From the IMG/VR virus record IMGVR_UViG_2681813232_000002: a DNA stretch of 35,822 bases; one strand, written 5' to 3'. Shown here one piece after another: positions 1 to 35,822 of this stretch. The notes below the pieces were generated by a model, which was not told the origin of the DNA, made no database searches, and saw only the letters and a program-made list of their open reading frames with translations. Source of the DNA: a virus (taxonomy: Duplodnaviria > Heunggongvirae > Uroviricota > Caudoviricetes). How positions within the stretch are numbered: position 1 is the stretch's first letter; each line of letters starts with the position of its first letter. Made by a program: the position numbers and the translations under genes.

Positions 1-1
1 A

Positions 2-427
2 ATCACTGGCCCAAGTGGTAACGATGGTCTGGAAGGTGTCAGCTACATACCATACAAAGATATTGTTGGTGTATGGACTGTATGCCACGGACACACCGGA
101 AAAGACATCATGCTCGGTAAAACGTATACCGAAGCAGAATGCAAAGCCCTCCTGAATAAAGACCTTGCCACGGTCGCCAGACAAATTAACCCGTACATCA
201 AAGTCGATATACCGGAAACAACGCGCGGCGCTCTTTACTCGTTCGTCTACAACGTGGGTGCTGGCAATTTCAGAACATCGACGCTTCTTCGCAAAATAAA
301 CCAGGGCGATATCAAAGGCGCATGTGATCAGCTACGTCGCTGGACATACGCTGGAGGTAAGCAATGGAAAGGACTGATGACTCGCCGTGAGATTGAGCGT
401 GAAGTCTGTTTGTGGGGGAAACAATGA
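2..427 (+). CDS. R: Phage endolysin, T4-lysozyme-like (GH24) family; 5'-truncated by the window edge
   Basis: Frame is open from position 2 to the stop at 425-427. Translation (...[13 protein letters not shown]...RRINxGD-like...CLWGKQ) resembles P21/DLP12-type phage lysozymes. Stop overlaps the Rz start (ATGA). Confidence 0.85.
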
Positions 428-882
428 GCAGAGTAACCGCGATTATCTCCGCTCTGGTTATCTGCATCATCGTCTGCCTGTCATTGGCTGTTAATCATTA
501 CCGTGATAACGCAATCGCCTACAAGGAGCAGCGCGATAACAAGGCCAGTGAACTGGAGAAGGCGAACGCCACCATCGCTGACATGCGGAAGCGTCAACGT
601 GATGTAGCAGAACTCGACGCAAGATACACAAAGGAGCTTGCTGATGCTAACGCGACTATCGAAAGTCTCCGTGCTGATGTTTCTGCTGGGCGTAAGCGCC
701 TGCAAGTCGCCGCCACCTGTGCAAAGTCAACGACCGGAGCCAGCGGCATGGGCGATGGAGAAAGCCCAGGACTTACAGCAGATGCTGAACTCAATTATTA
801 CCGTCTCCGAAGTGGAATCGACAAGATAACCGCGCAGGTTAACTACCTGCAGGAATACATCAGGACGCAATGCCTGAAATAA
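424..882 (+). CDS. Rz: Rz, inner-membrane spanin (i-spanin)
   Basis: ATG at 424 overlaps the lysozyme stop. N-terminal hydrophobic anchor ([14 protein letters not shown]) then coiled-coil-like region. Position directly after the lysozyme and a nested Rz1 fit the lambda lysis cassette. Confidence 0.85.
644..829 (+). CDS. Rz1: Rz1, outer-membrane lipoprotein spanin (o-spanin), nested in the +1 frame of Rz
   Basis: SD AAGGAG at 631-636, then ATG 644. Signal peptide with lipobox (LLGVSAC) followed by a proline-rich segment ([13 protein letters not shown]), as in lambda Rz1. Confidence 0.75.
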
Positions 883-913
883 TTTTTTTGCAAATCACAA
901 AGTCCATTTAATG

Positions 914-968
914 AGCCTCGCGATGCGGGGCTTTTTGCAATAAATGCGTACCGCAACGCATGTTTTTT
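914..968 (+). terminator. Two tandem hairpin plus T-run candidates downstream of Rz
   Basis: AGCCTCGC-GAT-GCGGGGCT followed by TTTTT (914-936); ATGCGT-ACCGCA-ACGCAT followed by GTTTTTT (944-968). Confidence 0.4.
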
Positions 969-1083
969 ACACCGAACCTGCCCCTTTGGAATGGGCCTTT
1001 GAGGATACCAGTTAGTGCTGGCGAGCCTCGGTGGGCTGGTTTCCTGTGCGGCAAAGGTTCATTTCAAAGAGTAGGTACACGCT

Positions 1084-1581
1084 ATGAAATCATTAACCCT
1101 CTTCAATCAACCAATTCGTATCGGTGAAGATGGCATGATCTGCCTCACTGATATGTGGAAAGCCAGTGGTAAAAGTGAATCTGAATCGCCTTACCACTAC
1201 CTGCGAAACAAGCAGACCAAAGAGTTCTTAGCCGAGCTGGAGAAAAACCACGAATCTGTGGTTTTTACTGAGCGCGGTGTACACGGTGGAACATATGGCG
1301 GGAAGTTTGTTGCTTACGATTATGCGGCTTGGTTAAACCCCGGATTTAAATATGCAGCCTATAAAGTCCTGGATGACTACTTCACCGGAGAACTTCAGCA
1401 TCGCAACAGCTTAAGTGCACAGCTCAATATGAAGTGTCATGAGTTTGATCAGAAAAAAGATATGGCGAGCTTCTGCGGACAAGGGCTGGCGGCATGGCGC
1501 TATACGAAGCCAGTGTTGGTCGCTGAGATTAACTCCCTGGCTAACCAGCTGCAGATTACGATCCCCGGGCTTCCGGGATGA
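1084..1581 (+). CDS. KilA-N domain-like phage protein (accessory gene)
   Basis: 165-aa ORF. N-terminal pattern (FNQPIRI..EDG..CLTDMWKASGK) recalls KilA-N DNA-binding domains of phage and prophage proteins. Sits where lambda carries bor. Confidence 0.55.
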   Translation: MKSLTLFNQPIRIGEDGMICLTDMWKASGKSESESPYHYLRNKQTKEFLAELEKNHESVVFTERGVHGGTYGGKFVAYDYAAWLNPGFKYAAYKVLDDYFTGELQHRNSLSAQLNMKCHEFDQKKDMASFCGQGLAAWRYTKPVLVAEINSLANQLQITIPGLPG

Positions 1582-1835
1582 GTGATCGTGTCATTGAATG
1601 CGCCTCCAGAGCGGGGCGTGACTTCTCAGAGTTCATGAAAGGTGAGAAGGGCATGATGGAAGCATTGTCCTCGGTGGATGAGTTTGGCGAGCAGCTGCGC
1701 CTCAACGGCTGTGTCAATCATCACTTTGTTAGCTACATGATGCGGAACTCGATCATGCAGGCATTCATGGACATGGCAAAAGCCGAGAGGAAAGAAGAGC
1801 GCCGGCGTAAGCGAGCAGAAGCAAAAGCGAAGTAG
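1578..1835 (+). CDS. Hypothetical protein, start overlaps the preceding stop (ATGA)
   Basis: 85-aa ORF with a Lys/Arg/Glu-rich C-terminus; no family recognised. Confidence 0.45.
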   Translation: MSDRVIECASRAGRDFSEFMKGEKGMMEALSSVDEFGEQLRLNGCVNHHFVSYMMRNSIMQAFMDMAKAERKEERRRKRAEAKAK

Positions 1836-1911
1836 CCATTACAAAGCCTATCTACGGGTGGGCTTGATAATGGCTTATACCCTACACGGGATAACTTAAC
1901 TGATATCCCTT

Positions 1912-2076
1912 TTAAAGGATAAAGGTATTCAAGCCTGACACATCATGCGCTGTATCGTCGCCGTATTCCCGTATTAACAGAGACCGTAGCCCGACGGGGA
2001 ACTCCTTCTGCGCGAGTGTGTGGGAATAATCAAAAACGATGCACACCGGGGTTACCGGGTACACATATTTCATCAT
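1912..2076 (-). CDS. Possible small ORF (54 aa), hypothetical
   Basis: Found by hand on the minus strand (MMKYVYPVTPVCIVFDYSHTLAQKEFPVGLRSLLIREYGDDTAHDVSGLNTFIL); below the 60-aa cutoff of the ORF track; no clear SD. Confidence 0.2.
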   Translation of the reverse strand: MMKYVYPVTPVCIVFDYSHTLAQKEFPVGLRSLLIREYGDDTAHDVSGLNTFIL

Positions 2077-2121
2077 GCCAGCGAGTCCGGTTCTGGCACG
2101 GAAGAAACCGGACGTTATGAT

Positions 2122-2532
2122 TTAGTGCGGAAATATTTGTGTAGTGTTCTGAATGTTCTCAGTAAAGAGTAATGAATTATCAAAGGTATAGTAATACCTT
2201 TTGTTTTCGTGGATATTTGTAATCCATCTGAAAACCCCTGCAGTAGCAAGATTTTTCCTGTATTCGTAAAATGATAACTCTCCTGATTTGAATCCTTTTA
2301 AGGTGGCTTCTATAAGGCATTTATTTTTTGAAAATCTTACATTTACAACCTTACCCTGTCCTTTTATTAAAACCGTATTATCGTTTTCAAGAACAAGATG
2401 AATATTCTCTGTAGCTAAATAGTAAATGTAATGTGAGACATTGTGACGTTTTAGTTCAGAATAAAACCAGTGATAGTTTAAATTATTTCGCACTTTATCG
2501 AATATTTGTTTAAAAATGGCAACCTGAGCCAT
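2122..2532 (-). CDS. DUF1398-family protein (YbcV/YdfO-like prophage accessory protein)
   Basis: AT-rich ORF. Start placed at the internal Met (MAQVAIFK...), which has SD GGAAGG 7 nt upstream and gives 136 aa. Sequence ([16 protein letters not shown]...[24 protein letters not shown]) matches my recollection of E. coli DLP12 YbcV. Confidence 0.6.
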
Positions 2533-2588
2533 TGTAGTACCTTCCATGTGATATGAGGGGCGTAGTCTGCACGATTATCTAAATTGCT

Positions 2589-2822
2589 TCAATCTGGTCT
2601 GATCTGTTTTCTGAGCAATTCAGTAATGTCACTCTTTTCTTTGTTTGCTTCAGGAGAAACTCTTTTTTCTGAGCACAGTCTCCGGCGGCAGGCTTCAATG
2701 ACCCAGGCTGAGAAATTCCCGGACCCTTTTTGATCAAGAGCGATGTTAATTTGTTCAATCATTTGGTTAGGAAAGCGGATGTTGCGGATTGTTGTTCTGC
2801 GGGTTCTGTTCTTCGTTGACAT
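2589..2822 (-). CDS. Small basic protein, YlcI/DUF3950-like, possibly ribbon-helix-helix
   Basis: 77-aa ORF (MSTKNRTRRTTIRNIRFPNQMIEQINIALDQKGSGNFSAWVIEACRRRL...). Same gene-order context as ylcI next to ybcV in DLP12. Confidence 0.45.
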   Translation of the reverse strand: MSTKNRTRRTTIRNIRFPNQMIEQINIALDQKGSGNFSAWVIEACRRRLCSEKRVSPEANKEKSDITELLRKQIRPD

Positions 2823-2989
2823 GAGGTTGTCCCGTATTCAGTGTCGCTGATTTGTATTGTCTGAAGTTGTTTTTACGTTAAGTTGATGCAGATCAATTAA
2901 TATGATACCTGCGTCATAATTGATTATTTGACGTGGTTTGATGGCGTAGATGCACGTTGTGACATGCAGATGATAATTATTATCATTTT

Positions 2990-3210
2990 GCGGGTCCTTT
3001 CCGGCGATCCGACAGGTTACGGGGCGGCGACCTCGCGGGTTTTCGCTATTTATGAAAATTTTCCGGTTTAAGGCATTTCCGTTCTTCTTCGTCGTAACTT
3101 AATGTTTTTATTTAAAATACCCCCTGAAAAGAAAGGAAACGACAGGTGCTGAAAACGAGCTTTTTGGCCTCTGTCGTTTCCTTTCTCTGTTTTTGTCCGT
3201 GGAATGAGCA
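2990..3210 (+). other. cos: Lambda-type cos site: 12-nt cohesive end GGGCGGCGACCT at 3022-3033, flanked by cosQ/cosB-like sequence up to the Nu1 start
   Basis: ...CCGACAGGTTACG|GGGCGGCGACCTCGCGGGTTTTCGCTATTTATGAAAATTTTCCGG... matches the joined right and left ends of lambda as I recall them. Confidence 0.85.
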
Positions 3211-3730
3211 ATGGAAGTCAACAAAAAGCAGCTGGCTGACATTTTCGGTGCGAGTATCCGTACCATTCAGAACTGGCAGGAACAGGGAATGCCCGTTCTG
3301 CGAGGCGGTGGCAAGGGTAATGAGGTGCTTTATGACTCTGCCGCCGTCATAAAATGGTATGCCGAAAGGGATGCTGAAATTGAGAACGAAAAGCTGCGCC
3401 GGGAGGTTGAAGAACTGCGGCAGGCCAGCGAGACAGATCTCCAGCCAGGGACTATTGAGTACGAACGCCATCGACTTACGCGTGCGCAGGCCGACGCACA
3501 GGAGCTGAAAAATGCCAGAGACTCCGCTGAAGTGGTGGAAACCGCATTCTGTACTTTCGTGCTGTCGCGGATCGCAGGTGAAATTGCCAGTATTCTCGAC
3601 GGGATCCCCCTGTCGGTGCAGCGGCGTTTTCCGGAACTGGAAAACCGACATGTTGATTTCCTGAAACGGGATATCATCAAAGCCATGAACAAAGCAGCCG
3701 CGCTGGATGAACTGATACCGGGGTTGCTGA

Positions 3731-3756
<26 letters not shown>
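3211..3756 (+). CDS. nu1: Terminase small subunit
   Basis: 181 aa, MEVNKKQLADIFGASIRTIQNWQEQGMPVL...; essentially identical to recalled lambda gpNu1; lies just downstream of cos. Confidence 0.97.
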
Positions 3757-7437
<3,681 letters not shown>

Positions 7438-7457
<20 letters not shown>

Positions 7458-8757
7458 TCTCCCGCATATTGCCAGCATGGCTTTTAATGAGCCGCTGATG
7501 CTTGAACCCGCCTACGCGCGGGTTTTCTTTTGTGCGCTTGCAGGCCAGCTTGGGATCAGCCGCCTGACGGATGCAGTATCCGGCGACAGCCTGACTGCCG
7601 GAGAGGCACCCGCGGCGCTGGCGTTATCCGGTGATGATGACGGACCACGACAGGCCCGCAGTTATCAGGTCATGAACGGCATCGCCGTGCTGCCGGTGTC
7701 CGGTACGCTGGTCAGCCGGACGCGGGCGCTGCAGCCGTATTCGGGAATGACCGGTTACAACGGCATTATCGCCCGTCTGCAACAGGCTGCCAGCGATCCG
7801 ATGGTGGACGGCATTCTGCTGGATATGGACACACCGGGCGGGATGGTGGCGGGAGCATTTGACTGTGCTGACATCATCGCCCGTGTGCGTGACATAAAGC
7901 CGGTATGGGCGCTGGCCAATGACATGAACTGCAGCGCAGGTCAGCTGCTTGCCAGTGCCTCCTCCCGGCGTCTGGTCACGCAGACCGCCCGGACAGGCTC
8001 CATCGGCGTCATGATGGCTCACAGTAATTACGGCGCTGCGCTGGAGAAACAGGGCGTGGAAATCACGCTGATTTACAGCGGCAGCCATAAGGTGGATGGC
8101 AACCCCTACAGCCATCTACCGGATGATGTCCGGGAAACACTGCAGTCCCGGATGGATGCAACCCGCCGGATGTTTGCACAGAAGGTGTCGGCATATACCG
8201 GCCTGTCCGTGCAGGCTGTGCTGGATACCGAGGCTGCAGTGTACAGCGGTCAGGAGGCCATTGATGCCGGACTGGCTGATGAACTTGTGAACAGTACCGA
8301 TGCGATCACCGTCATGCGTGATGCACTGGATGCACGTAAATCCCGTCTCTCAGGAGGGCGAATGACCAAAGAGACTCAATCAACAACTGTTTCAGCCACT
8401 GCTTCGCAGGCTGACGTTACTGGCGTGGTGCAAGCGACGGAGGGCGAGAACGCCAGCGCTGCGCAGCCGGACGTGAACGCGCAGATCACCGCAGCGGTTG
8501 CGGCAGAAAACAGTCGCATTATGGGGATCCTCAACTGTGAGGAGGCTCACGGACGCGAAGAACAGGCATGCGTGTTGGCCGAAACCCCCGGTATGACCGT
8601 GGAAACGGCCCGCCGTATTCTGGCCGCAGCACCACAGAGTGCACAGGCGCGCAGTGACACTGCGCTGGATCGTCTGATGCAGGGGGCACCGGCACCGCTG
8701 GCTGCAGGTAACCCGGCATCTGATGCCGTTAACGATTTGCTGAACACACCAGTGTAA
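7438..8757 (+). CDS. C: Head maturation protease / scaffold C
   Basis: GTG start (VTAELRNLPHIASMAF...) overlapping the end of B; 439 codons, the lambda gpC length. The ORF track extends upstream (7303) but has no ATG there. Confidence 0.9.
8152..8757 (+). CDS. nu3: Scaffolding protein Nu3, nested in-frame in the 3' part of C
   Basis: In-frame internal ATG (MDATRRMFAQ...) at the offset I recall for lambda Nu3. Exact start is uncertain; another in-frame ATG with SD GGAGGG lies at 8362. Confidence 0.55.
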   Translation: MDATRRMFAQKVSAYTGLSVQAVLDTEAAVYSGQEAIDAGLADELVNSTDAITVMRDALDARKSRLSGGRMTKETQSTTVSATASQADVTGVVQATEGENASAAQPDVNAQITAAVAAENSRIMGILNCEEAHGREEQACVLAETPGMTVETARRILAAAPQSAQARSDTALDRLMQGAPAPLAAGNPASDAVNDLLNTPV

Positions 8758-8766
8758 GGGATGTTT

Positions 8767-9099
8767 ATGACGAGCAAAGAAACCTTTACCCATTACCAGC
8801 CGCTGGGCAACAGTGACCCGGCTCATACCGCAACCGCGCCCGGCGGATTGAGTGCGAAAGCGCCTGCAATGACCCCGCTGATGCTGGACACCTCCACCCG
8901 TAAGCTGGTTGCGTGGGATGGCACCACCGACGGTGCTGCCGTTGGCATTCTGGCGGTTGCTGCTGACCAGACCAGCACCAAGCTGACGTTCTACAAGTCC
9001 GGCACGTTCCGTTATGAGGATGTGCTCTGGCCGGAGGATGCCAGCGACGAGACGAAAAAACGGACCGCGTTTGCCGGAACGGCAATCAGCATCGTTTAA
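8767..9099 (+). CDS. D: Capsid decoration protein D
   Basis: 110 aa, [27 protein letters not shown]...; matches recalled lambda gpD. Confidence 0.95.
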
Positions 9100-9118
9100 C
9101 CTGACCCTTCATCACTAA

Positions 9119-9140
9119 AGGCCGCCTGTGCGGCTTTTTT
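9119..9140 (+). terminator. Hairpin plus T-run between D and E (attenuator or terminator-like)
   Basis: GCCGC-CTGT-GCGGC followed by TTTTTT. Confidence 0.4.
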
Positions 9141-9153
9141 ACGGGATTTTTTT

Positions 9154-10179
9154 ATGTCGATGTACACAACCGCCCAGCTGCTGGCGGCAAATGAGCAGAA
9201 ATTTAAGTTTGATCCGCTGTTTCTGCGTCTCTTTTTCCGTGAGAGCTATCCCTTCACCACGGAGAAAGTCTATCTCTCACAAATTCCTGGACTGGTAAAC
9301 ATGGCGCTGTACGTTTCGCCAATTGTTTCCGGTGAGGTTATCCGTTCCCGTGGCGGCTCCACCTCTGAATTTACGCCGGGTTATGTCAAGCCGAAGCATG
9401 AGGTGAATCCGCAGATGACCCTGCGTCGCCTGCCGGATGAAGATCCACAGAATCTGGCGGACCCGGCTTACCGCCGCCGTCGCATCATCCTGCAGAACAT
9501 GCGTGACGAAGAGCTGGCCATTGCTCAGGTCGAAGAGATGCAGGCAGTTTCTGCCGTGCTCAAGGGCAAATACACCATGACCGGTGAAGCCTTCGATCCG
9601 GTTGAGGTGGATATGGGCCGCAGTGCGGCGAACAACATCACGCAGTCCGGCGGCACGGAGTGGAGCAAGCGTGACAAGTCCACGTATGACCCGACCGACG
9701 ATATCGAAGCCTACGCGCTGAACGCCAGCGGCGTGGTGAATATCATCGTGTTTGATCCGAAAGGCTGGGCGCTGTTCCGTTCCTTCAAAGCCGTCAAGGA
9801 GAAGCTGGATACCCGTCGCGGCTCTAATTCCGAGCTGGAGACAGCGGTAAAAGACCTGGGCGAAGCGGTGTCCTATAAGGGGATGTATGGCGATACGGCG
9901 ATCGTCGTGTATTCCGGACAGTACGTGGAAAACGACGTCAAAAAGAACTTCCTGCCGGACAACACGATGGTGCTGGGGAACACTCAGGCACGCGGTCTGC
10001 GCACCTATGGCTGCATTCAGGATGCGGACGCACAGCGCGAAGGTATTAACGCCTCTGCCCGCTACCCGAAAAACTGGGTGACCACCGGCGATCCGGCGCG
10101 TGAGTTCACCATGATTCAGTCAGCACCGCTGATGCTGCTGGCTGATCCTGATGCGTTCGTGTCCGTACAACTGGCGTAA
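9154..10179 (+). CDS. E: Major capsid protein E
   Basis: 341 aa, MSMYTTAQLLAANEQKFKFDPLFLRLFFRESYPF...; matches recalled lambda gpE. Confidence 0.97.
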   Translation: MSMYTTAQLLAANEQKFKFDPLFLRLFFRESYPFTTEKVYLSQIPGLVNMALYVSPIVSGEVIRSRGGSTSEFTPGYVKPKHEVNPQMTLRRLPDEDPQNLADPAYRRRRIILQNMRDEELAIAQVEEMQAVSAVLKGKYTMTGEAFDPVEVDMGRSAANNITQSGGTEWSKRDKSTYDPTDDIEAYALNASGVVNIIVFDPKGWALFRSFKAVKEKLDTRRGSNSELETAVKDLGEAVSYKGMYGDTAIVVYSGQYVENDVKKNFLPDNTMVLGNTQARGLRTYGCIQDADAQREGINASARYPKNWVTTGDPAREFTMIQSAPLMLLADPDAFVSVQLA

Positions 10180-10181
10180 TC

Positions 10182-10204
10182 GTGGCCCTTCGGGGCCATT
10201 TTCT
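10182..10204 (+). terminator. Hairpin with partial T-run just after E
   Basis: GGCCC-TTCG-GGGCC followed by ATTTTCTCT. Confidence 0.3.
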
Positions 10205-10220
10205 CTCTGTGGAGGAGTCC

Positions 10221-10616
10221 ATGACGAAAGATGAACTGATTGCCCGTCTTCAGGTGCTGGGTGAGCAACTGAACCGTGATGTCAGCCTGACGGGGACGAA
10301 AGAAGAACTGGTGCTCCGTGTGGCAGAGCTGGAAGAGGAGCTTGATGACACGGATGACGCTGCCGGTCAGGACACATCTGTCAGCCCGGAAAATGCGCTG
10401 ACCGGACATGAAAATGAGGTGGTATCAGCGCAGCCGGATACCGTGACTGATACGGCTGCTCTGGTCACGGTCGTGGCACTGGTGACGCTGCATACTGATG
10501 CACTTCACGCCACGCGGGATGAGCCTGTGGCATTTGTGCTGCCGGGAACGGCGTTTCGTGTCTCTGCCGGTGTGGCAGCCGAAATGACAGAACATGGCCT
10601 GGCCAGAATGCAATAA
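10221..10616 (+). CDS. FI: DNA-packaging protein FI
   Basis: SD GGAGGAG then ATG at 10221 (MTKDELIARL...); 131 aa; matches recalled lambda gpFI. Confidence 0.9.
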   Translation: MTKDELIARLQVLGEQLNRDVSLTGTKEELVLRVAELEEELDDTDDAAGQDTSVSPENALTGHENEVVSAQPDTVTDTAALVTVVALVTLHTDALHATRDEPVAFVLPGTAFRVSAGVAAEMTEHGLARMQ

Positions 10617-10627
10617 CGGGAGGCGCT

Positions 10628-10981
10628 GTGGCTGATTCCGATAACCTGTTCGATGCTGCCATTGCCCGCGCCGATGAAACGATACGCGGGTACATGGGAA
10701 CGTCAGCCACCATGACATCCGGTGAGCTGTCCGGTGCTGTGATACGTGGTGTTTTTGATGACCCTGAAAATATCAGCTATGCCGGACAGGGGGTGCGCGT
10801 TGAAGGCTCCAGCCCGTCCCTGTTTGTCCGGACTGATGATGTGCGGCAGCTGCGGCGTGGAGACACACTGACCATCGGCGAGGAAAACTTCTGGGTGGAC
10901 CGGATTTCGCCGGATGATGGCGGAAGCTGTCATCTCTGGCTTGGGCGTGGCGTGCCGCCTGCCGTTAACCGTCGCCGCTGA
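10628..10981 (+). CDS. FII: Head-tail joining (head completion) protein FII
   Basis: GTG start after SD GGGAGG; 117 aa, MADSDNLFDAAIARADETIRGYMG...; matches recalled lambda gpFII. Confidence 0.9.
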   Translation: MADSDNLFDAAIARADETIRGYMGTSATMTSGELSGAVIRGVFDDPENISYAGQGVRVEGSSPSLFVRTDDVRQLRRGDTLTIGEENFWVDRISPDDGGSCHLWLGRGVPPAVNRRR

Positions 10982-10992
10982 AAGGGGGATGT

Positions 10993-11571
10993 ATGGCCAT
11001 AAAAGGTCTTGAGCAGGCCGTTGAAAACCTCAGCCGTATCAGCAAAACGGCGGTGCCTGGTGCCGCCGCAATGGCCATTAACCGCGTTGCGTCATCCGCG
11101 ATATCGCAGTCTGCGTCACAGGTTGCCCGTGAGACAAAGGTACGCCGGAAACTGGTAAAGGAAAGGGCCAGGCTGAAAAGGGCCACGGTCAAAAATCCGC
11201 AGGCCAGAATCAGGGTTAACCGGGGGGATTTGCCCGTAATCAAGCTGGGTAACGCGCGGGTTGTCCTTTCGCGCCGCAGGCGTCGTAAAAAGGGGCAGCG
11301 TTCAGCCCTGAAAGGTGGCGGCAGTGTGCTTGTGGTGGGAAACCGTCGTATTCCCGGCACGTTTATTCAGCAACTGAAAAACGGCCGGTGGCATGTTATG
11401 CAGCGTGTGGCCGGGAAAAACCGTTACCCCATTGATGTAGTGAAAATCCCGATGGCGGTGCCGCTGACCACGGCGTTTAAACAGAATATTGAACGGATAC
11501 GGCGTGAACGTCTTCCGAAAGAGCTGGGCTATGCGCTGCAGCATCAACTGAGGATGGTAATAAAGCGATGA
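10993..11571 (+). CDS. Z: Tail completion protein Z
   Basis: 192 aa, MAIKGLEQAVENLSRISKTAVPG...; matches recalled lambda gpZ. Confidence 0.95.
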   Translation: MAIKGLEQAVENLSRISKTAVPGAAAMAINRVASSAISQSASQVARETKVRRKLVKERARLKRATVKNPQARIRVNRGDLPVIKLGNARVVLSRRRRRKKGQRSALKGGGSVLVVGNRRIPGTFIQQLKNGRWHVMQRVAGKNRYPIDVVKIPMAVPLTTAFKQNIERIRRERLPKELGYALQHQLRMVIKR

Positions 11572-11963
11572 AACATACTGAACTCCGTGCAGCCGTACTG
11601 GATGCACTGGAGAAGCATGACACCGGGGCGACGTTTTTTGATGGTCGCCCCGCTGTTTTTGATGAGGCGGATTTTCCGGCAGTTGCCGTTTATCTCACCG
11701 GCGCTGAATACACGGGCGAAGAGCTGGACAGCGATACCTGGCAGGCGGAGCTGCATATCGAAGTTTTCCTGCCTGCTCAGGTGCCGGATTCAGAGCTGGA
11801 TGCGTGGATGGAGTCCCGGATTTATCCGGTGATGAGCGATATCCCGGCACTGTCAGATTTGATCACCAGTATGGTGGCCAGCGGCTATGACTACCGGCGC
11901 GACGATGATGCGGGCCTGTGGAGTTCAGCCGATCTGACTTATGTCATTACCTATGAAATGTGA
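11568..11963 (+). CDS. U: Tail terminator protein U
   Basis: 131 aa, [26 protein letters not shown]...; matches recalled lambda gpU. Confidence 0.95.
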
Positions 11964-11970
11964 GGACGCT

Positions 11971-12711
11971 ATGCCTGTACCAAATCCTACAATGCCGGTG
12001 AAAGGTGCCGGGACCACCCTGTGGGTTTATAAGGGGAGCGGTGACCCTTATGCGAATCCGCTTTCAGACGTTGACTGGTCGCGTCTGGCAAAAGTTAAAG
12101 ACCTGACGCCCGGCGAACTGACCGCTGAGTCCTATGACGACAGCTATCTCGATGATGAAGATGCAGACTGGACTGCGACCGGGCAGGGGCAGAAATCTGC
12201 CGGAGATACCAGCTTCACGCTGGCGTGGATGCCCGGAGAGCAGGGGCAGCAGGCGCTGCTGGCGTGGTTTAATGAAGGCGATACCCGTGCCTATAAAATC
12301 CGCTTCCCGAACGGCACGGTCGATGTGTTCCGTGGCTGGGTCAGCAGTATCGGTAAGGCGGTGACGGCGAAGGAAGTGATCACCCGCACGGTGAAAGTCA
12401 CCAATGTGGGACGTCCGTCGATGGCAGAAGATCGCAGCACGGTAACAGCGGCAACCGGTATGACCGTGACGCCAGCCAGCGCTTCCGTAGTGAAAGGGAA
12501 GAGCACCACGCTGACCGTGGCATTCCAGCCGGAAGGCGCAACCGACAAGAGCTTCCGTGCGGTGTCAGCGGATAAAACAAAAGCCACCGTGTCGGTCAGT
12601 GGTATGACCATCACCGTGAATGGCGTTGCTGCAGGTAAGGTCAACATTCCGGTCGTATCCGGTAATGGTGAGTTTGCTGCGGTTGCAGAAATCACCGTCA
12701 CCGCCAGTTAA
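11971..12711 (+). CDS. V: Major tail tube protein V
   Basis: ATG at 11971 ([22 protein letters not shown]...); 246 aa; C-terminal Ig-like region present. Confidence 0.95.
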
Positions 12712-12726
12712 TCCGGAGAGTCAGAG

Positions 12727-13149
12727 ATGTTCCTGAAAACCGAATCATTTGAACATAACGGCGTGACCGTCACGCTTTCTGAACTGTCAGCCCTGCAGCG
12801 TATTGAGCATCTCGCCCTGATGAAACGGCAGGCAGAACAGGCGGAGTCAGACAGCAACCGGCAGGTTACTGTGGAAGACGTCATCAGAACCGGTGCTTGT
12901 GTGGTGGCGATGTCCCTGTGGCATAACCATCCGAAGAAGACGCAGATGCCGTCCATGAATGAAGCCGTTAAACAGATTGAACAGGAAGTGCTTACCACCT
13001 GGCCCACAGAGGCAATTTCTCATGCTGAAAACGTGGTGTACCGGCTGTCCGGAATGTATGAGTTTGTTGTGAATAATACCCCTGAACAGACAGAGGACGC
13101 CGGGCCTGCAGAGCCTGTTTCTGCGGGAAAGTGTTCGACGGTGAGCTGA
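12727..13149 (+). CDS. G: Tail assembly chaperone G
   Basis: 140 aa, MFLKTESFEHNGVTVTLSELSALQRIEHLALMKRQ...; matches recalled lambda gpG. Confidence 0.95.
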   Translation: MFLKTESFEHNGVTVTLSELSALQRIEHLALMKRQAEQAESDSNRQVTVEDVIRTGACVVAMSLWHNHPKKTQMPSMNEAVKQIEQEVLTTWPTEAISHAENVVYRLSGMYEFVVNNTPEQTEDAGPAEPVSAGKCSTVS

Positions 13150-13565
13150 GTTTTGCCCTGAAACTGGCGCGTGAGATGGGGCGACCCGACTGGCGTGCCA
13201 TGCTTGCCGGGATGTCATCCACGGAGTATGCCGACTGGCACCGCTTTTACAGTACCCATTATTTTCATGATGTTCTGCTGGATATGCACTTTTCCGGGCT
13301 GACGTACACCGTGCTCAGCCTGTTTTTCAGCGATCCGGATATGCATCCGCTGGATTTCAGTTTGCTGAACCGGCGTGAGGCTGACGAAGAGCCTGAAGAT
13401 GATGTGCTGATGCAGAAAGCGGCAGGGCTTGCCGGAGGTGTCCGCTTTGGCCCGGACGGGAATGAAGTTATCCCCGCTTCCCCGGATGTGGCGGACATGA
13501 CGGAGGATGACGTAATGCTGATGACAGTATCAGAAGGGATCGCAGGAGGAGTCCGGTATGGCTGA
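12727..13565 (+). CDS. T: Tail assembly chaperone G-T fusion, made by -1 frameshift at 13125-13131
   Basis: The T-frame ORF (13131-13565, ...LSFALKLAREMGRPDWRAMLAGMSSTEYADWHRFY...) has no independent start and overlaps G, as in lambda. Confidence 0.8.
13125..13131 (+). promoter_or_regulatory. Programmed -1 ribosomal frameshift slippery site GGGAAAG (G to G-T)
   Basis: G GGA AAG heptamer near the 3' end of G; the T frame is open from here to 13565. Confidence 0.8.
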
Positions 13566-16137
13566 ACCGGTAGGCGATCTGGTCGTTGATTTAAGTCTGG
13601 ATGCGGCCAGATTTGACGAGCAGATGGCCAGAGTCAGGCGTCATTTTTCCGGTACGGAAACTGATGCGAAAAAAACAGCGGCAGTCGTTGAACAGTCGCT
13701 GAGCCGACAGGCGCTGGCTGCACAGAAAGCGGGGATTTCCGTCGGGCAGTATAAAGCCGCCATGCGTATGCTGCCTGCACAGTTCACCGACGTGGCCACG
13801 CAGCTTGCAGGCGGGCAAAGTCCGTGGCTGATCCTGCTGCAACAGGGTGGTCAGGTTAAGGACTCCTTCGGCGGGATGATCCCCATGTTCAGGGGGCTTG
13901 CCGGTGCGATCACCCTGCCGATGGTGGGGGCCACCTCGCTGGCGGTGGCGACCGGTGCGCTGGCGTATGCCTGGTATCAGGGCAACTCAACCCTGTCCGA
14001 TTTCAACAAAACGCTGGTCCTTTCCGGCAATCAGGCGGGACTGACGGCAGATCGTATTCTGGCCCTGTCCAGAGCCGGGCAGGCGGCAGGGCTGACGTTT
14101 AACCAGACCAGCGAGTCACTGACGGCGCTGGTGAATGCCGGTGTGCGTGGTGGTGAGCAGTTTGAGGCGATCAGCCAGAGTGTGGCGCGTTTCTCCTCTG
14201 CATCCGGCGTGGAGGTGGACAAGGTCGCTGAAGCCTTCGGGAAGCTGACCACAGACCCGACGTCGGGACTGACAGCGATGGCACGTCAGTTCCATAACGT
14301 GACGGCGGAGCAGATTGCGTATGTTGCTCAGTTGCAGCGTTCCGGAGATGAAGCCGGGGCATTGCAGGCGGCGAACGAGGCCGCAACGAAAGGGTTTGAT
14401 GACCAGACCCGCCGCCTGAAAGAGAACATGGGCACGCTGGAGACCTGGGCAGACAGGACAGCACGGGCATTCAAATCCATGTGGGATTCGGTGCTGGATA
14501 TTGGTCGCCCGGACACTGCCCAGGGAATGCTGGAGAAAGCAGAAAAGGCTTTTGATGAGGCGGACAAAAAATGGCAGTGGTATCAGAGCCGGAGCCACCG
14601 GCGCGGTAAAACCTCAGCATTTCTTGCCAATCTCCGGGGAGCATGGGAGGACAGAGCGAATGCGCAACTTGGGCTTTCAGCCGCCACGTTGCAGGCCGAT
14701 CTTGAAAAGGCCAGAGAGATGGCAGCAAAGGACTGGGCCGAGTCTGAGGCATCACGGCTGAAATATACCGAAGAGGCGCAGAAGGCTTACGAACGCCTGC
14801 AGACGCCGCTGGAGAAATATACCGCCCGTCAGGAAGAACTGAACAAGGCACTGAAAGACGGGAAAATCCTGCAGGCAGATTACAACACGCTGATGGCGGC
14901 GGCGAAAAAGGATTATGAAGCGACGCTGAAAAAGCCGAAACAGTCCGGCGTGAAAGTGTCTGCGGGCGATCGTCAGGAAGACAGTGCTCATGCTGCCCTG
15001 CTGACGCTTCAGGCTGAACTCCGGACGCTGGAGAAGCATGCCGGAGCAAATGAGAAAATCAGCCAGCAGCGCCGGGATTTGTGGAAGGCGGAGAGTCAGT
15101 TCGCGGTACTGGAGGAGGCGGCGCAACGTCGCCAGCTGTCCGCACAGGAGAAATCCCTGCTGGCGCATAAAGATGAGACGCTGGAGTACAAACGCCAGCT
15201 GGCTGCACTTGGCGACAAGGTTACGTATCAGGAGCGCCTGAACGCGCTGGCGCAGCAGGCGGATAAATTCGCACAGCAGCAACGGGCAAAACGGGCAGCC
15301 ATTGAGGCGAAAAACCGGGGGCTGACTGACCGGCAGGCAGCGCGGGACGCCACGGAACAGCGCCTGAAGGAACAGTATGGCGATAATCCTCTGGCGCTGA
15401 ATAACGTCATGTCAGAGCAGAAAAAGACCTGGGCGGCTGAAGACCAGCTTCGCGGGAGCTGGATGGCAGGCCTCAAGTCTGGCTGGAGTGGGTGGGAAGA
15501 GAGCGCCACGGACAGTATGTCGCAGGTTAAAAGTGCTGCCACGCAGACCTTTGATGGTATTGCACAGAATATGGCGGCGATGCTGACCGGCAGTGAGCAG
15601 AACTGGCGCAGCTTCACCCGTTCCGTGCTGTCCATGATGACAGAAATTCTGCTTAAGCAGGCAATGGTGGGGATTGTCGGGAGTATCGGCAGCGCCATTG
15701 GCGGTGTTGCCAGTAGTGGCGCATCAGCGTCAGGTGGTACAGCCATTCAGGCCGCTGCGGCGAAATTCCATTTTGCGACCGGGGGATTTACGGGAACCGG
15801 CGGCAAATATGAGCCTGCGGGGATTGTTCACCGTGGTGAATTTGTCTTCACGAAGGAGGCAACCAGCCGGATTGGTGTCGGCAACCTGTACCGCCTGATG
15901 CGGGGCTATGCGGAAGGTGGTTATGTGGGCGGTGCCGGAAGTCCGGCGCAGATGCGGCGGGCTGAAGGCATTAATTTTAATCAGAACAATCACGTGGTGA
16001 TTCAGAACGACGGTACGAATGGTCTGCCAGGTCCACAGATGATGAAGGCAGTGTATGACATGGCCCGCAAGGGTGCCCGTGATGAAATTCAGACACAGAT
16101 GCGTGATGGTGGCCTGTTCTCCGGAGGTGGACGATGA
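13558..16137 (+). CDS. H: Tail tape measure protein H
   Basis: 859 aa, MAEPVGDLVVDLSLDAARFDEQMARVRRHF...; lambda gpH-like. Slightly longer than the 853 aa I recall for lambda. Confidence 0.95.
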   Translation: MAEPVGDLVVDLSLDAARFDEQMARVRRHFSGTETDAKKTAAVVEQSLSRQALAAQKAGISVGQYKAAMRMLPAQFTDVATQLAGGQSPWLILLQQGGQVKDSFGGMIPMFRGLAGAITLPMVGATSLAVATGALAYAWYQGNSTLSDFNKTLVLSGNQAGLTADRILALSRAGQAAGLTFNQTSESLTALVNAGVRGGEQFEAISQSVARFSSASGVEVDKVAEAFGKLTTDPTSGLTAMARQFHNVTAEQIAYVAQLQRSGDEAGALQAANEAATKGFDDQTRRLKENMGTLETWADRTARAFKSMWDSVLDIGRPDTAQGMLEKAEKAFDEADKKWQWYQSRSHRRGKTSAFLANLRGAWEDRANAQLGLSAATLQADLEKAREMAAKDWAESEASRLKYTEEAQKAYERLQTPLEKYTARQEELNKALKDGKILQADYNTLMAAAKKDYEATLKKPKQSGVKVSAGDRQEDSAHAALLTLQAELRTLEKHAGANEKISQQRRDLWKAESQFAVLEEAAQRRQLSAQEKSLLAHKDETLEYKRQLAALGDKVTYQERLNALAQQADKFAQQQRAKRAAIEAKNRGLTDRQAARDATEQRLKEQYGDNPLALNNVMSEQKKTWAAEDQLRGSWMAGLKSGWSGWEESATDSMSQVKSAATQTFDGIAQNMAAMLTGSEQNWRSFTRSVLSMMTEILLKQAMVGIVGSIGSAIGGVASSGASASGGTAIQAAAAKFHFATGGFTGTGGKYEPAGIVHRGEFVFTKEATSRIGVGNLYRLMRGYAEGGYVGGAGSPAQMRRAEGINFNQNNHVVIQNDGTNGLPGPQMMKAVYDMARKGARDEIQTQMRDGGLFSGGGR

Positions 16138-16463
16138 AAACCTTCCGCTGGAAAGTGAAACCCGGTATGGATGTGGCTTCGGCCCCTTCTGTAAGAAAGG
16201 TGCGCTTTGGTGATGGCTATTCCCAGCGAGCGCCTGCCGGGCTGAATGCCAACCTGAAAACGTACAGCGTGACGCTTTCTGTCCCCCGTGAGGAGGCCAC
16301 GGTACTGGAGTCGTTTCTGGAAGAGCACGGGGGCTGGAAAGCCTTTCTGTGGACGCCGCCTTATGAGTGGCGGCAGATAAAGGTGACCTGCGCAAAATGG
16401 TCGTCGCGGGTCAGTATGCTGCGTGTTGAGTTCAGCGCAGAGTTTGAACAGGTGGTGAACTGA
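16134..16463 (+). CDS. M: Tail tip protein M
   Basis: 109 aa, MKTFRWKVKPGMDVAS...; matches recalled lambda gpM. Confidence 0.95.
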   Translation: MKTFRWKVKPGMDVASAPSVRKVRFGDGYSQRAPAGLNANLKTYSVTLSVPREEATVLESFLEEHGGWKAFLWTPPYEWRQIKVTCAKWSSRVSMLRVEFSAEFEQVVN

Positions 16464-17161
16464 TGCAGGATATCCGGCAGGAAACACTGAATGAATGCAC
16501 CCGTGCGGAGCAGTCGGCCAGCGTGGTGCTCTGGGAAATCGACCTGACAGAGGTCGGTGGAGAACGTTATTTTTTCTGTAATGAGCAGAACGAAAAAGGT
16601 GAGCCGGTCACCTGGCAGGGGCGACAGTATCAGCCGTATCCCATTCAGGGGAGTGGTTTTGAACTGAATGGCAAAGGCACCAGTACGCGCCCCACGCTGA
16701 CGGTTTCTAACCTGTACGGTATGGTCACCGGGATGGCGGAAGATCTGCAGAGTCTGGTCGGCGGAACGGTGGTCCGGCGTAAGGTTTACGCCCGTTTTCT
16801 GGATGCGGTGAACTTCGTTAACGGAAACAGTGACGCCGATCCGGAGCAGGAGGTGATCAGCCGCTGGCGCATCGAGCAGTGCAGCGAACTGAGCGCGGTG
16901 AGTGCCTCCTTTGTACTGTCCACGCCGACGGAAACAGATGGCGCTGTTTTTCCGGGACGTATCATGCTGGCCAACACCTGCACCTGGACCTATCGCGGCG
17001 ATGAGTGCGGTTATCACGGTCCGGCGGTCGCGGATGAATATGACCAGCCAACGTCCGATATCACGAAGGATAAATGCAGCAAATGCCTGAGCGGTTGTAA
17101 GTTCCGCAATAACGTCGGCAACTTTGGCGGCTTCCTTTCCATTAACAAACTTTCGCAGTAA
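16463..17161 (+). CDS. L: Tail tip protein L
   Basis: 232 aa, MQDIRQETLNECTRAEQSASVVLWEIDL...; matches recalled lambda gpL. Confidence 0.95.
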   Translation: MQDIRQETLNECTRAEQSASVVLWEIDLTEVGGERYFFCNEQNEKGEPVTWQGRQYQPYPIQGSGFELNGKGTSTRPTLTVSNLYGMVTGMAEDLQSLVGGTVVRRKVYARFLDAVNFVNGNSDADPEQEVISRWRIEQCSELSAVSASFVLSTPTETDGAVFPGRIMLANTCTWTYRGDECGYHGPAVADEYDQPTSDITKDKCSKCLSGCKFRNNVGNFGGFLSINKLSQ

Positions 17162-17166
17162 ATCCC

Positions 17167-17910
17167 ATGACACAGACAGAATCAGCGATTCTGGCGCACG
17201 CCCGGCGATGTGCGCCAGCGGAGTCGTGCGGCTTCGTGGTGAGAGCGCCGGAGGGGGAAAGATATTTTCCCGGCGTGAATATTTCCGGTGAGCCGGAGGA
17301 TTATTTCCGGATGGCTCCGGAGGACTGGCTGCAGGCAGAAATGCAGGGTGAGATTGTGGCGCTGGTCCACAGCCACCCCGGTGGTCTGCCCTGGCTGAGT
17401 GAGGCTGACCGGCGGCTGCAGGTGCAGAGTGATTTGCCGTGGTGGCTGGTCTGCCGGGGGGCGATTCATAAGTTCCGCTGTGTGCCGCATCTCACCGGGC
17501 GGCGCTTTGAGCACGGGGTGACGGACTGTTACACGCTGTTCCGGGATGCTTATCATCTGGCGGGGATTGAGATGCCGGATTTTCATCGCGAGGATGACTG
17601 GTGGCGTCACGGTCAGAATCTCTATCTGGATAATCTGGAGGCCACAGGGCTGTATCAGGTGCCGTTGTCAGCGGCGCAGCCGGGCGATGTGCTGCTGTGC
17701 TGTTTTGGTTCATCGGTGCCGAATCATGCCGCCATTTACTGTGGTGACGGTGAGCTGCTGCACCATATTCCTGAACAACTGAGTAAACGAGAGAGGTACA
17801 CCGACAAATGGCAGCGACGCACACACTCCCTCTGGCGTCACCGGGCATGGCACGCATCTGCCTTTACGGGGATTTGCAACGATTTGGCCGCCGCATCGAC
17901 CTTCGTGTGA
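17167..17910 (+). CDS. K: Tail tip assembly protein K (JAMM/MPN plus NlpC/P60-like domains)
   Basis: 247-aa ORF starting 5 nt after the L stop. Contains the JAMM-like HSHPGG...SEADR motif. The classical 199-aa lambda K corresponds to the internal Met at residue 49 (17311). Confidence 0.85.
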   Translation: MTQTESAILAHARRCAPAESCGFVVRAPEGERYFPGVNISGEPEDYFRMAPEDWLQAEMQGEIVALVHSHPGGLPWLSEADRRLQVQSDLPWWLVCRGAIHKFRCVPHLTGRRFEHGVTDCYTLFRDAYHLAGIEMPDFHREDDWWRHGQNLYLDNLEATGLYQVPLSAAQPGDVLLCCFGSSVPNHAAIYCGDGELLHHIPEQLSKRERYTDKWQRRTHSLWRHRAWHASAFTGICNDLAAASTFV

Positions 17911-18479
17911 AAACGGGGGCTGAAGCCATCCGCGCACTGGCCACACAGCTCCCGGCGTTTCGTCAGAAACTGAGCGACGGCTGGTATCAGGTACGGATTG
18001 CCGGGCAGGATGTCAGCACGTCCGGATTAACGGCGCAGTTACATGAGACTCTGCCTGATGGCGCTGTGATTCATATTGTTCCCAGAGTCGCCGGGGCCAA
18101 GTCAGGTGGCGTATTCCAGATTGTCCTGGGAGCAGCCGCCATTGCCGGATCATTCTTTACCGCCGGAGCCACCCTTGCAGCATGGGGGGCAGCCATTGGG
18201 GCCGGTGGTATGACCGGCATCCTGTTTTCTCTCGGTGCCAGTATGGTGCTCGGTGGTGTGGCGCAGATGCTGGCACCGAAAGCCAGAACTCCCCGTACAC
18301 AGACAACGGATAACGGCAAACAGAACACCTATTTCTCCTCACTGGATAACATGGTTGCCCAGGGCAATGTTCTGCCTGTTCTGTACGGTGAAATGCGCGT
18401 GGGGTCACGCGTGGTTTCTCAGGAGATCAGCACGGCAGACGAAGGGGATGGTGGTCAGGTTGTGGTGATTGGTCGCTGA
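17808..18479 (+). CDS. I: Tail tip assembly protein I
   Basis: 223 aa, overlaps the 3' end of K as in lambda; ubiquitin-like N-terminus and glycine-rich hydrophobic segment. Confidence 0.9.
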   Translation: MAATHTLPLASPGMARICLYGDLQRFGRRIDLRVKTGAEAIRALATQLPAFRQKLSDGWYQVRIAGQDVSTSGLTAQLHETLPDGAVIHIVPRVAGAKSGGVFQIVLGAAAIAGSFFTAGATLAAWGAAIGAGGMTGILFSLGASMVLGGVAQMLAPKARTPRTQTTDNGKQNTYFSSLDNMVAQGNVLPVLYGEMRVGSRVVSQEISTADEGDGGQVVVIGR

Positions 18480-18539
18480 TGCAAAATGTTTTATGTGAAA
18501 CCGCCTGCGGGCGGTTTTGTCGTTTATGGAGCGTGAGGA

Positions 18540-21500
18540 ATGGGTAAAGGCAGCAGTAAGGGGCATACCCCGCGCGAAGCGAAGGACAACCTGAAGTCCA
18601 CGCAGCTGCTGAGTGTGATCGATGCCATCAGCGAAGGGCCGGTTGAAGGTCCGGTGGATGGATTAAAAAGCGTGCTGCTGAACAGTACGCCGGTGCTGGA
18701 CAGTGAGGGGAATACCAATATATCCGGCGTCACGGTGGTGTTCCGGGCAGGTGAGCAGGAGCAGTCACCGCCGGAGGGATTTGAATCCTCCGGCTCCGAG
18801 ACGGTGCTGGGTACGGAAGTGAAATATGACACGCCGATCACCCGCACCATTACGTCGGCAAACATTGACCGTCTGCGCTTTACCTTCGGTGTACAGGCAC
18901 TGGTGGAAACCACCTCAAAGGGTGACAGGAATCCGTCGGAAGTCCGTCTGCTGGTTCAGATACAGCGTAATGGTGGCTGGGTGACGGAAAAAGACATCAC
19001 CATTAAGGGCAAAACCACCTCGCAGTATCTGGCCTCGGTGGTGGTGGGTAACCTGCCGCCGCGCCCGTTCAATATACGGATGCGCAGGATGACGCCGGAC
19101 AGCACCACAGACCAGCTGCAGAACAAAACGCTCTGGTCGTCATACACCGAAATCATCGATGTGAAACAGTGCTACCCGAACACGGCACTGGTCGGCGTGC
19201 AGGTGGACTCGGAGCAGTTCGGCAGCCAGCAGGTGAGCCGTAATTATCATCTTCGCGGACGCATTCTGCAGGTGCCGTCGAACTATAACCCGCAGACGCG
19301 GCAATACAGCGGTATCTGGGACGGAACGTTTAAGCCAGCATACAGCAACAACATGGCCTGGTGTCTGTGGGATATGCTGACCCACCCGCGTTACGGCATG
19401 GGTAAACGTCTTGGTGCGGCAGATGTGGATAAATGGGCGCTGTATGTCATCGGCCAGTGTTGCGACCAGTCGGTGCCGGACGGTTTTGGCGGCACGGAGC
19501 CGCGCATCACCTGTAATGCCTGGCTGACCACACAGCGTAAGGTGTGGGATGTTCTCAGTGATTTCTGCTCGGCGATGCGCTGTATGCCGGTATGGAACGG
19601 GCAGACGCTGACGTTCGTGCAGGACCGGCCATCAGATAAGGTGTGGACCTATAACCGCAGTAATGTGGTGATGCCGGATGATGGCGCGCCGTTCCGCTAC
19701 AGCTTCAGCGCCCTGAAGGACCGCCATAATGCCGTTGAGGTGAACTGGATTGACCCGGACAACGGCTGGGAGACGGCGACAGAGCTTGTGGAGGATACGC
19801 AGGCCATTGCCCGTTACGGTCGTAACGTCACGAAGATGGATGCCTTTGGCTGTACCAGCCGGGGGCAGGCACACCGCGCCGGGCTGTGGCTGATTAAAAC
19901 GGAGCTGCTGGAAACGCAGACCGTGGACTTCAGCGTGGGTGCCGAAGGGCTTCGCCATGTACCGGGCGATGTCATTGAAATCTGCGATGATGACTATGCG
20001 GGCATCAGCACCGGTGGGCGCGTGCTGGCGGTGAACAGCCAGACGCGGACACTGACGCTCGACCGTGAAATCACGCTGCCAGCCTCCGGCACCACGCTGA
20101 TAAGCCTGGTTGACGGAAGTGGCAATCCGGTCAGCGTGGAGGTTCAGTCCGTCACCGACGGCGTGAAGGTGAAAGTGAGCCGTGTTCCTGACGGCGTTGC
20201 CGGATACAGCGTGTGGGGGCTGAAGCTGCCGACGCTGCGCCAGCGCCTGTTCCGCTGTGTGAGTATCCGTGAGAACGACGACGGCACGTATGCCATCACC
20301 GCCGTGCAGCATGTGCCGGAAAAAGAGGCCATCGTGGATAACGGAGCGCACTTTGACGGCGACCAGAGCGGCACGGTGAATGGTGTCACGCCGCCAGCAG
20401 TGCAGCATCTGACCGCAGAAGTCACCGCAGACAGCGGGGAATACCAGGTGCTGGCCCGCTGGGACACGCCGAAGGTGGTGAAGGGGGTGAGCTTTATGCT
20501 TCGCCTGACCGTGGCAGCGGATGACGGCAGTGAGCGACTGGTCAGCACGGCCCGGACGACGGAAACCACATACCGCTTCACGCAACTGACGCTGGGAAAC
20601 TACAGGCTGACAGTCCGGGCGGCAAATGCCTGGGGGCAGCAGGGCGATCCGGCATCGGTATCGTTCCGGATTGCCGCACCGGCAGCACCGTCGCGGATTG
20701 AGCTGACGCCGGGCTATTTTCAGATAACCGCAACGCCGCATCTTGCCGTTTATGATTCGACGGTACAGTTTGAGTTCTGGTTCTCGGAAAAGCGGATTGC
20801 GGATATCAGGCAGGTTGAAACCACAGCCCGCTATCTTGGCATGGCGCTGTACTGGATAGCCGCCAGTATCAATATCAAACCGGGCCATGATTATTATTTT
20901 TACGTTCGCAGTGTGAACACCGTTGGCAAATCGGCATTCGTGGAGGCTGTCGGTCAGCCGAGTGATGATGCATCCGGCTATCTGGATTTTTTCAAAGGCG
21001 AGATAGGGAAAACCCATCTGGCTCAGGAGCTGTGGACGCAGATTGATAACGGTCAGCTTGCGCCTGACCTGGCTGAAATCAGGACGTCCATTACGGATGT
21101 CAGCAATGAAATCACGCAGACCGTCAATAAGAAACTGGAAGACCAGAGTGCGGCAATTCAGCAGATACAGAAGGTTCAGGTTGATACAAATAATAACCTG
21201 AACAGCATGTGGGCTGTGAAGCTGCAGCAGATGCAGGACGGACGCCTTTATATCGCGGGTATTGGTGCCGGTATTGAGAACACCCCTGACGGCATGCAGA
21301 GTCAGGTGCTGCTGGCGGCGGACAGGATTGCGATGGTTAATCCTGCGAATGGCAACACAAAACCGATGTTTGTTGGTCAGGGCGATCAGATATTCATGAA
21401 CGACGTGTTCCTGAAACGCCTGACGGCCCCCACCATTACCAGCGGTGGAAATCCACCGGCATTTTCCCTGACACCGGACGGAAAGCTGACCGCTAAAAAT

Positions 21501-22037
21501 GCGGATATCAGTGGCAGTGTGAATGCGAACGCCGGGACGCTCAACAATGTCACGGTAAATGAAAACTGTACGATTAAGGGCATGCTGGAGGCGACTCAGG
21601 TCAGAGGTGACTTCGTTAAAGCTGTATCCAAATCATTTCCGAAACAGGCTGGTACGTGGGGTAACACGGAAACACCAAACGGGACGGTTACAGTCACCAT
21701 CAGCGATGATCATAACTTTGACCGTCAAATCATTATTCCGCCCATTATCTTTAACGGAATAGCGTATAGCGATCCGGGAAGTGGTAATAACCCGGGAGGT
21801 ACAAGATACACGGGTTATGGTTTTGAAGTTCGCAAAAACGGTGTATTAATCGCATCCAGAGAAACTAAAGGGGCCATTCCCGGTAGCTACAGTGCGGTTA
21901 TTGATATGCCGAGTGGCAGGGGAAGCGTCACTCTGGAGTTTAAGGTTTTCCATAAAGGCAATCAGTGGGCAGGTAATATCACCGACTGTACGGTGATTGT
22001 GACCAAAAAAGCTGCTTCCGGCATCAGTATTCGTTGA
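18540..22037 (+). CDS. J: Tail tip / central fibre protein J (host specificity)
   Basis: 1165 aa, [34 protein letters not shown]...; lambda gpJ-like over most of its length, with the C-terminal receptor-binding part diverged (see findings). Confidence 0.95.
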
Positions 22038-22057
22038 AGTTGTTATAACCCATATAA

Positions 22058-22084
22058 GGGCACCAGAAATGGTGCCTTTTTTAT
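22058..22084 (+). terminator. Rho-independent terminator after J
   Basis: GGGCACC-AGAAAT-GGTGCC followed by TTTTTTATT. Confidence 0.6.
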
Positions 22085-22106
22085 TGCAGAAAAGCGAGAG
22101 GTAATT

Positions 22107-22706
22107 ATGCGTAAACTTTATGCCGCCATTTTGTCCGCAGCCATTTGTCTGGCCGTATCCGGTGCGCCTGCATGGGCATCTGAACATCAGTCCACGCTGA
22201 GCGCGGGGTATCTTCATGCCCGGACCAACGTTCCCGGCAGCGATGATCTGAACGGGATTAACGTGAAATACCGTTATGAGTTTACGGACACACTGGGGCT
22301 GGTGACGTCATTCAGCTATGCAGGAGACAAGAATCGCCAGCTTACCCGTTACAGCGATACCCGCTGGCATGAAGATTCCGTTCGTAACCGCTGGTTCAGC
22401 GTAATGGCGGGGCCGTCTGTGCGCGTGAATGAATGGTTCAGCGCGTATGCGATGGCGGGTGTGGCTTACAGCCGTGTGTCGACTTTCTCCGGGGATTATC
22501 TCCGCGTAACTGACAACAAGGGGAAAACGCACGAAGTGCTGACCGGAAGTGATGACGGTCGCCACAGCAACACGTCTCTGGCGTGGGGGGCTGGCGTGCA
22601 GTTTAACCCGACCGAATCCGTGGCCATTGATATTGCTTATGAAGGCTCCGGCAGTGGCGACTGGCGCACTGACGGTTTCATCGTGGGTGTCGGTTATAAA
22701 TTCTGA
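22107..22706 (+). CDS. lom: Lom, outer-membrane beta-barrel protein of the Ail/Lom family
   Basis: 199 aa with signal peptide ([24 protein letters not shown]) and C-terminal ...VGVGYKF; lies after J as in lambda. Confidence 0.9.
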
Positions 22707-22733
22707 TTAGCCAGGTAACACAGTGTTATGACA

Positions 22734-22759
22734 GCCCGCCGGTTCAGGCGGGCTTTTTT
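22734..22759 (+). terminator. Rho-independent terminator after lom
   Basis: GCCCGCC-GGTTCAG-GCGGGC followed by TTTTTT. Confidence 0.65.
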
Positions 22760-22764
22760 GTGAG

Positions 22765-25700
22765 GTGAATATGGCAGTAAAGATTTCAGGTGTACTGAAA
22801 GACGGCGCAGGTAAACCGGTACAGAACTGCACAATCCAGCTGAAAGCAAAACGTAACAGCACCACGGTGGTGGCGAACACGGTGGCCTCAGAAAATCCGG
22901 ATGAAGCCGGGCGTTACAGCATGGACGTTGAGTACGGTCAGTACAGCGTTATTCTGTTGGTGGAAGGATTCCCGCCGTCACATGCCGGGACCATCACCGT
23001 GTATGAAGATTCTCAACCCGGTACGCTGAATGATTTTCTCGGTGCCATGACGGAGGATGATGCCCGTCCGGAGGCACTGCGCCGTTTTGAACTGATGGTG
23101 GAAGAGGTGGCGCGTAACGCGTCCGCAGTGGCGCAGAACACGGCAGCCGCGAAGAAGTCAGCCAGCGATGCCAGCACATCAGCCCGTGAGGCGGCAACCC
23201 GTGCGACTGATGCTGCAGGCTCAGCACGTGCAGCCAGCACGTCAGCCGGACAGGCCGCGTCGTCGGCTCAGTCAGCGTCTTCCAGCGCAGGAACAGCATC
23301 AACAAAGGCCACTGAAGCATCAAAAAGTGCTGCCGCCGCAGAGTCTTCAAAAAGCGCGGCAGCCACCAGTGCAGGTGCAGCGAAAACGTCGGAAATGAAT
23401 GCCGCAGCATCACAAAAATCTGCGGCCACATCTGCATCCACCGCGACCACGAAAGCGTCAGAAGCTGCCACCTCAGCCCGGGATGCGTCGGCTTCAAAAG
23501 TGGCGGCAAAATCATCAGAAACGAGCGCTGCCTCGAGCGCCGGCAGTGCAGCTTCCTCGGCAACGGCGGCAGGAAATTCCGCGAAGGCCGCAAAAACGTC
23601 TGAGACGAATGCGGATAACAGCGCACAGGCGGCAGCAGACTCACAAACTGCATCGGCAAACTCCGCGACAGCAGCCAAAAAATCAGAAACCAACGCGAAA
23701 AATAGTGAGGCAGCAGCAAAGGTCAGCGAAACCAACGCTAAAGCGTCAGAGAACAAGGCGAAAGAATATCTCGACAAGGTCGGGGGACTCGTCAGCCCGA
23801 TGACGCAATACGATTGGCCCGTTGTTACTGGTAATGAGTCTTTTTACATCAAGATCGCGAAACTTTCCGATCCCGGAAGCAACAATTGCCATGTAACGCT
23901 AATGGTTACTAATGCCGGTAACTACGGCTCCCCTTACGGAAACATTGACTTTATCGAGATCTCGGCGCGCGGTCTGCCTTCTTCGCTTACTGCGGATAAT
24001 GTATCCCGTTACCTGAGTATACGCCGCTTAGGGGCAACCGGGCTGACCGATGACAACCAGATGCGTTACGGCCTGGTTAAAGGTGATGGCTTTATTGAGG
24101 TTTGGGCCTTCCAGCGTGCATTTATCAACGGCGCAAAGGTTGCGGTACTGGCGCAGACGGCACGCACGGAATTATACATTCCAGACGGATTTGTTAAGCA
24201 AACCGCCGCGCCTTCTGGATATGTTGAAGGCAACGTTGTAAGGATTTACGACCAGGTAAACAAGCCGACTAAAGCAGATTTGGGTCTTTCTAATGCTATG
24301 CTTACAGGCGCTTTCGGTCTTGGCGGTAGCGGTCTTGTTTTGGATGGTAAAATGACCGATAAGGAACTACTACAAGAGCTAAGGGCGAAAGGTGGGTGTT
24401 TCTGGAGGTCAGGAAAACCAACAGGTAGCGAATCAACAATTTTCAGTCACGGTTCTGGTATATTCTCGCGGTGCGGCGATACGTGGTCAGCTATTAATAT
24501 CGATTACGAAAGCGGTAGAGTAAAGATTTACTCTAGTAACGATAATAGACTCAACAATGGTACTTTTAACATAAATGAGCTATACGGAACCAAATACAAG
24601 CCGTCGAAATCGGATGTTGGACTTAGCAATGTAACGAACGATGCGCAGGTAAAAAAAACCGGCGATATTATGTCAGGTGATCTGTCGATCACTAAAGCAA
24701 CACCTTCACTATACCTGCGTTCAAAAAGTGGAACCGCCCATGTATGGTTCCAAAATGAGGATCAGTCGGAACGCGGCGTTATTTTTGCGCCTACAAATAC
24801 TGATACGCTTGGCGAAGTTCACATCAGGGCTAAAAACGCAAAAGGTCAATCAAGTGGTGATTTTATTGTTCGTCACGACGGGATGGTAGAAGCCCTTAAT
24901 CTAAAAGTAACGAGAAAAATCAATGGAGCCACCGCAGAATTTGCAAACACAAGCACTAACTCCGATGATACCACGGTAAATATCAAAGGATCACAGCATA
25001 CGCCTTTGGTTTTAACGCGCAACAACACAATTAAAAACTTATCCATTGGGTTTAAGGTTGATGATGTTGATCAAAAATACCTGGGTATAGCTGGCGACGG
25101 TGATTTATATTTTGGTAGTTATTCTGACCACACAAAAAACAGCAAAGTGATCACACAAGCAAAACTAGATAGCGGGTTAACGGTAGGAGGTAAAACAACC
25201 TTTTCTGACCTTGCTACATTCAACGCAGGTATATCTGGAGCAATTGAACCTGAAAACATTTCTTCAGAGACTGTCGATCTTAATAATCTGACCATAAAAG
25301 ACACAGATAAAGGATCAGTTAAATACTATCAATGCAGAACTGCCGGAGGTGGTGCAAATATTACCAATAAGCCTGACGGCGTAGGCGGCAACTTTTTGCT
25401 TCGTGTAGAGTCAATTCGTAAGGTTAGTGATTCAGATTATATAAACATGCAAACGCTGATTAGCGGCGACAAAGGACGCGTGTATGTTCGTTTTGTTACT
25501 AATGGTAATTTTACAGCATGGAGCGAGCATGTTGTTTCAGGATGGAATCAGGATGTGACCGTCAGGTCGTTAACCTCGACGACTCCATCAAAATTAGGTG
25601 GCGGGCGGATTGATGTGCTTGGAAGTACGTCAGATTATGGCGAGATGAATTGTACTGTGCGTGGTGTTGATAGCACTGGAACTAATTCGGCGTGGTCTGT

Positions 25701-26529
25701 AGGTACATCAGAAAGCACAGGAAAAATGTTGTACCTGAAAAACCACAGAAGCAGCGCTCAAGTGCTGTTAAATGGCGATGATGGCGCGGTGCAACTACTA
25801 AGCGGTACTGTCAACGGTGCTACAGCACAGGCGCTAACCATCAACAAAGATGAGGTTAACTCAACTGTTAATTTAACCCTTACAAAACAATCAGGGACTG
25901 GCAATCGTTTTGTTTTACAGAACGCAGGTAATGCAGAACTACCGTTTTTTGTCAGTGTGTGGGGTTCCAGTACTCGACAAAACGTTCTTGAGGTTGGAAC
26001 GTCTGCTGCGTATCTGTTTTATGCGCAAAGAACGCCAGCAGGCCAGTTGTTTGATGTAAATGGCGCTATTAATTGCACAACGCTGAATCAGTCATCAGAC
26101 CGCGACCTTAAAGACGATATTCTCGTTATCAGCGACGCGACGAAAGCAATCCGTAAAATGAACGGATACACCTACACGCTCAGGGAAAACGGGATGCCTT
26201 ATGCTGGCGTTATTGCACAGGAAGTAATGGAGGCGATACCAGAAGCTGTGGGATCGTTTACTCATTACGGTGAAGAGTTGCAGGGACCAACGGTTGACGG
26301 CAACGAGCTACGCGAAGAAACGCGCTATCTTAATGTTGACTACGCCGCCGTGACGGGTTTACTTGTTCAGGTCGCCCGTGAAACAGATGATCGCGTTACC
26401 GCGCTGGAAGAGGAAAACACAACGCTACGTCAAAATCTGGCAACAGCAGGCACCCGGATCAGCACTCTGGAAAATCAGGTAAGCGAACTGGTTGCACTTG
26501 TCCGGCAGTTAACAGGAAGCGAACATTGA
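22765..26529 (+). CDS. stf: Side tail fibre protein (Stf-like), chimeric: lambda-Stf-like N-terminus, divergent distal region, C-terminal intramolecular-chaperone (peptidase S74-like) domain
   Basis: 1254 aa. N-terminus MAVKISGVLKDGAGKPVQNCTIQLKAKRNSTTV... matches recalled lambda Stf. Ala/Ser-rich repeat region follows. C-terminus has an S-D-R-D-L-K-D-D-I motif followed by a coiled-coil (LEEENTTLRQNL...LENQVSELVALVRQL). Confidence 0.9.
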   Translation: MNMAVKISGVLKDGAGKPVQNCTIQLKAKRNSTTVVANTVASENPDEAGRYSMDVEYGQYSVILLVEGFPPSHAGTITVYEDSQPGTLNDFLGAMTEDDARPEALRRFELMVEEVARNASAVAQNTAAAKKSASDASTSAREAATRATDAAGSARAASTSAGQAASSAQSASSSAGTASTKATEASKSAAAAESSKSAAATSAGAAKTSEMNAAASQKSAATSASTATTKASEAATSARDASASKVAAKSSETSAASSAGSAASSATAAGNSAKAAKTSETNADNSAQAAADSQTASANSATAAKKSETNAKNSEAAAKVSETNAKASENKAKEYLDKVGGLVSPMTQYDWPVVTGNESFYIKIAKLSDPGSNNCHVTLMVTNAGNYGSPYGNIDFIEISARGLPSSLTADNVSRYLSIRRLGATGLTDDNQMRYGLVKGDGFIEVWAFQRAFINGAKVAVLAQTARTELYIPDGFVKQTAAPSGYVEGNVVRIYDQVNKPTKADLGLSNAMLTGAFGLGGSGLVLDGKMTDKELLQELRAKGGCFWRSGKPTGSESTIFSHGSGIFSRCGDTWSAINIDYESGRVKIYSSNDNRLNNGTFNINELYGTKYKPSKSDVGLSNVTNDAQVKKTGDIMSGDLSITKATPSLYLRSKSGTAHVWFQNEDQSERGVIFAPTNTDTLGEVHIRAKNAKGQSSGDFIVRHDGMVEALNLKVTRKINGATAEFANTSTNSDDTTVNIKGSQHTPLVLTRNNTIKNLSIGFKVDDVDQKYLGIAGDGDLYFGSYSDHTKNSKVITQAKLDSGLTVGGKTTFSDLATFNAGISGAIEPENISSETVDLNNLTIKDTDKGSVKYYQCRTAGGGANITNKPDGVGGNFLLRVESIRKVSDSDYINMQTLISGDKGRVYVRFVTNGNFTAWSEHVVSGWNQDVTVRSLTSTTPSKLGGGRIDVLGSTSDYGEMNCTVRGVDSTGTNSAWSVGTSESTGKMLYLKNHRSSAQVLLNGDDGAVQLLSGTVNGATAQALTINKDEVNSTVNLTLTKQSGTGNRFVLQNAGNAELPFFVSVWGSSTRQNVLEVGTSAAYLFYAQRTPAGQLFDVNGAINCTTLNQSSDRDLKDDILVISDATKAIRKMNGYTYTLRENGMPYAGVIAQEVMEAIPEAVGSFTHYGEELQGPTVDGNELREETRYLNVDYAAVTGLLVQVARETDDRVTALEEENTTLRQNLATAGTRISTLENQVSELVALVRQLTGSEH
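23095..23760 (+). repeat. Low-complexity Ala/Ser/Thr-rich repeat region inside stf (GCx/TCx/ACx codon repeats)
   Basis: Protein segment ...SASDASTSAREAATRATDAAGSARAASTSAGQAASSAQSASSSAG... repeated over about 220 aa; it generates the many spurious overlapping ORFs on both strands here. Confidence 0.7.
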
Positions 26530-26712
26530 TATCCTTCAAGCTCTGAAGGAGGCTGTTCCCGGTACGTTCAGACTGTTGTTGAGCTGGAAATCGCAACGGA
26601 GGAAGAGAAAGCGTTACTGGCCGCATGGAAAAAGTATCGGGTGTTGCTGAACCGTGTTGATACATCAACTGCACCTGATATTGAGTGGCCGGAAGAACCA
26701 GACACAATGTAA
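26530..26712 (+). pseudogene. Remnant 3' end of a tail-fibre assembly (tfa) gene, no start codon
   Basis: Directly after the stf stop the same frame stays open for 60 codons, ending ...[45 protein letters not shown], the conserved C-terminal signature of Tfa proteins as I recall it. No ATG or SD. Confidence 0.45.
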
Positions 26713-27246
26713 GCGAAAAAGAAAAACCGCAGACACGACGTATGCAGGACGTGCTGCGGTTGGCTGGTGAACTTCCGATAGTGCGAGTATTGAATGATTT
26801 CAAGCTGTTATCGATTTTACGTATTTTTGTATGAGAGGATTTCCACCACCTCCCACCGACCATCTAAGACTTTATGCCACTGTCCCTAGGACTGCTATGT
26901 ACTAGGAGCGGATGTTAAACTCAGACTCGTTTCAGCTACATTGCGTTTTGAATAATATTCCATCATAATAACTCTTTGAAAAATGTGATCTTTTCATTTA
27001 TAACACTGATGACTTGCTTATCTCATTGGGATATCGGAGGAGAATACTTAACTATGACAAGCCCGATTATTATGACACTGGCTATATTATATAGATTGAT
27101 ATTAAAATGTAGGATTAGGTTCTTGCCAAGGTGTCAAGATTTACAGATAGGTTTAAAACCATATAAATATGTTTTACGGTGAGATACAATACATATTGTA
27201 AGGCATAAACGCTTGGTAAAATTTTAATTATTGGAAGAAGCTAATC

Positions 27247-30200
27247 ATGGAACCCATATCAATTACAGTGGCAACTTATGTAGCAACTAAACTTATTGAT
27301 CAATTCATCTCTCAAGAAGGATATGGTTGTATTAAGAAAGCATTATTCCCCCAAAAAAGATATGTGGATAGATTATATCAACTAATTGAAGAGACGGCAA
27401 TTGAGTTTGAAGAAACATATCCAGTAGAAAGTGGAGCAATACCATTTTATCATTCCGAACCATTGTTTGAGATGTTGAATGAGCACATCTTTTTTAAAGA
27501 GTTCCCTGACAAAGAGATATTATTAGACAAGTTCAAAGAATATCCAAGTATCACTCCCCCAACTCAACAACAACTCAGCCTTTTTTATGAGATGTTATCA
27601 TTAAAAATCAATAATTGTTCGAAGTTAAAAAAGCTACATATCGAAGAAACGTATAAAGAAAAAATATTCGATATTAATGAAGAGCTCATTCAAGTCAAAC
27701 TTATTTTACGGTCTATAGATGAGAAACTAACTTTTCACTTAAGTGATGGTTGGTTAAATGAAAAAAATAGTCAAGCAATAGCTGACTTGGGAGGTCGATA
27801 CACACCCGAACTCAACGTAAAGCTAGAAATAGCAGAGATATTTGATGGCCTCGGTAGAACTAATGATTTTTCTAAAATATTTTATTCGCATATAGATAGC
27901 TTTCTGGTCGCTGGAAAGAAATTACATAGTTGCGATGTAATTTCCTCAGAATTATTTGAAATAAACCAGTCCTTAAAAGAAATTTCTGATATATATCAGG
28001 AGATTAATTTTTCTAAATTAGATGAAATCCCTATAAATAAATTTAATAACTATGTTTCTAGCTGCCAGACAGCTATTGGCGGAGCGGTATCAATATTGTG
28101 GGAACTCCGAGAAAAGTCAGAGCAAGTAGGTGAAACCAAGCATTACAGTGATAAGTATTCATCTACTCTGCGAATGCTTCGGGAATTTGACTATGCGTGC
28201 AATGAATTACGTATATTCATTAATTCAACAACAGTGAAGTTGGCTAACAACCCATTCTTACTTCTCGAAGGAAAAGCAGGAATTGGTAAGTCTCATTTAC
28301 TGGCTGATGTGATTAAAAATCGAATTGCTTCTGGGTATCCTTCACTACTCATACTAGGGCAACAACTTACTTCAGATGAATCTCCATGGTCACAAATCTT
28401 CAAGAGATTACAGCTTAAAATCACTTCTCGTGAATTCCTAGAAAAACTGAATTTATATGGCAAAAAAACAGGAAAAAGAGTCTTAGTTTTTATTGATGCT
28501 ATTAATGAAGGTAATGGAAATAAATTCTGGAATGACAATATTAACAGTTTTGTCGATGAAATCAGATGCTTTGAATGGCTTGGTCTGATAATGTCAGTCA
28601 GAACAACATATAGAAATGTAACAATTTCACATGAGAATGTTGTGCGAAATAATTTTGAAATTCATGAACATATTGGATTCCAGAACGTTGAGTTGGAAGC
28701 GGTTAGTCTATTTTATGATTATTACAATATTGAGAGGCCTTCATCTCCTAACCTTAATCCAGAGTTTAAAAATCCTCTATTTCTTAAGTTATTGTGTGAA
28801 GGCATTAAGAAAAATGGTTTAACCAAAGTGCCTGTTGGATTTAATGGGATTTCAAATATTTTTAACTTTTTAGTTGAAGGGGTAAATAAATCATTAGCAT
28901 CGCCAAAAAAATATGCATTCGATCCCAGTTTTCCTCTTGTTAAAGATGCTCTCAATGAAATCATAAAATTCAAATTAGAGATTGGTCGTAATAGTATTTC
29001 ACTTAAAGATGCTCACTCAGTGGTTCAATCTGTAGTTAATGATTATGTTGCTGATAAAACCTTCCTCAGCGCCTTGATTGACGAAGGATTATTGACTAAA
29101 GGCATAGTGAGAAATGATGATAATTCTACTGAGGAAGTAGTTTATGTGGCTTTTGAAAGGTTTGATGATCATTTAACTGTTAATTTTTTATTAAATGATG
29201 TTGAAAATATCGAAAGTGAATTTAAGCCTGATGGTCGTCTGAAAAAATATTTTCATGATGAATGTGATTTTTATATAAAATCGGGAATAGTAGAGGCGTT
29301 GTCTATTCAATTGCCAGAAAGGTATGAAAAAGAGCTTTATGAATTTCTGCCGGAGTTCAGCAATAATCTTAAATTACTAGAAGCCTTTATTGATAGCTTG
29401 ATATGGCGCGATATTAAGGCTATTGATTTCGAAAAAATTAGACCTTTCATCAATGAACATGTTTTTAAATTTAAAGATAGTTTTGATCATTTCCTCGAGG
29501 CAGTGATCTCTATTTCAGGTTTAGTTGGCCATCCCTTTAATGCTAATTTCTTGCATGATTGGCTAAAAGATTATTCTTTGGCAAATCGAGATTCGTTTTG
29601 GACTACAGAACTTAAATATAAATATAGTGAAGACTCAGCATTTAGGCATCTAATCGATTGGGCATGGGCCAGAACAGATAAAAGCTTTGTTTCGGATGAG
29701 TCAATCGAGCTAGTTGCAACTAGTTTATGCTGGTTTTTAACTTCTAGTAACCGAGAACTTCGAGATTGCTCAACTAAGGCTTTAGTGAGTTTACTCGAGC
29801 CAAGAATTCCTGTATTGAGAAAAATAATTGATAAGTTTTATGGTGTAAATGATCCTTACGTTTGGGAAAGAATATTTGCAGTTGCATTAGGCTGTACATT
29901 GCGAACTGATAATATTAAAGAACTAAAATATTTAGCCGAAACTGTTTACCAAAAGGTATTTTGTTCTAAGTATGTGTATCCAAATATATTACTTAGAGAT
30001 TATGCTAGAGAGATTATTGAATTTGCTAATCATCTTGGATTGGAACTTGAAAGCATTGAATTATCCAAGACTAGACCACCCTACAACAGCATTTGGCCTG
30101 ACAAGATTCCTTCAAAAGAGGAACTAGAGTCCCTTTATGATAAAGAACCTTATCGGGAACTCTGGAGCTCTATTATGGAAGATGGTGACTTTTCACGATA

Positions 30201-31701
30201 TACTATTGGAACAAATTATAATCATTCTGATTGGTCTGGTTGCAAGTTTAATGAAACCCCTGTTGACCGTAAGCAAGTTTTTAAAACTTTCAAATGTAAA
30301 CTAACTGATCAACAAAAAGACTTGTATGATGCCACAGATCCTTTCATTTATGATGATAAATGCGAAGGAATTAAATTTGGTCGTGTGGTCGGTAGAAAAG
30401 CACAGGAAGAAATAAAGGCGAGCAAGAAATTATTTAAGAATTCATTGTCATACGATCTGTTAAGTGAGTTTGAAAATGAAATAGAGCCATACCTGGATCA
30501 TAATAATAATCTGCTGGAAACTGATAAACACTTTGATCTTCGACTAGCTCAACAATTTATATTCAATCGTGTTATAGAGCTTGGTTGGGATCCGGAGAAG
30601 CATGGTAATTTTGACCAACAAATAGGAACTGGACGTGGACGTAGAGAGGCATTCCAAGAACGGATTGGTAAAAAATACCAATGGATTGCTTATTATGAAT
30701 ACATGGCAAGGCTAGCCGATAATTTTACTCGTTTTGAAGGTTATGGTGACGAACGAAAGGAAAATCCATACCAAGGGCCATGGGAGCCTTACGTAAGAGA
30801 TATAGATCCCACTATCTTACTTAAAGAAACTGGAACGAAAAAAATAAGCAATAAAGAAATGTGGTGGCTTAATGATGAAGTGTTTGATTGGACTTGCTCT
30901 AATGAAGACTGGGTTAAAAGTTCTACTACTATAACTAATTCATATGCTTTTATTGAAGTTAAAGATGATAATGGTGATGAATGGATAGTATTAGAAAGTC
31001 ATCCATCATGGAAAGAACCAAAAATTATTGGAAACGATGATTGGGGGCACCCACGAAAAGAGGTTTGGTATCAGATCAGAAGTTATATCGTTAAAGTTGA
31101 AGAATTTGAAAATTTTAGATGTTGGGCAATAGCTCAAGACTTTATGGGCAGGTGGATGCCGGAATGTACTGATAGATACCAATTATTTAATAGGGAGTAC
31201 TATTGGTCCGAAGCATTTAAGTCTTTTAAATCAGATTATTATGGTGGATCTGACTGGACTTCGGTAACAGACCGGGAGTCTGGAGCTAAGATAGCTGATG
31301 TTAGTGTCACTTCGATTAATTATTTGTGGGAAGAGGAGTTCGACAAATCAAAAATAGAAACTTTGAATTTTTTGAAGCCTAGTAACTTAATCTTTGAAAA
31401 GATGGGATTAAAAAGTGGGGAAGTAGAGGGTAGCTTCAATGATGAAAATGGAACTATGGTTTGCTTTGCAGCTGAAGCTGTATATGCTTCAAAGCCGCAT
31501 CTACTTGTTAAAAAAGAACCATTTTTAACAATGTTAAGGGACAATGGTTTTGAAATCGTTTGGACATTATTAGGTGAAAAGGGCGTTATAGGGGGCTCAC
31601 TCATATCAAGTCATCATTATGGTCGACAGGAGTTTAGTGGAGCATTTTATTATGAAGACAGTCAGCTAACAGGAAGTCATAAAACTAGCTTTACGAGATA
31701 A
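27247..31701 (+). CDS. Large P-loop NTPase (STAND/NACHT-like Walker A and B), 1484 aa; candidate single-gene anti-phage defence protein
   Basis: Strong SD (GGAAGAAG) 7 nt upstream of the ATG. Walker A FLLLEGKAGIGKSHLLADV (about residue 335); Walker B RVLVFIDAINEG (about residue 410). Visibly AT-rich compared with the flanking phage genes. Sits in the b-region position between the tail fibre and attR. Confidence 0.85.
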   Translation: MEPISITVATYVATKLIDQFISQEGYGCIKKALFPQKRYVDRLYQLIEETAIEFEETYPVESGAIPFYHSEPLFEMLNEHIFFKEFPDKEILLDKFKEYPSITPPTQQQLSLFYEMLSLKINNCSKLKKLHIEETYKEKIFDINEELIQVKLILRSIDEKLTFHLSDGWLNEKNSQAIADLGGRYTPELNVKLEIAEIFDGLGRTNDFSKIFYSHIDSFLVAGKKLHSCDVISSELFEINQSLKEISDIYQEINFSKLDEIPINKFNNYVSSCQTAIGGAVSILWELREKSEQVGETKHYSDKYSSTLRMLREFDYACNELRIFINSTTVKLANNPFLLLEGKAGIGKSHLLADVIKNRIASGYPSLLILGQQLTSDESPWSQIFKRLQLKITSREFLEKLNLYGKKTGKRVLVFIDAINEGNGNKFWNDNINSFVDEIRCFEWLGLIMSVRTTYRNVTISHENVVRNNFEIHEHIGFQNVELEAVSLFYDYYNIERPSSPNLNPEFKNPLFLKLLCEGIKKNGLTKVPVGFNGISNIFNFLVEGVNKSLASPKKYAFDPSFPLVKDALNEIIKFKLEIGRNSISLKDAHSVVQSVVNDYVADKTFLSALIDEGLLTKGIVRNDDNSTEEVVYVAFERFDDHLTVNFLLNDVENIESEFKPDGRLKKYFHDECDFYIKSGIVEALSIQLPERYEKELYEFLPEFSNNLKLLEAFIDSLIWRDIKAIDFEKIRPFINEHVFKFKDSFDHFLEAVISISGLVGHPFNANFLHDWLKDYSLANRDSFWTTELKYKYSEDSAFRHLIDWAWARTDKSFVSDESIELVATSLCWFLTSSNRELRDCSTKALVSLLEPRIPVLRKIIDKFYGVNDPYVWERIFAVALGCTLRTDNIKELKYLAETVYQKVFCSKYVYPNILLRDYAREIIEFANHLGLELESIELSKTRPPYNSIWPDKIPSKEELESLYDKEPYRELWSSIMEDGDFSRYTIGTNYNHSDWSGCKFNETPVDRKQVFKTFKCKLTDQQKDLYDATDPFIYDDKCEGIKFGRVVGRKAQEEIKASKKLFKNSLSYDLLSEFENEIEPYLDHNNNLLETDKHFDLRLAQQFIFNRVIELGWDPEKHGNFDQQIGTGRGRREAFQERIGKKYQWIAYYEYMARLADNFTRFEGYGDERKENPYQGPWEPYVRDIDPTILLKETGTKKISNKEMWWLNDEVFDWTCSNEDWVKSSTTITNSYAFIEVKDDNGDEWIVLESHPSWKEPKIIGNDDWGHPRKEVWYQIRSYIVKVEEFENFRCWAIAQDFMGRWMPECTDRYQLFNREYYWSEAFKSFKSDYYGGSDWTSVTDRESGAKIADVSVTSINYLWEEEFDKSKIETLNFLKPSNLIFEKMGLKSGEVEGSFNDENGTMVCFAAEAVYASKPHLLVKKEPFLTMLRDNGFEIVWTLLGEKGVIGGSLISSHHYGRQEFSGAFYYEDSQLTGSHKTSFTR

Positions 31702-31802
31702 AAATGAATCTCAGAGCTGAATATATAAGTAGTATTAGAAACCGGGTTATACTTAAGAAATCAATCTTAAGTGTGGCAGTCGAATGGTAGCTAATATGCT
31801 AG

Positions 31803-31838
31803 CGGCGCTAATGCCTGTTTGTTGCTCATAACAGGCAT
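31803..31838 (+). terminator. Possible hairpin terminator downstream of the large NTPase gene
   Basis: AATGCCTGTT-TGTTGCTCAT-AACAGGCATT inverted repeat followed by a T-containing tract; weak. Confidence 0.3.
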
Positions 31839-32084
31839 TCACTTTAGTTATGGCAGAAAAGTATACATGCTGGGTTGGGAAAGTGTGAAAGAAAGGAAGA
31901 TTGCTGCGCCGTTTGTCGTCACGTTTATCTTCATTGGCTATGCAAGTCGTAATAAAAGGTGGGACAAAACTGAGACACATAAAGCCTCGCAATGGCTTGC
32001 AAGGCTTTACATGTTTTGATGTGGTGGGATGTGTGAGCGCAGTGTTGATGGGGTAATGCTTTGAATTAGAAGCGGATTCTTATA

Positions 32085-32130
32085 ATTCGTAATGCGAAGG
32101 TCGTAGGTTCGACTCCTATTATCGGCACCA
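32085..32130 (+). repeat. 46-bp copy of the 3' end of tRNA-Thr(CGU) (thrW-type), ending in CCA; att core duplicate (probable prophage attR), not a functional tRNA
   Basis: ATTCGTAATGCGAAGGTCGTAGGTTCGACTCCTATTATCGGCACCA matches the anticodon-loop to 3' end of E. coli tRNA-Thr(CGU) as recalled. The D-arm and 5' acceptor strand are absent upstream. Confidence 0.8.
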
Positions 32131-32294
32131 TCACCTAGTTTTCCCAAGTCAACCCACATCAACAAAATCATTTAAAAACATATATATTACGTTGTTTTCA
32201 TACGTTTGAGGTCAACCCTTGTCTCTTGAAATCAACACGCGGTTGGGGGCACAATCAGGGGCATGTTCTGTTCGATCTAGGAAATGTGCCCCCA

Positions 32295-33485
32295 ATGATG
32301 CTGAATGCCCGCAAGGTTGAAGCTGCGAAAGGAAAAGAGAAGAGCTACAAGCTGTTTGATGGAGGTGGCCTATACCTTCAGGTCGAACCTAATGGCTCGC
32401 GTTACTGGCGTATGAAATACCGTTTTGCTGGTAAAGAGAAACGATTGTCCTTTGGTGTTTATCCAACAGTCACACTTGCTGATGCCAGACAAAAACGAGA
32501 AGACGCGAAGAAACTACTCGCAGCAGGTGAAGATCCCGGCGAAGTCAAAAAAGCCAAAAAGCAGGCTTTAAATGCAGCGAGTGAGACACTTAACCCATTC
32601 AGAGAAGTGGCGTTAGAGTGGCACAAAATGAAATCACCCAAATGGTCTGAGGGCTATGCTTCCGACATCATTGAGGCATTCGAGAAAGACATTTTCCCGC
32701 ATATTGGGCACAGACCTATAGCTGATATTCAGCCCCTTGAACTGCTTGAAGTTCTGAGGTTGATAGAAGCTCGAGGCGCTATGGAGAAAGCGAAGAAAGT
32801 CCGTCAGCGATGCGGTGAAGTTTTTCGCTATGCCATCGTAACGGGTAGGGCAATCTACAATCCGGCACCGGATCTTGCCAGTGCGATGCAAGGACATGAA
32901 GCAGTCCACTATCCATTCCTCAAAGCCAACGAACTACCGGAGTTCTTTAATGCCCTTAATTCTTATTCAGGAAGTCCAATTGTATTGTTGGGGGCGCATT
33001 TACTTATCCTGACAGGTCTACGAACTGGAGAACTACGAGCAGGTGAGTGGCGAGAGGTGGATTTTGATAATGCGGTGTGGGAGATCCCAAAAGAACGTAT
33101 GAAAATGCGTAGGAGCCATATTGTCCCGTTGTCAAAACAAGCATTATCCCATCTCAAAAGTTTGAAAGAACTAACTGGGAACTACCCGCTGATGTTCCCT
33201 GGACGCAACGATCCCAGCAAATTTATGAGTGAAGCAAGCATTAATCAGGTGTTTAAACGTATTGGATATGCAGGGCGTGTTACGGGGCATGGTTTCAGGC
33301 ATACGATGAGTACAATCCTACATGAGAAAGGATTTAACAGCGCTTGGATTGAAACCCAGCTTGCTCATTCGGACAAAAACTCTATTCGTGGAATTTATAA
33401 CCATGCCCAATATCTCGAAGGGAGAAGAGAAATGATGCAATGGTATGCTAATTATTTATCTGAGCAAATTGGTACTCATAAATGA
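32295..33485 (+). CDS. int: Tyrosine recombinase/integrase, P4-like (genomic-island type)
   Basis: MMLNARKVEAAKGKEKSYKLFDGGGLYLQVEPNGSRYWRMKYRFAGKEKRLSFGVYPTVTLADAR... is the typical P4-type N-terminal arm-binding domain. C-terminal catalytic region has R...HGFRHT...Y-like motifs. The ORF track starts at 32226 but there is no ATG before 32295. Confidence 0.9.
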   Translation: MMLNARKVEAAKGKEKSYKLFDGGGLYLQVEPNGSRYWRMKYRFAGKEKRLSFGVYPTVTLADARQKREDAKKLLAAGEDPGEVKKAKKQALNAASETLNPFREVALEWHKMKSPKWSEGYASDIIEAFEKDIFPHIGHRPIADIQPLELLEVLRLIEARGAMEKAKKVRQRCGEVFRYAIVTGRAIYNPAPDLASAMQGHEAVHYPFLKANELPEFFNALNSYSGSPIVLLGAHLLILTGLRTGELRAGEWREVDFDNAVWEIPKERMKMRRSHIVPLSKQALSHLKSLKELTGNYPLMFPGRNDPSKFMSEASINQVFKRIGYAGRVTGHGFRHTMSTILHEKGFNSAWIETQLAHSDKNSIRGIYNHAQYLEGRREMMQWYANYLSEQIGTHK

Positions 33486-34306
33486 ATATTTTAAAAATTA
33501 ATAATACTGATTCTCTGCTCAGAGATTACTACCAGTTGGATGAAGCTTCAGAAAAAATTGGTTGTAGTGAAAAGGATATACTCTGGTTTGCCAGAGAACG
33601 AGATGTAGAGCTATGCATGGAATTCCATGATGATGAGTATGATGTTTCATGTGGTTTGAAGATTGATGGTCAAATAGATGAGTTCTTATCTAATCTGAAA
33701 TATTTACCACGAGATAGAAATGGCAATATTATGTTGTCAGACTTAAGTTCTATAAGAATCCCTGATGAAGATAATTTAATTGATAAAAATGGTTTTATTC
33801 GATGCTTCATATCCGGTTTATGGGCTGTTGATTATGAATATAAAGATCTGTTAGTTAAGCATGAGGGGCAACCGGATTCCTGGCCTATTCATTTTCTACT
33901 GGCGGGTACGCCTAATATAAATTGTAAGGTAATTCTTTATGTAAATTATGATGAAAAAGAAAATTATTATCTTTTTGAGGTTTTGTGGATTACAAAGGTA
34001 CAGATTCAAAAATTCATTGATATAGTCTTATGCGAACAAAAGCGGATAAAAAACGCCAATAAATATAAATCACAATCTGAGGCGCAAAAACAAAAACATG
34101 CTGTTCCTCGAGCTGAAATACTCATGGCTATTATTTCGCTCTATCATCGTGATATGAGGCTAAGAAGAGAGAGTCCAGCAGCGATAGCTGATTATCTTTT
34201 TCAACATGCCAGTGAGTTCTGGCCTAAGACCGGAGAACCGCCTTTGAGCTATGATACTGTTGTTAGTTTGCTACGTAGTTGCATGAAAAACATTAAGTTT
34301 AACTAA
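33482..34306 (+). CDS. Hypothetical protein, AT-rich, translationally coupled to the integrase (ATGA overlap)
   Basis: 274-aa ORF with markedly AT-rich codon usage; no family recognised. Confidence 0.7.
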   Translation: MNILKINNTDSLLRDYYQLDEASEKIGCSEKDILWFARERDVELCMEFHDDEYDVSCGLKIDGQIDEFLSNLKYLPRDRNGNIMLSDLSSIRIPDEDNLIDKNGFIRCFISGLWAVDYEYKDLLVKHEGQPDSWPIHFLLAGTPNINCKVILYVNYDEKENYYLFEVLWITKVQIQKFIDIVLCEQKRIKNANKYKSQSEAQKQKHAVPRAEILMAIISLYHRDMRLRRESPAAIADYLFQHASEFWPKTGEPPLSYDTVVSLLRSCMKNIKFN

Positions 34307-34431
34307 ATATTAACAATTGTTGTGGCTAATGATTTTGAATTTTTTTCATTAGTCACATTTTTCTCATTTATAACCTATGTTTTAATTTTCCGTGTTGAAG
34401 CCAATAGACTTAGATAAACGGAGAATGATGA

Positions 34432-34722
34432 ATGTTATCTAAACATGATAATACTACTTTGCAACGACCTTCAATGGATTCTCTGATCGATATGAAGTTT
34501 ATTACTTCCGATTGTTTATTAAGTGATAAATGGATTTATCGATTGATTTCTCTGAATCGCTTTCCAAAACCTATAAAAATAGGTCGGATGTCACGATGGC
34601 GCGCTGCTGATTATTATAAGTGGCGAGATGGGTTTGAAGAAAACTCAGGTCAACAGTTTGAGGGGATGAGAAATAAGGCAAGAGCAATTAATAAAGGGAA
34701 TAGATTATCACCTACTCCCTAA
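34432..34722 (+). CDS. alpA: AlpA-family (phage_AlpA) helix-turn-helix regulator / excisionase-like protein
   Basis: Segment DMKFITSDCLLSDKWIYRLISLNRFPKPIKIGRMSRWRAADYYKWRD fits the AlpA pattern (HTH, FPKP.K.G, W..E...W). Start codon uncertain (34432, 34474 or 34492). Confidence 0.6.
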   Translation: MLSKHDNTTLQRPSMDSLIDMKFITSDCLLSDKWIYRLISLNRFPKPIKIGRMSRWRAADYYKWRDGFEENSGQQFEGMRNKARAINKGNRLSPTP

Positions 34723-34754
34723 GCCTTAATTGATAGTTAGTAATATTTAACTGA

Positions 34755-34929
34755 TTAGCCTTTAGGGTCAATCCCGCGTGATTGGAGTTCTTTGCGTAAA
34801 ATTCTTTTAATCCAAGTTGCCAACGCGCTATCTCCATCTTTGCGCATTTCGTTTTCGAGTTGCAACCTAAAATCGTCGGTAAGACGCATTTGGAATGGTG
34901 GAGAACGTTTCTCTTGTGGTGTTGACATG
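34755..34929 (-). pseudogene. Arc-like ribbon-helix-helix repressor gene, apparently disrupted by a 1-nt frameshift
   Basis: From ATG (34929) the frame reads MSTPQEKRSPPFQMRLTDDFRLQ then shifts. The -1 frame continues LENEMRKDGDSALATWIKRILRKELQSRGIDPKG to a TAA. The joined sequence has an Arc-like strand-helix-helix pattern. Shift is at a T-run near 34860-34862. Confidence 0.35.
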
Positions 34930-34951
34930 GTAATTACCCTAGAATATGATG
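34923..34951 (+). promoter_or_regulatory. Candidate sigma70 promoter: TTGACA, 17-nt spacer, TATGAT, reading rightward
   Basis: TTGACA at 34923-34928, 17-nt spacer, TATGAT at 34946-34951; near-consensus hexamers. Confidence 0.5.
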
Positions 34952-34967
34952 ACTACATGGTAATTAC
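34930..34967 (+). promoter_or_regulatory. Two copies of the perfect 10-bp palindrome GGTAATTACC flanking the -10 (candidate operators)
   Basis: ACATGGTAATTACC occurs at 34926-34939 and 34954-34967; the palindrome cores are 28 bp apart centre to centre. Confidence 0.45.
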
Positions 34968-35059
34968 CATTGTAAGTATAGTTCGCTTGTAAAAGCAATG
35001 CCCGATTGTGCGGGAACACAAATCGGGCATTTAACCAACCGTTATAAGAGGTAACGAAG

Positions 35060-35236
35060 ATGGCTAAACAGAAGTGTACCTGGTTATTTGCGGCGATCAA
35101 CCGCAGTCAACGCAATGCCCGTCCTGTGATGTTAAGGATCACCGCAGATAACGAGCGGTCAGCGCGGCGCAGACTTGCCCCGGACTATGTACTGAGCTTT
35201 GCCGGGCGCATTCCCTGCGGAGGTGAACATGCGTAA
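35060..35236 (+). CDS. Small ORF (58 aa), hypothetical; first gene downstream of the candidate promoter
   Basis: SD GAGG 7-8 nt upstream of the ATG (MAKQKCTWLFAAINRSQRNARPVMLRITADNERSARRRLAPDYVLSFAGRIPCGGEHA). Its stop overlaps the next start. Below the ORF-track cutoff. Confidence 0.4.
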   Translation: MAKQKCTWLFAAINRSQRNARPVMLRITADNERSARRRLAPDYVLSFAGRIPCGGEHA

Positions 35237-35588
35237 TTATCCGCATCCCGGCGAACGCTGGCAGCATGAACGTGGCTGGACGGTCACGATTATCCGATTA
35301 ATAGAAGCCTCGCCCTCTGTGGCGCTGGTTAATCCTGAATTCAGCTGTGAAGTGCTGATACGTCATGACAGCGACAACCAGCTTTCTTCCTGCCCTCTGG
35401 CATGGTTTGAACAGCGATATACGCGCCTGTTTGATGTACCGCTCTTTAAGCCTGCACCAGCTCCTGCAGGCGGTAGTGGTTCCGGCCCGCTGACACTGCA
35501 TCCGTCTGTGCTATTTATCCGCTGGCGGGAGCGTAGCATATGGCGTTCTGCTGAGCCTGATGACGGTCACTATTCAAAGTTTCTCTGA
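35229..35588 (+). CDS. Hypothetical protein (119 aa)
   Basis: Strong SD GGAGGTG just upstream of ATG 35229 (MRNYPHPGERWQHERGWTVTII...). The ORF track starts at 35199 but the internal start has the better RBS. Confidence 0.55.
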   Translation: MRNYPHPGERWQHERGWTVTIIRLIEASPSVALVNPEFSCEVLIRHDSDNQLSSCPLAWFEQRYTRLFDVPLFKPAPAPAGGSGSGPLTLHPSVLFIRWRERSIWRSAEPDDGHYSKFL

Positions 35589-35618
35589 CACAATACCGCT
35601 GAAAACGGAGTAATCCAC

Positions 35619-35822
35619 GATGAATATTTCAAACGGGCACAACGGTGCTCAGGGCCACACTTTGCCTGAAAAACACAATACCGGTGTTTTTGCCTATGGG
35701 TTGTCAGAGGACCGTTTCGGAAAGCTGACCCGCGCAAGAAATGCCTGCGACATGCTCCAGCTTCTCTTTTCTGAATACCCGTCTCAGGCCGGAGCACTGG
35801 ACACTGGCTGTGCGCATGGTGT
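35619..35822 (+). CDS. Hypothetical protein, 3'-truncated by the window edge
   Basis: ATG at 35619 (MNISNGHNGAQGHTLPEKHNTGVFAYGLSEDRFGKL...); frame open to the end of the window. Confidence 0.45.

Follow-up and report, generated by a model that had tools for sequence, protein, structure and literature searches.

In the lambda J protein a shaft of three helices (AHS, residues 809-861) lies beneath the FNIII domains. Next come a beta-prism fibre (CSF) and, at the C-terminus, an Ig-like domain that binds the receptor and has four loops at its bottom (PMC11101478). When lambda binds LamB, the tips move apart and the prism becomes twisted, the shaft turns over through about 180 degrees and refolds in part to beta-strands, the FNIII strings separate and the tube opens (PMC11101478). 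Phage 434 uses OmpC, and its J gene confers OmpC use when swapped into lambda (PMC3509688, PMC11101478). C-terminal parts of gpJ from natural prophages, when grafted onto lambda gpJ at aa 964, likewise redirect the phage to OmpC (PMC11338833). Published work has described the J specificity region as modular (PMC6646904) and has reported indel hot spots near lambda residues 1012, 1048-49, 1077-78 and 1107, which Maddamsetti et al. proposed to be specificity loops (PMC6646904). Here we describe the J gene carried by a 35,822-nucleotide stretch of tailed-phage DNA (IMG/VR record IMGVR_UViG_2681813232_000002), referred to throughout as the window.

The J gene and its domain make-up

The complete gene for the tail-tip attachment protein, or central tail fibre, was found in the ORF listing on the plus strand at 18540..22037 and encodes 1165 residues followed by a stop codon. 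In a profile search the protein scored 2323.9 bits against the NCBIfam model lambda_TipJ (NF049904; cut-off 1950), with residues 1-1165 aligned to model positions 1-1163 of 1163, so that the protein is full length. Six Pfam domains, all above their cut-offs, followed one another in the order FNIII-A_GpJ, Phage-tail_3, Ig_J, Ig_J_second, Phage_Tail_Tip and Ig_GpJ_C, and a phmmer comparison with the J chain of the lambda structure (8iyk_J) gave E=0 over residues 1-1164. Upstream of J lie uninterrupted ORFs of 859, 109, 232, 247 and 223 residues, whose sizes and succession match H, M, L, K and I of lambda, labels that were assigned by size and order and not by family search. A lom-like gene and then a 1254-residue fibre gene lie downstream, and J stands last in the tail operon, as expected for a J of the lambda type. 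Judged from its sequence, J is an intact lambda-family tail-tip protein.

Comparison of J with lambda, 434 and 21

The protein was compared region by region with J of lambda (NC_001416 15505-18903; NP_040600; 1132 residues), 434 (OL657226, UMO75286; 1137 residues) and 21 (OL657228, UMO75436; 1160 residues). Over the N-terminal part (aa 1-805, 18540..20954, plus strand), which comprises the hub and two FNIII/Ig domains, protein alignment gave 781/805 identical residues with lambda, 784/805 with 434 and 783/805 with 21. Nucleotide identity in this part was about 95%, with dS values of 0.15-0.19 (0.17 against lambda).

This uniformity ends at residue 806. The segment from there to residue 945 (20955..21374, plus strand), here called block A, maps to the lambda AHS (809-861) and the top of the CSF, and had only 57 of 112 aligned residues in common with lambda (about 51%) and 58 of 112 with 434, with 28 gap positions in each case. 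In contrast, 136 of its 140 residues were identical to those of phage 21 without a gap, and its DNA was 100% identical to that of phi458. Relative to both lambda and 434 there is a net gain of 28 residues, an insertion that MAFFT placed at aa 836-856 and 860-866. The distance between the conserved SAFVE and AGIG anchors was 112 residues in the window J, as in 21, and 84 in lambda and 434; anchor spacing and identity to 21 J both place this segment in the long AHS class of phage 21, and we describe block A as a 21-type alpha-helical shaft with the upper beta-prism.

The lower beta-prism of the central straight fibre (aa 946-1002, 21375..21545, plus strand) separates the two divergent blocks and is conserved in all of the phages compared, with 53/57 identities to lambda (93%), 51/57 to 434 and 50/57 to 21, and with DNA 86-98% identical to that of lambda. 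From its sequence, this stretch is likely to have served as a recombination joint.

Block B, the receptor-binding domain (aa 1003-1165 and the stop codon, 21546..22037, plus strand; Pfam Ig_GpJ_C at aa 1029-1164), is an Ig-like beta-sandwich of the 434 type. It matched 434 J at 154 of 163 residues with no gaps (94%, the value also obtained in a five-way alignment). Against lambda there were 64 identities in 152 aligned residues and 17 gap positions (about 41% identity, and about 54% at the nucleotide level), and against 21 there were 71 in 152 with 17 gap positions (44%) and a different indel pattern. Relative to lambda, the tip indels fall after lambda residues 1011, 1051, 1078 and 1099, with a deletion of residues 1109-1114, and the resulting changes in loop length (+2, +6, +1, +2 and -6) are the same in the window J and in 434. 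These indels coincide with the hot spots of Maddamsetti et al. (PMC6646904). The tip thus had both the full-length identity and the indel pattern of the 434 class, and no close identity to the lambda class as represented by lambda J aa 975-1132. At the DNA level, divergence from lambda was confined to about 20960-21360 and 21540-22037, the latter running on into lom, with about 180 nucleotides of 86-98% identity between them. Mismatch was 3% over aa 1-805 and about 50-58% in the two blocks, a contrast far larger than chance would produce.

A preliminary description of this DNA, made without database searches, had placed these features with good accuracy. The lengths that it gave, 1165 residues against 1132 for lambda, were right, and so was its view that J is lambda-like through most of its length. 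The divergent internal segment that it located around 21000-21300 and the last roughly 150 residues that it took to differ from lambda both proved slightly longer when measured, and the pairwise alignment with lambda J that it proposed as a check left the C-terminal region far from identical.

Receptor use and triggering

With a tip 94% identical to that of 434 and free of indels relative to it, the simplest reading is that the window J binds OmpC, and on the basis of this homology we consider that the tip probably does so. The preliminary description had suggested that this phage may use an outer-membrane receptor other than that of lambda, and the suggestion is supported by a tip at 41% identity to lambda and a gapless 94% to a phage that uses OmpC, the receptor itself being assigned by homology. 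A solved gpJ-OmpC complex is available for comparison (9wcb).

To place the tip differences in a structural context, we used the strands and loops of an AF2 model together with the indel sites. The model, a monomer of aa 790-1165 built from a shallow alignment of 20 sequences, had a mean pLDDT of 49, and only the tip, a beta-sandwich with pLDDT 70-88, was usable; the shaft helices at aa 811-822, 826-836 and 841-884 had pLDDT below 50 and were not relied on. The best structural matches to the modelled tip were the gpJ fibres 9wca, 8xck, 8xcj and 9wcb, from lambda and A8. Nine substitutions, including R1143W, distinguish the 163-residue tip from that of 434, and in the model Q1036, A1037, S1077 and W1143 lie in or beside putative receptor-contact loops. 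Trp1143 (nt 21966-21968), in the putative L4 loop, is replaced by Arg in 434 and phi458 and by His in lambda; it is not unique to the window, since the whole of 21540-22037 is matched at 100% identity in E. coli CFS3273.

The placement of these four residues is one reason to ask whether a tip of the 434 class might have had its receptor shifted by the nine substitutions, to OmpF, to LamB, to OmpC-like porins of other enterobacteria, or to OmpC alleles other than the one that 434 uses on K-12. One or a few mutations switch or widen receptor use in the J proteins of lambda and 21 (PMC11336670, PMC6646904), phage 21, a native LamB user, gaining OmpC by a single mutation (PMC11336670). Receptor use can also vary within a tip class, since the tip of A8, an OmpC binder, is 81% identical to that of the LamB phage 21. 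Furthermore, recognition of OmpC by gpJ tips varies with the OmpC allele (PMC11338833), the 1A2 tip delivering to the OmpC of EDL933 and not to that of MG1655 (PMC11338833). Set against this are the 94% identity and the complete lack of indels between the window and 434 tips, and the K-12-type hosts of the phages whose tip regions are 98-99.6% identical to the window at the nucleotide level: the isolation host of Ayreon was a derivative of E. coli K-12 (PMC5764929) and the phi458 record gives E. coli MC1061 as host, which fits use of K-12 OmpC as in 434. We therefore regard such a shift as unlikely. A range of OmpC alleles differing from that of 434 is a real possibility within it, but a shift of that kind would still amount to OmpC use. 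Our literature search for receptor data on phages carrying this J allele (Ayreon, phi458, the PhiR phages and mEp332) found none. The engineered OmpC tips A8 and 1A2 were also considered as members of the 434 class, and alignment and sequence reading ruled this out; they are not of that class and so serve the window tip as analogy only.

The tip would say little about current receptor use if J were a non-functional relic of a defective prophage, and many E. coli J genes are indeed fragments. The 1165-codon frame is, however, uninterrupted and full length on the curated TipJ model, it is flanked on both sides by uninterrupted ORFs sized as lambda-like tail and head genes, and viable phages carry near-identical J genes: Ayreon, phi458 and cdtI are plaque-forming phages whose full-length J is 96-98% identical. 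Decay of the gene is accordingly very improbable.

For a functional J with a 434-class tip, the sequence of events at the cell surface can be proposed by analogy with lambda. Most likely, the trimeric C-terminal Ig-like domain would dock on the trimeric porin OmpC and not on LamB. Binding to OmpC would spread the tips and twist the beta-prism, the helical shaft would then flip and refold with release of the FNIII strings, and the tail tube would open for DNA ejection; these later steps are extrapolated from what lambda does on LamB.

Origin of the mosaic gene

J is a mosaic whose two divergent blocks have their closest counterparts in phages 21 and 434, and the combination recurs in many E. 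coli genomes. Relative to lambda, the Nei-Gojobori estimate of dS was 0.17 in the N-terminal part but rose to 1.71 in block A and 1.86 in block B, whereas dS to the donor types was 0.11 for block A against 21 and 0.34 for block B against 434. Since synonymous sites are saturated only inside the two blocks, these are old, separately evolving alleles that were joined by recombination in the conserved flanks.

The likely explanation overall, in our judgement, is that homologous recombination assembled J from three allele blocks that already existed. One is the N-terminal hub and FNIII part, which lambda, 21 and 434 have in common; another is the longer 21-type alpha-helical shaft with the upper fibre; and the last is the 434-type receptor-binding domain, which would have arrived together with a 434-type lom. 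All combinations of the blocks occur in nature: the 434 tip sits on a short shaft in 434 itself and on an extra-long one in P0105, and long shafts carry the 21 tip in phage 21 and a third type of tip in P0001. The partial-coverage classes among E. coli genomes reflect the same reassortment of blocks.

Rapid diversifying selection acting in place on a lambda-like J, with no imported blocks, was rejected on dS as scarcely credible, for although the specificity region is fast-evolving and an indel hot spot (PMC6646904), dS reaches 1.7-1.9 in the blocks and is about 0.17 in the flanking parts, the protein sequences of the two blocks match those of phages 21 and 434 at 97% and 94% identity, and the block boundaries are sharp in the DNA.

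Shaft length classes

Measured between the SAFVE and AGIG anchors, the shaft falls into at least three discrete length classes of 84 residues (lambda and 434), 112 residues (the window and 21) and 185 residues (some E. coli prophages). The extra-long form was seen in the E. coli prophage J fragments P0105 and P0115, in the region corresponding to window aa 798-909, where it accompanies the same 434-type tip. The 434-type tip thus occurs with a short, medium or extra-long shaft, and the medium shaft also occurs with other tips, so that shaft classes and tip domains are freely reassorted. Length polymorphism of J was noted, and left unexplained, in 2018 (PMC6646904); the text of that paper carries no residue numbers, and we infer that its length variants correspond to the shaft classes seen here.

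A scan of the shaft for hydrophobic residues at heptad positions a and d gave no clean continuous register. We do not claim the 28-residue insertion as four coiled-coil heptads, and the step to the third class adds 73 residues more, which is not a multiple of 7. The lambda shaft segment flips and refolds to open the tail, so shaft length might be a tunable determinant. It is speculative, and on balance rather unlikely, that length tunes a property such as the threshold for triggering, the stability of the virion or how far the tip reaches through O-antigen or capsule, and is not simply a neutral spacer. If it did, J would contain a second host-range module that is independent of the receptor.

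Neighbouring genes

Between J and lom lies a terminator-like hairpin with a T-run (GGCACCA-GAAA-TGGTGCC, 22059..22083, plus strand, read from the sequence), and phage 434 has an annotated terminator at the corresponding position. The lom-like gene itself (22107..22706, plus strand; 199 residues; Pfam Ail_Lom, E=1.5e-120), which encodes an outer-membrane protein, is of the 434 type, with nucleotide identity of 98-100% to 434 and about 45-68% to lambda. The 434-like DNA (21540-22706) therefore spans the J tip, the hairpin and all of lom, and tip and lom seem to move together as a single cassette. In phage 21 a lom gene is lacking here.

Further downstream on the plus strand, a side tail fibre of 1254 residues (22765-26529) combines an N-terminal domain of the prophage tail-fibre type with an extended Ala/Ser-rich repeat region and, at the C-terminus, Peptidase_S74, an intramolecular chaperone domain, a make-up unlike that of the lambda stf/tfa pair. 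Just beyond it, in a low-GC island whose 31-39% GC compares with about 55-60% for the tail genes, comes a gene for Avs2, the AVAST type 2 anti-phage protein (27247-31701, plus strand; 1484 residues; PADLOC Avs2, E=0; NCBIfam NF041813, 1689.6 bits, cut-off 1000). This gene is followed on the same strand by a 419-residue protein with a tyrosine-recombinase/integrase domain (32226-33485; NF007246 domain, E=5e-88, below the model cut-off) and by a 274-residue ORF with no family match (33482-34306).

A prophage of E. coli MB07152 (L004, NZ_CM129878) resembles the window at this end, with a J gene 99.9% identical, an Avs2 gene of the same size that again lies just beyond the side tail fibre, and lom and side-fibre genes placed as in the window. 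In place of the 419- and 274-residue ORFs it carries a satellite-like element (integrase, Icd-like and primase genes). Its head genes are annotated as HK97-like, with a ClpP-protease/major-capsid fusion, whereas window positions 1-13500 include ORFs with the sizes of lambda-like head genes (641, 533 and 341 residues). With heads that differ and tail tips that are alike, the tail-tip end is common to different head modules. A second low-GC stretch (2001-3000, 36-41%) lies in the window between its first ORFs (110-1581) and the first lambda-sized head ORF, and contains a minus-strand ORF of 141 residues (2122..2547).

Prevalence in E. coli

The prevalence of each block was determined in 5426 complete E. 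coli genomes. Block A, the 21-type shaft, was present in 3559 of them and the lambda-type shaft in 2627, the 434-type tip occurred in 2092, and block A joined to a 434-type tip in one gene was found in 1164; genes with just one of these two blocks were also frequent. The lambda-type tip occurred in only 96 genomes, at 99% identity or more in every case, and the four full-length matches listed include the K-12 lines C3026, NCM3722 and MG1655. A search of protein databases returned at least 8000 near-identical J fragments from E. coli and Shigella, and the diversity among those listed extended little beyond three shaft and three tip classes.

The J allele is known and very common, so the observation contains nothing new: the mosaic is an ordinary, previously sequenced allele, and neither mechanism nor classification is changed by it. 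The preliminary description had treated the variant as noteworthy, yet in natural prophages of E. coli the rare tip is that of lambda, and the counts are a reminder of how uncommon the LamB-binding tip of lambda is in that setting. The practical value lies in annotation, where J of this prophage should read as having an OmpC-type (434-class) tip and not a LamB-type tip, which affects predictions of host range and superinfection.

Comparison with known systems

Lambda J, which is LamB-specific (structures 8IYK, 8XCK and 8XCJ), belongs to the same family as the window J and has the same domain order and the same hub and FNIII length, but its shaft is 28 residues shorter (about 51% identical) and its tip is only 41% identical. 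J of phage 21 has in common with the window the N-terminal part (97%) and block A (136/140), but it is natively LamB-specific and its receptor-binding domain is of another class (44% identity). J of 434 has 97% of the N-terminal 805 residues and 154 of 163 tip residues, without gaps, in common with the window, and the lom downstream is 98-100% identical at the nucleotide level, but its helical shaft is of the short lambda type, 28 residues shorter than block A.

The A8 and 1A2 chimeras of lambda gpJ (Brodel et al. 2024) are natural prophage tips joined at lambda aa 964, within the same conserved stretch that separates the blocks in the window J. The A8 gpJ713-OmpC structures (PDB 9WCA/9WCB) and the window tip have an Ig-like fold in common, but the A8 tip belongs to the 21 class, being 48% identical to the window tip and 81% identical to that of 21. 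The 1A2 tip, as read from the printed end of its DNA sequence, belongs to a third class that resembles P0001.

The closest systems are those with the same three-block mosaic of 1165 residues, namely the phages Ayreon (MF807953), phi458 (OP434518), cdtI (AB285204), ev099, mEp332 and PhiR34_1 and the MB07152 prophage. Over the full-length gene, nucleotide identity to the window J was 99.9% for MB07152, 98.2% for Ayreon, 97.0% for phi458 and 96.1% for cdtI, and the differences are no more than point changes scattered along the gene. For phi458 the identity rises to 99.6% over 21000-22037, and of the 21 amino acid differences from the window J, 20 lie in aa 1-789 and the last is W1143.

Follow-up and report, generated by a model that had tools for sequence, protein, structure and literature searches.

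A lambda-like E. coli prophage side tail fibre that probably carries an S74 chaperone in place of Tfa

We analysed the whole stretch of 35,822 nucleotides introduced above (the window) and found that stf, the gene at 22771-26529, is intact and encodes the side tail fibre of a lambda-like prophage of E. coli. Very probably, its product is a functional mosaic fibre in which a built-in S74 chaperone, predicted to cleave itself off, replaces the separate chaperone Tfa. The architecture itself is already known. It is common, RefSeq already has names for it, and the phages Ayreon and mEp460, both sequenced, carry near-identical genes. Residue numbers throughout are counted from the GTG at 22765.

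Results

The stf gene is intact and starts at an ATG

22771..26529, + strand: stf, side tail fibre gene; 1252 codons from the ATG, stop codon TGA at 26527-26529

The open reading frame runs without interruption from 22765 to 26529 on the + strand, with 1254 codons if read from the GTG. This GTG falls within a Shine-Dalgarno-like GAGGTG, and the ATG at 22771 comes after it. Translation from the ATG begins with MAVKISG, the start of both lambda Stf and the solved chain 9e7m; thus, stf is best read as 22771-26529. The start is almost certainly ATG 22771 and not GTG 22765, giving a product of 1252 aa. The gene lies right after J (18540-22037) and lom (22107-22706), as in a lambda-like tail operon, and a complete late operon is annotated at the identical RefSeq locus.

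Going by public annotation, stf would be a prophage gene that is broken or in decay, consisting of a pseudogene N-terminal fragment and a protein made from an internal start, with no complete fibre. At a 100% identical locus, PGAP calls a partial pseudogene and a 1044-aa CDS ('tail fiber domain-containing protein'), and in AR435 it calls a pseudogene and a 267-aa CDS. The adjoining tfa is truly a pseudogene. However, the 1252-codon frame is uninterrupted in the window, Ayreon, AR435, and MB07152. Comparing stf with its Ayreon counterpart, we find a dN/dS of 0.235 overall and of 0.09 to 0.42 by module, with the minimum in the chaperone domain and the maximum (0.42) in the presumed tip. Purifying selection thus acts on all modules of the gene, even on the stretch for which PGAP has no annotation. 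GenBank holds the Ayreon and mEp460 genes each as a single side tail fibre protein, and in E. coli strain 1-62 PGAP itself calls one protein, a 'prophage tail fiber N-terminal domain and S74 family endopeptidase-containing protein'. We rejected the pseudogene reading of RefSeq on the intact frame and the dN/dS values, and consider a broken gene extremely unlikely. The two-part call is apparently an artefact of annotation near the Ala/Ser stretch, which is of low complexity.

A lambda-type front end carries foreign modules

22771..23172, + strand: prophage tail fibre N-terminal domain, for tail attachment; residues 3-136 (PF08400, 2.1e-71; 9e7m, 3.8e-51)
23101..23814, + strand: Ala/Ser-rich, heptad-periodic shaft of the lambda Stf type; residues 113-350, from composition, periodicity and identity to lambda orf-401
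23815..25614, + strand: middle fibre module, foreign to lambda; about residues 351-950, 44% GC, boundaries approximate, from tblastn matches to Klebsiella phages
25615..26094, + strand: distal module, presumed receptor-binding tip; about residues 951-1110, ending at the predicted scissile bond, from similarity to mEp460 Stf

An earlier note on this DNA had assigned the first 330 or so residues to the N-terminal domain and Ala/Ser repeats of lambda Stf, and had called the remaining 900 or so different from lambda. Both statements hold. Residues 1-348 are 74.6% identical to lambda orf-401, while neither orf-401 nor orf-314 matches the fibre past residue 348. In Pfam, PF08400 scores above its curated cut-off, and the PDB match of the N-terminal part is a tail fibre chain (9e7m). 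The shaft is 34% Ala and 21% Ser, and it shows a periodicity of 7/14 residues (autocorrelation 0.41 vs a shuffled maximum of 0.275). Tandem Repeats Finder detected no meaningful repeats in the DNA; the Ala/Ser repeats are evident at the protein level only.

The GC content is 53% for residues 1-112, 59% for 113-350, 44-45% for 351-1110, and 51% for 1111-1254, so the remark that the distal part becomes AT-richer was correct. For the middle module, tblastn gave matches to Klebsiella phage tail fibres (the vB_Kpl_K50 group and the L-shaped fibre of Spivey) that cover 77-80% of the query at 54% identity, and matches to KP15-like phages at 37-40% identity. Klebsiella phages made up 339 of the 413 matched records. 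Residues 508-591 are similar to the tail fibre chain of PDB 7z47. Further along, residues 892-1252 are 78% identical to mEp460 Stf, and the DNA from 25561 to 26825 is 89% identical to that phage. The segment immediately upstream of Ser1111 resembles T4 gp34 in a profile search (4uxe/5nxf, ~1e-6). Pfam matched no family across residues 137-1110, and NCBIfam gave no match to the fibre. The mosaic seen against lambda, mEp460, and Klebsiella phage fibres bears out the view that the fibre is chimeric.

The C-terminus is an S74 intramolecular chaperone domain

26095..26526, + strand: intramolecular chaperone domain of the Peptidase_S74 family; residues 1111-1254, 144 aa
26095..26112, + strand: SDRDLK motif; predicted catalytic Ser1111 and Lys1116, predicted scissile bond Ser1110-Ser1111
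26377..26526, + strand: heptad coiled-coil tail of the chaperone domain; residues 1205-1254, from the heptad register and the AF2 helix

The earlier note had proposed an S74 profile search and a structure prediction of the C-terminus, and both gave a positive answer. Peptidase_S74 (PF13884) matched residues 1111-1162 at 8.7e-12, with 45.6 bits against a curated cut-off of 22. The AlphaFold model of the domain has a pLDDT of 92, and its significant structural matches are solved intramolecular chaperones only. The model shows the S74 fold, namely a mixed alpha/beta part, a long beta-hairpin, and a C-terminal helix for a trimeric coiled coil. The domain forms the final 144 of the 1254 residues, i.e. 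the extreme C-terminus; among relatives, the S74 match reaches the protein end, or a few residues short of it, in nearly all.

The S-D-x-x-L-K motif noticed earlier is present as SDRDLK, the sole [ST]-D-x-x-x-K in the protein. The note had placed it at about 26092-26121; the surrounding peptide NQSSDRDLKDDI (residues 1108-1119) is encoded at 26086-26121. The chaperone family comprises 3628 cluster representatives at E <= 0.001. Among aligned representatives, the positions of Ser1111, Asp1112, and Lys1116 hold Ser in 103/105, Asp in 104/105, and Lys in 105/105. Searching the PDB with the single sequence of the domain, we found 6f45 only. A profile of diverse relatives matched the solved chaperones 6f45, 7dc3 (MyRF ICA), 8hqz (T5 pb1), 8jov, and 3gud, with Ser and Lys aligned; T5, GA-1, and MyRF were reached just with the profile. 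SDRDLK aligns to SDERHK, the first residues of the released GA-1 chaperone, and the 3gud chain starts at the homologous Ser.

The heptad coiled coil said to follow the motif was also found. The last 50 residues keep a single clean heptad register with I, L, M, or V at 10 of the 14 a/d positions, and the AF2 model places one helix across model residues 104-162. Just 10-27 of 107 relatives cover the final ~25 residues.

One of the closest known systems is the lateral fibre pb1 of the siphovirus T5. Like the present fibre, it ends in an S74 intramolecular chaperone with a trimeric coiled coil and a beta-hairpin 'tentacle'. In both, the catalytic Ser is followed five residues on by Lys, with cleavage just before the Ser (predicted here). 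However, the tip and the attachment end of pb1 share no detectable sequence similarity with this fibre, and the two chaperone domains are only ~10% identical in structural alignment. In T5, the bond cut is Thr1263-Ser1264, with Lys1269 (i+5) as the partner of Ser1264, and an S1264A mutation blocks this cleavage (PMC4690869). The chaperones of the K1F endosialidase (3gw6) and the GA-1 neck appendage (3gud), both PF13884 / MEROPS S74, have the same fold and motif, but they serve tailspikes or appendages whose beta-helix bodies are enzymatic, whereas here the client is a lambda-type fibre. The closest solved sequence relative of the domain is the long tail fibre gp37 of Salmonella phage S16 (6f45, 1.5e-18 by profile), in which the SSDRxxK motif is identical in register. 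That protein belongs to a T4-like myovirus fibre which, unlike the present one, also uses a separate adhesin, gp38.

We considered whether the C-terminal domain is a trimerisation coiled coil only, which stays uncleaved on the mature fibre or has lost its protease activity. The coiled-coil tail is ~35 residues longer than in most relatives, and cleavage of this particular protein is a prediction. In T5 and K1F, an upstream Arg and Asp of a neighbouring chain complete the S74 active site (Arg1250 and Asp1239 in T5). Counterparts of these two were not mapped in our model of residues 889-1254 (tip and chaperone), a poor and unreliable one (pLDDT 52; 30 close homologues) that we left out of the fold search. 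On the other hand, the invariant positions of the family still hold Ser, Asp, and Lys here, and dN/dS is lowest in this very domain. Moreover, the uncleaved T5 domain masks receptor binding (PMC4690869), so a retained domain would probably disable the present fibre. We therefore judge the loss of cleavage unlikely and favour a self-cleaving chaperone.

A tfa remnant follows the fibre gene

26566..26712, + strand: tfa 3' remnant, a pseudogene; 45 codons equivalent to lambda Tfa 147-191 plus a stop codon, no usable start
26727..26759, + strand: hairpin 3' of the tfa remnant, possible terminator of the tail fibre operon; -19.4 kcal/mol, z = -2.7

In lambda, Stf likewise follows J and lom and has the same N-terminal domain and Ala/Ser shaft; however, its distal two thirds are unrelated to this fibre, and it relies on the separate chaperone Tfa, of which a 45-codon remnant is left here. 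The earlier note had described tfa as missing. This is right in that no intact tfa lies anywhere in the window, but a 3' remnant persists directly after the stf stop and in the same frame as stf. At 26566-26700, it is 75.6% identical to lambda Tfa residues 147-191. RefSeq labels it a pseudogene ('incomplete, missing N-terminus'). The same remnant follows stf in Ayreon and mEp460, and in strain 1-62 it is frameshifted while stf is intact. Expression of the remnant, from its own start or by read-through from stf, was rejected, as the sole in-frame start yields 23 aa and the frame is broken in strain 1-62. Tfa of the Mu type binds the fibre with its variable N-terminal domain and forms trimers through its conserved C-terminal helices (PMC9608196); the remnant thus lacks the fibre-binding part. 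The hairpin that follows is partly conserved with the post-tfa sequence of lambda, Ayreon, and mEp460. Its T tract is weak, and for this reason a consensus terminator scan missed it.

Another prophage in the host might still provide, in trans, a Tfa-type chaperone on which the fibre depends, and E. coli genomes do contain tfa-like sequences, in a median of 2 places each. However, the specificity of Tfa is set by its variable N-terminal domain, and this domain varies together with the fibre tip (PMC9608196); the tip here is unrelated to the Tfa-dependent tips of lambda. The free-living, plaque-forming phages Ayreon and mEp460 have the same stf end and remnant with no intact tfa adjoining. Fibres with an S74 domain, T5 pb1 among them, fold when no other protein is expressed with them (PMC4690869). 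We regard help in trans as very unlikely and retain the reading of a fibre with its own chaperone.

Relatives and occurrence

The Ayreon Stf (ATP61598.1) is 93.9% identical over all 1252 residues and shares the J-lom-stf-tfa-remnant layout, so that it differs from the window gene by allelic changes only. The mEp460 Stf (AFM76057.1) has the N-terminal 365 and the C-terminal 361 residues in common with it, but its middle module is different. At a coverage of at least 80%, the gene is found in 406 of 5426 complete E. coli genomes (about 7%). RefSeq names the architecture 'pyocin knob domain-containing S74 family peptidase' or 'prophage tail fiber N-terminal domain and S74 family endopeptidase-containing protein'.

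Discussion

Fibres with built-in S74 chaperones are textbook knowledge from T5 and K1F, and our finding carries little weight as a discovery given that the exact architecture is named in RefSeq. A design that is both common and already named in public annotation is ordinary. The locus is of use in other ways. It shows, in a natural case, that the stem of lambda Stf accepts a tip that is probably independent of a separate chaperone, and the stem/tip junction near residue 350 is relevant to the engineering of lambda-based delivery particles. It also flags a recurrent mis-annotation in RefSeq, where an intact stf is split in two. Since a tfa stub was left behind, the direction of the evolutionary module replacement is visible.

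The literature that we searched yielded no experimental work with this protein or with any other S74-ended lambda-like Stf. Trimer formation, cleavage, and independence from Tfa are inferred by homology to T5 pb1, the K1F endosialidase, and the GA-1 neck appendage. The lambda-type N-terminal domain and the Ala/Ser heptad shaft anchor the trimer to the tail, and two foreign distal modules make up what remains of the fibre, including its presumed receptor-binding tip. By analogy with the three systems just named, three C-terminal domains would trimerise through the coiled coil and template the folding of the distal fibre. Once the trimer has folded correctly, Ser1111, activated by Lys1116, would cut the Ser1110-Ser1111 bond, and release of the chaperone domain (~16 kDa) would expose the receptor-binding tip. 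With folding help built in, no Tfa would be needed. Stf is dispensable for the growth of lambda in the laboratory, so the viability of Ayreon and mEp460 is no proof that their Stf assembles.

As for the origin, recombination probably replaced an ancestral Tfa-dependent tip together with most of tfa. The right-hand crossover would have fallen in the conserved 3' end of tfa, which would survive as the decaying remnant. We can only tentatively extend this to a wider scheme, which we think rather unlikely. The S74 cassette would have entered the lambda-like lineage by that crossover, and the tfa stub with its hairpin would act as a fixed recombination anchor, tips being swapped on its left whatever their chaperone system and cargo on its right. 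As part of the same scheme, Stf might bind a surface glycan and not OmpC, the receptor reported for lambda Stf, since the middle module is common to Klebsiella phage fibres. The cargo 3' of the tfa remnant does vary, being Avs2 in the window, SMODS-SLATT in AR435, and sitABCD in strain 1-62.

The side tail fibre gene and its start

The window is a contig of E. coli. The region matches a lambda-like prophage of the E. coli strain MB07152 at 100% identity; this prophage has a complete late operon, from terminase past the tape measure protein to J and lom, and then the ORF of the side tail fibre gene, stf.

Features of the stf locus
18540-22037: J, in the late operon ahead of lom
22107-22706: lom, between J and the stf ORF
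22765-26529, + strand: stf ORF, no interruption
26727-26759: conserved hairpin, -19.4 kcal/mol

The GTG at 22765 falls within a Shine-Dalgarno-like GAGGTG, and translation from the ATG at 22771 gives MAVKISG..., as in lambda Stf and the solved chain 9e7m, so 22771-26529 (1252 codons) is the preferred reading of the gene. Residues are numbered here from the GTG (1254 residues), two higher than in a count from the ATG. In several genomes, RefSeq (PGAP) divides stf into a "partial pseudogene" and a separate CDS with an internal start, as if the gene were split. We reject this reading: the 1252-codon frame is under constraint, it is uninterrupted in all split-annotated copies (22771-26529 in the window; 9007-12765 and 5392-9150 in the database loci L001 and L006), and in another genome PGAP names one protein of the same architecture. 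The split also leaves the Ala/Ser-rich part of stf unannotated.

The tail-tip protein J has the full set of lambda J domains, among them the C-terminal receptor-binding domain PF12421 (1e-25). Farther upstream lie the part of a porin gene that the window includes and the DLP12-like lysis genes essD, rrrD and quuD, as annotated in the identical RefSeq locus.

The fibre ends in an S74 chaperone domain

The earlier note had proposed that Stf ends in a self-cleaving, S74-type chaperone, pointing to an S-D-x-x-L-K motif and a heptad coiled coil. Both were found. The motif lies within NQSSDRDLKDDI (residues 1108-1119, nt 26086-26121), its SDRDLK being the sole [ST]-D-x-x-x-K of the whole protein, and the last 50 residues keep one clean heptad register. 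Performing an HMM search, we found Pfam Peptidase_S74 (PF13884, "chaperone of endosialidase") at residues 1111-1162 with 8.7e-12, which exceeds the curated cut-off. Residues 1090-1254, searched exhaustively against 1.84 billion cluster representatives, returned 3628 relatives of many lengths at E <= 0.001, in which the match nearly always lay at the extreme C-terminus. In an alignment of about 105 representatives, Lys1116 is invariant (105 of 105), and Asp1112 (104) and Ser1111 (103) are nearly so.

A profile of 25 diverse family members matched the solved chains 6f45 (S16 gp37), 7dc3 (MyRF ICA domain), 8hqz (T5 L-shaped fibre), 8jov and 3gud (GA-1 neck appendage chaperone), with Ser and Lys in register in each; the first residue of the released GA-1 chain is exactly the homologous Ser. 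The AlphaFold model of the domain from the same alignment (pLDDT 92) consists of a small alpha/beta part, a long beta-hairpin and a single 59-residue helix. At E <= 1e-3, Foldseek matched it only to 7dc3, 3gud and 3gw6, with no further match below E = 1. By all testable features, Stf belongs to the S74 intramolecular chaperone family.

The coiled-coil tail (26470-26526, residues ~1230-1254) is about 25-35 residues longer than that of most relatives and is covered by only 10-27 of 107 representatives. It weakly matches trimeric or dimeric coiled coils, among them the P22 tail needle gp26.

In T5, the bond cut is Thr1263-Ser1264, the S1264A mutation stops autoproteolysis, and the Ser is activated by Lys1269 (PMC4690869). 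By homology, Stf is predicted to be cut at Ser1110-Ser1111, which would leave a mature fibre ending in ...TTLNQS and free a 144-residue fragment. Two alternatives are disfavoured, an uncleaved or inactive domain and help in trans from a tfa gene (the separate fibre chaperone) elsewhere: the catalytic residues are intact, the domain is under strong constraint and T5 provides a precedent, all of which speak against both. No experimental study of an S74-ended lambda-like side fibre turned up in the literature searched, so we infer both cleavage and receptor specificity.

Mosaic structure of the fibre

The lambda Stf-like front end noticed earlier was confirmed: the N-terminal 348 residues share 74.6% identity with lambda orf-401, and beyond residue 348 there is no match to orf-401 or orf-314. 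In DNA, lambda homology spans 22579 to 23612. The Ala/Ser-rich repeats hold at the protein level, where the shaft (residues 113-350; Ala 34%, Ser 21%) has a clear 7/14-residue period (autocorrelation 0.41 vs a maximum of 0.275 after shuffling); stf has no DNA-level tandem repeat. The AT-richer distal part was likewise borne out, since GC is highest in the shaft (59%) and falls to 44-45% in residues 351-1110, against 53% in residues 1-112 and 51% in the last 144.

The middle module (~residues 351-950) is 54% identical to Klebsiella-phage tail fibres and 37-40% to KP15-like phage fibres, and 339 of the 413 phage records matching it are Klebsiella phages. Over residues 508-591, a short stretch, the module is similar to the tail fibre chain of PDB 7z47, and the stretch directly ahead of the catalytic Ser resembles T4 gp34. 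The Escherichia phage Ayreon holds the same gene over its full length (94.4% DNA, 93.9% protein identity), and the Stf of phage mEp460 has residues 1-365 and 892-1252 in common and a different middle. Against Ayreon, dN/dS is 0.10 in the N-terminal domain, 0.13 in the shaft, 0.27 in the middle, 0.42 in the distal module (~residues 951-1110) and 0.09 in the chaperone, which is the pattern to expect of a functional fibre whose tip is diversifying.

A tfa remnant follows the fibre gene

The absence of tfa reported earlier stands for an intact gene, of which there is none anywhere in the window, but a remnant persists directly 3' of the stf stop, in the same frame. It corresponds to lambda Tfa residues 147-191 (75.6% identity), is a pseudogene without an N-terminus in RefSeq, and its sole in-frame start would yield 23 aa. 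The remnant and the hairpin also lie 3' of stf in Ayreon and mEp460, and the stf-end/remnant junction is present at a coverage of at least 80% in 238 complete E. coli genomes. In E. coli strain 1-62, the remnant is frameshifted, with an S74-ended Stf of 1090 residues still intact.

Mu-type Tfa binds the fibre by its variable N-terminal domain and trimerises via conserved C-terminal helices (PMC9608196). The surviving piece is the generic part, the fibre-binding part being gone. We infer that an S74-ended cassette took the place of most of tfa and of a tip that depended on Tfa, with the right-hand crossover falling within the conserved 3' end of tfa.

At its N-terminal end, Stf also belongs to the lambda Stf family, but it lacks lambda's distal part and probably its tfa dependence. 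This architecture already has a name in RefSeq and is found in Ayreon and mEp460; among the 5426 complete E. coli genomes, 406 contain the stf gene at a coverage of at least 80%. Recent phage surveys treat as standard the idea that a tail fibre relies either on its own intramolecular chaperone or on a separate Tfa (PMC11990801). The earlier finding is correct and well read, yet ordinary.

A variable cargo slot and a second element

Directly after the tfa remnant, in DNA of 31-33% GC beginning near 26830, the window encodes the anti-phage protein Avs2 (AVAST type 2; 27247-31701, + strand, 1484 aa; NCBIfam NF041813, 1689 bits). The slot holds SMODS and SLATT in E. coli strain AR435, sitABCD in strain 1-62, small ORFs in Ayreon, and DinI and an integrase in mEp460. 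Its contents thus differ between genomes, which makes it a counterpart of the lambda b region with variable cargo. Only 5 of the 5426 complete E. coli genomes contain the Avs2-integrase block.

The 48 bases at 32085-32132, immediately upstream of a tyrosine integrase, match the 3' part of tRNA-Thr genes exactly; the window contains no intact tRNA. Within 32297-35822, the integrase precedes an HTH regulator, an ash pseudogene, an Icd-like gene and a second recombinase; past the window end, the identical RefSeq locus continues with a primase. Together, the tRNA-Thr stretch and these genes appear to be where a second integrative element, satellite-like, adjoins the prophage: its attachment site and left end.

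Follow-up and report, generated by a model that had tools for sequence, protein, structure and literature searches.

A probable avs2 moron cassette in the b region of a thrW-integrated lambda-type prophage

Introduction

What occupies the AT-rich stretch that separates the tail fibre genes of this prophage from its right attachment site, and is it part of the prophage at all? The question is raised by a window of 35,822 nucleotides (the whole stretch of viral DNA analysed; IMG/VR record IMGVR_UViG_2681813232_000002), in which a first-pass annotation had singled out positions 26713-32084 as a horizontally acquired moron cassette in the b region, with one convincing gene, a large NTPase, set between long non-coding flanks. 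Overall, this interpretation is partly supported. The block is very probably an avs2 moron cassette of ~4.9 kb (26913-31814), with one intact gene, seated in the b-region slot of a thrW-integrated lambda-type prophage. The feature is real, but ordinary and largely known; it mainly confirms that temperate phages hold a swap-in slot for anti-phage genes beside the attachment site. The exact borders of the slot, defined here by homologues of lambda 24162-24348 and 27333-27505, provide usable anchors for cataloguing the b-region cargo of E. coli. Finding the textbook EcAvs2 in its natural vehicle also raises the question of how a terminase sensor coexists with the terminase of its own carrier.

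The cassette gene and its product

The only convincing gene in the cassette is avs2 (27247-31701, + strand), which encodes a protein of 1484 amino acids. All other open reading frames lying within 26713-32084 are at most 94 amino acids long. Two small frames were examined and rejected as genes: 26459-26863 (- strand), which has no match in Pfam, PADLOC, NCBIfam or PHROGs, and 26976-27182 (+ strand), which has no PHROGs match. The earlier reading of a single large NTPase gene can be sharpened, as the product is, judged by its sequence, the known anti-phage sensor EcAvs2. It scores 1689.6 bits with NCBIfam NF041813 (cut-off 1000), covering profile positions 1-1317 of 1317, and 1751 bits with the PADLOC Avs2 profile. 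Aligned over residues 1-1484 with chain A of PDB 9O4E, the cryo-EM structure of terminase-bound EcAvs2 (Evans et al. 2026, PMC13601566), it is identical at 1483 of 1484 positions; the sole difference is G168 in the window for D168 in the structure, located between the effector and the ATPase. The protein is also identical to WP_061359862.1 in a relative (L001).

EcAvs2 is composed of an N-terminal effector, a helical extension, a STAND ATPase (with Walker A residue K348), a TPR domain and a C-terminal sensor. In the window protein the Walker A motif GKAGIGKSH occupies residues 342-350, as in 9O4E, and residues 325-388 give a weak match to the Pfam family nSTAND6. The TPR and sensor region (residues 950-1484) is 100% identical to that of the structure. 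All of the named Walker A, bridging-ATP and interface residues (PMC13601566) are found in the window protein, those conserved with 9O4E being K348, D981, T1128, R1130, R1132, W1266, E1362, E1364, E1444 and E1462. The N-terminal 332 residues have no Pfam match at E≤10, which fits the description of this effector in the literature as uncharacterised, and no PHROGs family matches the gene. Homologues with 70-80% amino acid identity are found in Serpens, Aeromonas, Cycloclasticus, Shewanella and Colwellia.

Base composition of the block

GC content along the window falls from 0.55-0.61 at 3.5-21 kb to 0.32-0.37 over 27000-31500, and the lowest of all 5-kb stretches begins at 26901. The block was proposed to be far more AT-rich than the lambda-like structural genes, and this holds: the interval 26713-32084 has a GC content of 0.350, compared with 0.54-0.59 for the lambda-type head and tail genes. 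The cassette stands at 0.34, a refined span (26826-31814) at 0.344 against 0.57 for the phage backbone, and the 421-bp 5′ flank of avs2 (26826-27246) at 0.347. Codon usage deviates likewise; avs2, with a GC content of 0.343, has a GC3 of 0.266, compared with 0.61-0.69 in the genes for gpA, portal, capsid, tape measure and J. H-NS had been suggested as a likely silencer of the block, and a search of the window for the H-NS motif TCGATAAATT, allowing ≤2 mismatches, returned 33 matches where 33.4 were expected, that is, no enrichment beyond composition.

This composition need not reflect a recent import. Homologues of avs2 with 70-96% amino acid identity hold a gene GC content of 0.35-0.37, while their host flanks range from 0.36 to 0.61, and because of this AT-richness is not a clean sign of a low-GC donor. 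It has some chance, short of even, of being a property intrinsic to avs2 and maintained in it, rather than the footprint of recent arrival from such a donor; the possible purposes of such maintenance, keeping the expression of a toxic gene low or subjecting it to xenogeneic silencing, are put forward with the same reserve. The constancy of the homologues speaks for this idea, but the same pattern would be expected from frequent horizontal transfer that left no time to ameliorate. The two explanations are not exclusive, and foreign cargo is compatible with both.

Borders of the cassette and the variable slot

On its left the cassette is preceded by the side tail fibre gene stf (22765-26529, + strand; Pfam phage_tail_N, 2e-71), with a C-terminal S74 self-chaperone domain (Peptidase_S74, 9e-12), which is a neighbour and not cargo. 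It is followed by the tfa remnant named in the first-pass annotation (26567-26711, + strand), in which only the final ~44 codons of a gene for tail fibre assembly are left. Its status as a remnant is borne out by Caudo_TAP, a profile of 131 positions of which 26578-26712 covers just 90-130 (E 6e-21), by 86% identity with lambda tfa 22412-22535 and by the RefSeq label ‘missing N-terminus’; phage mEp460 carries the same scar. A search of Rfam with 26400-32300 (E≤1) gave a lone match, IS009 over the end of stf and the tfa remnant, which is below threshold (81.5 versus 117 bits) and was set aside as DNA homology rather than RNA.

The cassette is bracketed by DNA that belongs to the phage. The left linker (26727-26912) is 88.8% identical to lambda 24162-24348 (E 2e-64) and is found in three relatives that lack Avs2 (L003, L005 and L006); in mEp460 it extends as far as ~26826. 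The right linker (31815-32020), conserved b-region DNA beside attP, matches lambda 27333-27505 over 31824-32008 with 74.6% identity (E 3e-30) and phage 21 with 86.7% identity, where it lies ~460 bp downstream of int; it is common to thrW-type and icd-type prophages. Beyond it, a thrW-specific att arm (32021-32084) is kept in thrW-integrated prophages and in phage phi458, and is replaced in an icd-integrated prophage. Since the two linkers match lambda on either side of ea31 and ea59, the block lies inside the prophage. The AT-rich core of the block as first drawn therefore stands, whereas ~200 bp on its left (26727-26912) and ~270 bp on its right (31815-32084) are not cargo, because the linker and att-arm DNA is common to relatives without Avs2.

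Within these limits, avs2 is flanked by an AT-rich leader (26913-27246, + strand) and a cassette-specific 3′ tail (31702-31814). In each of the five E. coli or Escherichia contexts avs2 is accompanied by the leader (92-100% identity), which is missing beside more distant homologues. The leader is the presumed location of the avs2 promoter; a consensus scan of 26913-27246 gave no + strand sigma-70 site. By eye, the best candidate in the leader is a weak TTTACA-16-TATAAA at 27140-27167.

The inverted repeats reported for the non-coding flanks were confirmed, although the outer parts of those flanks proved to be conserved phage DNA. A post-tfa hairpin (26725-26761; -19.4 kcal/mol, z -2.1) is contained in the left linker. 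A second (31810-31839; z -1.8) straddles the right border, its left arm in the cassette tail and its right arm in the conserved linker. A third (31975-32014) has an 18-bp stem whose - strand fold reaches -27.4 kcal/mol (z -4.7), and its terminator-like match is likewise on the - strand; the + strands of the second and third are without strong T-runs. An identity of the third hairpin with lambda tI/sib was considered and could not be established, its lambda homologue (~27466-27500) lying just beyond the terminator-like hairpin 27535-27574, which we take to be tI. The two cassette junctions have no repeat of ≥8 nt in common, whether direct or inverted, and no transposon-like ends were found there.

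A comparison of the same locus in relatives revealed that the cargo is variable. Among 955 E. coli genomes that have the thrW attR arm, 87 carry Avs2 upstream of it; in the remaining 868 Avs2 is lacking and homology to the window begins at 31804-31827. Other occupants of the slot include a hypothetical gene in phi458, GIY-YIG and AraC genes with an IS remnant in O157:H7, IS1 with a hypothetical gene, and a restriction endonuclease with a recombinase fragment. Deviant composition, lambda-homologous flanks and variable cargo together uphold the proposal of a horizontally acquired moron cassette in the b region.

Distribution and integrity of the cassette

The unit of leader, avs2 and tail also occurs behind pinE in a thrW prophage without satellite (L009) and within the complete icd-integrated lambdoid prophage of strain C4 (L010). 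ATCC 43886 and NCTC9087 are further examples of carrier strains. None of 50,697 phage records and none of 72,556 plasmid records contains it; among E. coli RefSeq plasmid records, one matches the cassette. That avs2 might be silent or decaying baggage, without current function in a defective prophage, could be suggested by this absence from phage records and by the heavy degradation of one carrier (the prophage in L009). This is nevertheless improbable. The open reading frame in the window is intact, and five homologous copies are each full length at 1484 codons and stop-free, with 0-78 of 1484 residues changed relative to the window protein. Furthermore, the protein is near-identical to a cloned one with demonstrated defence activity (PMC13601566), and the lambda-type late-gene frames of the window, from Nu1 (3211-3756) to stf, are uninterrupted and of expected sizes.

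The attachment site and the neighbouring satellite

The right end of the prophage is marked by an att core (32085-32131, + strand), and its proposed derivation from a tRNA gene was verified: it comprises the 3′ 47 nt of tRNA-Thr (thrW), with 100% identity to annotated tRNA-Thr genes. ARAGORN found no whole tRNA in the window. The other end of the prophage lies beyond the window; in the relative MB07152 (L001/L007), which matches the window exactly in its Avs2 protein and left flank, the element spans from an intact tRNA-Thr gene (thrW) and a tyrosine integrase gene to the att core. Two elements use this core: for the lambdoid prophage it is attR, and for a P4-like satellite, which starts directly on its right at 32132, it is the left att. 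The satellite integrase (32226-33485, + strand; Pfam Arm-DNA-bind_3, Phage_int_M and Phage_integrase) is context and not cargo, and in one relative (L002) the satellite continues with Icd, primase, Psu, Delta and Drt3a/b.

Since thrW acts as a stacking site here, with the satellite directly after the att core, and since the block shares its AT-richness with many islands, it could be read as an integrative island in its own right, whole or remnant, that forms a tandem at thrW as the satellite does. This reading is largely refuted and thus very unlikely: the window has only one thrW core, with no further copy between tfa and avs2, the block is without an integrase, both of its flanks are homologues of the lambda b region, and the complete icd prophage and the satellite-less thrW prophage have this cassette in the corresponding position. 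Functional ownership of Avs2 by the adjacent satellite, as cargo beyond its att site, is hardly credible, for although avs2 adjoins the satellite integrase and P4-like satellites are known to carry defence genes (Drt3 and SIR2 in relatives), avs2 lies outside the satellite att core, its block is constant across genomes while satellites vary, and L009 and L010 have Avs2 without any satellite, which refutes the idea.

Proposed role and coexistence with the carrier terminase

With avs2 placed as cargo of the lambdoid prophage, its role can be considered from what is known of EcAvs2. The TPR domain and C-terminal sensor of EcAvs2 bind the ATPase domain of the large terminase of an incoming phage, a contact sealed by a bridging ATP, and binding leads via the STAND ATPase (Walker A K348) to an ATP-dependent, flat C4 tetramer (PMC13601566). 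Cells die when EcAvs2 is expressed together with a trigger terminase, and the effector is of a rarer, non-nuclease type (PMC13601566). Both phage defence and triggering by terminases would carry over to the window allele from this EcAvs2, which differs from it by one residue. Phages with known sensitivity to EcAvs2 include T7, PhiV-1, ZL19 and Pal009. In the lysogen, a dedicated promoter within the AT-rich leader would drive avs2. The unusual and apparently non-enzymatic effector may work by proximity-induced oligomerisation, possibly at the membrane, and death of the cell ahead of phage release would amount to abortive infection. The gene may in this way help the prophage by excluding competing phages, and the cassette could move between prophages by recombining through the conserved linkers on either side of the slot.

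The carrier prophage has a large terminase of its own (gpA, 3731-5656), and Avs2 occurs together with an own GpA-family terminase, without whose expression the phage could not reproduce, in apparently complete lambda-type prophages of the window, MB07152 (700-aa terminase) and strain C4. EcAvs2, for which 37 terminases were tested, responds to very diverse large terminases (PMC13601566), and the terminase of the carrier should be a potential trigger. A specific self-tolerance arrangement between EcAvs2 and the GpA-type terminase of its carrier is conceivable, if somewhat doubtful. GpA-type terminases might be structurally invisible to EcAvs2, leaving the host armed only against other packaging types, or the prophage might shut off or neutralise Avs2 upon induction. 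If GpA does trigger EcAvs2, the cassette would amount to a lock on the side of the host, and induction of its own carrier would be abortive.

Comparison with known systems

The closest known system is EcAvs2 itself (AVAST type 2, 9O4E), the same protein but for the substitution of G168 for D168. EcAvs2 is also the subject of Gao et al. (2020 and 2022). No description of its lambdoid-prophage setting was found in the literature examined.

In position, the cassette corresponds to the b region of lambda (ea47, ea31 and ea59), a non-essential region between tfa and attP. The lambda linkers bracket ea31 (HNH endonuclease) and ea59 (AAA ATPase). The cargo is unrelated; avs2 lies on the late-gene (+) strand, whereas the ea genes of lambda are on the - strand. 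Furthermore, the left linker of the window directly adjoins tfa without an ea47 segment, and the att specificity is for thrW rather than attB-lambda. In lambdoid phages, the morons of Hendrix and colleagues are extra genes inserted where relatives have the flanking sequences side by side or parted by other DNA. The cassette resembles them in its deviant base composition and in the hairpins at its borders; a moron further has an autonomous promoter and terminator and is active in the repressed prophage, and here the weak TTTACA-16-TATAAA is at most a candidate promoter.

A comparable arrangement is that of mcrA, an AT-rich defence gene (GC 0.38) in the cryptic prophage e14 of E. coli K-12, which has the tail-fibre/pinE module on one side and icdC, the attR remnant, on the other. 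In strain C4, the Avs2 cassette of the icd prophage is placed by the same logic. No linker homology was found around mcrA in K-12 e14, so that the comparison is positional only, and its mode of defence, type IV restriction, differs from that of Avs2. The P2 and P4 hotspots are said by Rousset et al. (2022) to be fixed slots between conserved genes that hold alternative anti-phage systems. The present locus is likewise a fixed slot in a mobile element; unlike them, it is carried by a lambdoid prophage and placed between tfa/pin and attR, whilst the neighbouring P4-like satellite has a separate hotspot of its own. Finally, KpAvs2 is a terminase-sensing member of the same Avs2 family, but its effector is an Mrr-like nuclease and it is accompanied by two accessory genes (Bechon et al. 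2024, PMC11564622), whereas avs2 in the window stands alone and has a non-nuclease effector.

The cargo gene

The first-pass annotation had marked 26713-32084 as an AT-rich block with a single convincing gene, and both points stand. Computed GC across this interval is 0.350, as against 0.54-0.585 (GC3 0.61-0.69) for gpA, portal, capsid, tape measure and J; in a 1-kb sliding profile the head and tail genes lie at 0.55-0.61 and 27000-31500 at 0.32-0.37, and the 5-kb minimum of GC among all such stretches of the window begins at 26901. The only long ORF, 27247-31701 (+), encodes 1484 aa; the remaining ORFs of the interval do not exceed 94 aa, and two small ones scanned against protein families matched none. 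The long ORF is identified by profile score as Avs2 (NCBIfam NF041813, 1689.6 bits, cut-off 1000; PADLOC Avs2 model, 1751 bits). In a PDB search, its residues 1-1484 align with chain A of 9O4E, in which the molecule is named Avs2 and which fits the EcAvs2-terminase cryo-EM complex of Evans et al. 2026 (PMC13601566); no difference occurs within residues 950-1484, and elsewhere the only one seen is G168 in the window for D168. Together, the family scores and this alignment identify the protein, at sequence level, as the already characterised EcAvs2.

Avs2 homologues in other genera have gene GC of 0.35-0.37 whatever the GC of their flanks (0.36-0.61), so the AT-richness of avs2 (GC 0.343, GC3 0.266) appears to be a trait of the gene family and an unreliable pointer to a donor. 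Full-length homologues of 70-80% identity occur in Serpens, Aeromonas, Cycloclasticus, Shewanella and Colwellia. The proposed H-NS silencing is a plausible prediction from the composition of a 34% GC cassette.

Borders and position of the cassette

On the right flank, alignment with four thrW-site relatives without Avs2 (phage phi458, an O157:H7 strain and two others) finds unrelated DNA to ~31814 and then near-identity through the end of the tRNA core. A search of every complete E. coli genome found this attR arm, the DNA next to the core, in 955, and in the 868 of these without Avs2 homology begins at 31804-31827. On the left, phage mEp460, with the same S74-type stf and tfa scar and no Avs2, is 95% identical to ~26826, and three further relatives without Avs2 have 26723-26916 in common with the window. 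Lambda 24162-24348 matches window 26727-26912 (88.8% identity) and lambda 27333-27505 matches 31824-32008 (74.6%); these segments bracket ea31 and ea59, both left of attP at 27724. These comparisons place the cassette at ~26913-31814, where the b region of lambda has ea31 and ea59. Of the non-coding flanks previously assigned to the cargo, the inner parts (leader, 26913-27246; tail, 31702-31814) are retained, whilst the outer parts are conserved phage DNA, seen in relatives without Avs2 and in lambda.

The tfa remnant was confirmed: Caudo_TAP aligns with 26578-26712 through its final third alone (positions 90-130 of 131, E 6e-21), and the same segment shares 86% identity with lambda tfa at its 3' end. 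Within 22765-26711, the side tail fibre gene (stf) ends in a Peptidase_S74 self-chaperone domain, with the tfa behind it cut to its last 44 codons. As mEp460 has the same stf/tfa arrangement, the scar arrived with the fibre type and is older than the Avs2 insertion. Rfam gives an IS009 match where stf ends and the tfa remnant lies (26469-26669, +), below threshold at 81.5 bits against a gathering score of 117; this is probably shared prophage DNA and no RNA gene.

The reported inverted repeats are present at 26725-26761, 31810-31839 and 31975-32014. The last, in the right linker, has an 18-bp stem and a minus-strand fold of -27.4 kcal/mol (z -4.7). It is kept in lambda (~27466-27500), phage 21 and thrW-type and icd-type prophages, and is terminator-like on the strand from which int would be transcribed in the circular phage; the matching stretch of phage 21 is ~460 bp downstream of int. 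This conserved hairpin may act as an insulator or int terminator.

The att core was also correctly recognised as tRNA-derived: 32085-32131 reproduces exactly the last 47 nt, at the 3' end, of annotated tRNA-Thr genes and is single-copy within the window, where no complete tRNA was found. The MB07152 prophage carries an identical Avs2 with a 100% identical left flank, and runs from proA and an intact tRNA-Thr through integrase, recombination, immunity, replication, Q, lysis, head, tail, stf, tfa remnant and avs2 to a thrW 3' copy, followed by a P4-like satellite. The window has the same join, with a P4-type integrase and an AlpA-like gene after the core. Since the MB07152 element extends from intact tRNA to 3' copy around avs2, the cassette is placed inside the prophage.

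The start of the satellite, in tandem at the same core, occupies 32132-35822 and contains the integrase (32226-33485), the AlpA-like HTH gene (34432-34722) and a phrog_30862 ORF (35199-35588). ORF 33482-34306 (+; 274 aa, GC 0.344) overlaps the integrase stop; it has no significant match in Pfam, NCBIfam, PADLOC or PHROGs, is hypothetical in RefSeq, and represents an AT-rich gene that does not lie in the known P4 hotspot. In the relative DETEC-E223, this satellite runs on through Psu, Delta and Drt3a/b as far as the chromosomal yagP/paoD flank, where it ends. Defence cargo differs among related satellites at this site (Drt3a/b, a SIR2 protein, annotated ABC-three component system proteins).

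Variability and mobility

In phi458 the slot is occupied by one unknown gene, and in O157:H7 by GIY-YIG, AraC and an IS remnant; one strain has IS1 and an unknown gene there, and another a restriction endonuclease with a recombinase fragment. With Avs2 lacking from 868 of the 955 attR-arm genomes, the cargo is variable between related prophages. An acquired moron in the b region is thus supported by foreign GC, placement between lambda linkers and a variable slot. GC drops a second time, to 0.38 at 2001-3000, where the lysis genes give way to Nu1; this AT-rich dip contains a DUF1398 gene in reverse orientation (2122-2547, -) and looks like another moron.

The Avs2 cassette occurs in 88 of 5426 genomes, and with leader and tail in three settings. 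At thrW it follows either tfa or, without a satellite, the pinE of a degraded e14-like element; the third setting is a complete lambda-type prophage that has integrated into icd. As no repeats of 8 nt or more are common to both junctions, the cassette would most simply be exchanged through recombination within the conserved linkers. None of the phage records contained the cassette, although thin sampling means that little can be read from this.

Mechanism and the carrier's own terminase

EcAvs2 responds to a wide range among 37 very divergent terminases, via their ATPase domain, through an interface sealed with a bridging ATP, and terminase binding yields a flat C4 tetramer (PMC13601566). K348A abolishes defence, and the effector, at the N-terminus, belongs to a rarer kind that is apparently non-enzymatic (PMC13601566). 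For a protein one residue off the window's, co-expression with a trigger terminase was toxic and T7, PhiV-1, ZL19 and Pal009 were countered (PMC13601566). Because no promoter in the 334-bp leader attains the scan threshold, we can only infer that avs2 is transcribed from within it; the transcript would end at the hairpins, and the lysogen would gain from exclusion of other phages.

The window prophage encodes a lambda-type Nu1 and a 641-aa GpA terminase (3211-5656), and the MB07152 and C4 carriers have GpA-family terminases too. Despite the wide terminase range of EcAvs2, a GpA-family large terminase is present in all three apparently complete Avs2-bearing prophages examined (window, 3211-5656; MB07152, 8581-11177; C4, 21321-23766). 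The Avs2 literature searched contained no mention of lambda-type terminases or self-tolerance.

Comparison with known systems

The gene is the already known EcAvs2, and defence genes are familiar cargo at the ends of prophages. What the analysis usefully adds is the exact borders of the slot and the finding that EcAvs2 resides together with its carrier phage's own terminase. In lambda, the slot that Avs2 fills here is filled by ea31 (annotated HNH endonuclease) and ea59 (annotated AAA ATPase) at 24509-26973, a pairing that presumably resembles a two-gene defence system.

Follow-up and report, generated by a model that had tools for sequence, protein, structure and literature searches.

EcAvs2 (AVAST type 2) was reportedly described by Gao et al. 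in 2020/2022. The protein, for which the accession WP_063118745.1 has been given (Wein et al.), was characterised by Evans et al. (2026, PMC13601566) through whole-genome screens that showed terminase-only toxicity, oligomerisation in SEC, a 2.3 Å structure of a C4 tetramer with bridging ATP, and sensor mutants. In that work, K348A abolished defence, the helical extension formed part of the terminase-binding surface, eight residues (D981, R1130, R1132, W1266, E1362, E1364, E1444 and E1462) contacted terminase and the bridging ATP, and the function of the effector was called unknown. The N-terminal MEPIS region is conserved with helix 1 of Bab, Bell and Hell in an alignment that includes Avast2, and the protection that Avast2 gives against T4 is weakened when this region is mutated (Ibarlosa et al.).

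The window, the whole stretch of 35,822 nt analysed here, carries a CDS at nt 27247-31701 on the plus strand, as are the features mapped below from nt 26578 to nt 32130. It has an ATG start, encodes 1484 aa plus a stop and keeps its frame intact over 4455 nt; the coordinates reported in the initial annotation were exact, and so was its description of the gene as AT-rich against the backbone (GC 0.343 versus 0.555 for the phage structural region, nt 3000-26529). A 4.4-kb open frame at 34% GC cannot have originated by chance. The product is almost certainly EcAvs2, a single-protein, NLR-like pattern-recognition receptor, and the gene is here designated avs2 (G168 allele, protein WP_061359862.1) on the basis of the ORF call, profile matches and sequence identity. 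Profile HMM searches, as proposed in the initial annotation, matched Avs2 models over their full length: the NCBIfam Avs2 equivalog NF041813 scored 1689.6 bits, about 690 bits above its curated cutoff of 1000, with aa 178-1476 covering positions 1-1317 of the 1317 in the model, and six Avs2 models of PADLOC were matched, the best being PDLC02164 (1751.1 bits, aa 22-1483 versus positions 58-1497 of 1504). PDB entry 9o4e_A, named Avs2, aligned from 1-1484 to 1-1484 with 3442.7 bits and a sole mismatch at residue 168. At the DNA level, the CDS differed from that of WP_063118745.1 (strain DETEC-E223) by one nucleotide, which changes one residue (G168 here, D168 there), and it was 100% identical to a RefSeq gene labelled avs2; among 5426 complete E. 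coli genomes, RefSeq applies this label to the gene in 87. Thus, the suspected single-gene anti-phage STAND NTPase of the Avs/AVAST type was correctly recognised; the avs2 found here is an already known and characterised gene, and its assignment, which no observation spoke against, is a correct call and no discovery.

The initial annotation also allowed that the protein might be a STAND/NACHT variant so far undescribed, its terminal domains being novel. In favour of this, the PHROGs search with the avs2 protein gave no match, and Pfam returned nothing for aa 1-330 or aa 601-1484 and only sub-threshold matches to the P-loop, the best being nSTAND6 (18.4 bits versus a cutoff of 27.7). This reading is nevertheless virtually out of the question, given that curated Avs2 models match over the full length, that the protein shares 1483 of 1484 residues with one that has been published and solved, and that the NCBI pipeline itself applies the name avs2, including in the 87 complete genomes. 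For the terminal domains left unassigned in the initial annotation, descriptions exist in the literature; they comprise the terminase sensor, a helical extension and the 'MEPIS' effector. Membership of the NACHT family as defined by Pfam was rejected, PF05729 having scored 13.1 bits versus its cutoff of 26.7 and only across the P-loop (aa 338-357); of the proposed NTPase resembling NACHT, the STAND NTPase was upheld and the Pfam NACHT assignment was not.

By motif reading, the ATPase possesses the Walker A GKAGIGKS at aa 342-349 (nt 28270-28293), including K348, and the Walker B region VLVFIDAINEG at aa 412-422 (nt 28480-28512), including D417. Both motifs were those named previously, and the acidic residue lies 69 residues past the Walker A lysine, the pair being that of a STAND ATPase. 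Upstream lies the helical extension, aa about 178-330 with approximate boundaries (nt 27778-28236), which is covered by the Avs2 core HMM. The sensor span, which takes in the late part of the TPR as well as the beta-rich sensor at the C-terminus, was placed at nt 30187-31632 from the published contact residues; all eight of these are present together with K348, aa 951-1484 are identical to 9O4E, and every residue probed by Evans et al. occurs in the protein of the window. The large C-terminal region that had been proposed as a possible sensor corresponds to the TPR and beta-rich terminase sensor of the EcAvs2 literature.

The steps of terminase sensing, like phage defence and toxicity set off by the large terminase, were shown for the protein with D168, one residue different (Evans et al., PMC13601566); their application to the G168 allele is an extrapolation from those experiments. 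By analogy, a large pocket built from three parts (C-terminal TPR domain, beta-rich sensor at the C-terminus, helical extension) would bind the ATPase domain of the large terminase of an infecting phage, partly through a bridging ATP, upon which the ATP-loaded STAND ATPase (K348) would assemble into a flat C4 tetramer and bring four N-terminal effector domains together. Ksap1 and possibly T4 vs.8 would act as further triggers. Clustering of the effectors would most likely release the N-terminal hydrophobic 'MEPIS' helix and perturb the inner membrane, and death or arrest of the cell before completion of the phage cycle would constitute abortive infection, giving the lysogen superinfection immunity against unrelated tailed phages.

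The effector itself is a variable, helical domain of aa 1-177 (nt 27247-27777), outside the Avs2 core model, which begins at aa 178. An N-terminal effector had been predicted at about 330 aa; such a domain exists and extends over no more than about 177 aa, the remainder being the helical extension. The protein begins with MEPISITVATYVATKLIDQFISQE, the 'MEPIS' motif and N-terminal hydrophobic helix occupying aa 1-24 (nt 27247-27318); the start MEPISITVATYVATKLIDQFI is of the MEPIS type and a helix was predicted at aa 5-24. The domain is probably non-enzymatic: no Pfam family, enzymatic or other, was detected in aa 1-177, and most of the positions that do not vary in 18 homologues hold non-polar or aromatic residues. 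Phmmer against PDB sequences returned nothing besides 9O4E itself. An AF2 model of aa 1-181 was mediocre (pLDDT 64), with aa 1-35 below 50 and the helix at aa 5-24 not confidently packed, and a fold search with this model gave no specific match and no pore-former.

Because the effector starts with the 'MEPIS' helix common to the Bab, Bell and HeLo pore-forming domains, membrane disruption appears by analogy to be the likeliest effector action, and release of the helix would have parallels in Bab/Bell, in the HeLo/HET-S domain of fungi and in the CC domain of plant ZAR1. A less probable reading keeps the protein as EcAvs2 with an effector that does not attack the membrane and acts upon tetramerisation through amyloid-like or higher-order assembly, a host partner, or an unrecognised enzyme activity. 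The first 15 residues do resemble amyloid-signalling proteins, and the domain possibly requires 'membranes or interacting partners' (Evans et al., PMC13601566); AlphaFold 3 suggests that the effector tetramerises, at least eight further systems carry this effector as a fusion, one of them having a PIN domain, and the lack of a pore-former in the fold search points the same way. However, the region shared with Avast2 is Bab's helix 1 (hydrophobic and at the N-terminus), which is predicted to line a pore and differs from the C-terminal BASS11 amyloid motif of Bab (Ibarlosa et al.); Bab reportedly moves to the cell periphery and alters membranes; and few conserved polar or charged residues are available for a catalytic site. 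Membrane disruption is therefore preferred.

The gene is a moron located beside attP/attR in a lambda-like prophage that has thrW as its integration site. A side tail fibre gene (nt 22765-26529) is followed by a 135-bp remnant of the tail fibre assembly gene tfa (nt 26578-26712), which forms the upstream border of the insertion point, and then by avs2, the final gene ahead of the prophage attR. In a genome 100.0% identical to nt 26500-32131 of the window (avs2 CDS plus flanks), PGAP lists the remnant as a pseudogene 'missing N-terminus', and strain DETEC-E223 has a full-length tfa at the same place. The attR core (nt 32085-32130), starting 383 bp after avs2, is a 46-nt exact duplicate of the 3' end of tRNA-Thr (thrW) and is unique in the window, in which ARAGORN found no complete tRNA gene; in the lysogen, an intact tRNA-Thr beside proA and the prophage integrase has these 46 nt as its 3' end, and the far prophage end carries intact thrW and the integrase. 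Homology to the window stops at nt 32131 in most genomes. From the stop of avs2 to the att core runs a phage arm (nt 31702-32084). Over nt 31702-31974 it shows 87.6% identity to the spacer separating avs2 from attP in circular phage L005, nt 31821-32019 resemble phage 21 and lambda-like phage sequence, and a hairpin with an 18-bp stem at nt 31975-32014 could, judged from its sequence, serve as a terminator. The leader-avs2-attP-int module was also observed in the genome of a circular phage whose virion module is a different one. These findings, with the gene inside a phage genome between tail-fibre genes and the att core, of deviating composition and with conserved flanks of its own, bear out the initial annotation, which put the gene at a moron position with tail fibres on one side and attR on the other.

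Expression of avs2 from the prophage is likewise inferred. Upstream of the gene is an AT-rich non-coding leader (nt 26724-27246; GC 0.369), which is conserved beside avs2 in L005, a phage of unrelated backbone, with 95.6% identity over 525 bp; it travels with avs2 and presumably holds the promoter of that gene. A possible promoter, TTTACA-16-TATAAA near nt 27141-27168, was read by eye and is absent from the calls of a consensus scan, which found no promoter above background upstream of avs2 (20 sites versus 21.2 expected). Direct reading of the sequence revealed a Shine-Dalgarno-like GGAAGAAG at nt 27233-27240, 6-13 nt 5' of the ATG, which is moderate and not the strong RBS claimed earlier.

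That scan result, together with the single non-synonymous difference from the assayed protein, would fit an intact avs2 that is a silent or impaired passenger in the lysogen, inactivated by G168 or lacking a promoter. This is highly improbable: the frame is intact over all 4455 nt of AT-rich DNA; genomes of human, dog, chicken, cattle and seawater origin carry the allele again, with a nucleotide identity of 100% or close to it; residue 168 lies outside all motifs and is naturally variable among homologues (D, N, G or A); and the 525-bp leader is conserved in a different phage beside a CDS that differs at 163 nucleotides, which fits a functional regulatory region. An active EcAvs2 remains the preferred reading.

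Little new biology is added by the gene as such, since a 2.3 Å structure of Avs2, its triggers and a curated model for its annotation are already available, and a STAND-type defence gene in moron position was recognisable from the raw sequence in the initial annotation. The context is a modest addition: avs2 is attP-adjacent cargo of thrW-integrating temperate phages, in an int-attP-avs2 module common to different virion backbones, which raises the question by what means a receptor that senses terminase can exist alongside the terminase of its own carrier. The avs2 carriers bear at least two terminase annotations, a 641-aa TerL in the window and the P27-TerS/HK97-head type in pCE-O153H30-A. 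A broad terminase sensor on temperate phages with differing terminase annotations would imply an undescribed avoidance of self-recognition on induction, for which terminase escape, timing or an inhibitor may be the route; alternatively, avs2 may limit the lytic growth of its own carrier. It is only tentatively suggested that the novelty lies in a resistosome-like 'MEPIS' pore triggered by oligomerisation, in such self-recognition avoidance by a phage-borne terminase sensor, or in both. If true, a membrane pore would give EcAvs2 a killing mode unlike that of the nuclease Avs proteins.

Compared with known systems, the closest is EcAvs2 itself (WP_063118745.1, PDB 9O4E), which has the same length and shares all motifs and mutated sensor residues with the protein of the window; it has D168 versus G168, a position of the variable linker that precedes the conserved core. 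Its setting in DETEC-E223 is likewise a lambdoid tail fibre, avs2, a thrW att repeat and then a P4-like satellite, although tfa is intact there versus a remnant in the window. KpAvs2 of Klebsiella pneumoniae (Bechon et al. 2024) shares the Avs2 sensor and STAND family and is likewise triggered by terminase and Ksap1 and acts by abortive infection, whereas its effector is an N-terminal Mrr-like nuclease that degrades DNA, versus the rarer, probably non-enzymatic 'MEPIS' effector here; its gene belongs to an operon that also includes radical-SAM and DUF6375 genes, whereas avs2 of the window stands alone, and it additionally senses Ksap2 and some terminase nuclease domains. SeAvs3 / Avs1 (PDB 8DGC) has the tripartite logic, the terminase ATPase-domain target and the tetramer in common with EcAvs2, but differs in its TPR domain, in an elongated rather than flat tetramer, in the lack of a bridging ATP and in a nuclease effector. 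Bab ('Babybell'), Bell, fungal HeLo-Hell and plant CC(HeLo) share the N-terminal hydrophobic 'MEPIS'-type helix of roughly 15 residues, and changes to this helix weaken the defence given by Bab (G11K) as well as that given by Avast2 (Ibarlosa et al.); for the effector beyond this part (about aa 35-177), Pfam, phmmer and the fold search detected no sequence or fold match. Moreover, Bab is a separate 109-aa protein activated by amyloid templating from Agp, whereas the domain in the protein of the window is fused to its receptor and would be activated by tetramerisation. The bNACHT proteins and Pfam NACHT are STAND P-loop NTPases of the same tripartite architecture, and bNACHT02, 11 and 23 have a MEPIS-type N-terminus in common with the protein of the window.

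The ORF located at nt 27247–31701 (+ strand) started with ATG and encoded 1484 aa, as placed in the initial annotation, which had proposed it as a candidate Avs-type anti-phage defence gene. In a Pfam search with the whole protein, all P-loop matches were below threshold (nSTAND6, 18.4 bits; NACHT, 13.1 bits; NB-ARC, 12.4 bits); no Pfam match was obtained with the N-terminal 330 aa or with aa 601–1484, and a PHROGs search with the protein returned no match. These results explain why no assignment of the gene had been possible from its sequence by itself; the missing Pfam matches for the terminal regions do not indicate novelty. The profile searches that had been suggested as a check were unambiguous for Avs2 in the defence-specific and NCBI libraries: PADLOC Avs2 (PDLC02164) matched aa 22–1483 with 1751 bits, and the NCBIfam equivalog NF041813 (AVAST type 2 anti-phage system protein Avs2) matched over model positions 1–1317 of 1317 with 1689.6 bits, the equivalog cutoff being 1000 bits. 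A sequence search of the PDB aligned residues 1–1484 with 9o4e_A, annotated as AVAST type 2 anti-phage system protein Avs2 (3442.7 bits), with one mismatch when two alignments were combined, G168 in the window and D168 in the PDB entry. The ortholog of strain DETEC-E223, WP_063118745.1, which is the accession of ECAvs2 given by Wein et al., differed from the window avs2 by one nucleotide and that same residue, while the window CDS was 100% identical in DNA to the RefSeq avs2 of NZ_CP041392.1 (protein WP_061359862.1). Among 5426 complete E. coli genomes, 87 to 88 carried avs2, each with one copy of at least 96.3% identity, and every full-length match among the matches listed (25 and 24 of 87) bore the name avs2. 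The functional call was therefore correct, the protein being EcAvs2, whereas the suggestion of an undescribed variant fell to the PADLOC and NCBIfam matches and the single mismatch to 9o4e_A; the gene is already known and its novelty is nil.

The avs2 gene had a GC content of 0.343 versus 0.555 in the phage structural genes (nt 3000–26529), bearing out its reported AT-richness against the phage backbone. Both motifs noticed earlier were located, GKAGIGKS (Walker A, single copy) at aa 342–349 and VLVFIDAINEG at aa 412–422. The ribosome binding site had been described as strong; only a moderate Shine-Dalgarno-like sequence, GGAAGAAG, was observed at nt 27233–27240. A consensus scan of the 535-bp gap upstream of avs2 revealed no promoter above background (20 sites versus 21.2 expected), and the sole above-background feature of the promoter and terminator scan was one long hairpin downstream of the gene, with an 18-bp stem, at nt 31975–32014 between the avs2-side arm and the thrW core. 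It may serve as a terminator in both directions or belong to an arm-type binding region.

The mechanism of the D168 protein has been published (Evans et al., Nat Commun 2026, PMC13601566). EcAvs2 defends against the T7-like PhiV-1, the T1-like ZL19, T7, and Pal009; the ATPase domain of terminase alone is a sufficient trigger, the protein responds to the majority of 37 highly divergent terminases, and Ksap1 and possibly T4 vs.8 can activate it in their place (PMC13601566). Terminase induces oligomerisation on SEC, and cryo-EM at 2.3 A showed a flat C4 tetramer in which each protomer binds one terminase and the ATP-bound STAND ATPase forms the tetramer interface (PMC13601566). The TPR domain, the beta-rich C-terminal sensor, and a helical extension situated between effector and ATPase together bury 2833.5 A^2 of terminase surface, and a "bridging" ATP contacts R1132, E1364, and D981 (PMC13601566). 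K348A abolishes defence, which is weakened by combinations of R1132A, D981A, E1364A, E1362A, E1444A, E1462A, and W1266A (PMC13601566). The window protein has K348, R1132, D981, E1364, E1362, E1444, E1462, and W1266; since all the published sensor residues are present, the C-terminal region was rightly taken for a sensor. The proposed N-terminal effector of about 330 aa held in part: the core Avs2 HMM starts at aa 178, leaving at most about 177 aa as effector, and the rest is the helical extension, which belongs to the sensor surface.

The window is a lambda-like prophage. It matched NZ_CP041392.1 at 100.0% over nt 26500–32131, the interval aligned. The PGAP annotation of that genome gave the order lysis genes, nohD-type small terminase, large terminase, portal, S49 protease, decoration and major capsid proteins, tail genes, J, Lom, and side tail fibre, with which the window ORFs agreed where compared (large terminase, nt 3731–5656, 641 aa; side tail fibre, nt 22765–26529, 1254 aa). 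The side tail fibre gene was followed by a 135-bp tfa remnant, a conserved AT-rich leader (nt 26724–27246), avs2, 383 bp of phage DNA, and the 46-nt sequence ATTCGTAATGCGAAGGTCGTAGGTTCGACTCCTATTATCGGCACCA at nt 32085–32130. ARAGORN found no complete tRNA in the window; in the reference lysogen NZ_CP041392.1, those 46 nt make up the 3' end of a complete tRNA-Thr beside proA (the thrW position); this tRNA directly adjoins the prophage integrase, some 45 kb away. From this match and the stop of homology at nt 32131 in most genomes, nt 32085–32130 are assigned as the attR core and avs2 as the last phage gene before attR, the position originally suggested for it.

The region at nt 22765–26712 retained of its tail-fibre-assembly gene only the 135-bp remnant, while in DETEC-E223 the tfa gene (194 aa) is intact and stands behind a different fibre allele; this difference points to an exchange of the fibre tip by recombination, directly before the avs2 cassette. 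In other genomes, PGAP gave related alleles of the side tail fibre the label S74 family peptidase (intramolecular chaperone). A second AT-rich patch (GC 0.38) was situated at about nt 2000–3000, between the lysis and terminase genes, and is another moron-like insertion; at the matching position NZ_CP041392.1 encodes, on the opposite strand, YlcI/YnfO-family and DUF1398 proteins (PGAP).

A second carrier of avs2 was NZ_CP172337.1 (pCE-O153H30-A), a 44,831-bp circular record deposited as a "plasmid", which is a complete circular temperate-phage genome. It encodes a contractile tail and baseplate, a head with HK97-type protease and capsid, a P27-family TerS, and a TerL (nt 16797–18530), as well as lambda-like O/P/ren/Q and lysis genes. 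Its integrase (WP_001132557.1) has the same accession as that of the thrW prophage; int (nt 37767–38885) lies across attP from avs2 (nt 39222–43676; 96.3% identical, 73 amino-acid differences), and the two genes converge on a junction made up of the avs2-side arm, the last 26–27 nt of thrW, and the int-side arm. The exact 46-nt att core was not found in this genome, and direct alignment of its attP with thrW showed the last 26–27 nt to be shared and no more; the int-side arm matched, at 100% identity, the DNA that follows thrW in the lysogen, and the 525-bp leader upstream of avs2 was 95.6% conserved. The junction lends independent support to the placement of avs2 beside the att core, and the int-attP-avs2 module is thus common to different virion backbones. 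A GGGGA-type short repeat was observed between avs2 and attP of this phage. Its attP lacks the hairpin at nt 31975–32014 and about 110 bp of extra sequence (generally nt 31978–32084) that in the window separate the conserved avs2-side arm from the thrW core. Elsewhere, avs2 had no DNA match among the phages deposited in INPHARED, just two weak and partial matches there by protein, and no match among PLSDB plasmids. The 152.8-kb Staphylococcus phage UPMK_1 (MG543995.1) encodes a "hypothetical protein" at nt 102838–104856 (- strand) sharing 30.8% identity with the TPR/sensor region of Avs2 (aa 635–1428; E = 7e-41), which may be an Avs2-like sensor on a large phage.

Beyond attR, nt 32131–35822 belong to a second element, a P4-like satellite that lies in tandem with the prophage at thrW and directly follows it. 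Its P4-type integrase (nt 32295–33485; domains Arm-DNA-bind_3, Phage_int_M, and Phage_integrase) was considered as part of the avs2 element and rejected, since it belongs to this satellite. A 274-aa ORF (nt 33482–34306, + strand), whose start overlaps the integrase stop (ATGA), lies in a stretch of about 34–37% GC; it had no match in Pfam, PADLOC, or NCBIfam, was labelled "hypothetical protein" by PGAP (WP_001471076.1), and is a candidate accessory or defence gene because of its position directly after the integrase. The satellite also contains an ORF at nt 34432–34722 and encodes an AlpA-like HTH protein (weak Pfam match) and an Icd-like protein. In DETEC-E223 it goes on with a TOPRIM/DUF927 primase, sid/psu/delta-like genes, and the DRT3a/b (DRT3) defence system, a portion short of which the window stops.

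Besides avs2, whose product is reported to be activated by terminases, the prophage has a large terminase gene of its own (641 aa); how receptor and carrier terminase coexist is a question general to EcAvs2 and not specific to the window.

A homology search with the effector region (aa 1–181) retrieved 18 sequences, mostly fragmentary Avs2-type N-termini, in which A13, G25, Y26, F34, Y39, L43, I47, E55, P59, P66, F67, S70, L73, F74, and L77 were invariant. The AF2 model built on this alignment was mediocre (overall pLDDT 64), with a confident helical core at about aa 40–135 and a low-confidence helix at aa 5–24 left unpacked against it, and phmmer of the effector against PDB sequences retrieved 9O4E itself only; a Bell/HeLo fold thus received no independent backing from structure in these two results.

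In most Avs2 proteins the effector is an Mrr-like nuclease; that of EcAvs2 is of a rarer type that is invisible in the cryo-EM map, is conserved mainly at non-polar positions, and resembles amyloid-signalling death proteins in its first 15 residues (Evans et al., PMC13601566). Bab, a small helical death protein related to pore-forming domains, in which four helices cup a hydrophobic helix 1, has an N-terminus of about 15 residues, named the "MEPIS" motif, that is conserved in Bell/Hell domains, Avast2, and bNACHT02, 11 and 23; mutations in this region impair Avast2 defence against T4 (Ibarlosa et al., bioRxiv 10.1101/2024.11.07.622273). The window protein literally starts with MEPIS, and this motif and the N-terminal hydrophobic helix of the effector lie within aa 1–24. 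We infer, with a little over even confidence, that tetramerisation would cluster four effectors and so free the MEPIS helix to damage the membrane; the main alternative is that the effector works by partner recruitment or higher-order assembly. The choice between membrane damage by a freed helix and this alternative is again general to EcAvs2 rather than particular to the window, whose gene is EcAvs2 itself, separated by a single conservative-looking allele from the protein used in the published assays, mutagenesis, and structure determination.

Follow-up and report, generated by a model that had tools for sequence, protein, structure and literature searches.

A 46-nt thrW remnant at the junction of a lambdoid prophage and a P4-like satellite as the probable attR of an Sf/P22-type integration

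Bacterial tRNA genes cut short within a sequence annotated as viral raise a simple question: which element did the cutting, and what lies on either side of the scar? We address it here for a stretch of 35,822 nucleotides assigned to the Caudoviricetes (hereafter the window), in which only the 3′ part of a tRNA-Thr gene is present, with a lambdoid prophage on its left and an integrase gene on its right (Table 1). A preliminary description, made from the letters of the window, had interpreted this fragment as the junction of two mobile elements in tandem, the prophage having entered a thrW-type gene through an integrase encoded beyond the left edge and the island on the right being an older resident of the same tRNA gene. 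As detailed below, the architecture proposed there was borne out at nearly every point by comparison with complete genomes and with annotated phage attachment sites, whereas the proposed order of arrival is less firmly anchored.

Table 1 Features of the window (strand + or −; positions counted from its first base)
Feature	Position	Strand	Remarks
Lambdoid prophage late region	1..26529	+	Lysis, Nu1/A-like terminase, portal, capsid, tail, tape measure, J, Lom, tail fibre
Avs2 (AVAST type 2) anti-phage gene, 1484 aa	27247..31701	+	PADLOC Avs2 model, 1751 bits
P arm (attP half kept at attR)	31824..32084	+	Part shared with SfIV, SfII, SfI and P22: 31960..32084
3′ 46 nt of thrW, att core	32085..32130	+	From the base of the anticodon loop to CCA; T at 32131 also shared
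Satellite left arm, attP-derived and upstream of the integrase gene	32132..32294	+	Same arm follows intact thrW in satellite-only genomes
P4-type tyrosine integrase, 396 aa	32295..33485	+	Identical to WP_040075774.1; Pfam; start 165 nt after CCA
Satellite gene, 274 aa	33482..34306	+	Position conserved across satellite copies
AlpA-like HTH regulator, 96 aa	34432..34722	+	Weak Phage_AlpA match, E = 4e-4, 20.6 bits against a cut-off of 21
Icd-like cell-division inhibitor gene, 58 aa	35060..35236	+	Position fits an annotated Icd-like CDS in CP116188

The fragment is the 3′ end of thrW

Positions 32085..32130 of the window read ATTCGTAATGCGAAGGTCGTAGGTTCGACTCCTATTATCGGCACCA and are identical, at 46/46 positions, to nucleotides 31-76 of the tRNA-Thr gene located beside proA in Escherichia coli DETEC-E223 (L001 19507..19582), which confirms to the base the earlier recognition of the last 46 nt of a thrW-type tRNA. 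The left edge of the match falls exactly at 32085, and on the right the identity extends by one additional base, the T at 32131. Consistent with the claim that the upstream sequence encodes neither the D-arm nor the 5′ acceptor strand, the 5′-terminal 30 nt of thrW are found nowhere in the window, even when three mismatches are allowed. The first 23 nt of the fragment alone occur once in the window against an expectation of 0 by chance, and a chance origin of the fragment is excluded.

Standard searches pass over this remnant. ARAGORN called no tRNA on the full window, and Rfam models at the gathering threshold returned nothing on it; an Rfam E-value search centred on the site also missed the fragment, because truncated matches are scored only at the ends of a stretch. 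When the searched stretch was made to begin at 32085, the Rfam tRNA model yielded a 5′-truncated match covering model positions 30-71 of 71 (27.8 bits, E = 6.5e-4). The truncation of thrW at attR thus explains the absence of a tRNA gene call in the window.

The sequence left of the core is an Sf/P22-type attP arm

The same 46-mer is well known from phages. It has been printed as the core of attP, attL and attR of SfI and is identical in SfII, SfV, SfX and P22, all of which, like SfI, integrate into thrW beside proA (PMC3636060); in prophage SfIV, a 46-bp site is present at both ends, and the conversion genes adjoin int-attP (PMC3851460). The alignments proposed earlier, to E. coli thrW and to the P22 attP core, recovered the identical 46-mer in both, as well as in the SfIV attP record. 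The expectation that the core would have the size used by P22-type phages holds with respect to the published 46-nt core (PMC3636060), the core annotated in P22 corresponding to positions 8-30 of the 46-mer.

Similarity to phage attachment sites does not stop at the core. The 125 bp preceding the fragment match the SfIV attP arm at 97% identity, and over 31960..32131 the identity is 97.1% with SfIV attP and 95.9% with the attP annotated in SfII (also that of SfI); P22 attP can be aligned to the arm as well, with moderate similarity only. In an alignment of the window, SfIV attP, P22 attP and thrW, TTCTTATA directly adjoins the core in the window and in both phages, and is missing from that place in thrW. 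Genomes in which the prophage carries other cargo still share 31809/31824..32131 with the window. The element integrated on the left was correctly identified, since the P arm of an Sf/P22-type attP lies directly left of the fragment.

Three GGGACA-like repeats (31960, 31971 and 32025) lie in the portion of the P arm that is conserved in the SfIV/P22 alignment and represent putative arm-type binding sites for Int. It should be noted that the motif TGRGAYR shows no enrichment across the full window (32 occurrences found versus 35 expected), so that the arm-type interpretation of the three P-arm copies draws only on their conservation in SfIV and P22 attP. A terminator-like hairpin on the minus strand (32014..31975; 18 pairs followed by a T-rich tail) is likewise conserved in SfIV and P22 attP. 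In the free phage it would be located downstream of int, across attP, a position recalling that of lambda sib/tI, and it may terminate int transcription that reads through attP. An apparent isrJ sRNA at 31981..32049 on the minus strand (17 bits, E = 0.9) was rejected, being merely this terminator-like P-arm hairpin.

A lambdoid prophage with a probable P22-type integrase beyond the left edge

To the left of the Avs2 gene, the layout of open reading frames over 1..26529 matches, gene for gene, that of the annotated prophage in CP041392. The two sequences are 100% identical over 1..11338 and 99.75% identical over 10338..21569, with 3 differences up to position 21000, 2-5 differences over 22764..32131 and none over 25417..32131. 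The only divergent patch, with about 85 differences, spans 21000..22763, from the end of J through Lom into the start of the tail fibre gene; it has the appearance of host-range genes exchanged locally by recombination.

In CP041392, the prophage extends a further 13.3 kb to the left of the position matching window base 1, this end comprising an HTH/xis-like gene and the integrase WP_001132557.1, next to an intact tRNA-Thr gene and proA. The left prophage end is arranged in the same way in DETEC-E223, which is 100% identical to the window over 30800..33400. The integrase encoded in these proxy genomes is identical to SfIV Int at 371/372 positions (99.7%) and 90% identical to the P22 reference Int, and the intact thrW runs directly into the SfIV P′ arm, the P′ arm expected for the prophage being TTTAAATCAATAAGTTACAC. 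Hence, the P22-type, tRNA-targeting integrase that had been predicted beyond the left edge, and that is absent from the window, is present beside intact thrW in two complete proxy genomes (CP041392 and DETEC-E223), and the search upstream for an intact tRNA-Thr(CGU) gene with an int/xis pair found them in near-identical genomes, adjoining proA. In DETEC-E223, IS100 (IS21 family) interrupts the early region of the thrW prophage (L001 27936..29737), and this particular copy is probably defective as a result; the annotation of CP041392 shows no IS100 in the corresponding region.

Taken together with the conserved arm, these genomes make it very probable that the fragment is the attR of a lambdoid prophage integrated into E. 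coli thrW by a P22/Sf-type Int. One could instead imagine that thrW had been shortened by a deletion or interrupted by something unrelated, such as an IS element, with no prophage integration involved, and the missing 5′ 30 nt, the sole point in favour of such an event, would be accounted for. This would leave the conserved attP P arm, including TTCTTATA, abutting the core just as in P22 and SfIV, the edge of identity coinciding with the published 46-nt core (PMC3636060), and an intact thrW standing at the other end of the same prophage in the proxy genomes; moreover, there is no IS element at the junction. The P-arm homology and the attL of the proxy genomes refute this explanation, to which we attach practically no weight.

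Avs2 as attP-proximal cargo

The Avs2 region is low in GC (0.31-0.37), and the matching genomes annotate the gene as avs2. Since the prophage end is delimited at 32131, Avs2 is assigned to the prophage, where it is the attP-proximal cargo, at the site at which SfIV and P22 carry gtrABC; in both of these phages, the cargo (gtrABC) is followed by attP, int and xis. A protein identical to the Avs2 of the window adjoins four different right-hand contexts, namely, the satellite described here (L025), two other satellites (L024/L028 and L026/L027/L029) and bare chromosome (L030), the identity to the window stopping at 32131 each time. In PCP06022 (L009 7495..12144), the same Avs2-bearing prophage end is followed by a different integrase and a Hachiman island (HamA and helicase), a further tandem partner at this 46-nt junction. 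As a further observation, Avs2 is a terminase-sensing STAND NTPase which here resides inside a prophage with a large terminase of its own.

A P4-like satellite on the right

The integrase gene directly to the right of the core had been taken for P4-type, and Pfam corroborates the P4-type domain architecture: Arm-DNA-bind_3 (9e-28), Phage_int_M (4e-35) and Phage_integrase (1e-25). Exact-sequence look-up places this integrase mostly directly after proA-thrW. The 274-aa protein encoded at 33482..34306 had no Pfam or PADLOC match, and the counterparts of the AlpA-like gene elsewhere are annotated as AlpA family or HTH regulators. The element extends beyond the end of the window, which includes its first 3.7 kb; over 32085..35822, the window is 99.84% identical to the satellite of MS1665, with values of 99.5-99.8% across copies. 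Full copies in other genomes encode a Zn-ribbon/Toprim/DUF927 primase, two Psu-family proteins (Sid and Psu) and Ogr/Delta, along with variable cargo, Drt3a/b in some genomes and an AAA ATPase with an S8 peptidase in others. Judging from these genes of its near-identical copies, the int-alpA island on the right is very probably a P4-like phage satellite.

A second copy of the 46-bp core had been expected to bound the island. A further thrW copy was indeed found, although it comprises only 19-24 bp, sometimes with a 1-nt deletion: at the far end of the satellite, MS1665 has a third thrW copy, CTCCTATTATCGGCACCAT, of 19 bp, and DETEC-E223 has GTTCGACTCCTATTATC-GCACCA, 24 bp with one G deleted. 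Both third copies are followed by the same chromosomal flank, consisting of a LysR fragment and paoD. The distal relic lacking one G (TATC-GCACCA) is present in DETEC-E223 (L002 29283..29305) and CP041392 (L011 ~6440..6425, minus strand), which carry different satellites, and is intact in MS1665 and L030. Some prophage-only genomes gave 505-nt instead of 506-nt matches. Were excision precise and its crossover located left of the missing G, the deletion would end up in the acceptor stem of thrW.

The junction is site-specific and recurs across genomes

After position 25416, the first difference between the window and CP041392 is at 32132, one base past CCA-T. Beyond this point, CP041392 diverges by ~30% over the first ~100 bases and is 70-74% identical per 500-base bin, which reflects the presence of a different satellite there. 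More generally, identity with CP041392, L024, L028 and L030 ends at 32131, and identity with satellite-only genomes begins at 32085. The two blocks of homology overlap only in the core, as is the signature of a site-specific junction, and the two elements are thereby delimited to the base, the prophage ending at 32131 and the satellite starting at 32132. On this reading, the core at 32085..32130 has two roles at once, attR for the prophage and left att site for the satellite.

To the right of the 3′ edge of the core, four different neighbours were seen. When the 3′ copies of thrW were tabulated across 31 fetched loci, the junctions were of four types: thrW, core and satellite arm; thrW, core and Sf-type P′ arm; P arm, core and satellite arm; and P arm, core and chromosome. 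In these loci, the left contexts (the 5′ half of thrW or the Sf-type P arm) combine freely with the right contexts (the Sf-type P′ arm, the arms of this satellite and of two others, the arm of the Hachiman island, or chromosome) around an invariant core. The same prophage end is joined to three satellites or to bare chromosome, and the same satellite to thrW or to several prophages.

Complete E. coli genomes (n = 5426) allow these states to be counted. The tandem junction, with the P arm, the core and the arm of this satellite in succession, is present in 17, attesting to the tandem array proposed in the preliminary description; this satellite stands directly behind an intact thrW in 50 (chimeric in-silico query, up to 100% identity), and chromosome directly follows the Sf-type P arm and core in 342. 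For two of the 17, the identity at the tandem junction is 99.4-99.8% over 541 bp. The closest record with the architecture of the window is L025, at 99.74% identity, and the prophage end of L030, in the prophage-only state, is 99.99% identical to that of the window.

The recurrence of the junction also bears on a technical concern, namely, that prophage and satellite contigs might have been joined artificially through the repeated tRNA sequence. A 46-nt repeat with 2-3 copies per locus can indeed mislead short-read assemblers. Against such a chimera, the same junction occurs in the 17 complete, mostly long-read, E. coli chromosomes and in the independent draft assemblies L018 and L025, and both module orders fit the chromosomal flanks proA and paoD; we therefore regard an assembly artefact as highly improbable.

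Two records at this locus deserve separate mention. In PEC1003 (L031 2435..2546), the fragment is bordered by a different element with an integrase of its own, the identity to thrW there extending over 48 nt, indicating that other phage families use the site too; the 112-nt RefSeq 'tRNA-Ser' in this genome, which combines unrelated sequence with the thrW 3′ fragment, is an annotation artefact, ARAGORN finding no tRNA there. In phage phi458 (OP434518; L004 3285..3330), what comes after the Sf-type P arm and core is not a P′ arm but 30 nt identical to the E. coli chromosomal flank that lies downstream of the thrW locus, and this 'complete phage genome' record may derive from a prophage boundary.

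Integration and order of arrival

The arrangement comprises three direct repeats of the 3′ end of thrW, namely, the 76-nt gene, the 46-nt copy and a copy of 19-24 nt, the outer two being known from the near-identical proxies; the intact thrW, the P22-type integrase and the third repeat all lie outside the window and were seen in these near-identical genomes. The phage arms stand on the expected sides of these repeats. In the Sf/P22 family, Int and host factors recombine attP and thrW within the shared core; the phage copy restores the gene at attL, and the original 3′ end, now displaced, is left at attR (PMC3636060). By analogy, a phage whose attP holds the last 46 nt of thrW would have recombined with thrW site-specifically via Int. 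At attL, the end nearest int and ~13 kb beyond the left edge of the window, the tRNA gene would have been made whole again, and the 46 nt cut from its 3′ end would have stayed at the far end (attR), behind the P arm and the Avs2 cargo. Right after CCA starts the second, unrelated element, the P4-like satellite, whose P4-type Int would use only the last ~19 nt of thrW and which, in the proxies, closes with the third, short thrW copy beside the LysR-fragment/paoD flank. Such recombination chemistry is presumed for this array on the strength of its att sequences.

As to which element arrived first, the view that the satellite is an older island, now displaced, is plausible, and we lean towards a history in which the phage lysogenised a strain already carrying the satellite. 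However, the core is complete for both integrases, and satellite-only (n = 50) as well as prophage-only (n = 342) genomes exist, so that the structure alone cannot fix the order of arrival. The reverse order, in which the phage first entered an empty thrW and the satellite later integrated into the 46-nt attR remnant rather than into the intact gene, strikes us as somewhat the less probable of the two. The remnant contains the whole ~19-nt satellite core and also the annotated P22 core; the prophage-only state is common, being found in 342 complete genomes and, with the same prophage end, in L030; and the final structure would be identical under either order. On the other hand, the satellite is more often located behind an intact thrW than in tandem (50 vs 17 genomes; 9/10 sampled places), and near-identical prophage ends are found beside three satellites or none, for which phage infection of strains that were already unlike at thrW is the simplest explanation. 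Neither of these two arguments is decisive.

A further proposition, which we consider improbable, is that the 46-nt remnant is a live secondary att site usable by both integrases. If this were the case, thrW arrays would grow distally, with satellites landing behind resident prophages, and the satellite Int could excise the prophage and the satellite as one composite through recombination between the intact thrW and the distal copy.

Relationship to known systems

The satellite described here resembles P4-like satellites in having a P4-type int at the 3′ end of a tRNA gene and an Icd-like gene and, as judged from full copies elsewhere, an alpha-like primase, Sid/Psu, Delta and variable defence cargo opposite int, but targets thrW, whereas P4 itself targets leuX. 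In P4-like satellites of Enterobacteria, the interval from psu to int is a hotspot for defence genes (Rousset et al. 2022, PMC9122126; Moura de Sousa and Rocha, PMC8628076), and thrW is an integration hotspot in E. coli, GI-thrW being a named island of ST131 (PMC4134206). Tandems of a phage and an ICE are reported as arrays of integrative elements at one tRNA gene (PMC13651849). The present locus shares with tandem arrays at tRNA genes the presence of two elements with different integrases at a single attB, a partial copy of the target between them and three repeats of decreasing length; in this case a lambdoid prophage is paired with a P4-like satellite, with no evidence of joint movement. 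Collectively, what is found at this locus is a P22/Sf att system and a known satellite class at a known hotspot, that is, biology already known, with no new mechanism implied, and the junction is a clean, textbook example of how modules come to occupy the thrW hotspot. The sole departure from known systems, the replacement of gtr by Avs2 as attP-proximal cargo, is unremarkable.

The closest relatives of the attachment site are the attR sites of the Shigella flexneri phages SfI, SfII, SfIV and SfV (in thrW, beside proA), which have an identical 46-nt core and a P arm with 96-97% identity. The resemblance to SfIV further includes the proxy Int (371/372 identical) and the same run of small genes behind int-xis, and Sf phages also carry their cargo directly beside attP (PMC3851460, PMC3636060). 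They differ from the window in that their cargo consists of gtr O-antigen glucosylation genes rather than Avs2, in their morphogenesis genes, which are replaced here by a lambda-like siphovirus module (J, Lom, Stf), and in the DNA beyond attR, which is chromosome in their case and a satellite in the window. Salmonella phage P22 has the same 46-mer in attP after TTCTTATA, a 90% identical Int (proxy) and the same order of cargo, attP, int and xis, but it is a podovirus with different late genes and a P arm that is only moderately similar, and the first base after CCA is G in P22 and T in the window.

Follow-up and report, generated by a model that had tools for sequence, protein, structure and literature searches.

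How does a P4-like satellite keep its replication genes silent when the RNA elements that do so in P4 are absent from the corresponding place? P4 is the textbook mobile element with purely RNA-based immunity. The slot between its vis gene (ORF88) and its Icd-like/epsilon/alpha operon contains P_LE, an IsrK-like seqA element, and the C4-type CI RNA, and early termination of transcripts in the slot brings about immunity (PMC3632133). In published surveys, P4-like satellites are recognized as a family through int, alpA, epsilon, alpha, sid, psu, and delta, with the upkeep of repression left undiscussed (PMC8628076). The question is raised here by a stretch of viral DNA of 35,822 nucleotides (IMGVR_UViG_2681813232_000002; the window), in which a small minus-strand gene occupies the equivalent slot. 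An earlier note on this DNA, made from the sequence alone, described the gene as a frameshifted Arc-like repressor beside a strong promoter with two palindromic operators. The analysis presented below finds the gene intact and indicates that it is probably part of an immunity cassette, which maintains repression in a P4-like satellite prophage. As a switch, the cassette would be ordinary, an autoregulated ribbon-helix-helix (RHH) repressor with its operators. What is new is its setting and its packaging of a protein with an antisense RNA in an undescribed module.

Neither the protein, nor the cassette, nor the RNA was found to be described in the searchable literature. Two published candidates were set aside. 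The gene reported as prevalent in the satellite family yet absent from P4 (PMC8628076) is a different one, encoding 75 aa between epsilon and alpha, and the repressor in the paper on the PICI EcCIMP1 is PerC/ANR-like and unrelated.

The gene order in the window is integrase, a 274-aa ORF, an AlpA/Vis-like gene, the repressor gene on the opposite strand, and an Icd-like gene. The AlpA/Vis-like gene (34432-34722, plus strand) encodes a helix-turn-helix protein (Pfam Phage_AlpA, 20.6 bits against a cut-off of 21; PHROG 66), is convergent with the repressor gene, and is the positional equivalent of P4 ORF88 (vis). The Icd-like gene (35060-35236, plus strand; 58 aa) is the first early gene and matches NCBIfam NF033153 at 84 bits (cut-off 25), with a Shine-Dalgarno sequence, AGAGG, at about 35046-35050. 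Beyond it, genomes that are 100% identical over the window’s last 1423 bases continue with two small ORFs, DUF5375, alpha primase, sid, psu, delta, and a DRT3 defence hotspot. Because alpha, sid, psu, and delta lie past the end of the window, they are ascribed to its strain only through these genomes. With int, alpA, alpha, sid, psu, and delta in the conserved order, the locus is, by gene content, a P4-like satellite prophage. The DNA upstream of the satellite, at about 14000-33500, contains the tail genes of a lambdoid prophage (tape measure, gpJ, and tail fibres) and an Avs2 (AVAST type 2) gene, so the satellite integrase adjoins prophage and defence DNA. No tRNA gene or tRNA integration site was found in the window.

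The RNA elements of canonical P4 immunity are missing from the leader. Rfam searches recover C4 (74.9 bits) and isrK (60.8 bits) from P4 as a positive control, but neither gives a match at E ≤1 in 34300-35822 or at the gathering threshold in the window or in a complete satellite of this type (L001). A C4/CI or IsrK RNA in the leader was rejected on this basis. P4, for its part, has no homologue of the 57-aa protein encoded in the window’s slot. In a minority of satellites, the cassette thus appears, from gene content and searches, to stand in place of the RNA-only immunity of P4.

The repressor gene (34755-34928, minus strand) is a single unbroken frame of 57 codons that runs from an ATG at 34928 to a stop at 34757-34755, both in the ORF listing and by direct translation (MSTPQEKRSPPFQMRLTDDFRLQLENEMRKDGDSALATWIKRILRKELQSRGIDPKG). 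The earlier note rightly saw a minus-strand ORF with an Arc-like N-terminus (...PPFQMRLTDDFRLQ...) ending at the stop codon at 34755-34757. It also recognized the ATG but placed it at 34929. With both gene ends right, it lost the frame in between. The extra T and -1 shift that it located in a T-run at 34860-34862 do not exist: these bases are TTG, the minus-strand codon CAA for Gln23, and the frame passes straight through them. Because the gene is intact, the proposals built on the shift, an inactivated repressor with a derepressed operon or a sequencing error, are wrong. Frameshifted alleles do arise, as an NCBI-sourced protein of 71 aa from another genome (P0085) illustrates. In that allele, a 1-nt deletion in the Asn27 codon switches translation into an overlapping frame (...KKCAKMEIARWQLGLKEFY...), which in the window is the ORF at 34712-34837 (minus strand). 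The window does not carry it, and its uninterrupted frame equals an intact RefSeq CDS whose product occurs widely. The probability that the gene is frameshifted, as a pseudogene or through a sequencing error, with a derepressed early operon, is therefore negligible.

The RefSeq CDS is annotated as a “hypothetical protein” (WP_001605077.1) in the genomes identical to the end of the window. Comparison with orthologous loci, which the earlier note had called for, shows the 331-bp cassette in 66 of 5426 complete E. coli genomes, with the CDS annotated in every one. The exact 57-aa protein is found on at least 1000 contigs and is always labelled hypothetical. Compared with 12 orthologues, the gene shows dN/dS values of 0.08-0.19 wherever dS is unsaturated, which indicates purifying selection, and its differences by codon position 3/1/2 number 2370/1025/499. 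For annotation, a would-be pseudogene call is corrected, and a protein known only as hypothetical acquires a function-level hypothesis, as do its distant relatives in the uncharacterised YlcI/YnfO family.

The protein belongs to a compact family, with 44 representatives among 1.84 billion proteins. Nearly all homologues are 54-62 aa long, and they come from Enterobacterales, Pasteurellaceae, Orbaceae (Gilliamella), and Oceanisphaera/Oceanimonas. No curated Pfam or NCBIfam model reaches its threshold on the window protein. Neither Pfam Arc (PF03869) nor NCBIfam YlcI/YnfO (NF041551, HMM threshold ≥30 bits) matches it at E ≤1, so it is filed in neither family. Among relatives, however, weak matches recur to Pfam Arc, RHH_1, RHH_5, RHH_10, and HicB. 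Pfam Arc is found below threshold in 13 of 38 relatives (best E 1.5e-4), and two further branches reach 20.7 and 19.7 bits with NF041551. For the window protein, PHROG 228 (“Arc-like repressor”) gives E 0.003. Further weak matches are to the solved RHH proteins HP0222 and VapB26, at E 0.3-0.8, and to P22 Arc, which hhalign aligns at 46% probability with the strand and helix A in register. Searches of the PDB with phmmer and hmmsearch returned only spurious designed-repeat matches and marginal RHH matches, and a direct family assignment of the window protein was rejected.

Predicted structural features agree with these matches. The predicted monomer has an N-terminal strand followed by two helices and can be superposed on solved RHH proteins. 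The predicted recognition strand spans residues ~9-16 (SPPFQMRL), and helix A (18-31) and helix B (36-50) are separated by the turn Gly32-Asp33-Ser34. This turn fits the RHH pattern G-x-[S/T/N], and within the family Gly32 is invariant and Asp33 nearly so. In the strand, polar residues alternate, with Pro/Gln11-Gln13-Arg15 aligning with Arc Gln9-Asn11-Arg13. Because the weak matches, the Gly32-x-Ser34 turn, and the alternating strand residues agree, we accept a ribbon-helix-helix (Arc/MetJ) fold as the predicted structure of the 57-aa protein. That it acts as a dimer on a palindromic site is suggested indirectly, by the palindromes beside the gene and by the co-variation of protein and operator described below.

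The start of the gene overlaps a promoter on the plus strand. P_early (34922-34950) consists of the -35 hexamer TTGACA (34922-34927), a 17-bp spacer, and the -10 hexamer TATGAT (34945-34950). It matches the consensus at 11 of 12 positions, the best promoter match in the region by consensus scan, and its -35 element overlaps repressor codons 1-3. Its transcripts would start near A34957. The 10-bp palindrome GGTAATTACC occurs as an exact copy only at 34929-34938 and 34959-34968 in the 35.8 kb, where 0.74 copies per window are expected by chance at up to one mismatch. Both copies are part of a 14-nt direct repeat, ACATGGTAATTACC, with a spacing of 30 bp, and at the right-hand copy the perfect palindrome extends over 14 bp, ATGGTAATTACCAT (34957-34970). 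The putative operator O1 (34927-34940), built around the first copy, lies in the P_early spacer and abuts the repressor start codon. The putative operator O2 (34957-34970), built around the second, covers approximately +1 to +14 of P_early. It is also directly downstream of the -10 element of the repressor’s own promoter, P_rhh (34969-34998, minus strand; -10 TACAAT 34974-34969, -35 TTGCTT 34998-34993, 18-bp spacer). P_rhh matches the consensus at only 8 of 12 positions in the window, under the scanner’s threshold. Across loci, however, a TAnnnT hexamer ends at O2 or 1 nt into it in 29 of 34 cases, compared with at most five at any other offset. A terminator-like hairpin with a T-run, detected by consensus scan only, follows the repressor gene on its 3′ side (34695-34720, minus strand) and overlaps the last codons of the convergent alpA/vis-like gene. 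Because the T-run is on the minus strand only, rightward alpA transcription is probably not stopped there.

Conservation of this layout was assessed in 63 related loci (53 non-redundant) from Enterobacterales, Pasteurellaceae, Orbaceae, and Aeromonadales. Of the 53 non-redundant loci, 48 have a perfect TTGACA across the repressor start codon, although synonymous sites are otherwise saturated; the start-codon context ATGTCAA produces this hexamer on the opposite strand. The -10 element lies 17-18 bp further on, the promoter spacer contains one operator directly next to the start codon, and the centres of O1 and O2 are 30-31 bp apart in 36 of 53 loci (34 bp in one clade).

The operators fall into four specificity classes, in which both copies change together and in step with the recognition strand of the protein. 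RSP[PQ][FY]QMR is associated with GGTnnnTACC, RSPQFPMR with GGTATATACC, KTDQYQ[ILM]R with TGTAATTACA, and GNPPFQFR with GTGTAATTACAC. Such joint change is the signature of a cognate repressor-operator pair and is the main evidence, comparative in kind, that the protein would bind these sites. Roughly three to four independent specificity switches are represented; the covariation counts would imply more, because the loci share ancestry. Residues and bases do not correspond strictly, since in a Pasteurella element, Pmp8, the protein is of class A but one site is GGTATATACC. In Pantoea allii and P. ananatis (L057 and L058), repressor homologues of the KTDQYQIR class occur without recognisable palindromic operators; the antisense RNA is missing as well, and the -35 hexamer at the start codon is imperfect (TTGTCA). 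These copies may be decayed or re-purposed.

Exchange of the cassette between satellites provides a further view of the pairing. In three loci (L060-L062) and in E. coli L068 (2175-2369), the early operon is 98-100% identical to that of the window, but the repressor in the slot is only 52-54% identical and the operators differ. The breakpoint lies at the Icd-like ribosome-binding site. In another E. coli locus, L067 (2113-2298), the slot is occupied by a true YlcI/YnfO-family protein (65.7 bits) with three TGAATCGCAC direct repeats. Repressor and operators thus swap together as a module before an otherwise identical operon. At least three small repressors alternate in front of the identical Icd-like/alpha operon: the window type, the GTGTAATTACAC type, whose repressor is annotated as “YlcI/YnfO family,” and the L067 type. 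About 270 of the 333 E. coli genomes with the window’s early operon carry some other cassette. In E. coli alone, at least three repressor/operator sets are found in the slot, and heteroimmunity in lambdoid phages is defined by such a pattern. Together, the predicted fold, the conserved layout, the co-variation, and these module swaps strongly support the central proposal of the earlier note, an autoregulated Arc-like repressor with two operators on a strong rightward promoter. Its description of that promoter as near-consensus sigma70 overlapping the repressor start, with two perfect 10-bp palindromes at its flanks, also holds.

Although the earlier note found the switch, it missed the P4-like satellite immunity context and a candidate cis-antisense RNA that lies just beyond the region it described. 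This RNA, of ~75 nt (34991-35065, minus strand), is perfectly complementary to the 5′ UTR, Shine-Dalgarno sequence, and start codon of the first early gene, and is retained with all three alternative repressor types. Hairpin 1 (35064-35034) contains the complement of the Icd-like start codon and Shine-Dalgarno sequence, with an anti-SD CCUC in its loop. Hairpin 2 (35031-34997) is GC-rich and sequence-variable and, with the U-tract that follows it (UUGCUUUU), forms a putative intrinsic terminator. The U-tract is interrupted, and a simple terminator scan missed this terminator. The -35 element of P_rhh falls within this U-tract.

The two-hairpin fold is backed by covariation. In an alignment of 38 sequences, 93.8% of cells form a standard pair, compared with 34-50% when partners are slid by 1-3 columns. 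Compensatory change is seen in 14 of 23 pairs, the covariation score is 0.33 against a control of 0.04-0.09, and none of 500 shuffles reaches the observed values. G.U outnumbers A.C by 92 to 11 on the repressor strand, an asymmetry that fixes the strand of the RNA as judged from the alignment. Because the repressor strand is also the more stable fold in 40 of 40 loci, the structure appears to be selected in an RNA read toward the repressor gene.

The putative RNA promoter, P_as (35073-35100, minus strand; -35 TTGATC 35100-35095, 16-bp spacer, -10 TACACT 35078-35073), sits inside codons 5-14 of the Icd-like gene and is weak in the window, with 8 of 12 consensus positions. Its position is nevertheless highly constrained. 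Of 38 non-redundant loci, 37 have a TAnnnT hexamer at a distance of exactly 7 nt upstream of AGCCAU, against at most eight at any other offset, and it is conserved despite differences in the overlapped first-gene product, which may be an Icd-like protein, a primase fusion, or an unrelated 113-119-aa protein. A covariance model built on the RNA gives 77 bits for the window and 58.6 bits for Pmp8, which was outside the training set. Of the 63 loci, 58 have a match to it beside the repressor gene, and L067 and L068 have one as well; it finds no match in P4, and the RNA is absent from the homologous loci L047, L057, and L058. Rfam has no family for the candidate, which therefore defines one absent from that database. 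Its sole Rfam signal is SymR (RF01809) at 31.6 bits (35065-34994, minus strand), and membership was rejected because this is far under the gathering score of 61. In five Photorhabdus loci (L023, L024, L026, L027, and L028), two copies of the RNA lie ~1.2 kb apart on the same strand, at about 2636-2723 and 3853-3939, the upstream copy scoring higher (84 versus 66-69 bits). This suggests tandem or duplicated cassettes.

These elements, with three promoters within about 180 bp, can be combined into a working model. In the lysogen, a repressor dimer would bind both palindromes, filling the P_early spacer at O1 and covering the start site at O2. RNA polymerase would therefore be blocked, and the early operon, from the Icd-like gene to the alpha primase/replicase, would stay off. 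Since O2 lies between the -10 element and the start of the weak P_rhh, the protein would also limit its own synthesis. The ~75-nt RNA, transcribed from within the first early gene toward the repressor gene, would pair with early transcripts that escape repression, blocking Icd-like translation and, through polarity, the downstream genes. It would thus form a second, post-transcriptional lock at the entry point of the operon. Because the U-tract of its terminator doubles as the -35 element of P_rhh, read-through would feed repressor synthesis. Exchange of the repressor, the operators, and the RNA terminator hairpin as a unit would create heteroimmunity classes. As a speculation, induction may resemble that of P4, with helper-activated transcription from upstream of alpA crossing the repressor gene into the early operon.

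Other assignments of these parts have to be weighed against this model. The palindromes could be bound by another factor, such as the AlpA/Vis-like protein or a helper-phage or host regulator, and the small protein could be an antitoxin, an excision cofactor, or an activator. RHH proteins do serve as antitoxins and accessory factors, and some sources label relatives “HicB family.” This assignment is nonetheless very improbable: operator class tracks the recognition strand of the small protein, the two swap together before an identical operon, an AlpA homologue of the window type is near only 15 of 63 loci, and no toxin gene adjoins the repressor gene. For the hairpins, a role in the sense strand as a 5′-UTR structure or attenuator, or as a bidirectional terminator or insulator, would dispense with a discrete antisense RNA. 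Watson-Crick covariation is strand-neutral, the sense strand of the window folds almost as well as the repressor strand (-31.9 versus -33.8 kcal/mol), and P4 immunity itself uses premature termination in this region (PMC3632133). However, the G.U excess and the uniformly greater stability both favour the repressor strand, the U-tract follows the hairpin on that strand only, and a -10 hexamer is held 7 nt upstream within divergent coding sequence. A sense-strand function without an antisense RNA is accordingly regarded as quite unlikely.

The candidate RNA and the Icd-like gene might alternatively form a type I toxin-antitoxin pair like SymR/SymE, in which the RNA mainly neutralises a toxic division inhibitor. 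Both P1 Icd and the kil region of P4 are toxic, the SymR/SymE geometry is shared, and the SymR model gives its sub-threshold signal here. That signal is far below 61 bits, however, and the same RNA and initiation region precede first genes that are not Icd-like, namely the Xenorhabdus primase fusion and the Pectobacterium 113-119-aa protein. Because the RNA also precedes such genes, control of the operon entry point is argued for, and toxin neutralisation as the main role is unlikely. The two roles are compatible and not mutually exclusive.

Among known systems, the immunity cassette is closest in kind to a few that combine an RHH protein or a short RNA with control of an operon, above all P22 immI and the CopG/RNA II control of pMV158. 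By sequence and comparative analysis, it shows the layout of P22 immI, with a predicted RHH repressor, putative divergent overlapping promoters, and a candidate cis-antisense RNA over the downstream ribosome-binding site. P22 immI (Mnt and Arc repressors, divergent Pant/Pmnt, and sar antisense RNA) has two repressors instead of one, and a single 21-bp Arc or 17-bp Mnt operator instead of two 10-14-bp palindromes 30 bp apart. Its sar RNA targets an internal junction, whereas the candidate RNA targets the first gene of the operon. Moreover, no antirepressor gene was identified here, the host element is a satellite, and sequence similarity to P22 Arc is marginal (Pfam Arc below threshold). With canonical P4, the cassette shares the slot between vis/alpA and the Icd-like/epsilon/alpha operon, an RNA component, and presumably the task of silencing the replication operon in the lysogen. 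P4, in contrast, lacks a protein repressor, and its CI RNA, which arises by processing of the sense transcript, acts on termination.

In plasmid pMV158, the RHH protein CopG represses a promoter and antisense RNA II covers the repB translation initiation region. The likeness lies in dual control of a replication-initiator operon by an RHH protein and a short terminator-ended antisense RNA, and P4-type elements can also replicate as plasmids. Unlike the window’s repressor gene, copG is co-transcribed with repB and not divergent from it. CopG also binds a single pseudo-symmetric element and has no detectable sequence relationship to the 57-aa repressor beyond the fold. As in SymR/SymE, the candidate RNA would start opposite codon 2, span the Shine-Dalgarno sequence and 5′ UTR, and have its promoter inside the target coding region; the target here does not resemble SymE, and the RNA forms part of a repressor/operator cassette. 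The YlcI/YnfO family of E. coli prophage proteins (NF041551) has no function described in the searchable literature. Its member in L067 occupies the same slot, with the same operon and RNA, and hhalign aligns 45 columns of that family with the repressor family in the same strand-helix-helix register. The L067 type has three direct repeats where the window type has palindromes.

For P4-like satellites, these findings mean that in some of them a protein repressor and an antisense RNA appear to take the place of RNA-only immunity. It is more tentatively proposed, as a reading on which opinion may fairly lean the other way, that the cassette is portable, that a subset of P4-like satellites, as well as capsid-forming PICI-like elements such as Pmp8, use it as a functional replacement for IsrK/C4 RNA immunity, that its classes define heteroimmunity groups, and that it supplies the “missing” maintenance repressor of Gram-negative satellites. 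Pasteurella phage Pmp8 (OR544139; L066) carries the repressor, operators, antisense RNA, and an Icd-like fusion annotated as “transcriptional repressor” at 4313-5183. Since this 15-kb element encodes a capsid, a portal, and a terminase of its own, it looks like a capsid-forming PICI. The Rfam int-alpA RNA, absent from the window, is present in it at 7939-8004.

Early genes next to the cassette show further variation. In Xenorhabdus (L005, L013-L015, L018, and L025), the first early gene encodes an Icd-like N-terminus (MADTQHNQTRPKFT...) followed by a zinc-finger primase motif (CPVCGGTDRFHF). The gene appears to result from a fusion or deletion through which the cassette gains direct control of the primase. 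The label “transcriptional repressor” is attached to Icd-like proteins not only in Pmp8 but also in PHROG 1743/6928 and in the P4 record (NC_001609, 8168-8584). The immunity factor of P4 is an RNA and not a protein. The label is likely misleading and is apparently a legacy of the old protein-coding annotation of P4 “cI.”
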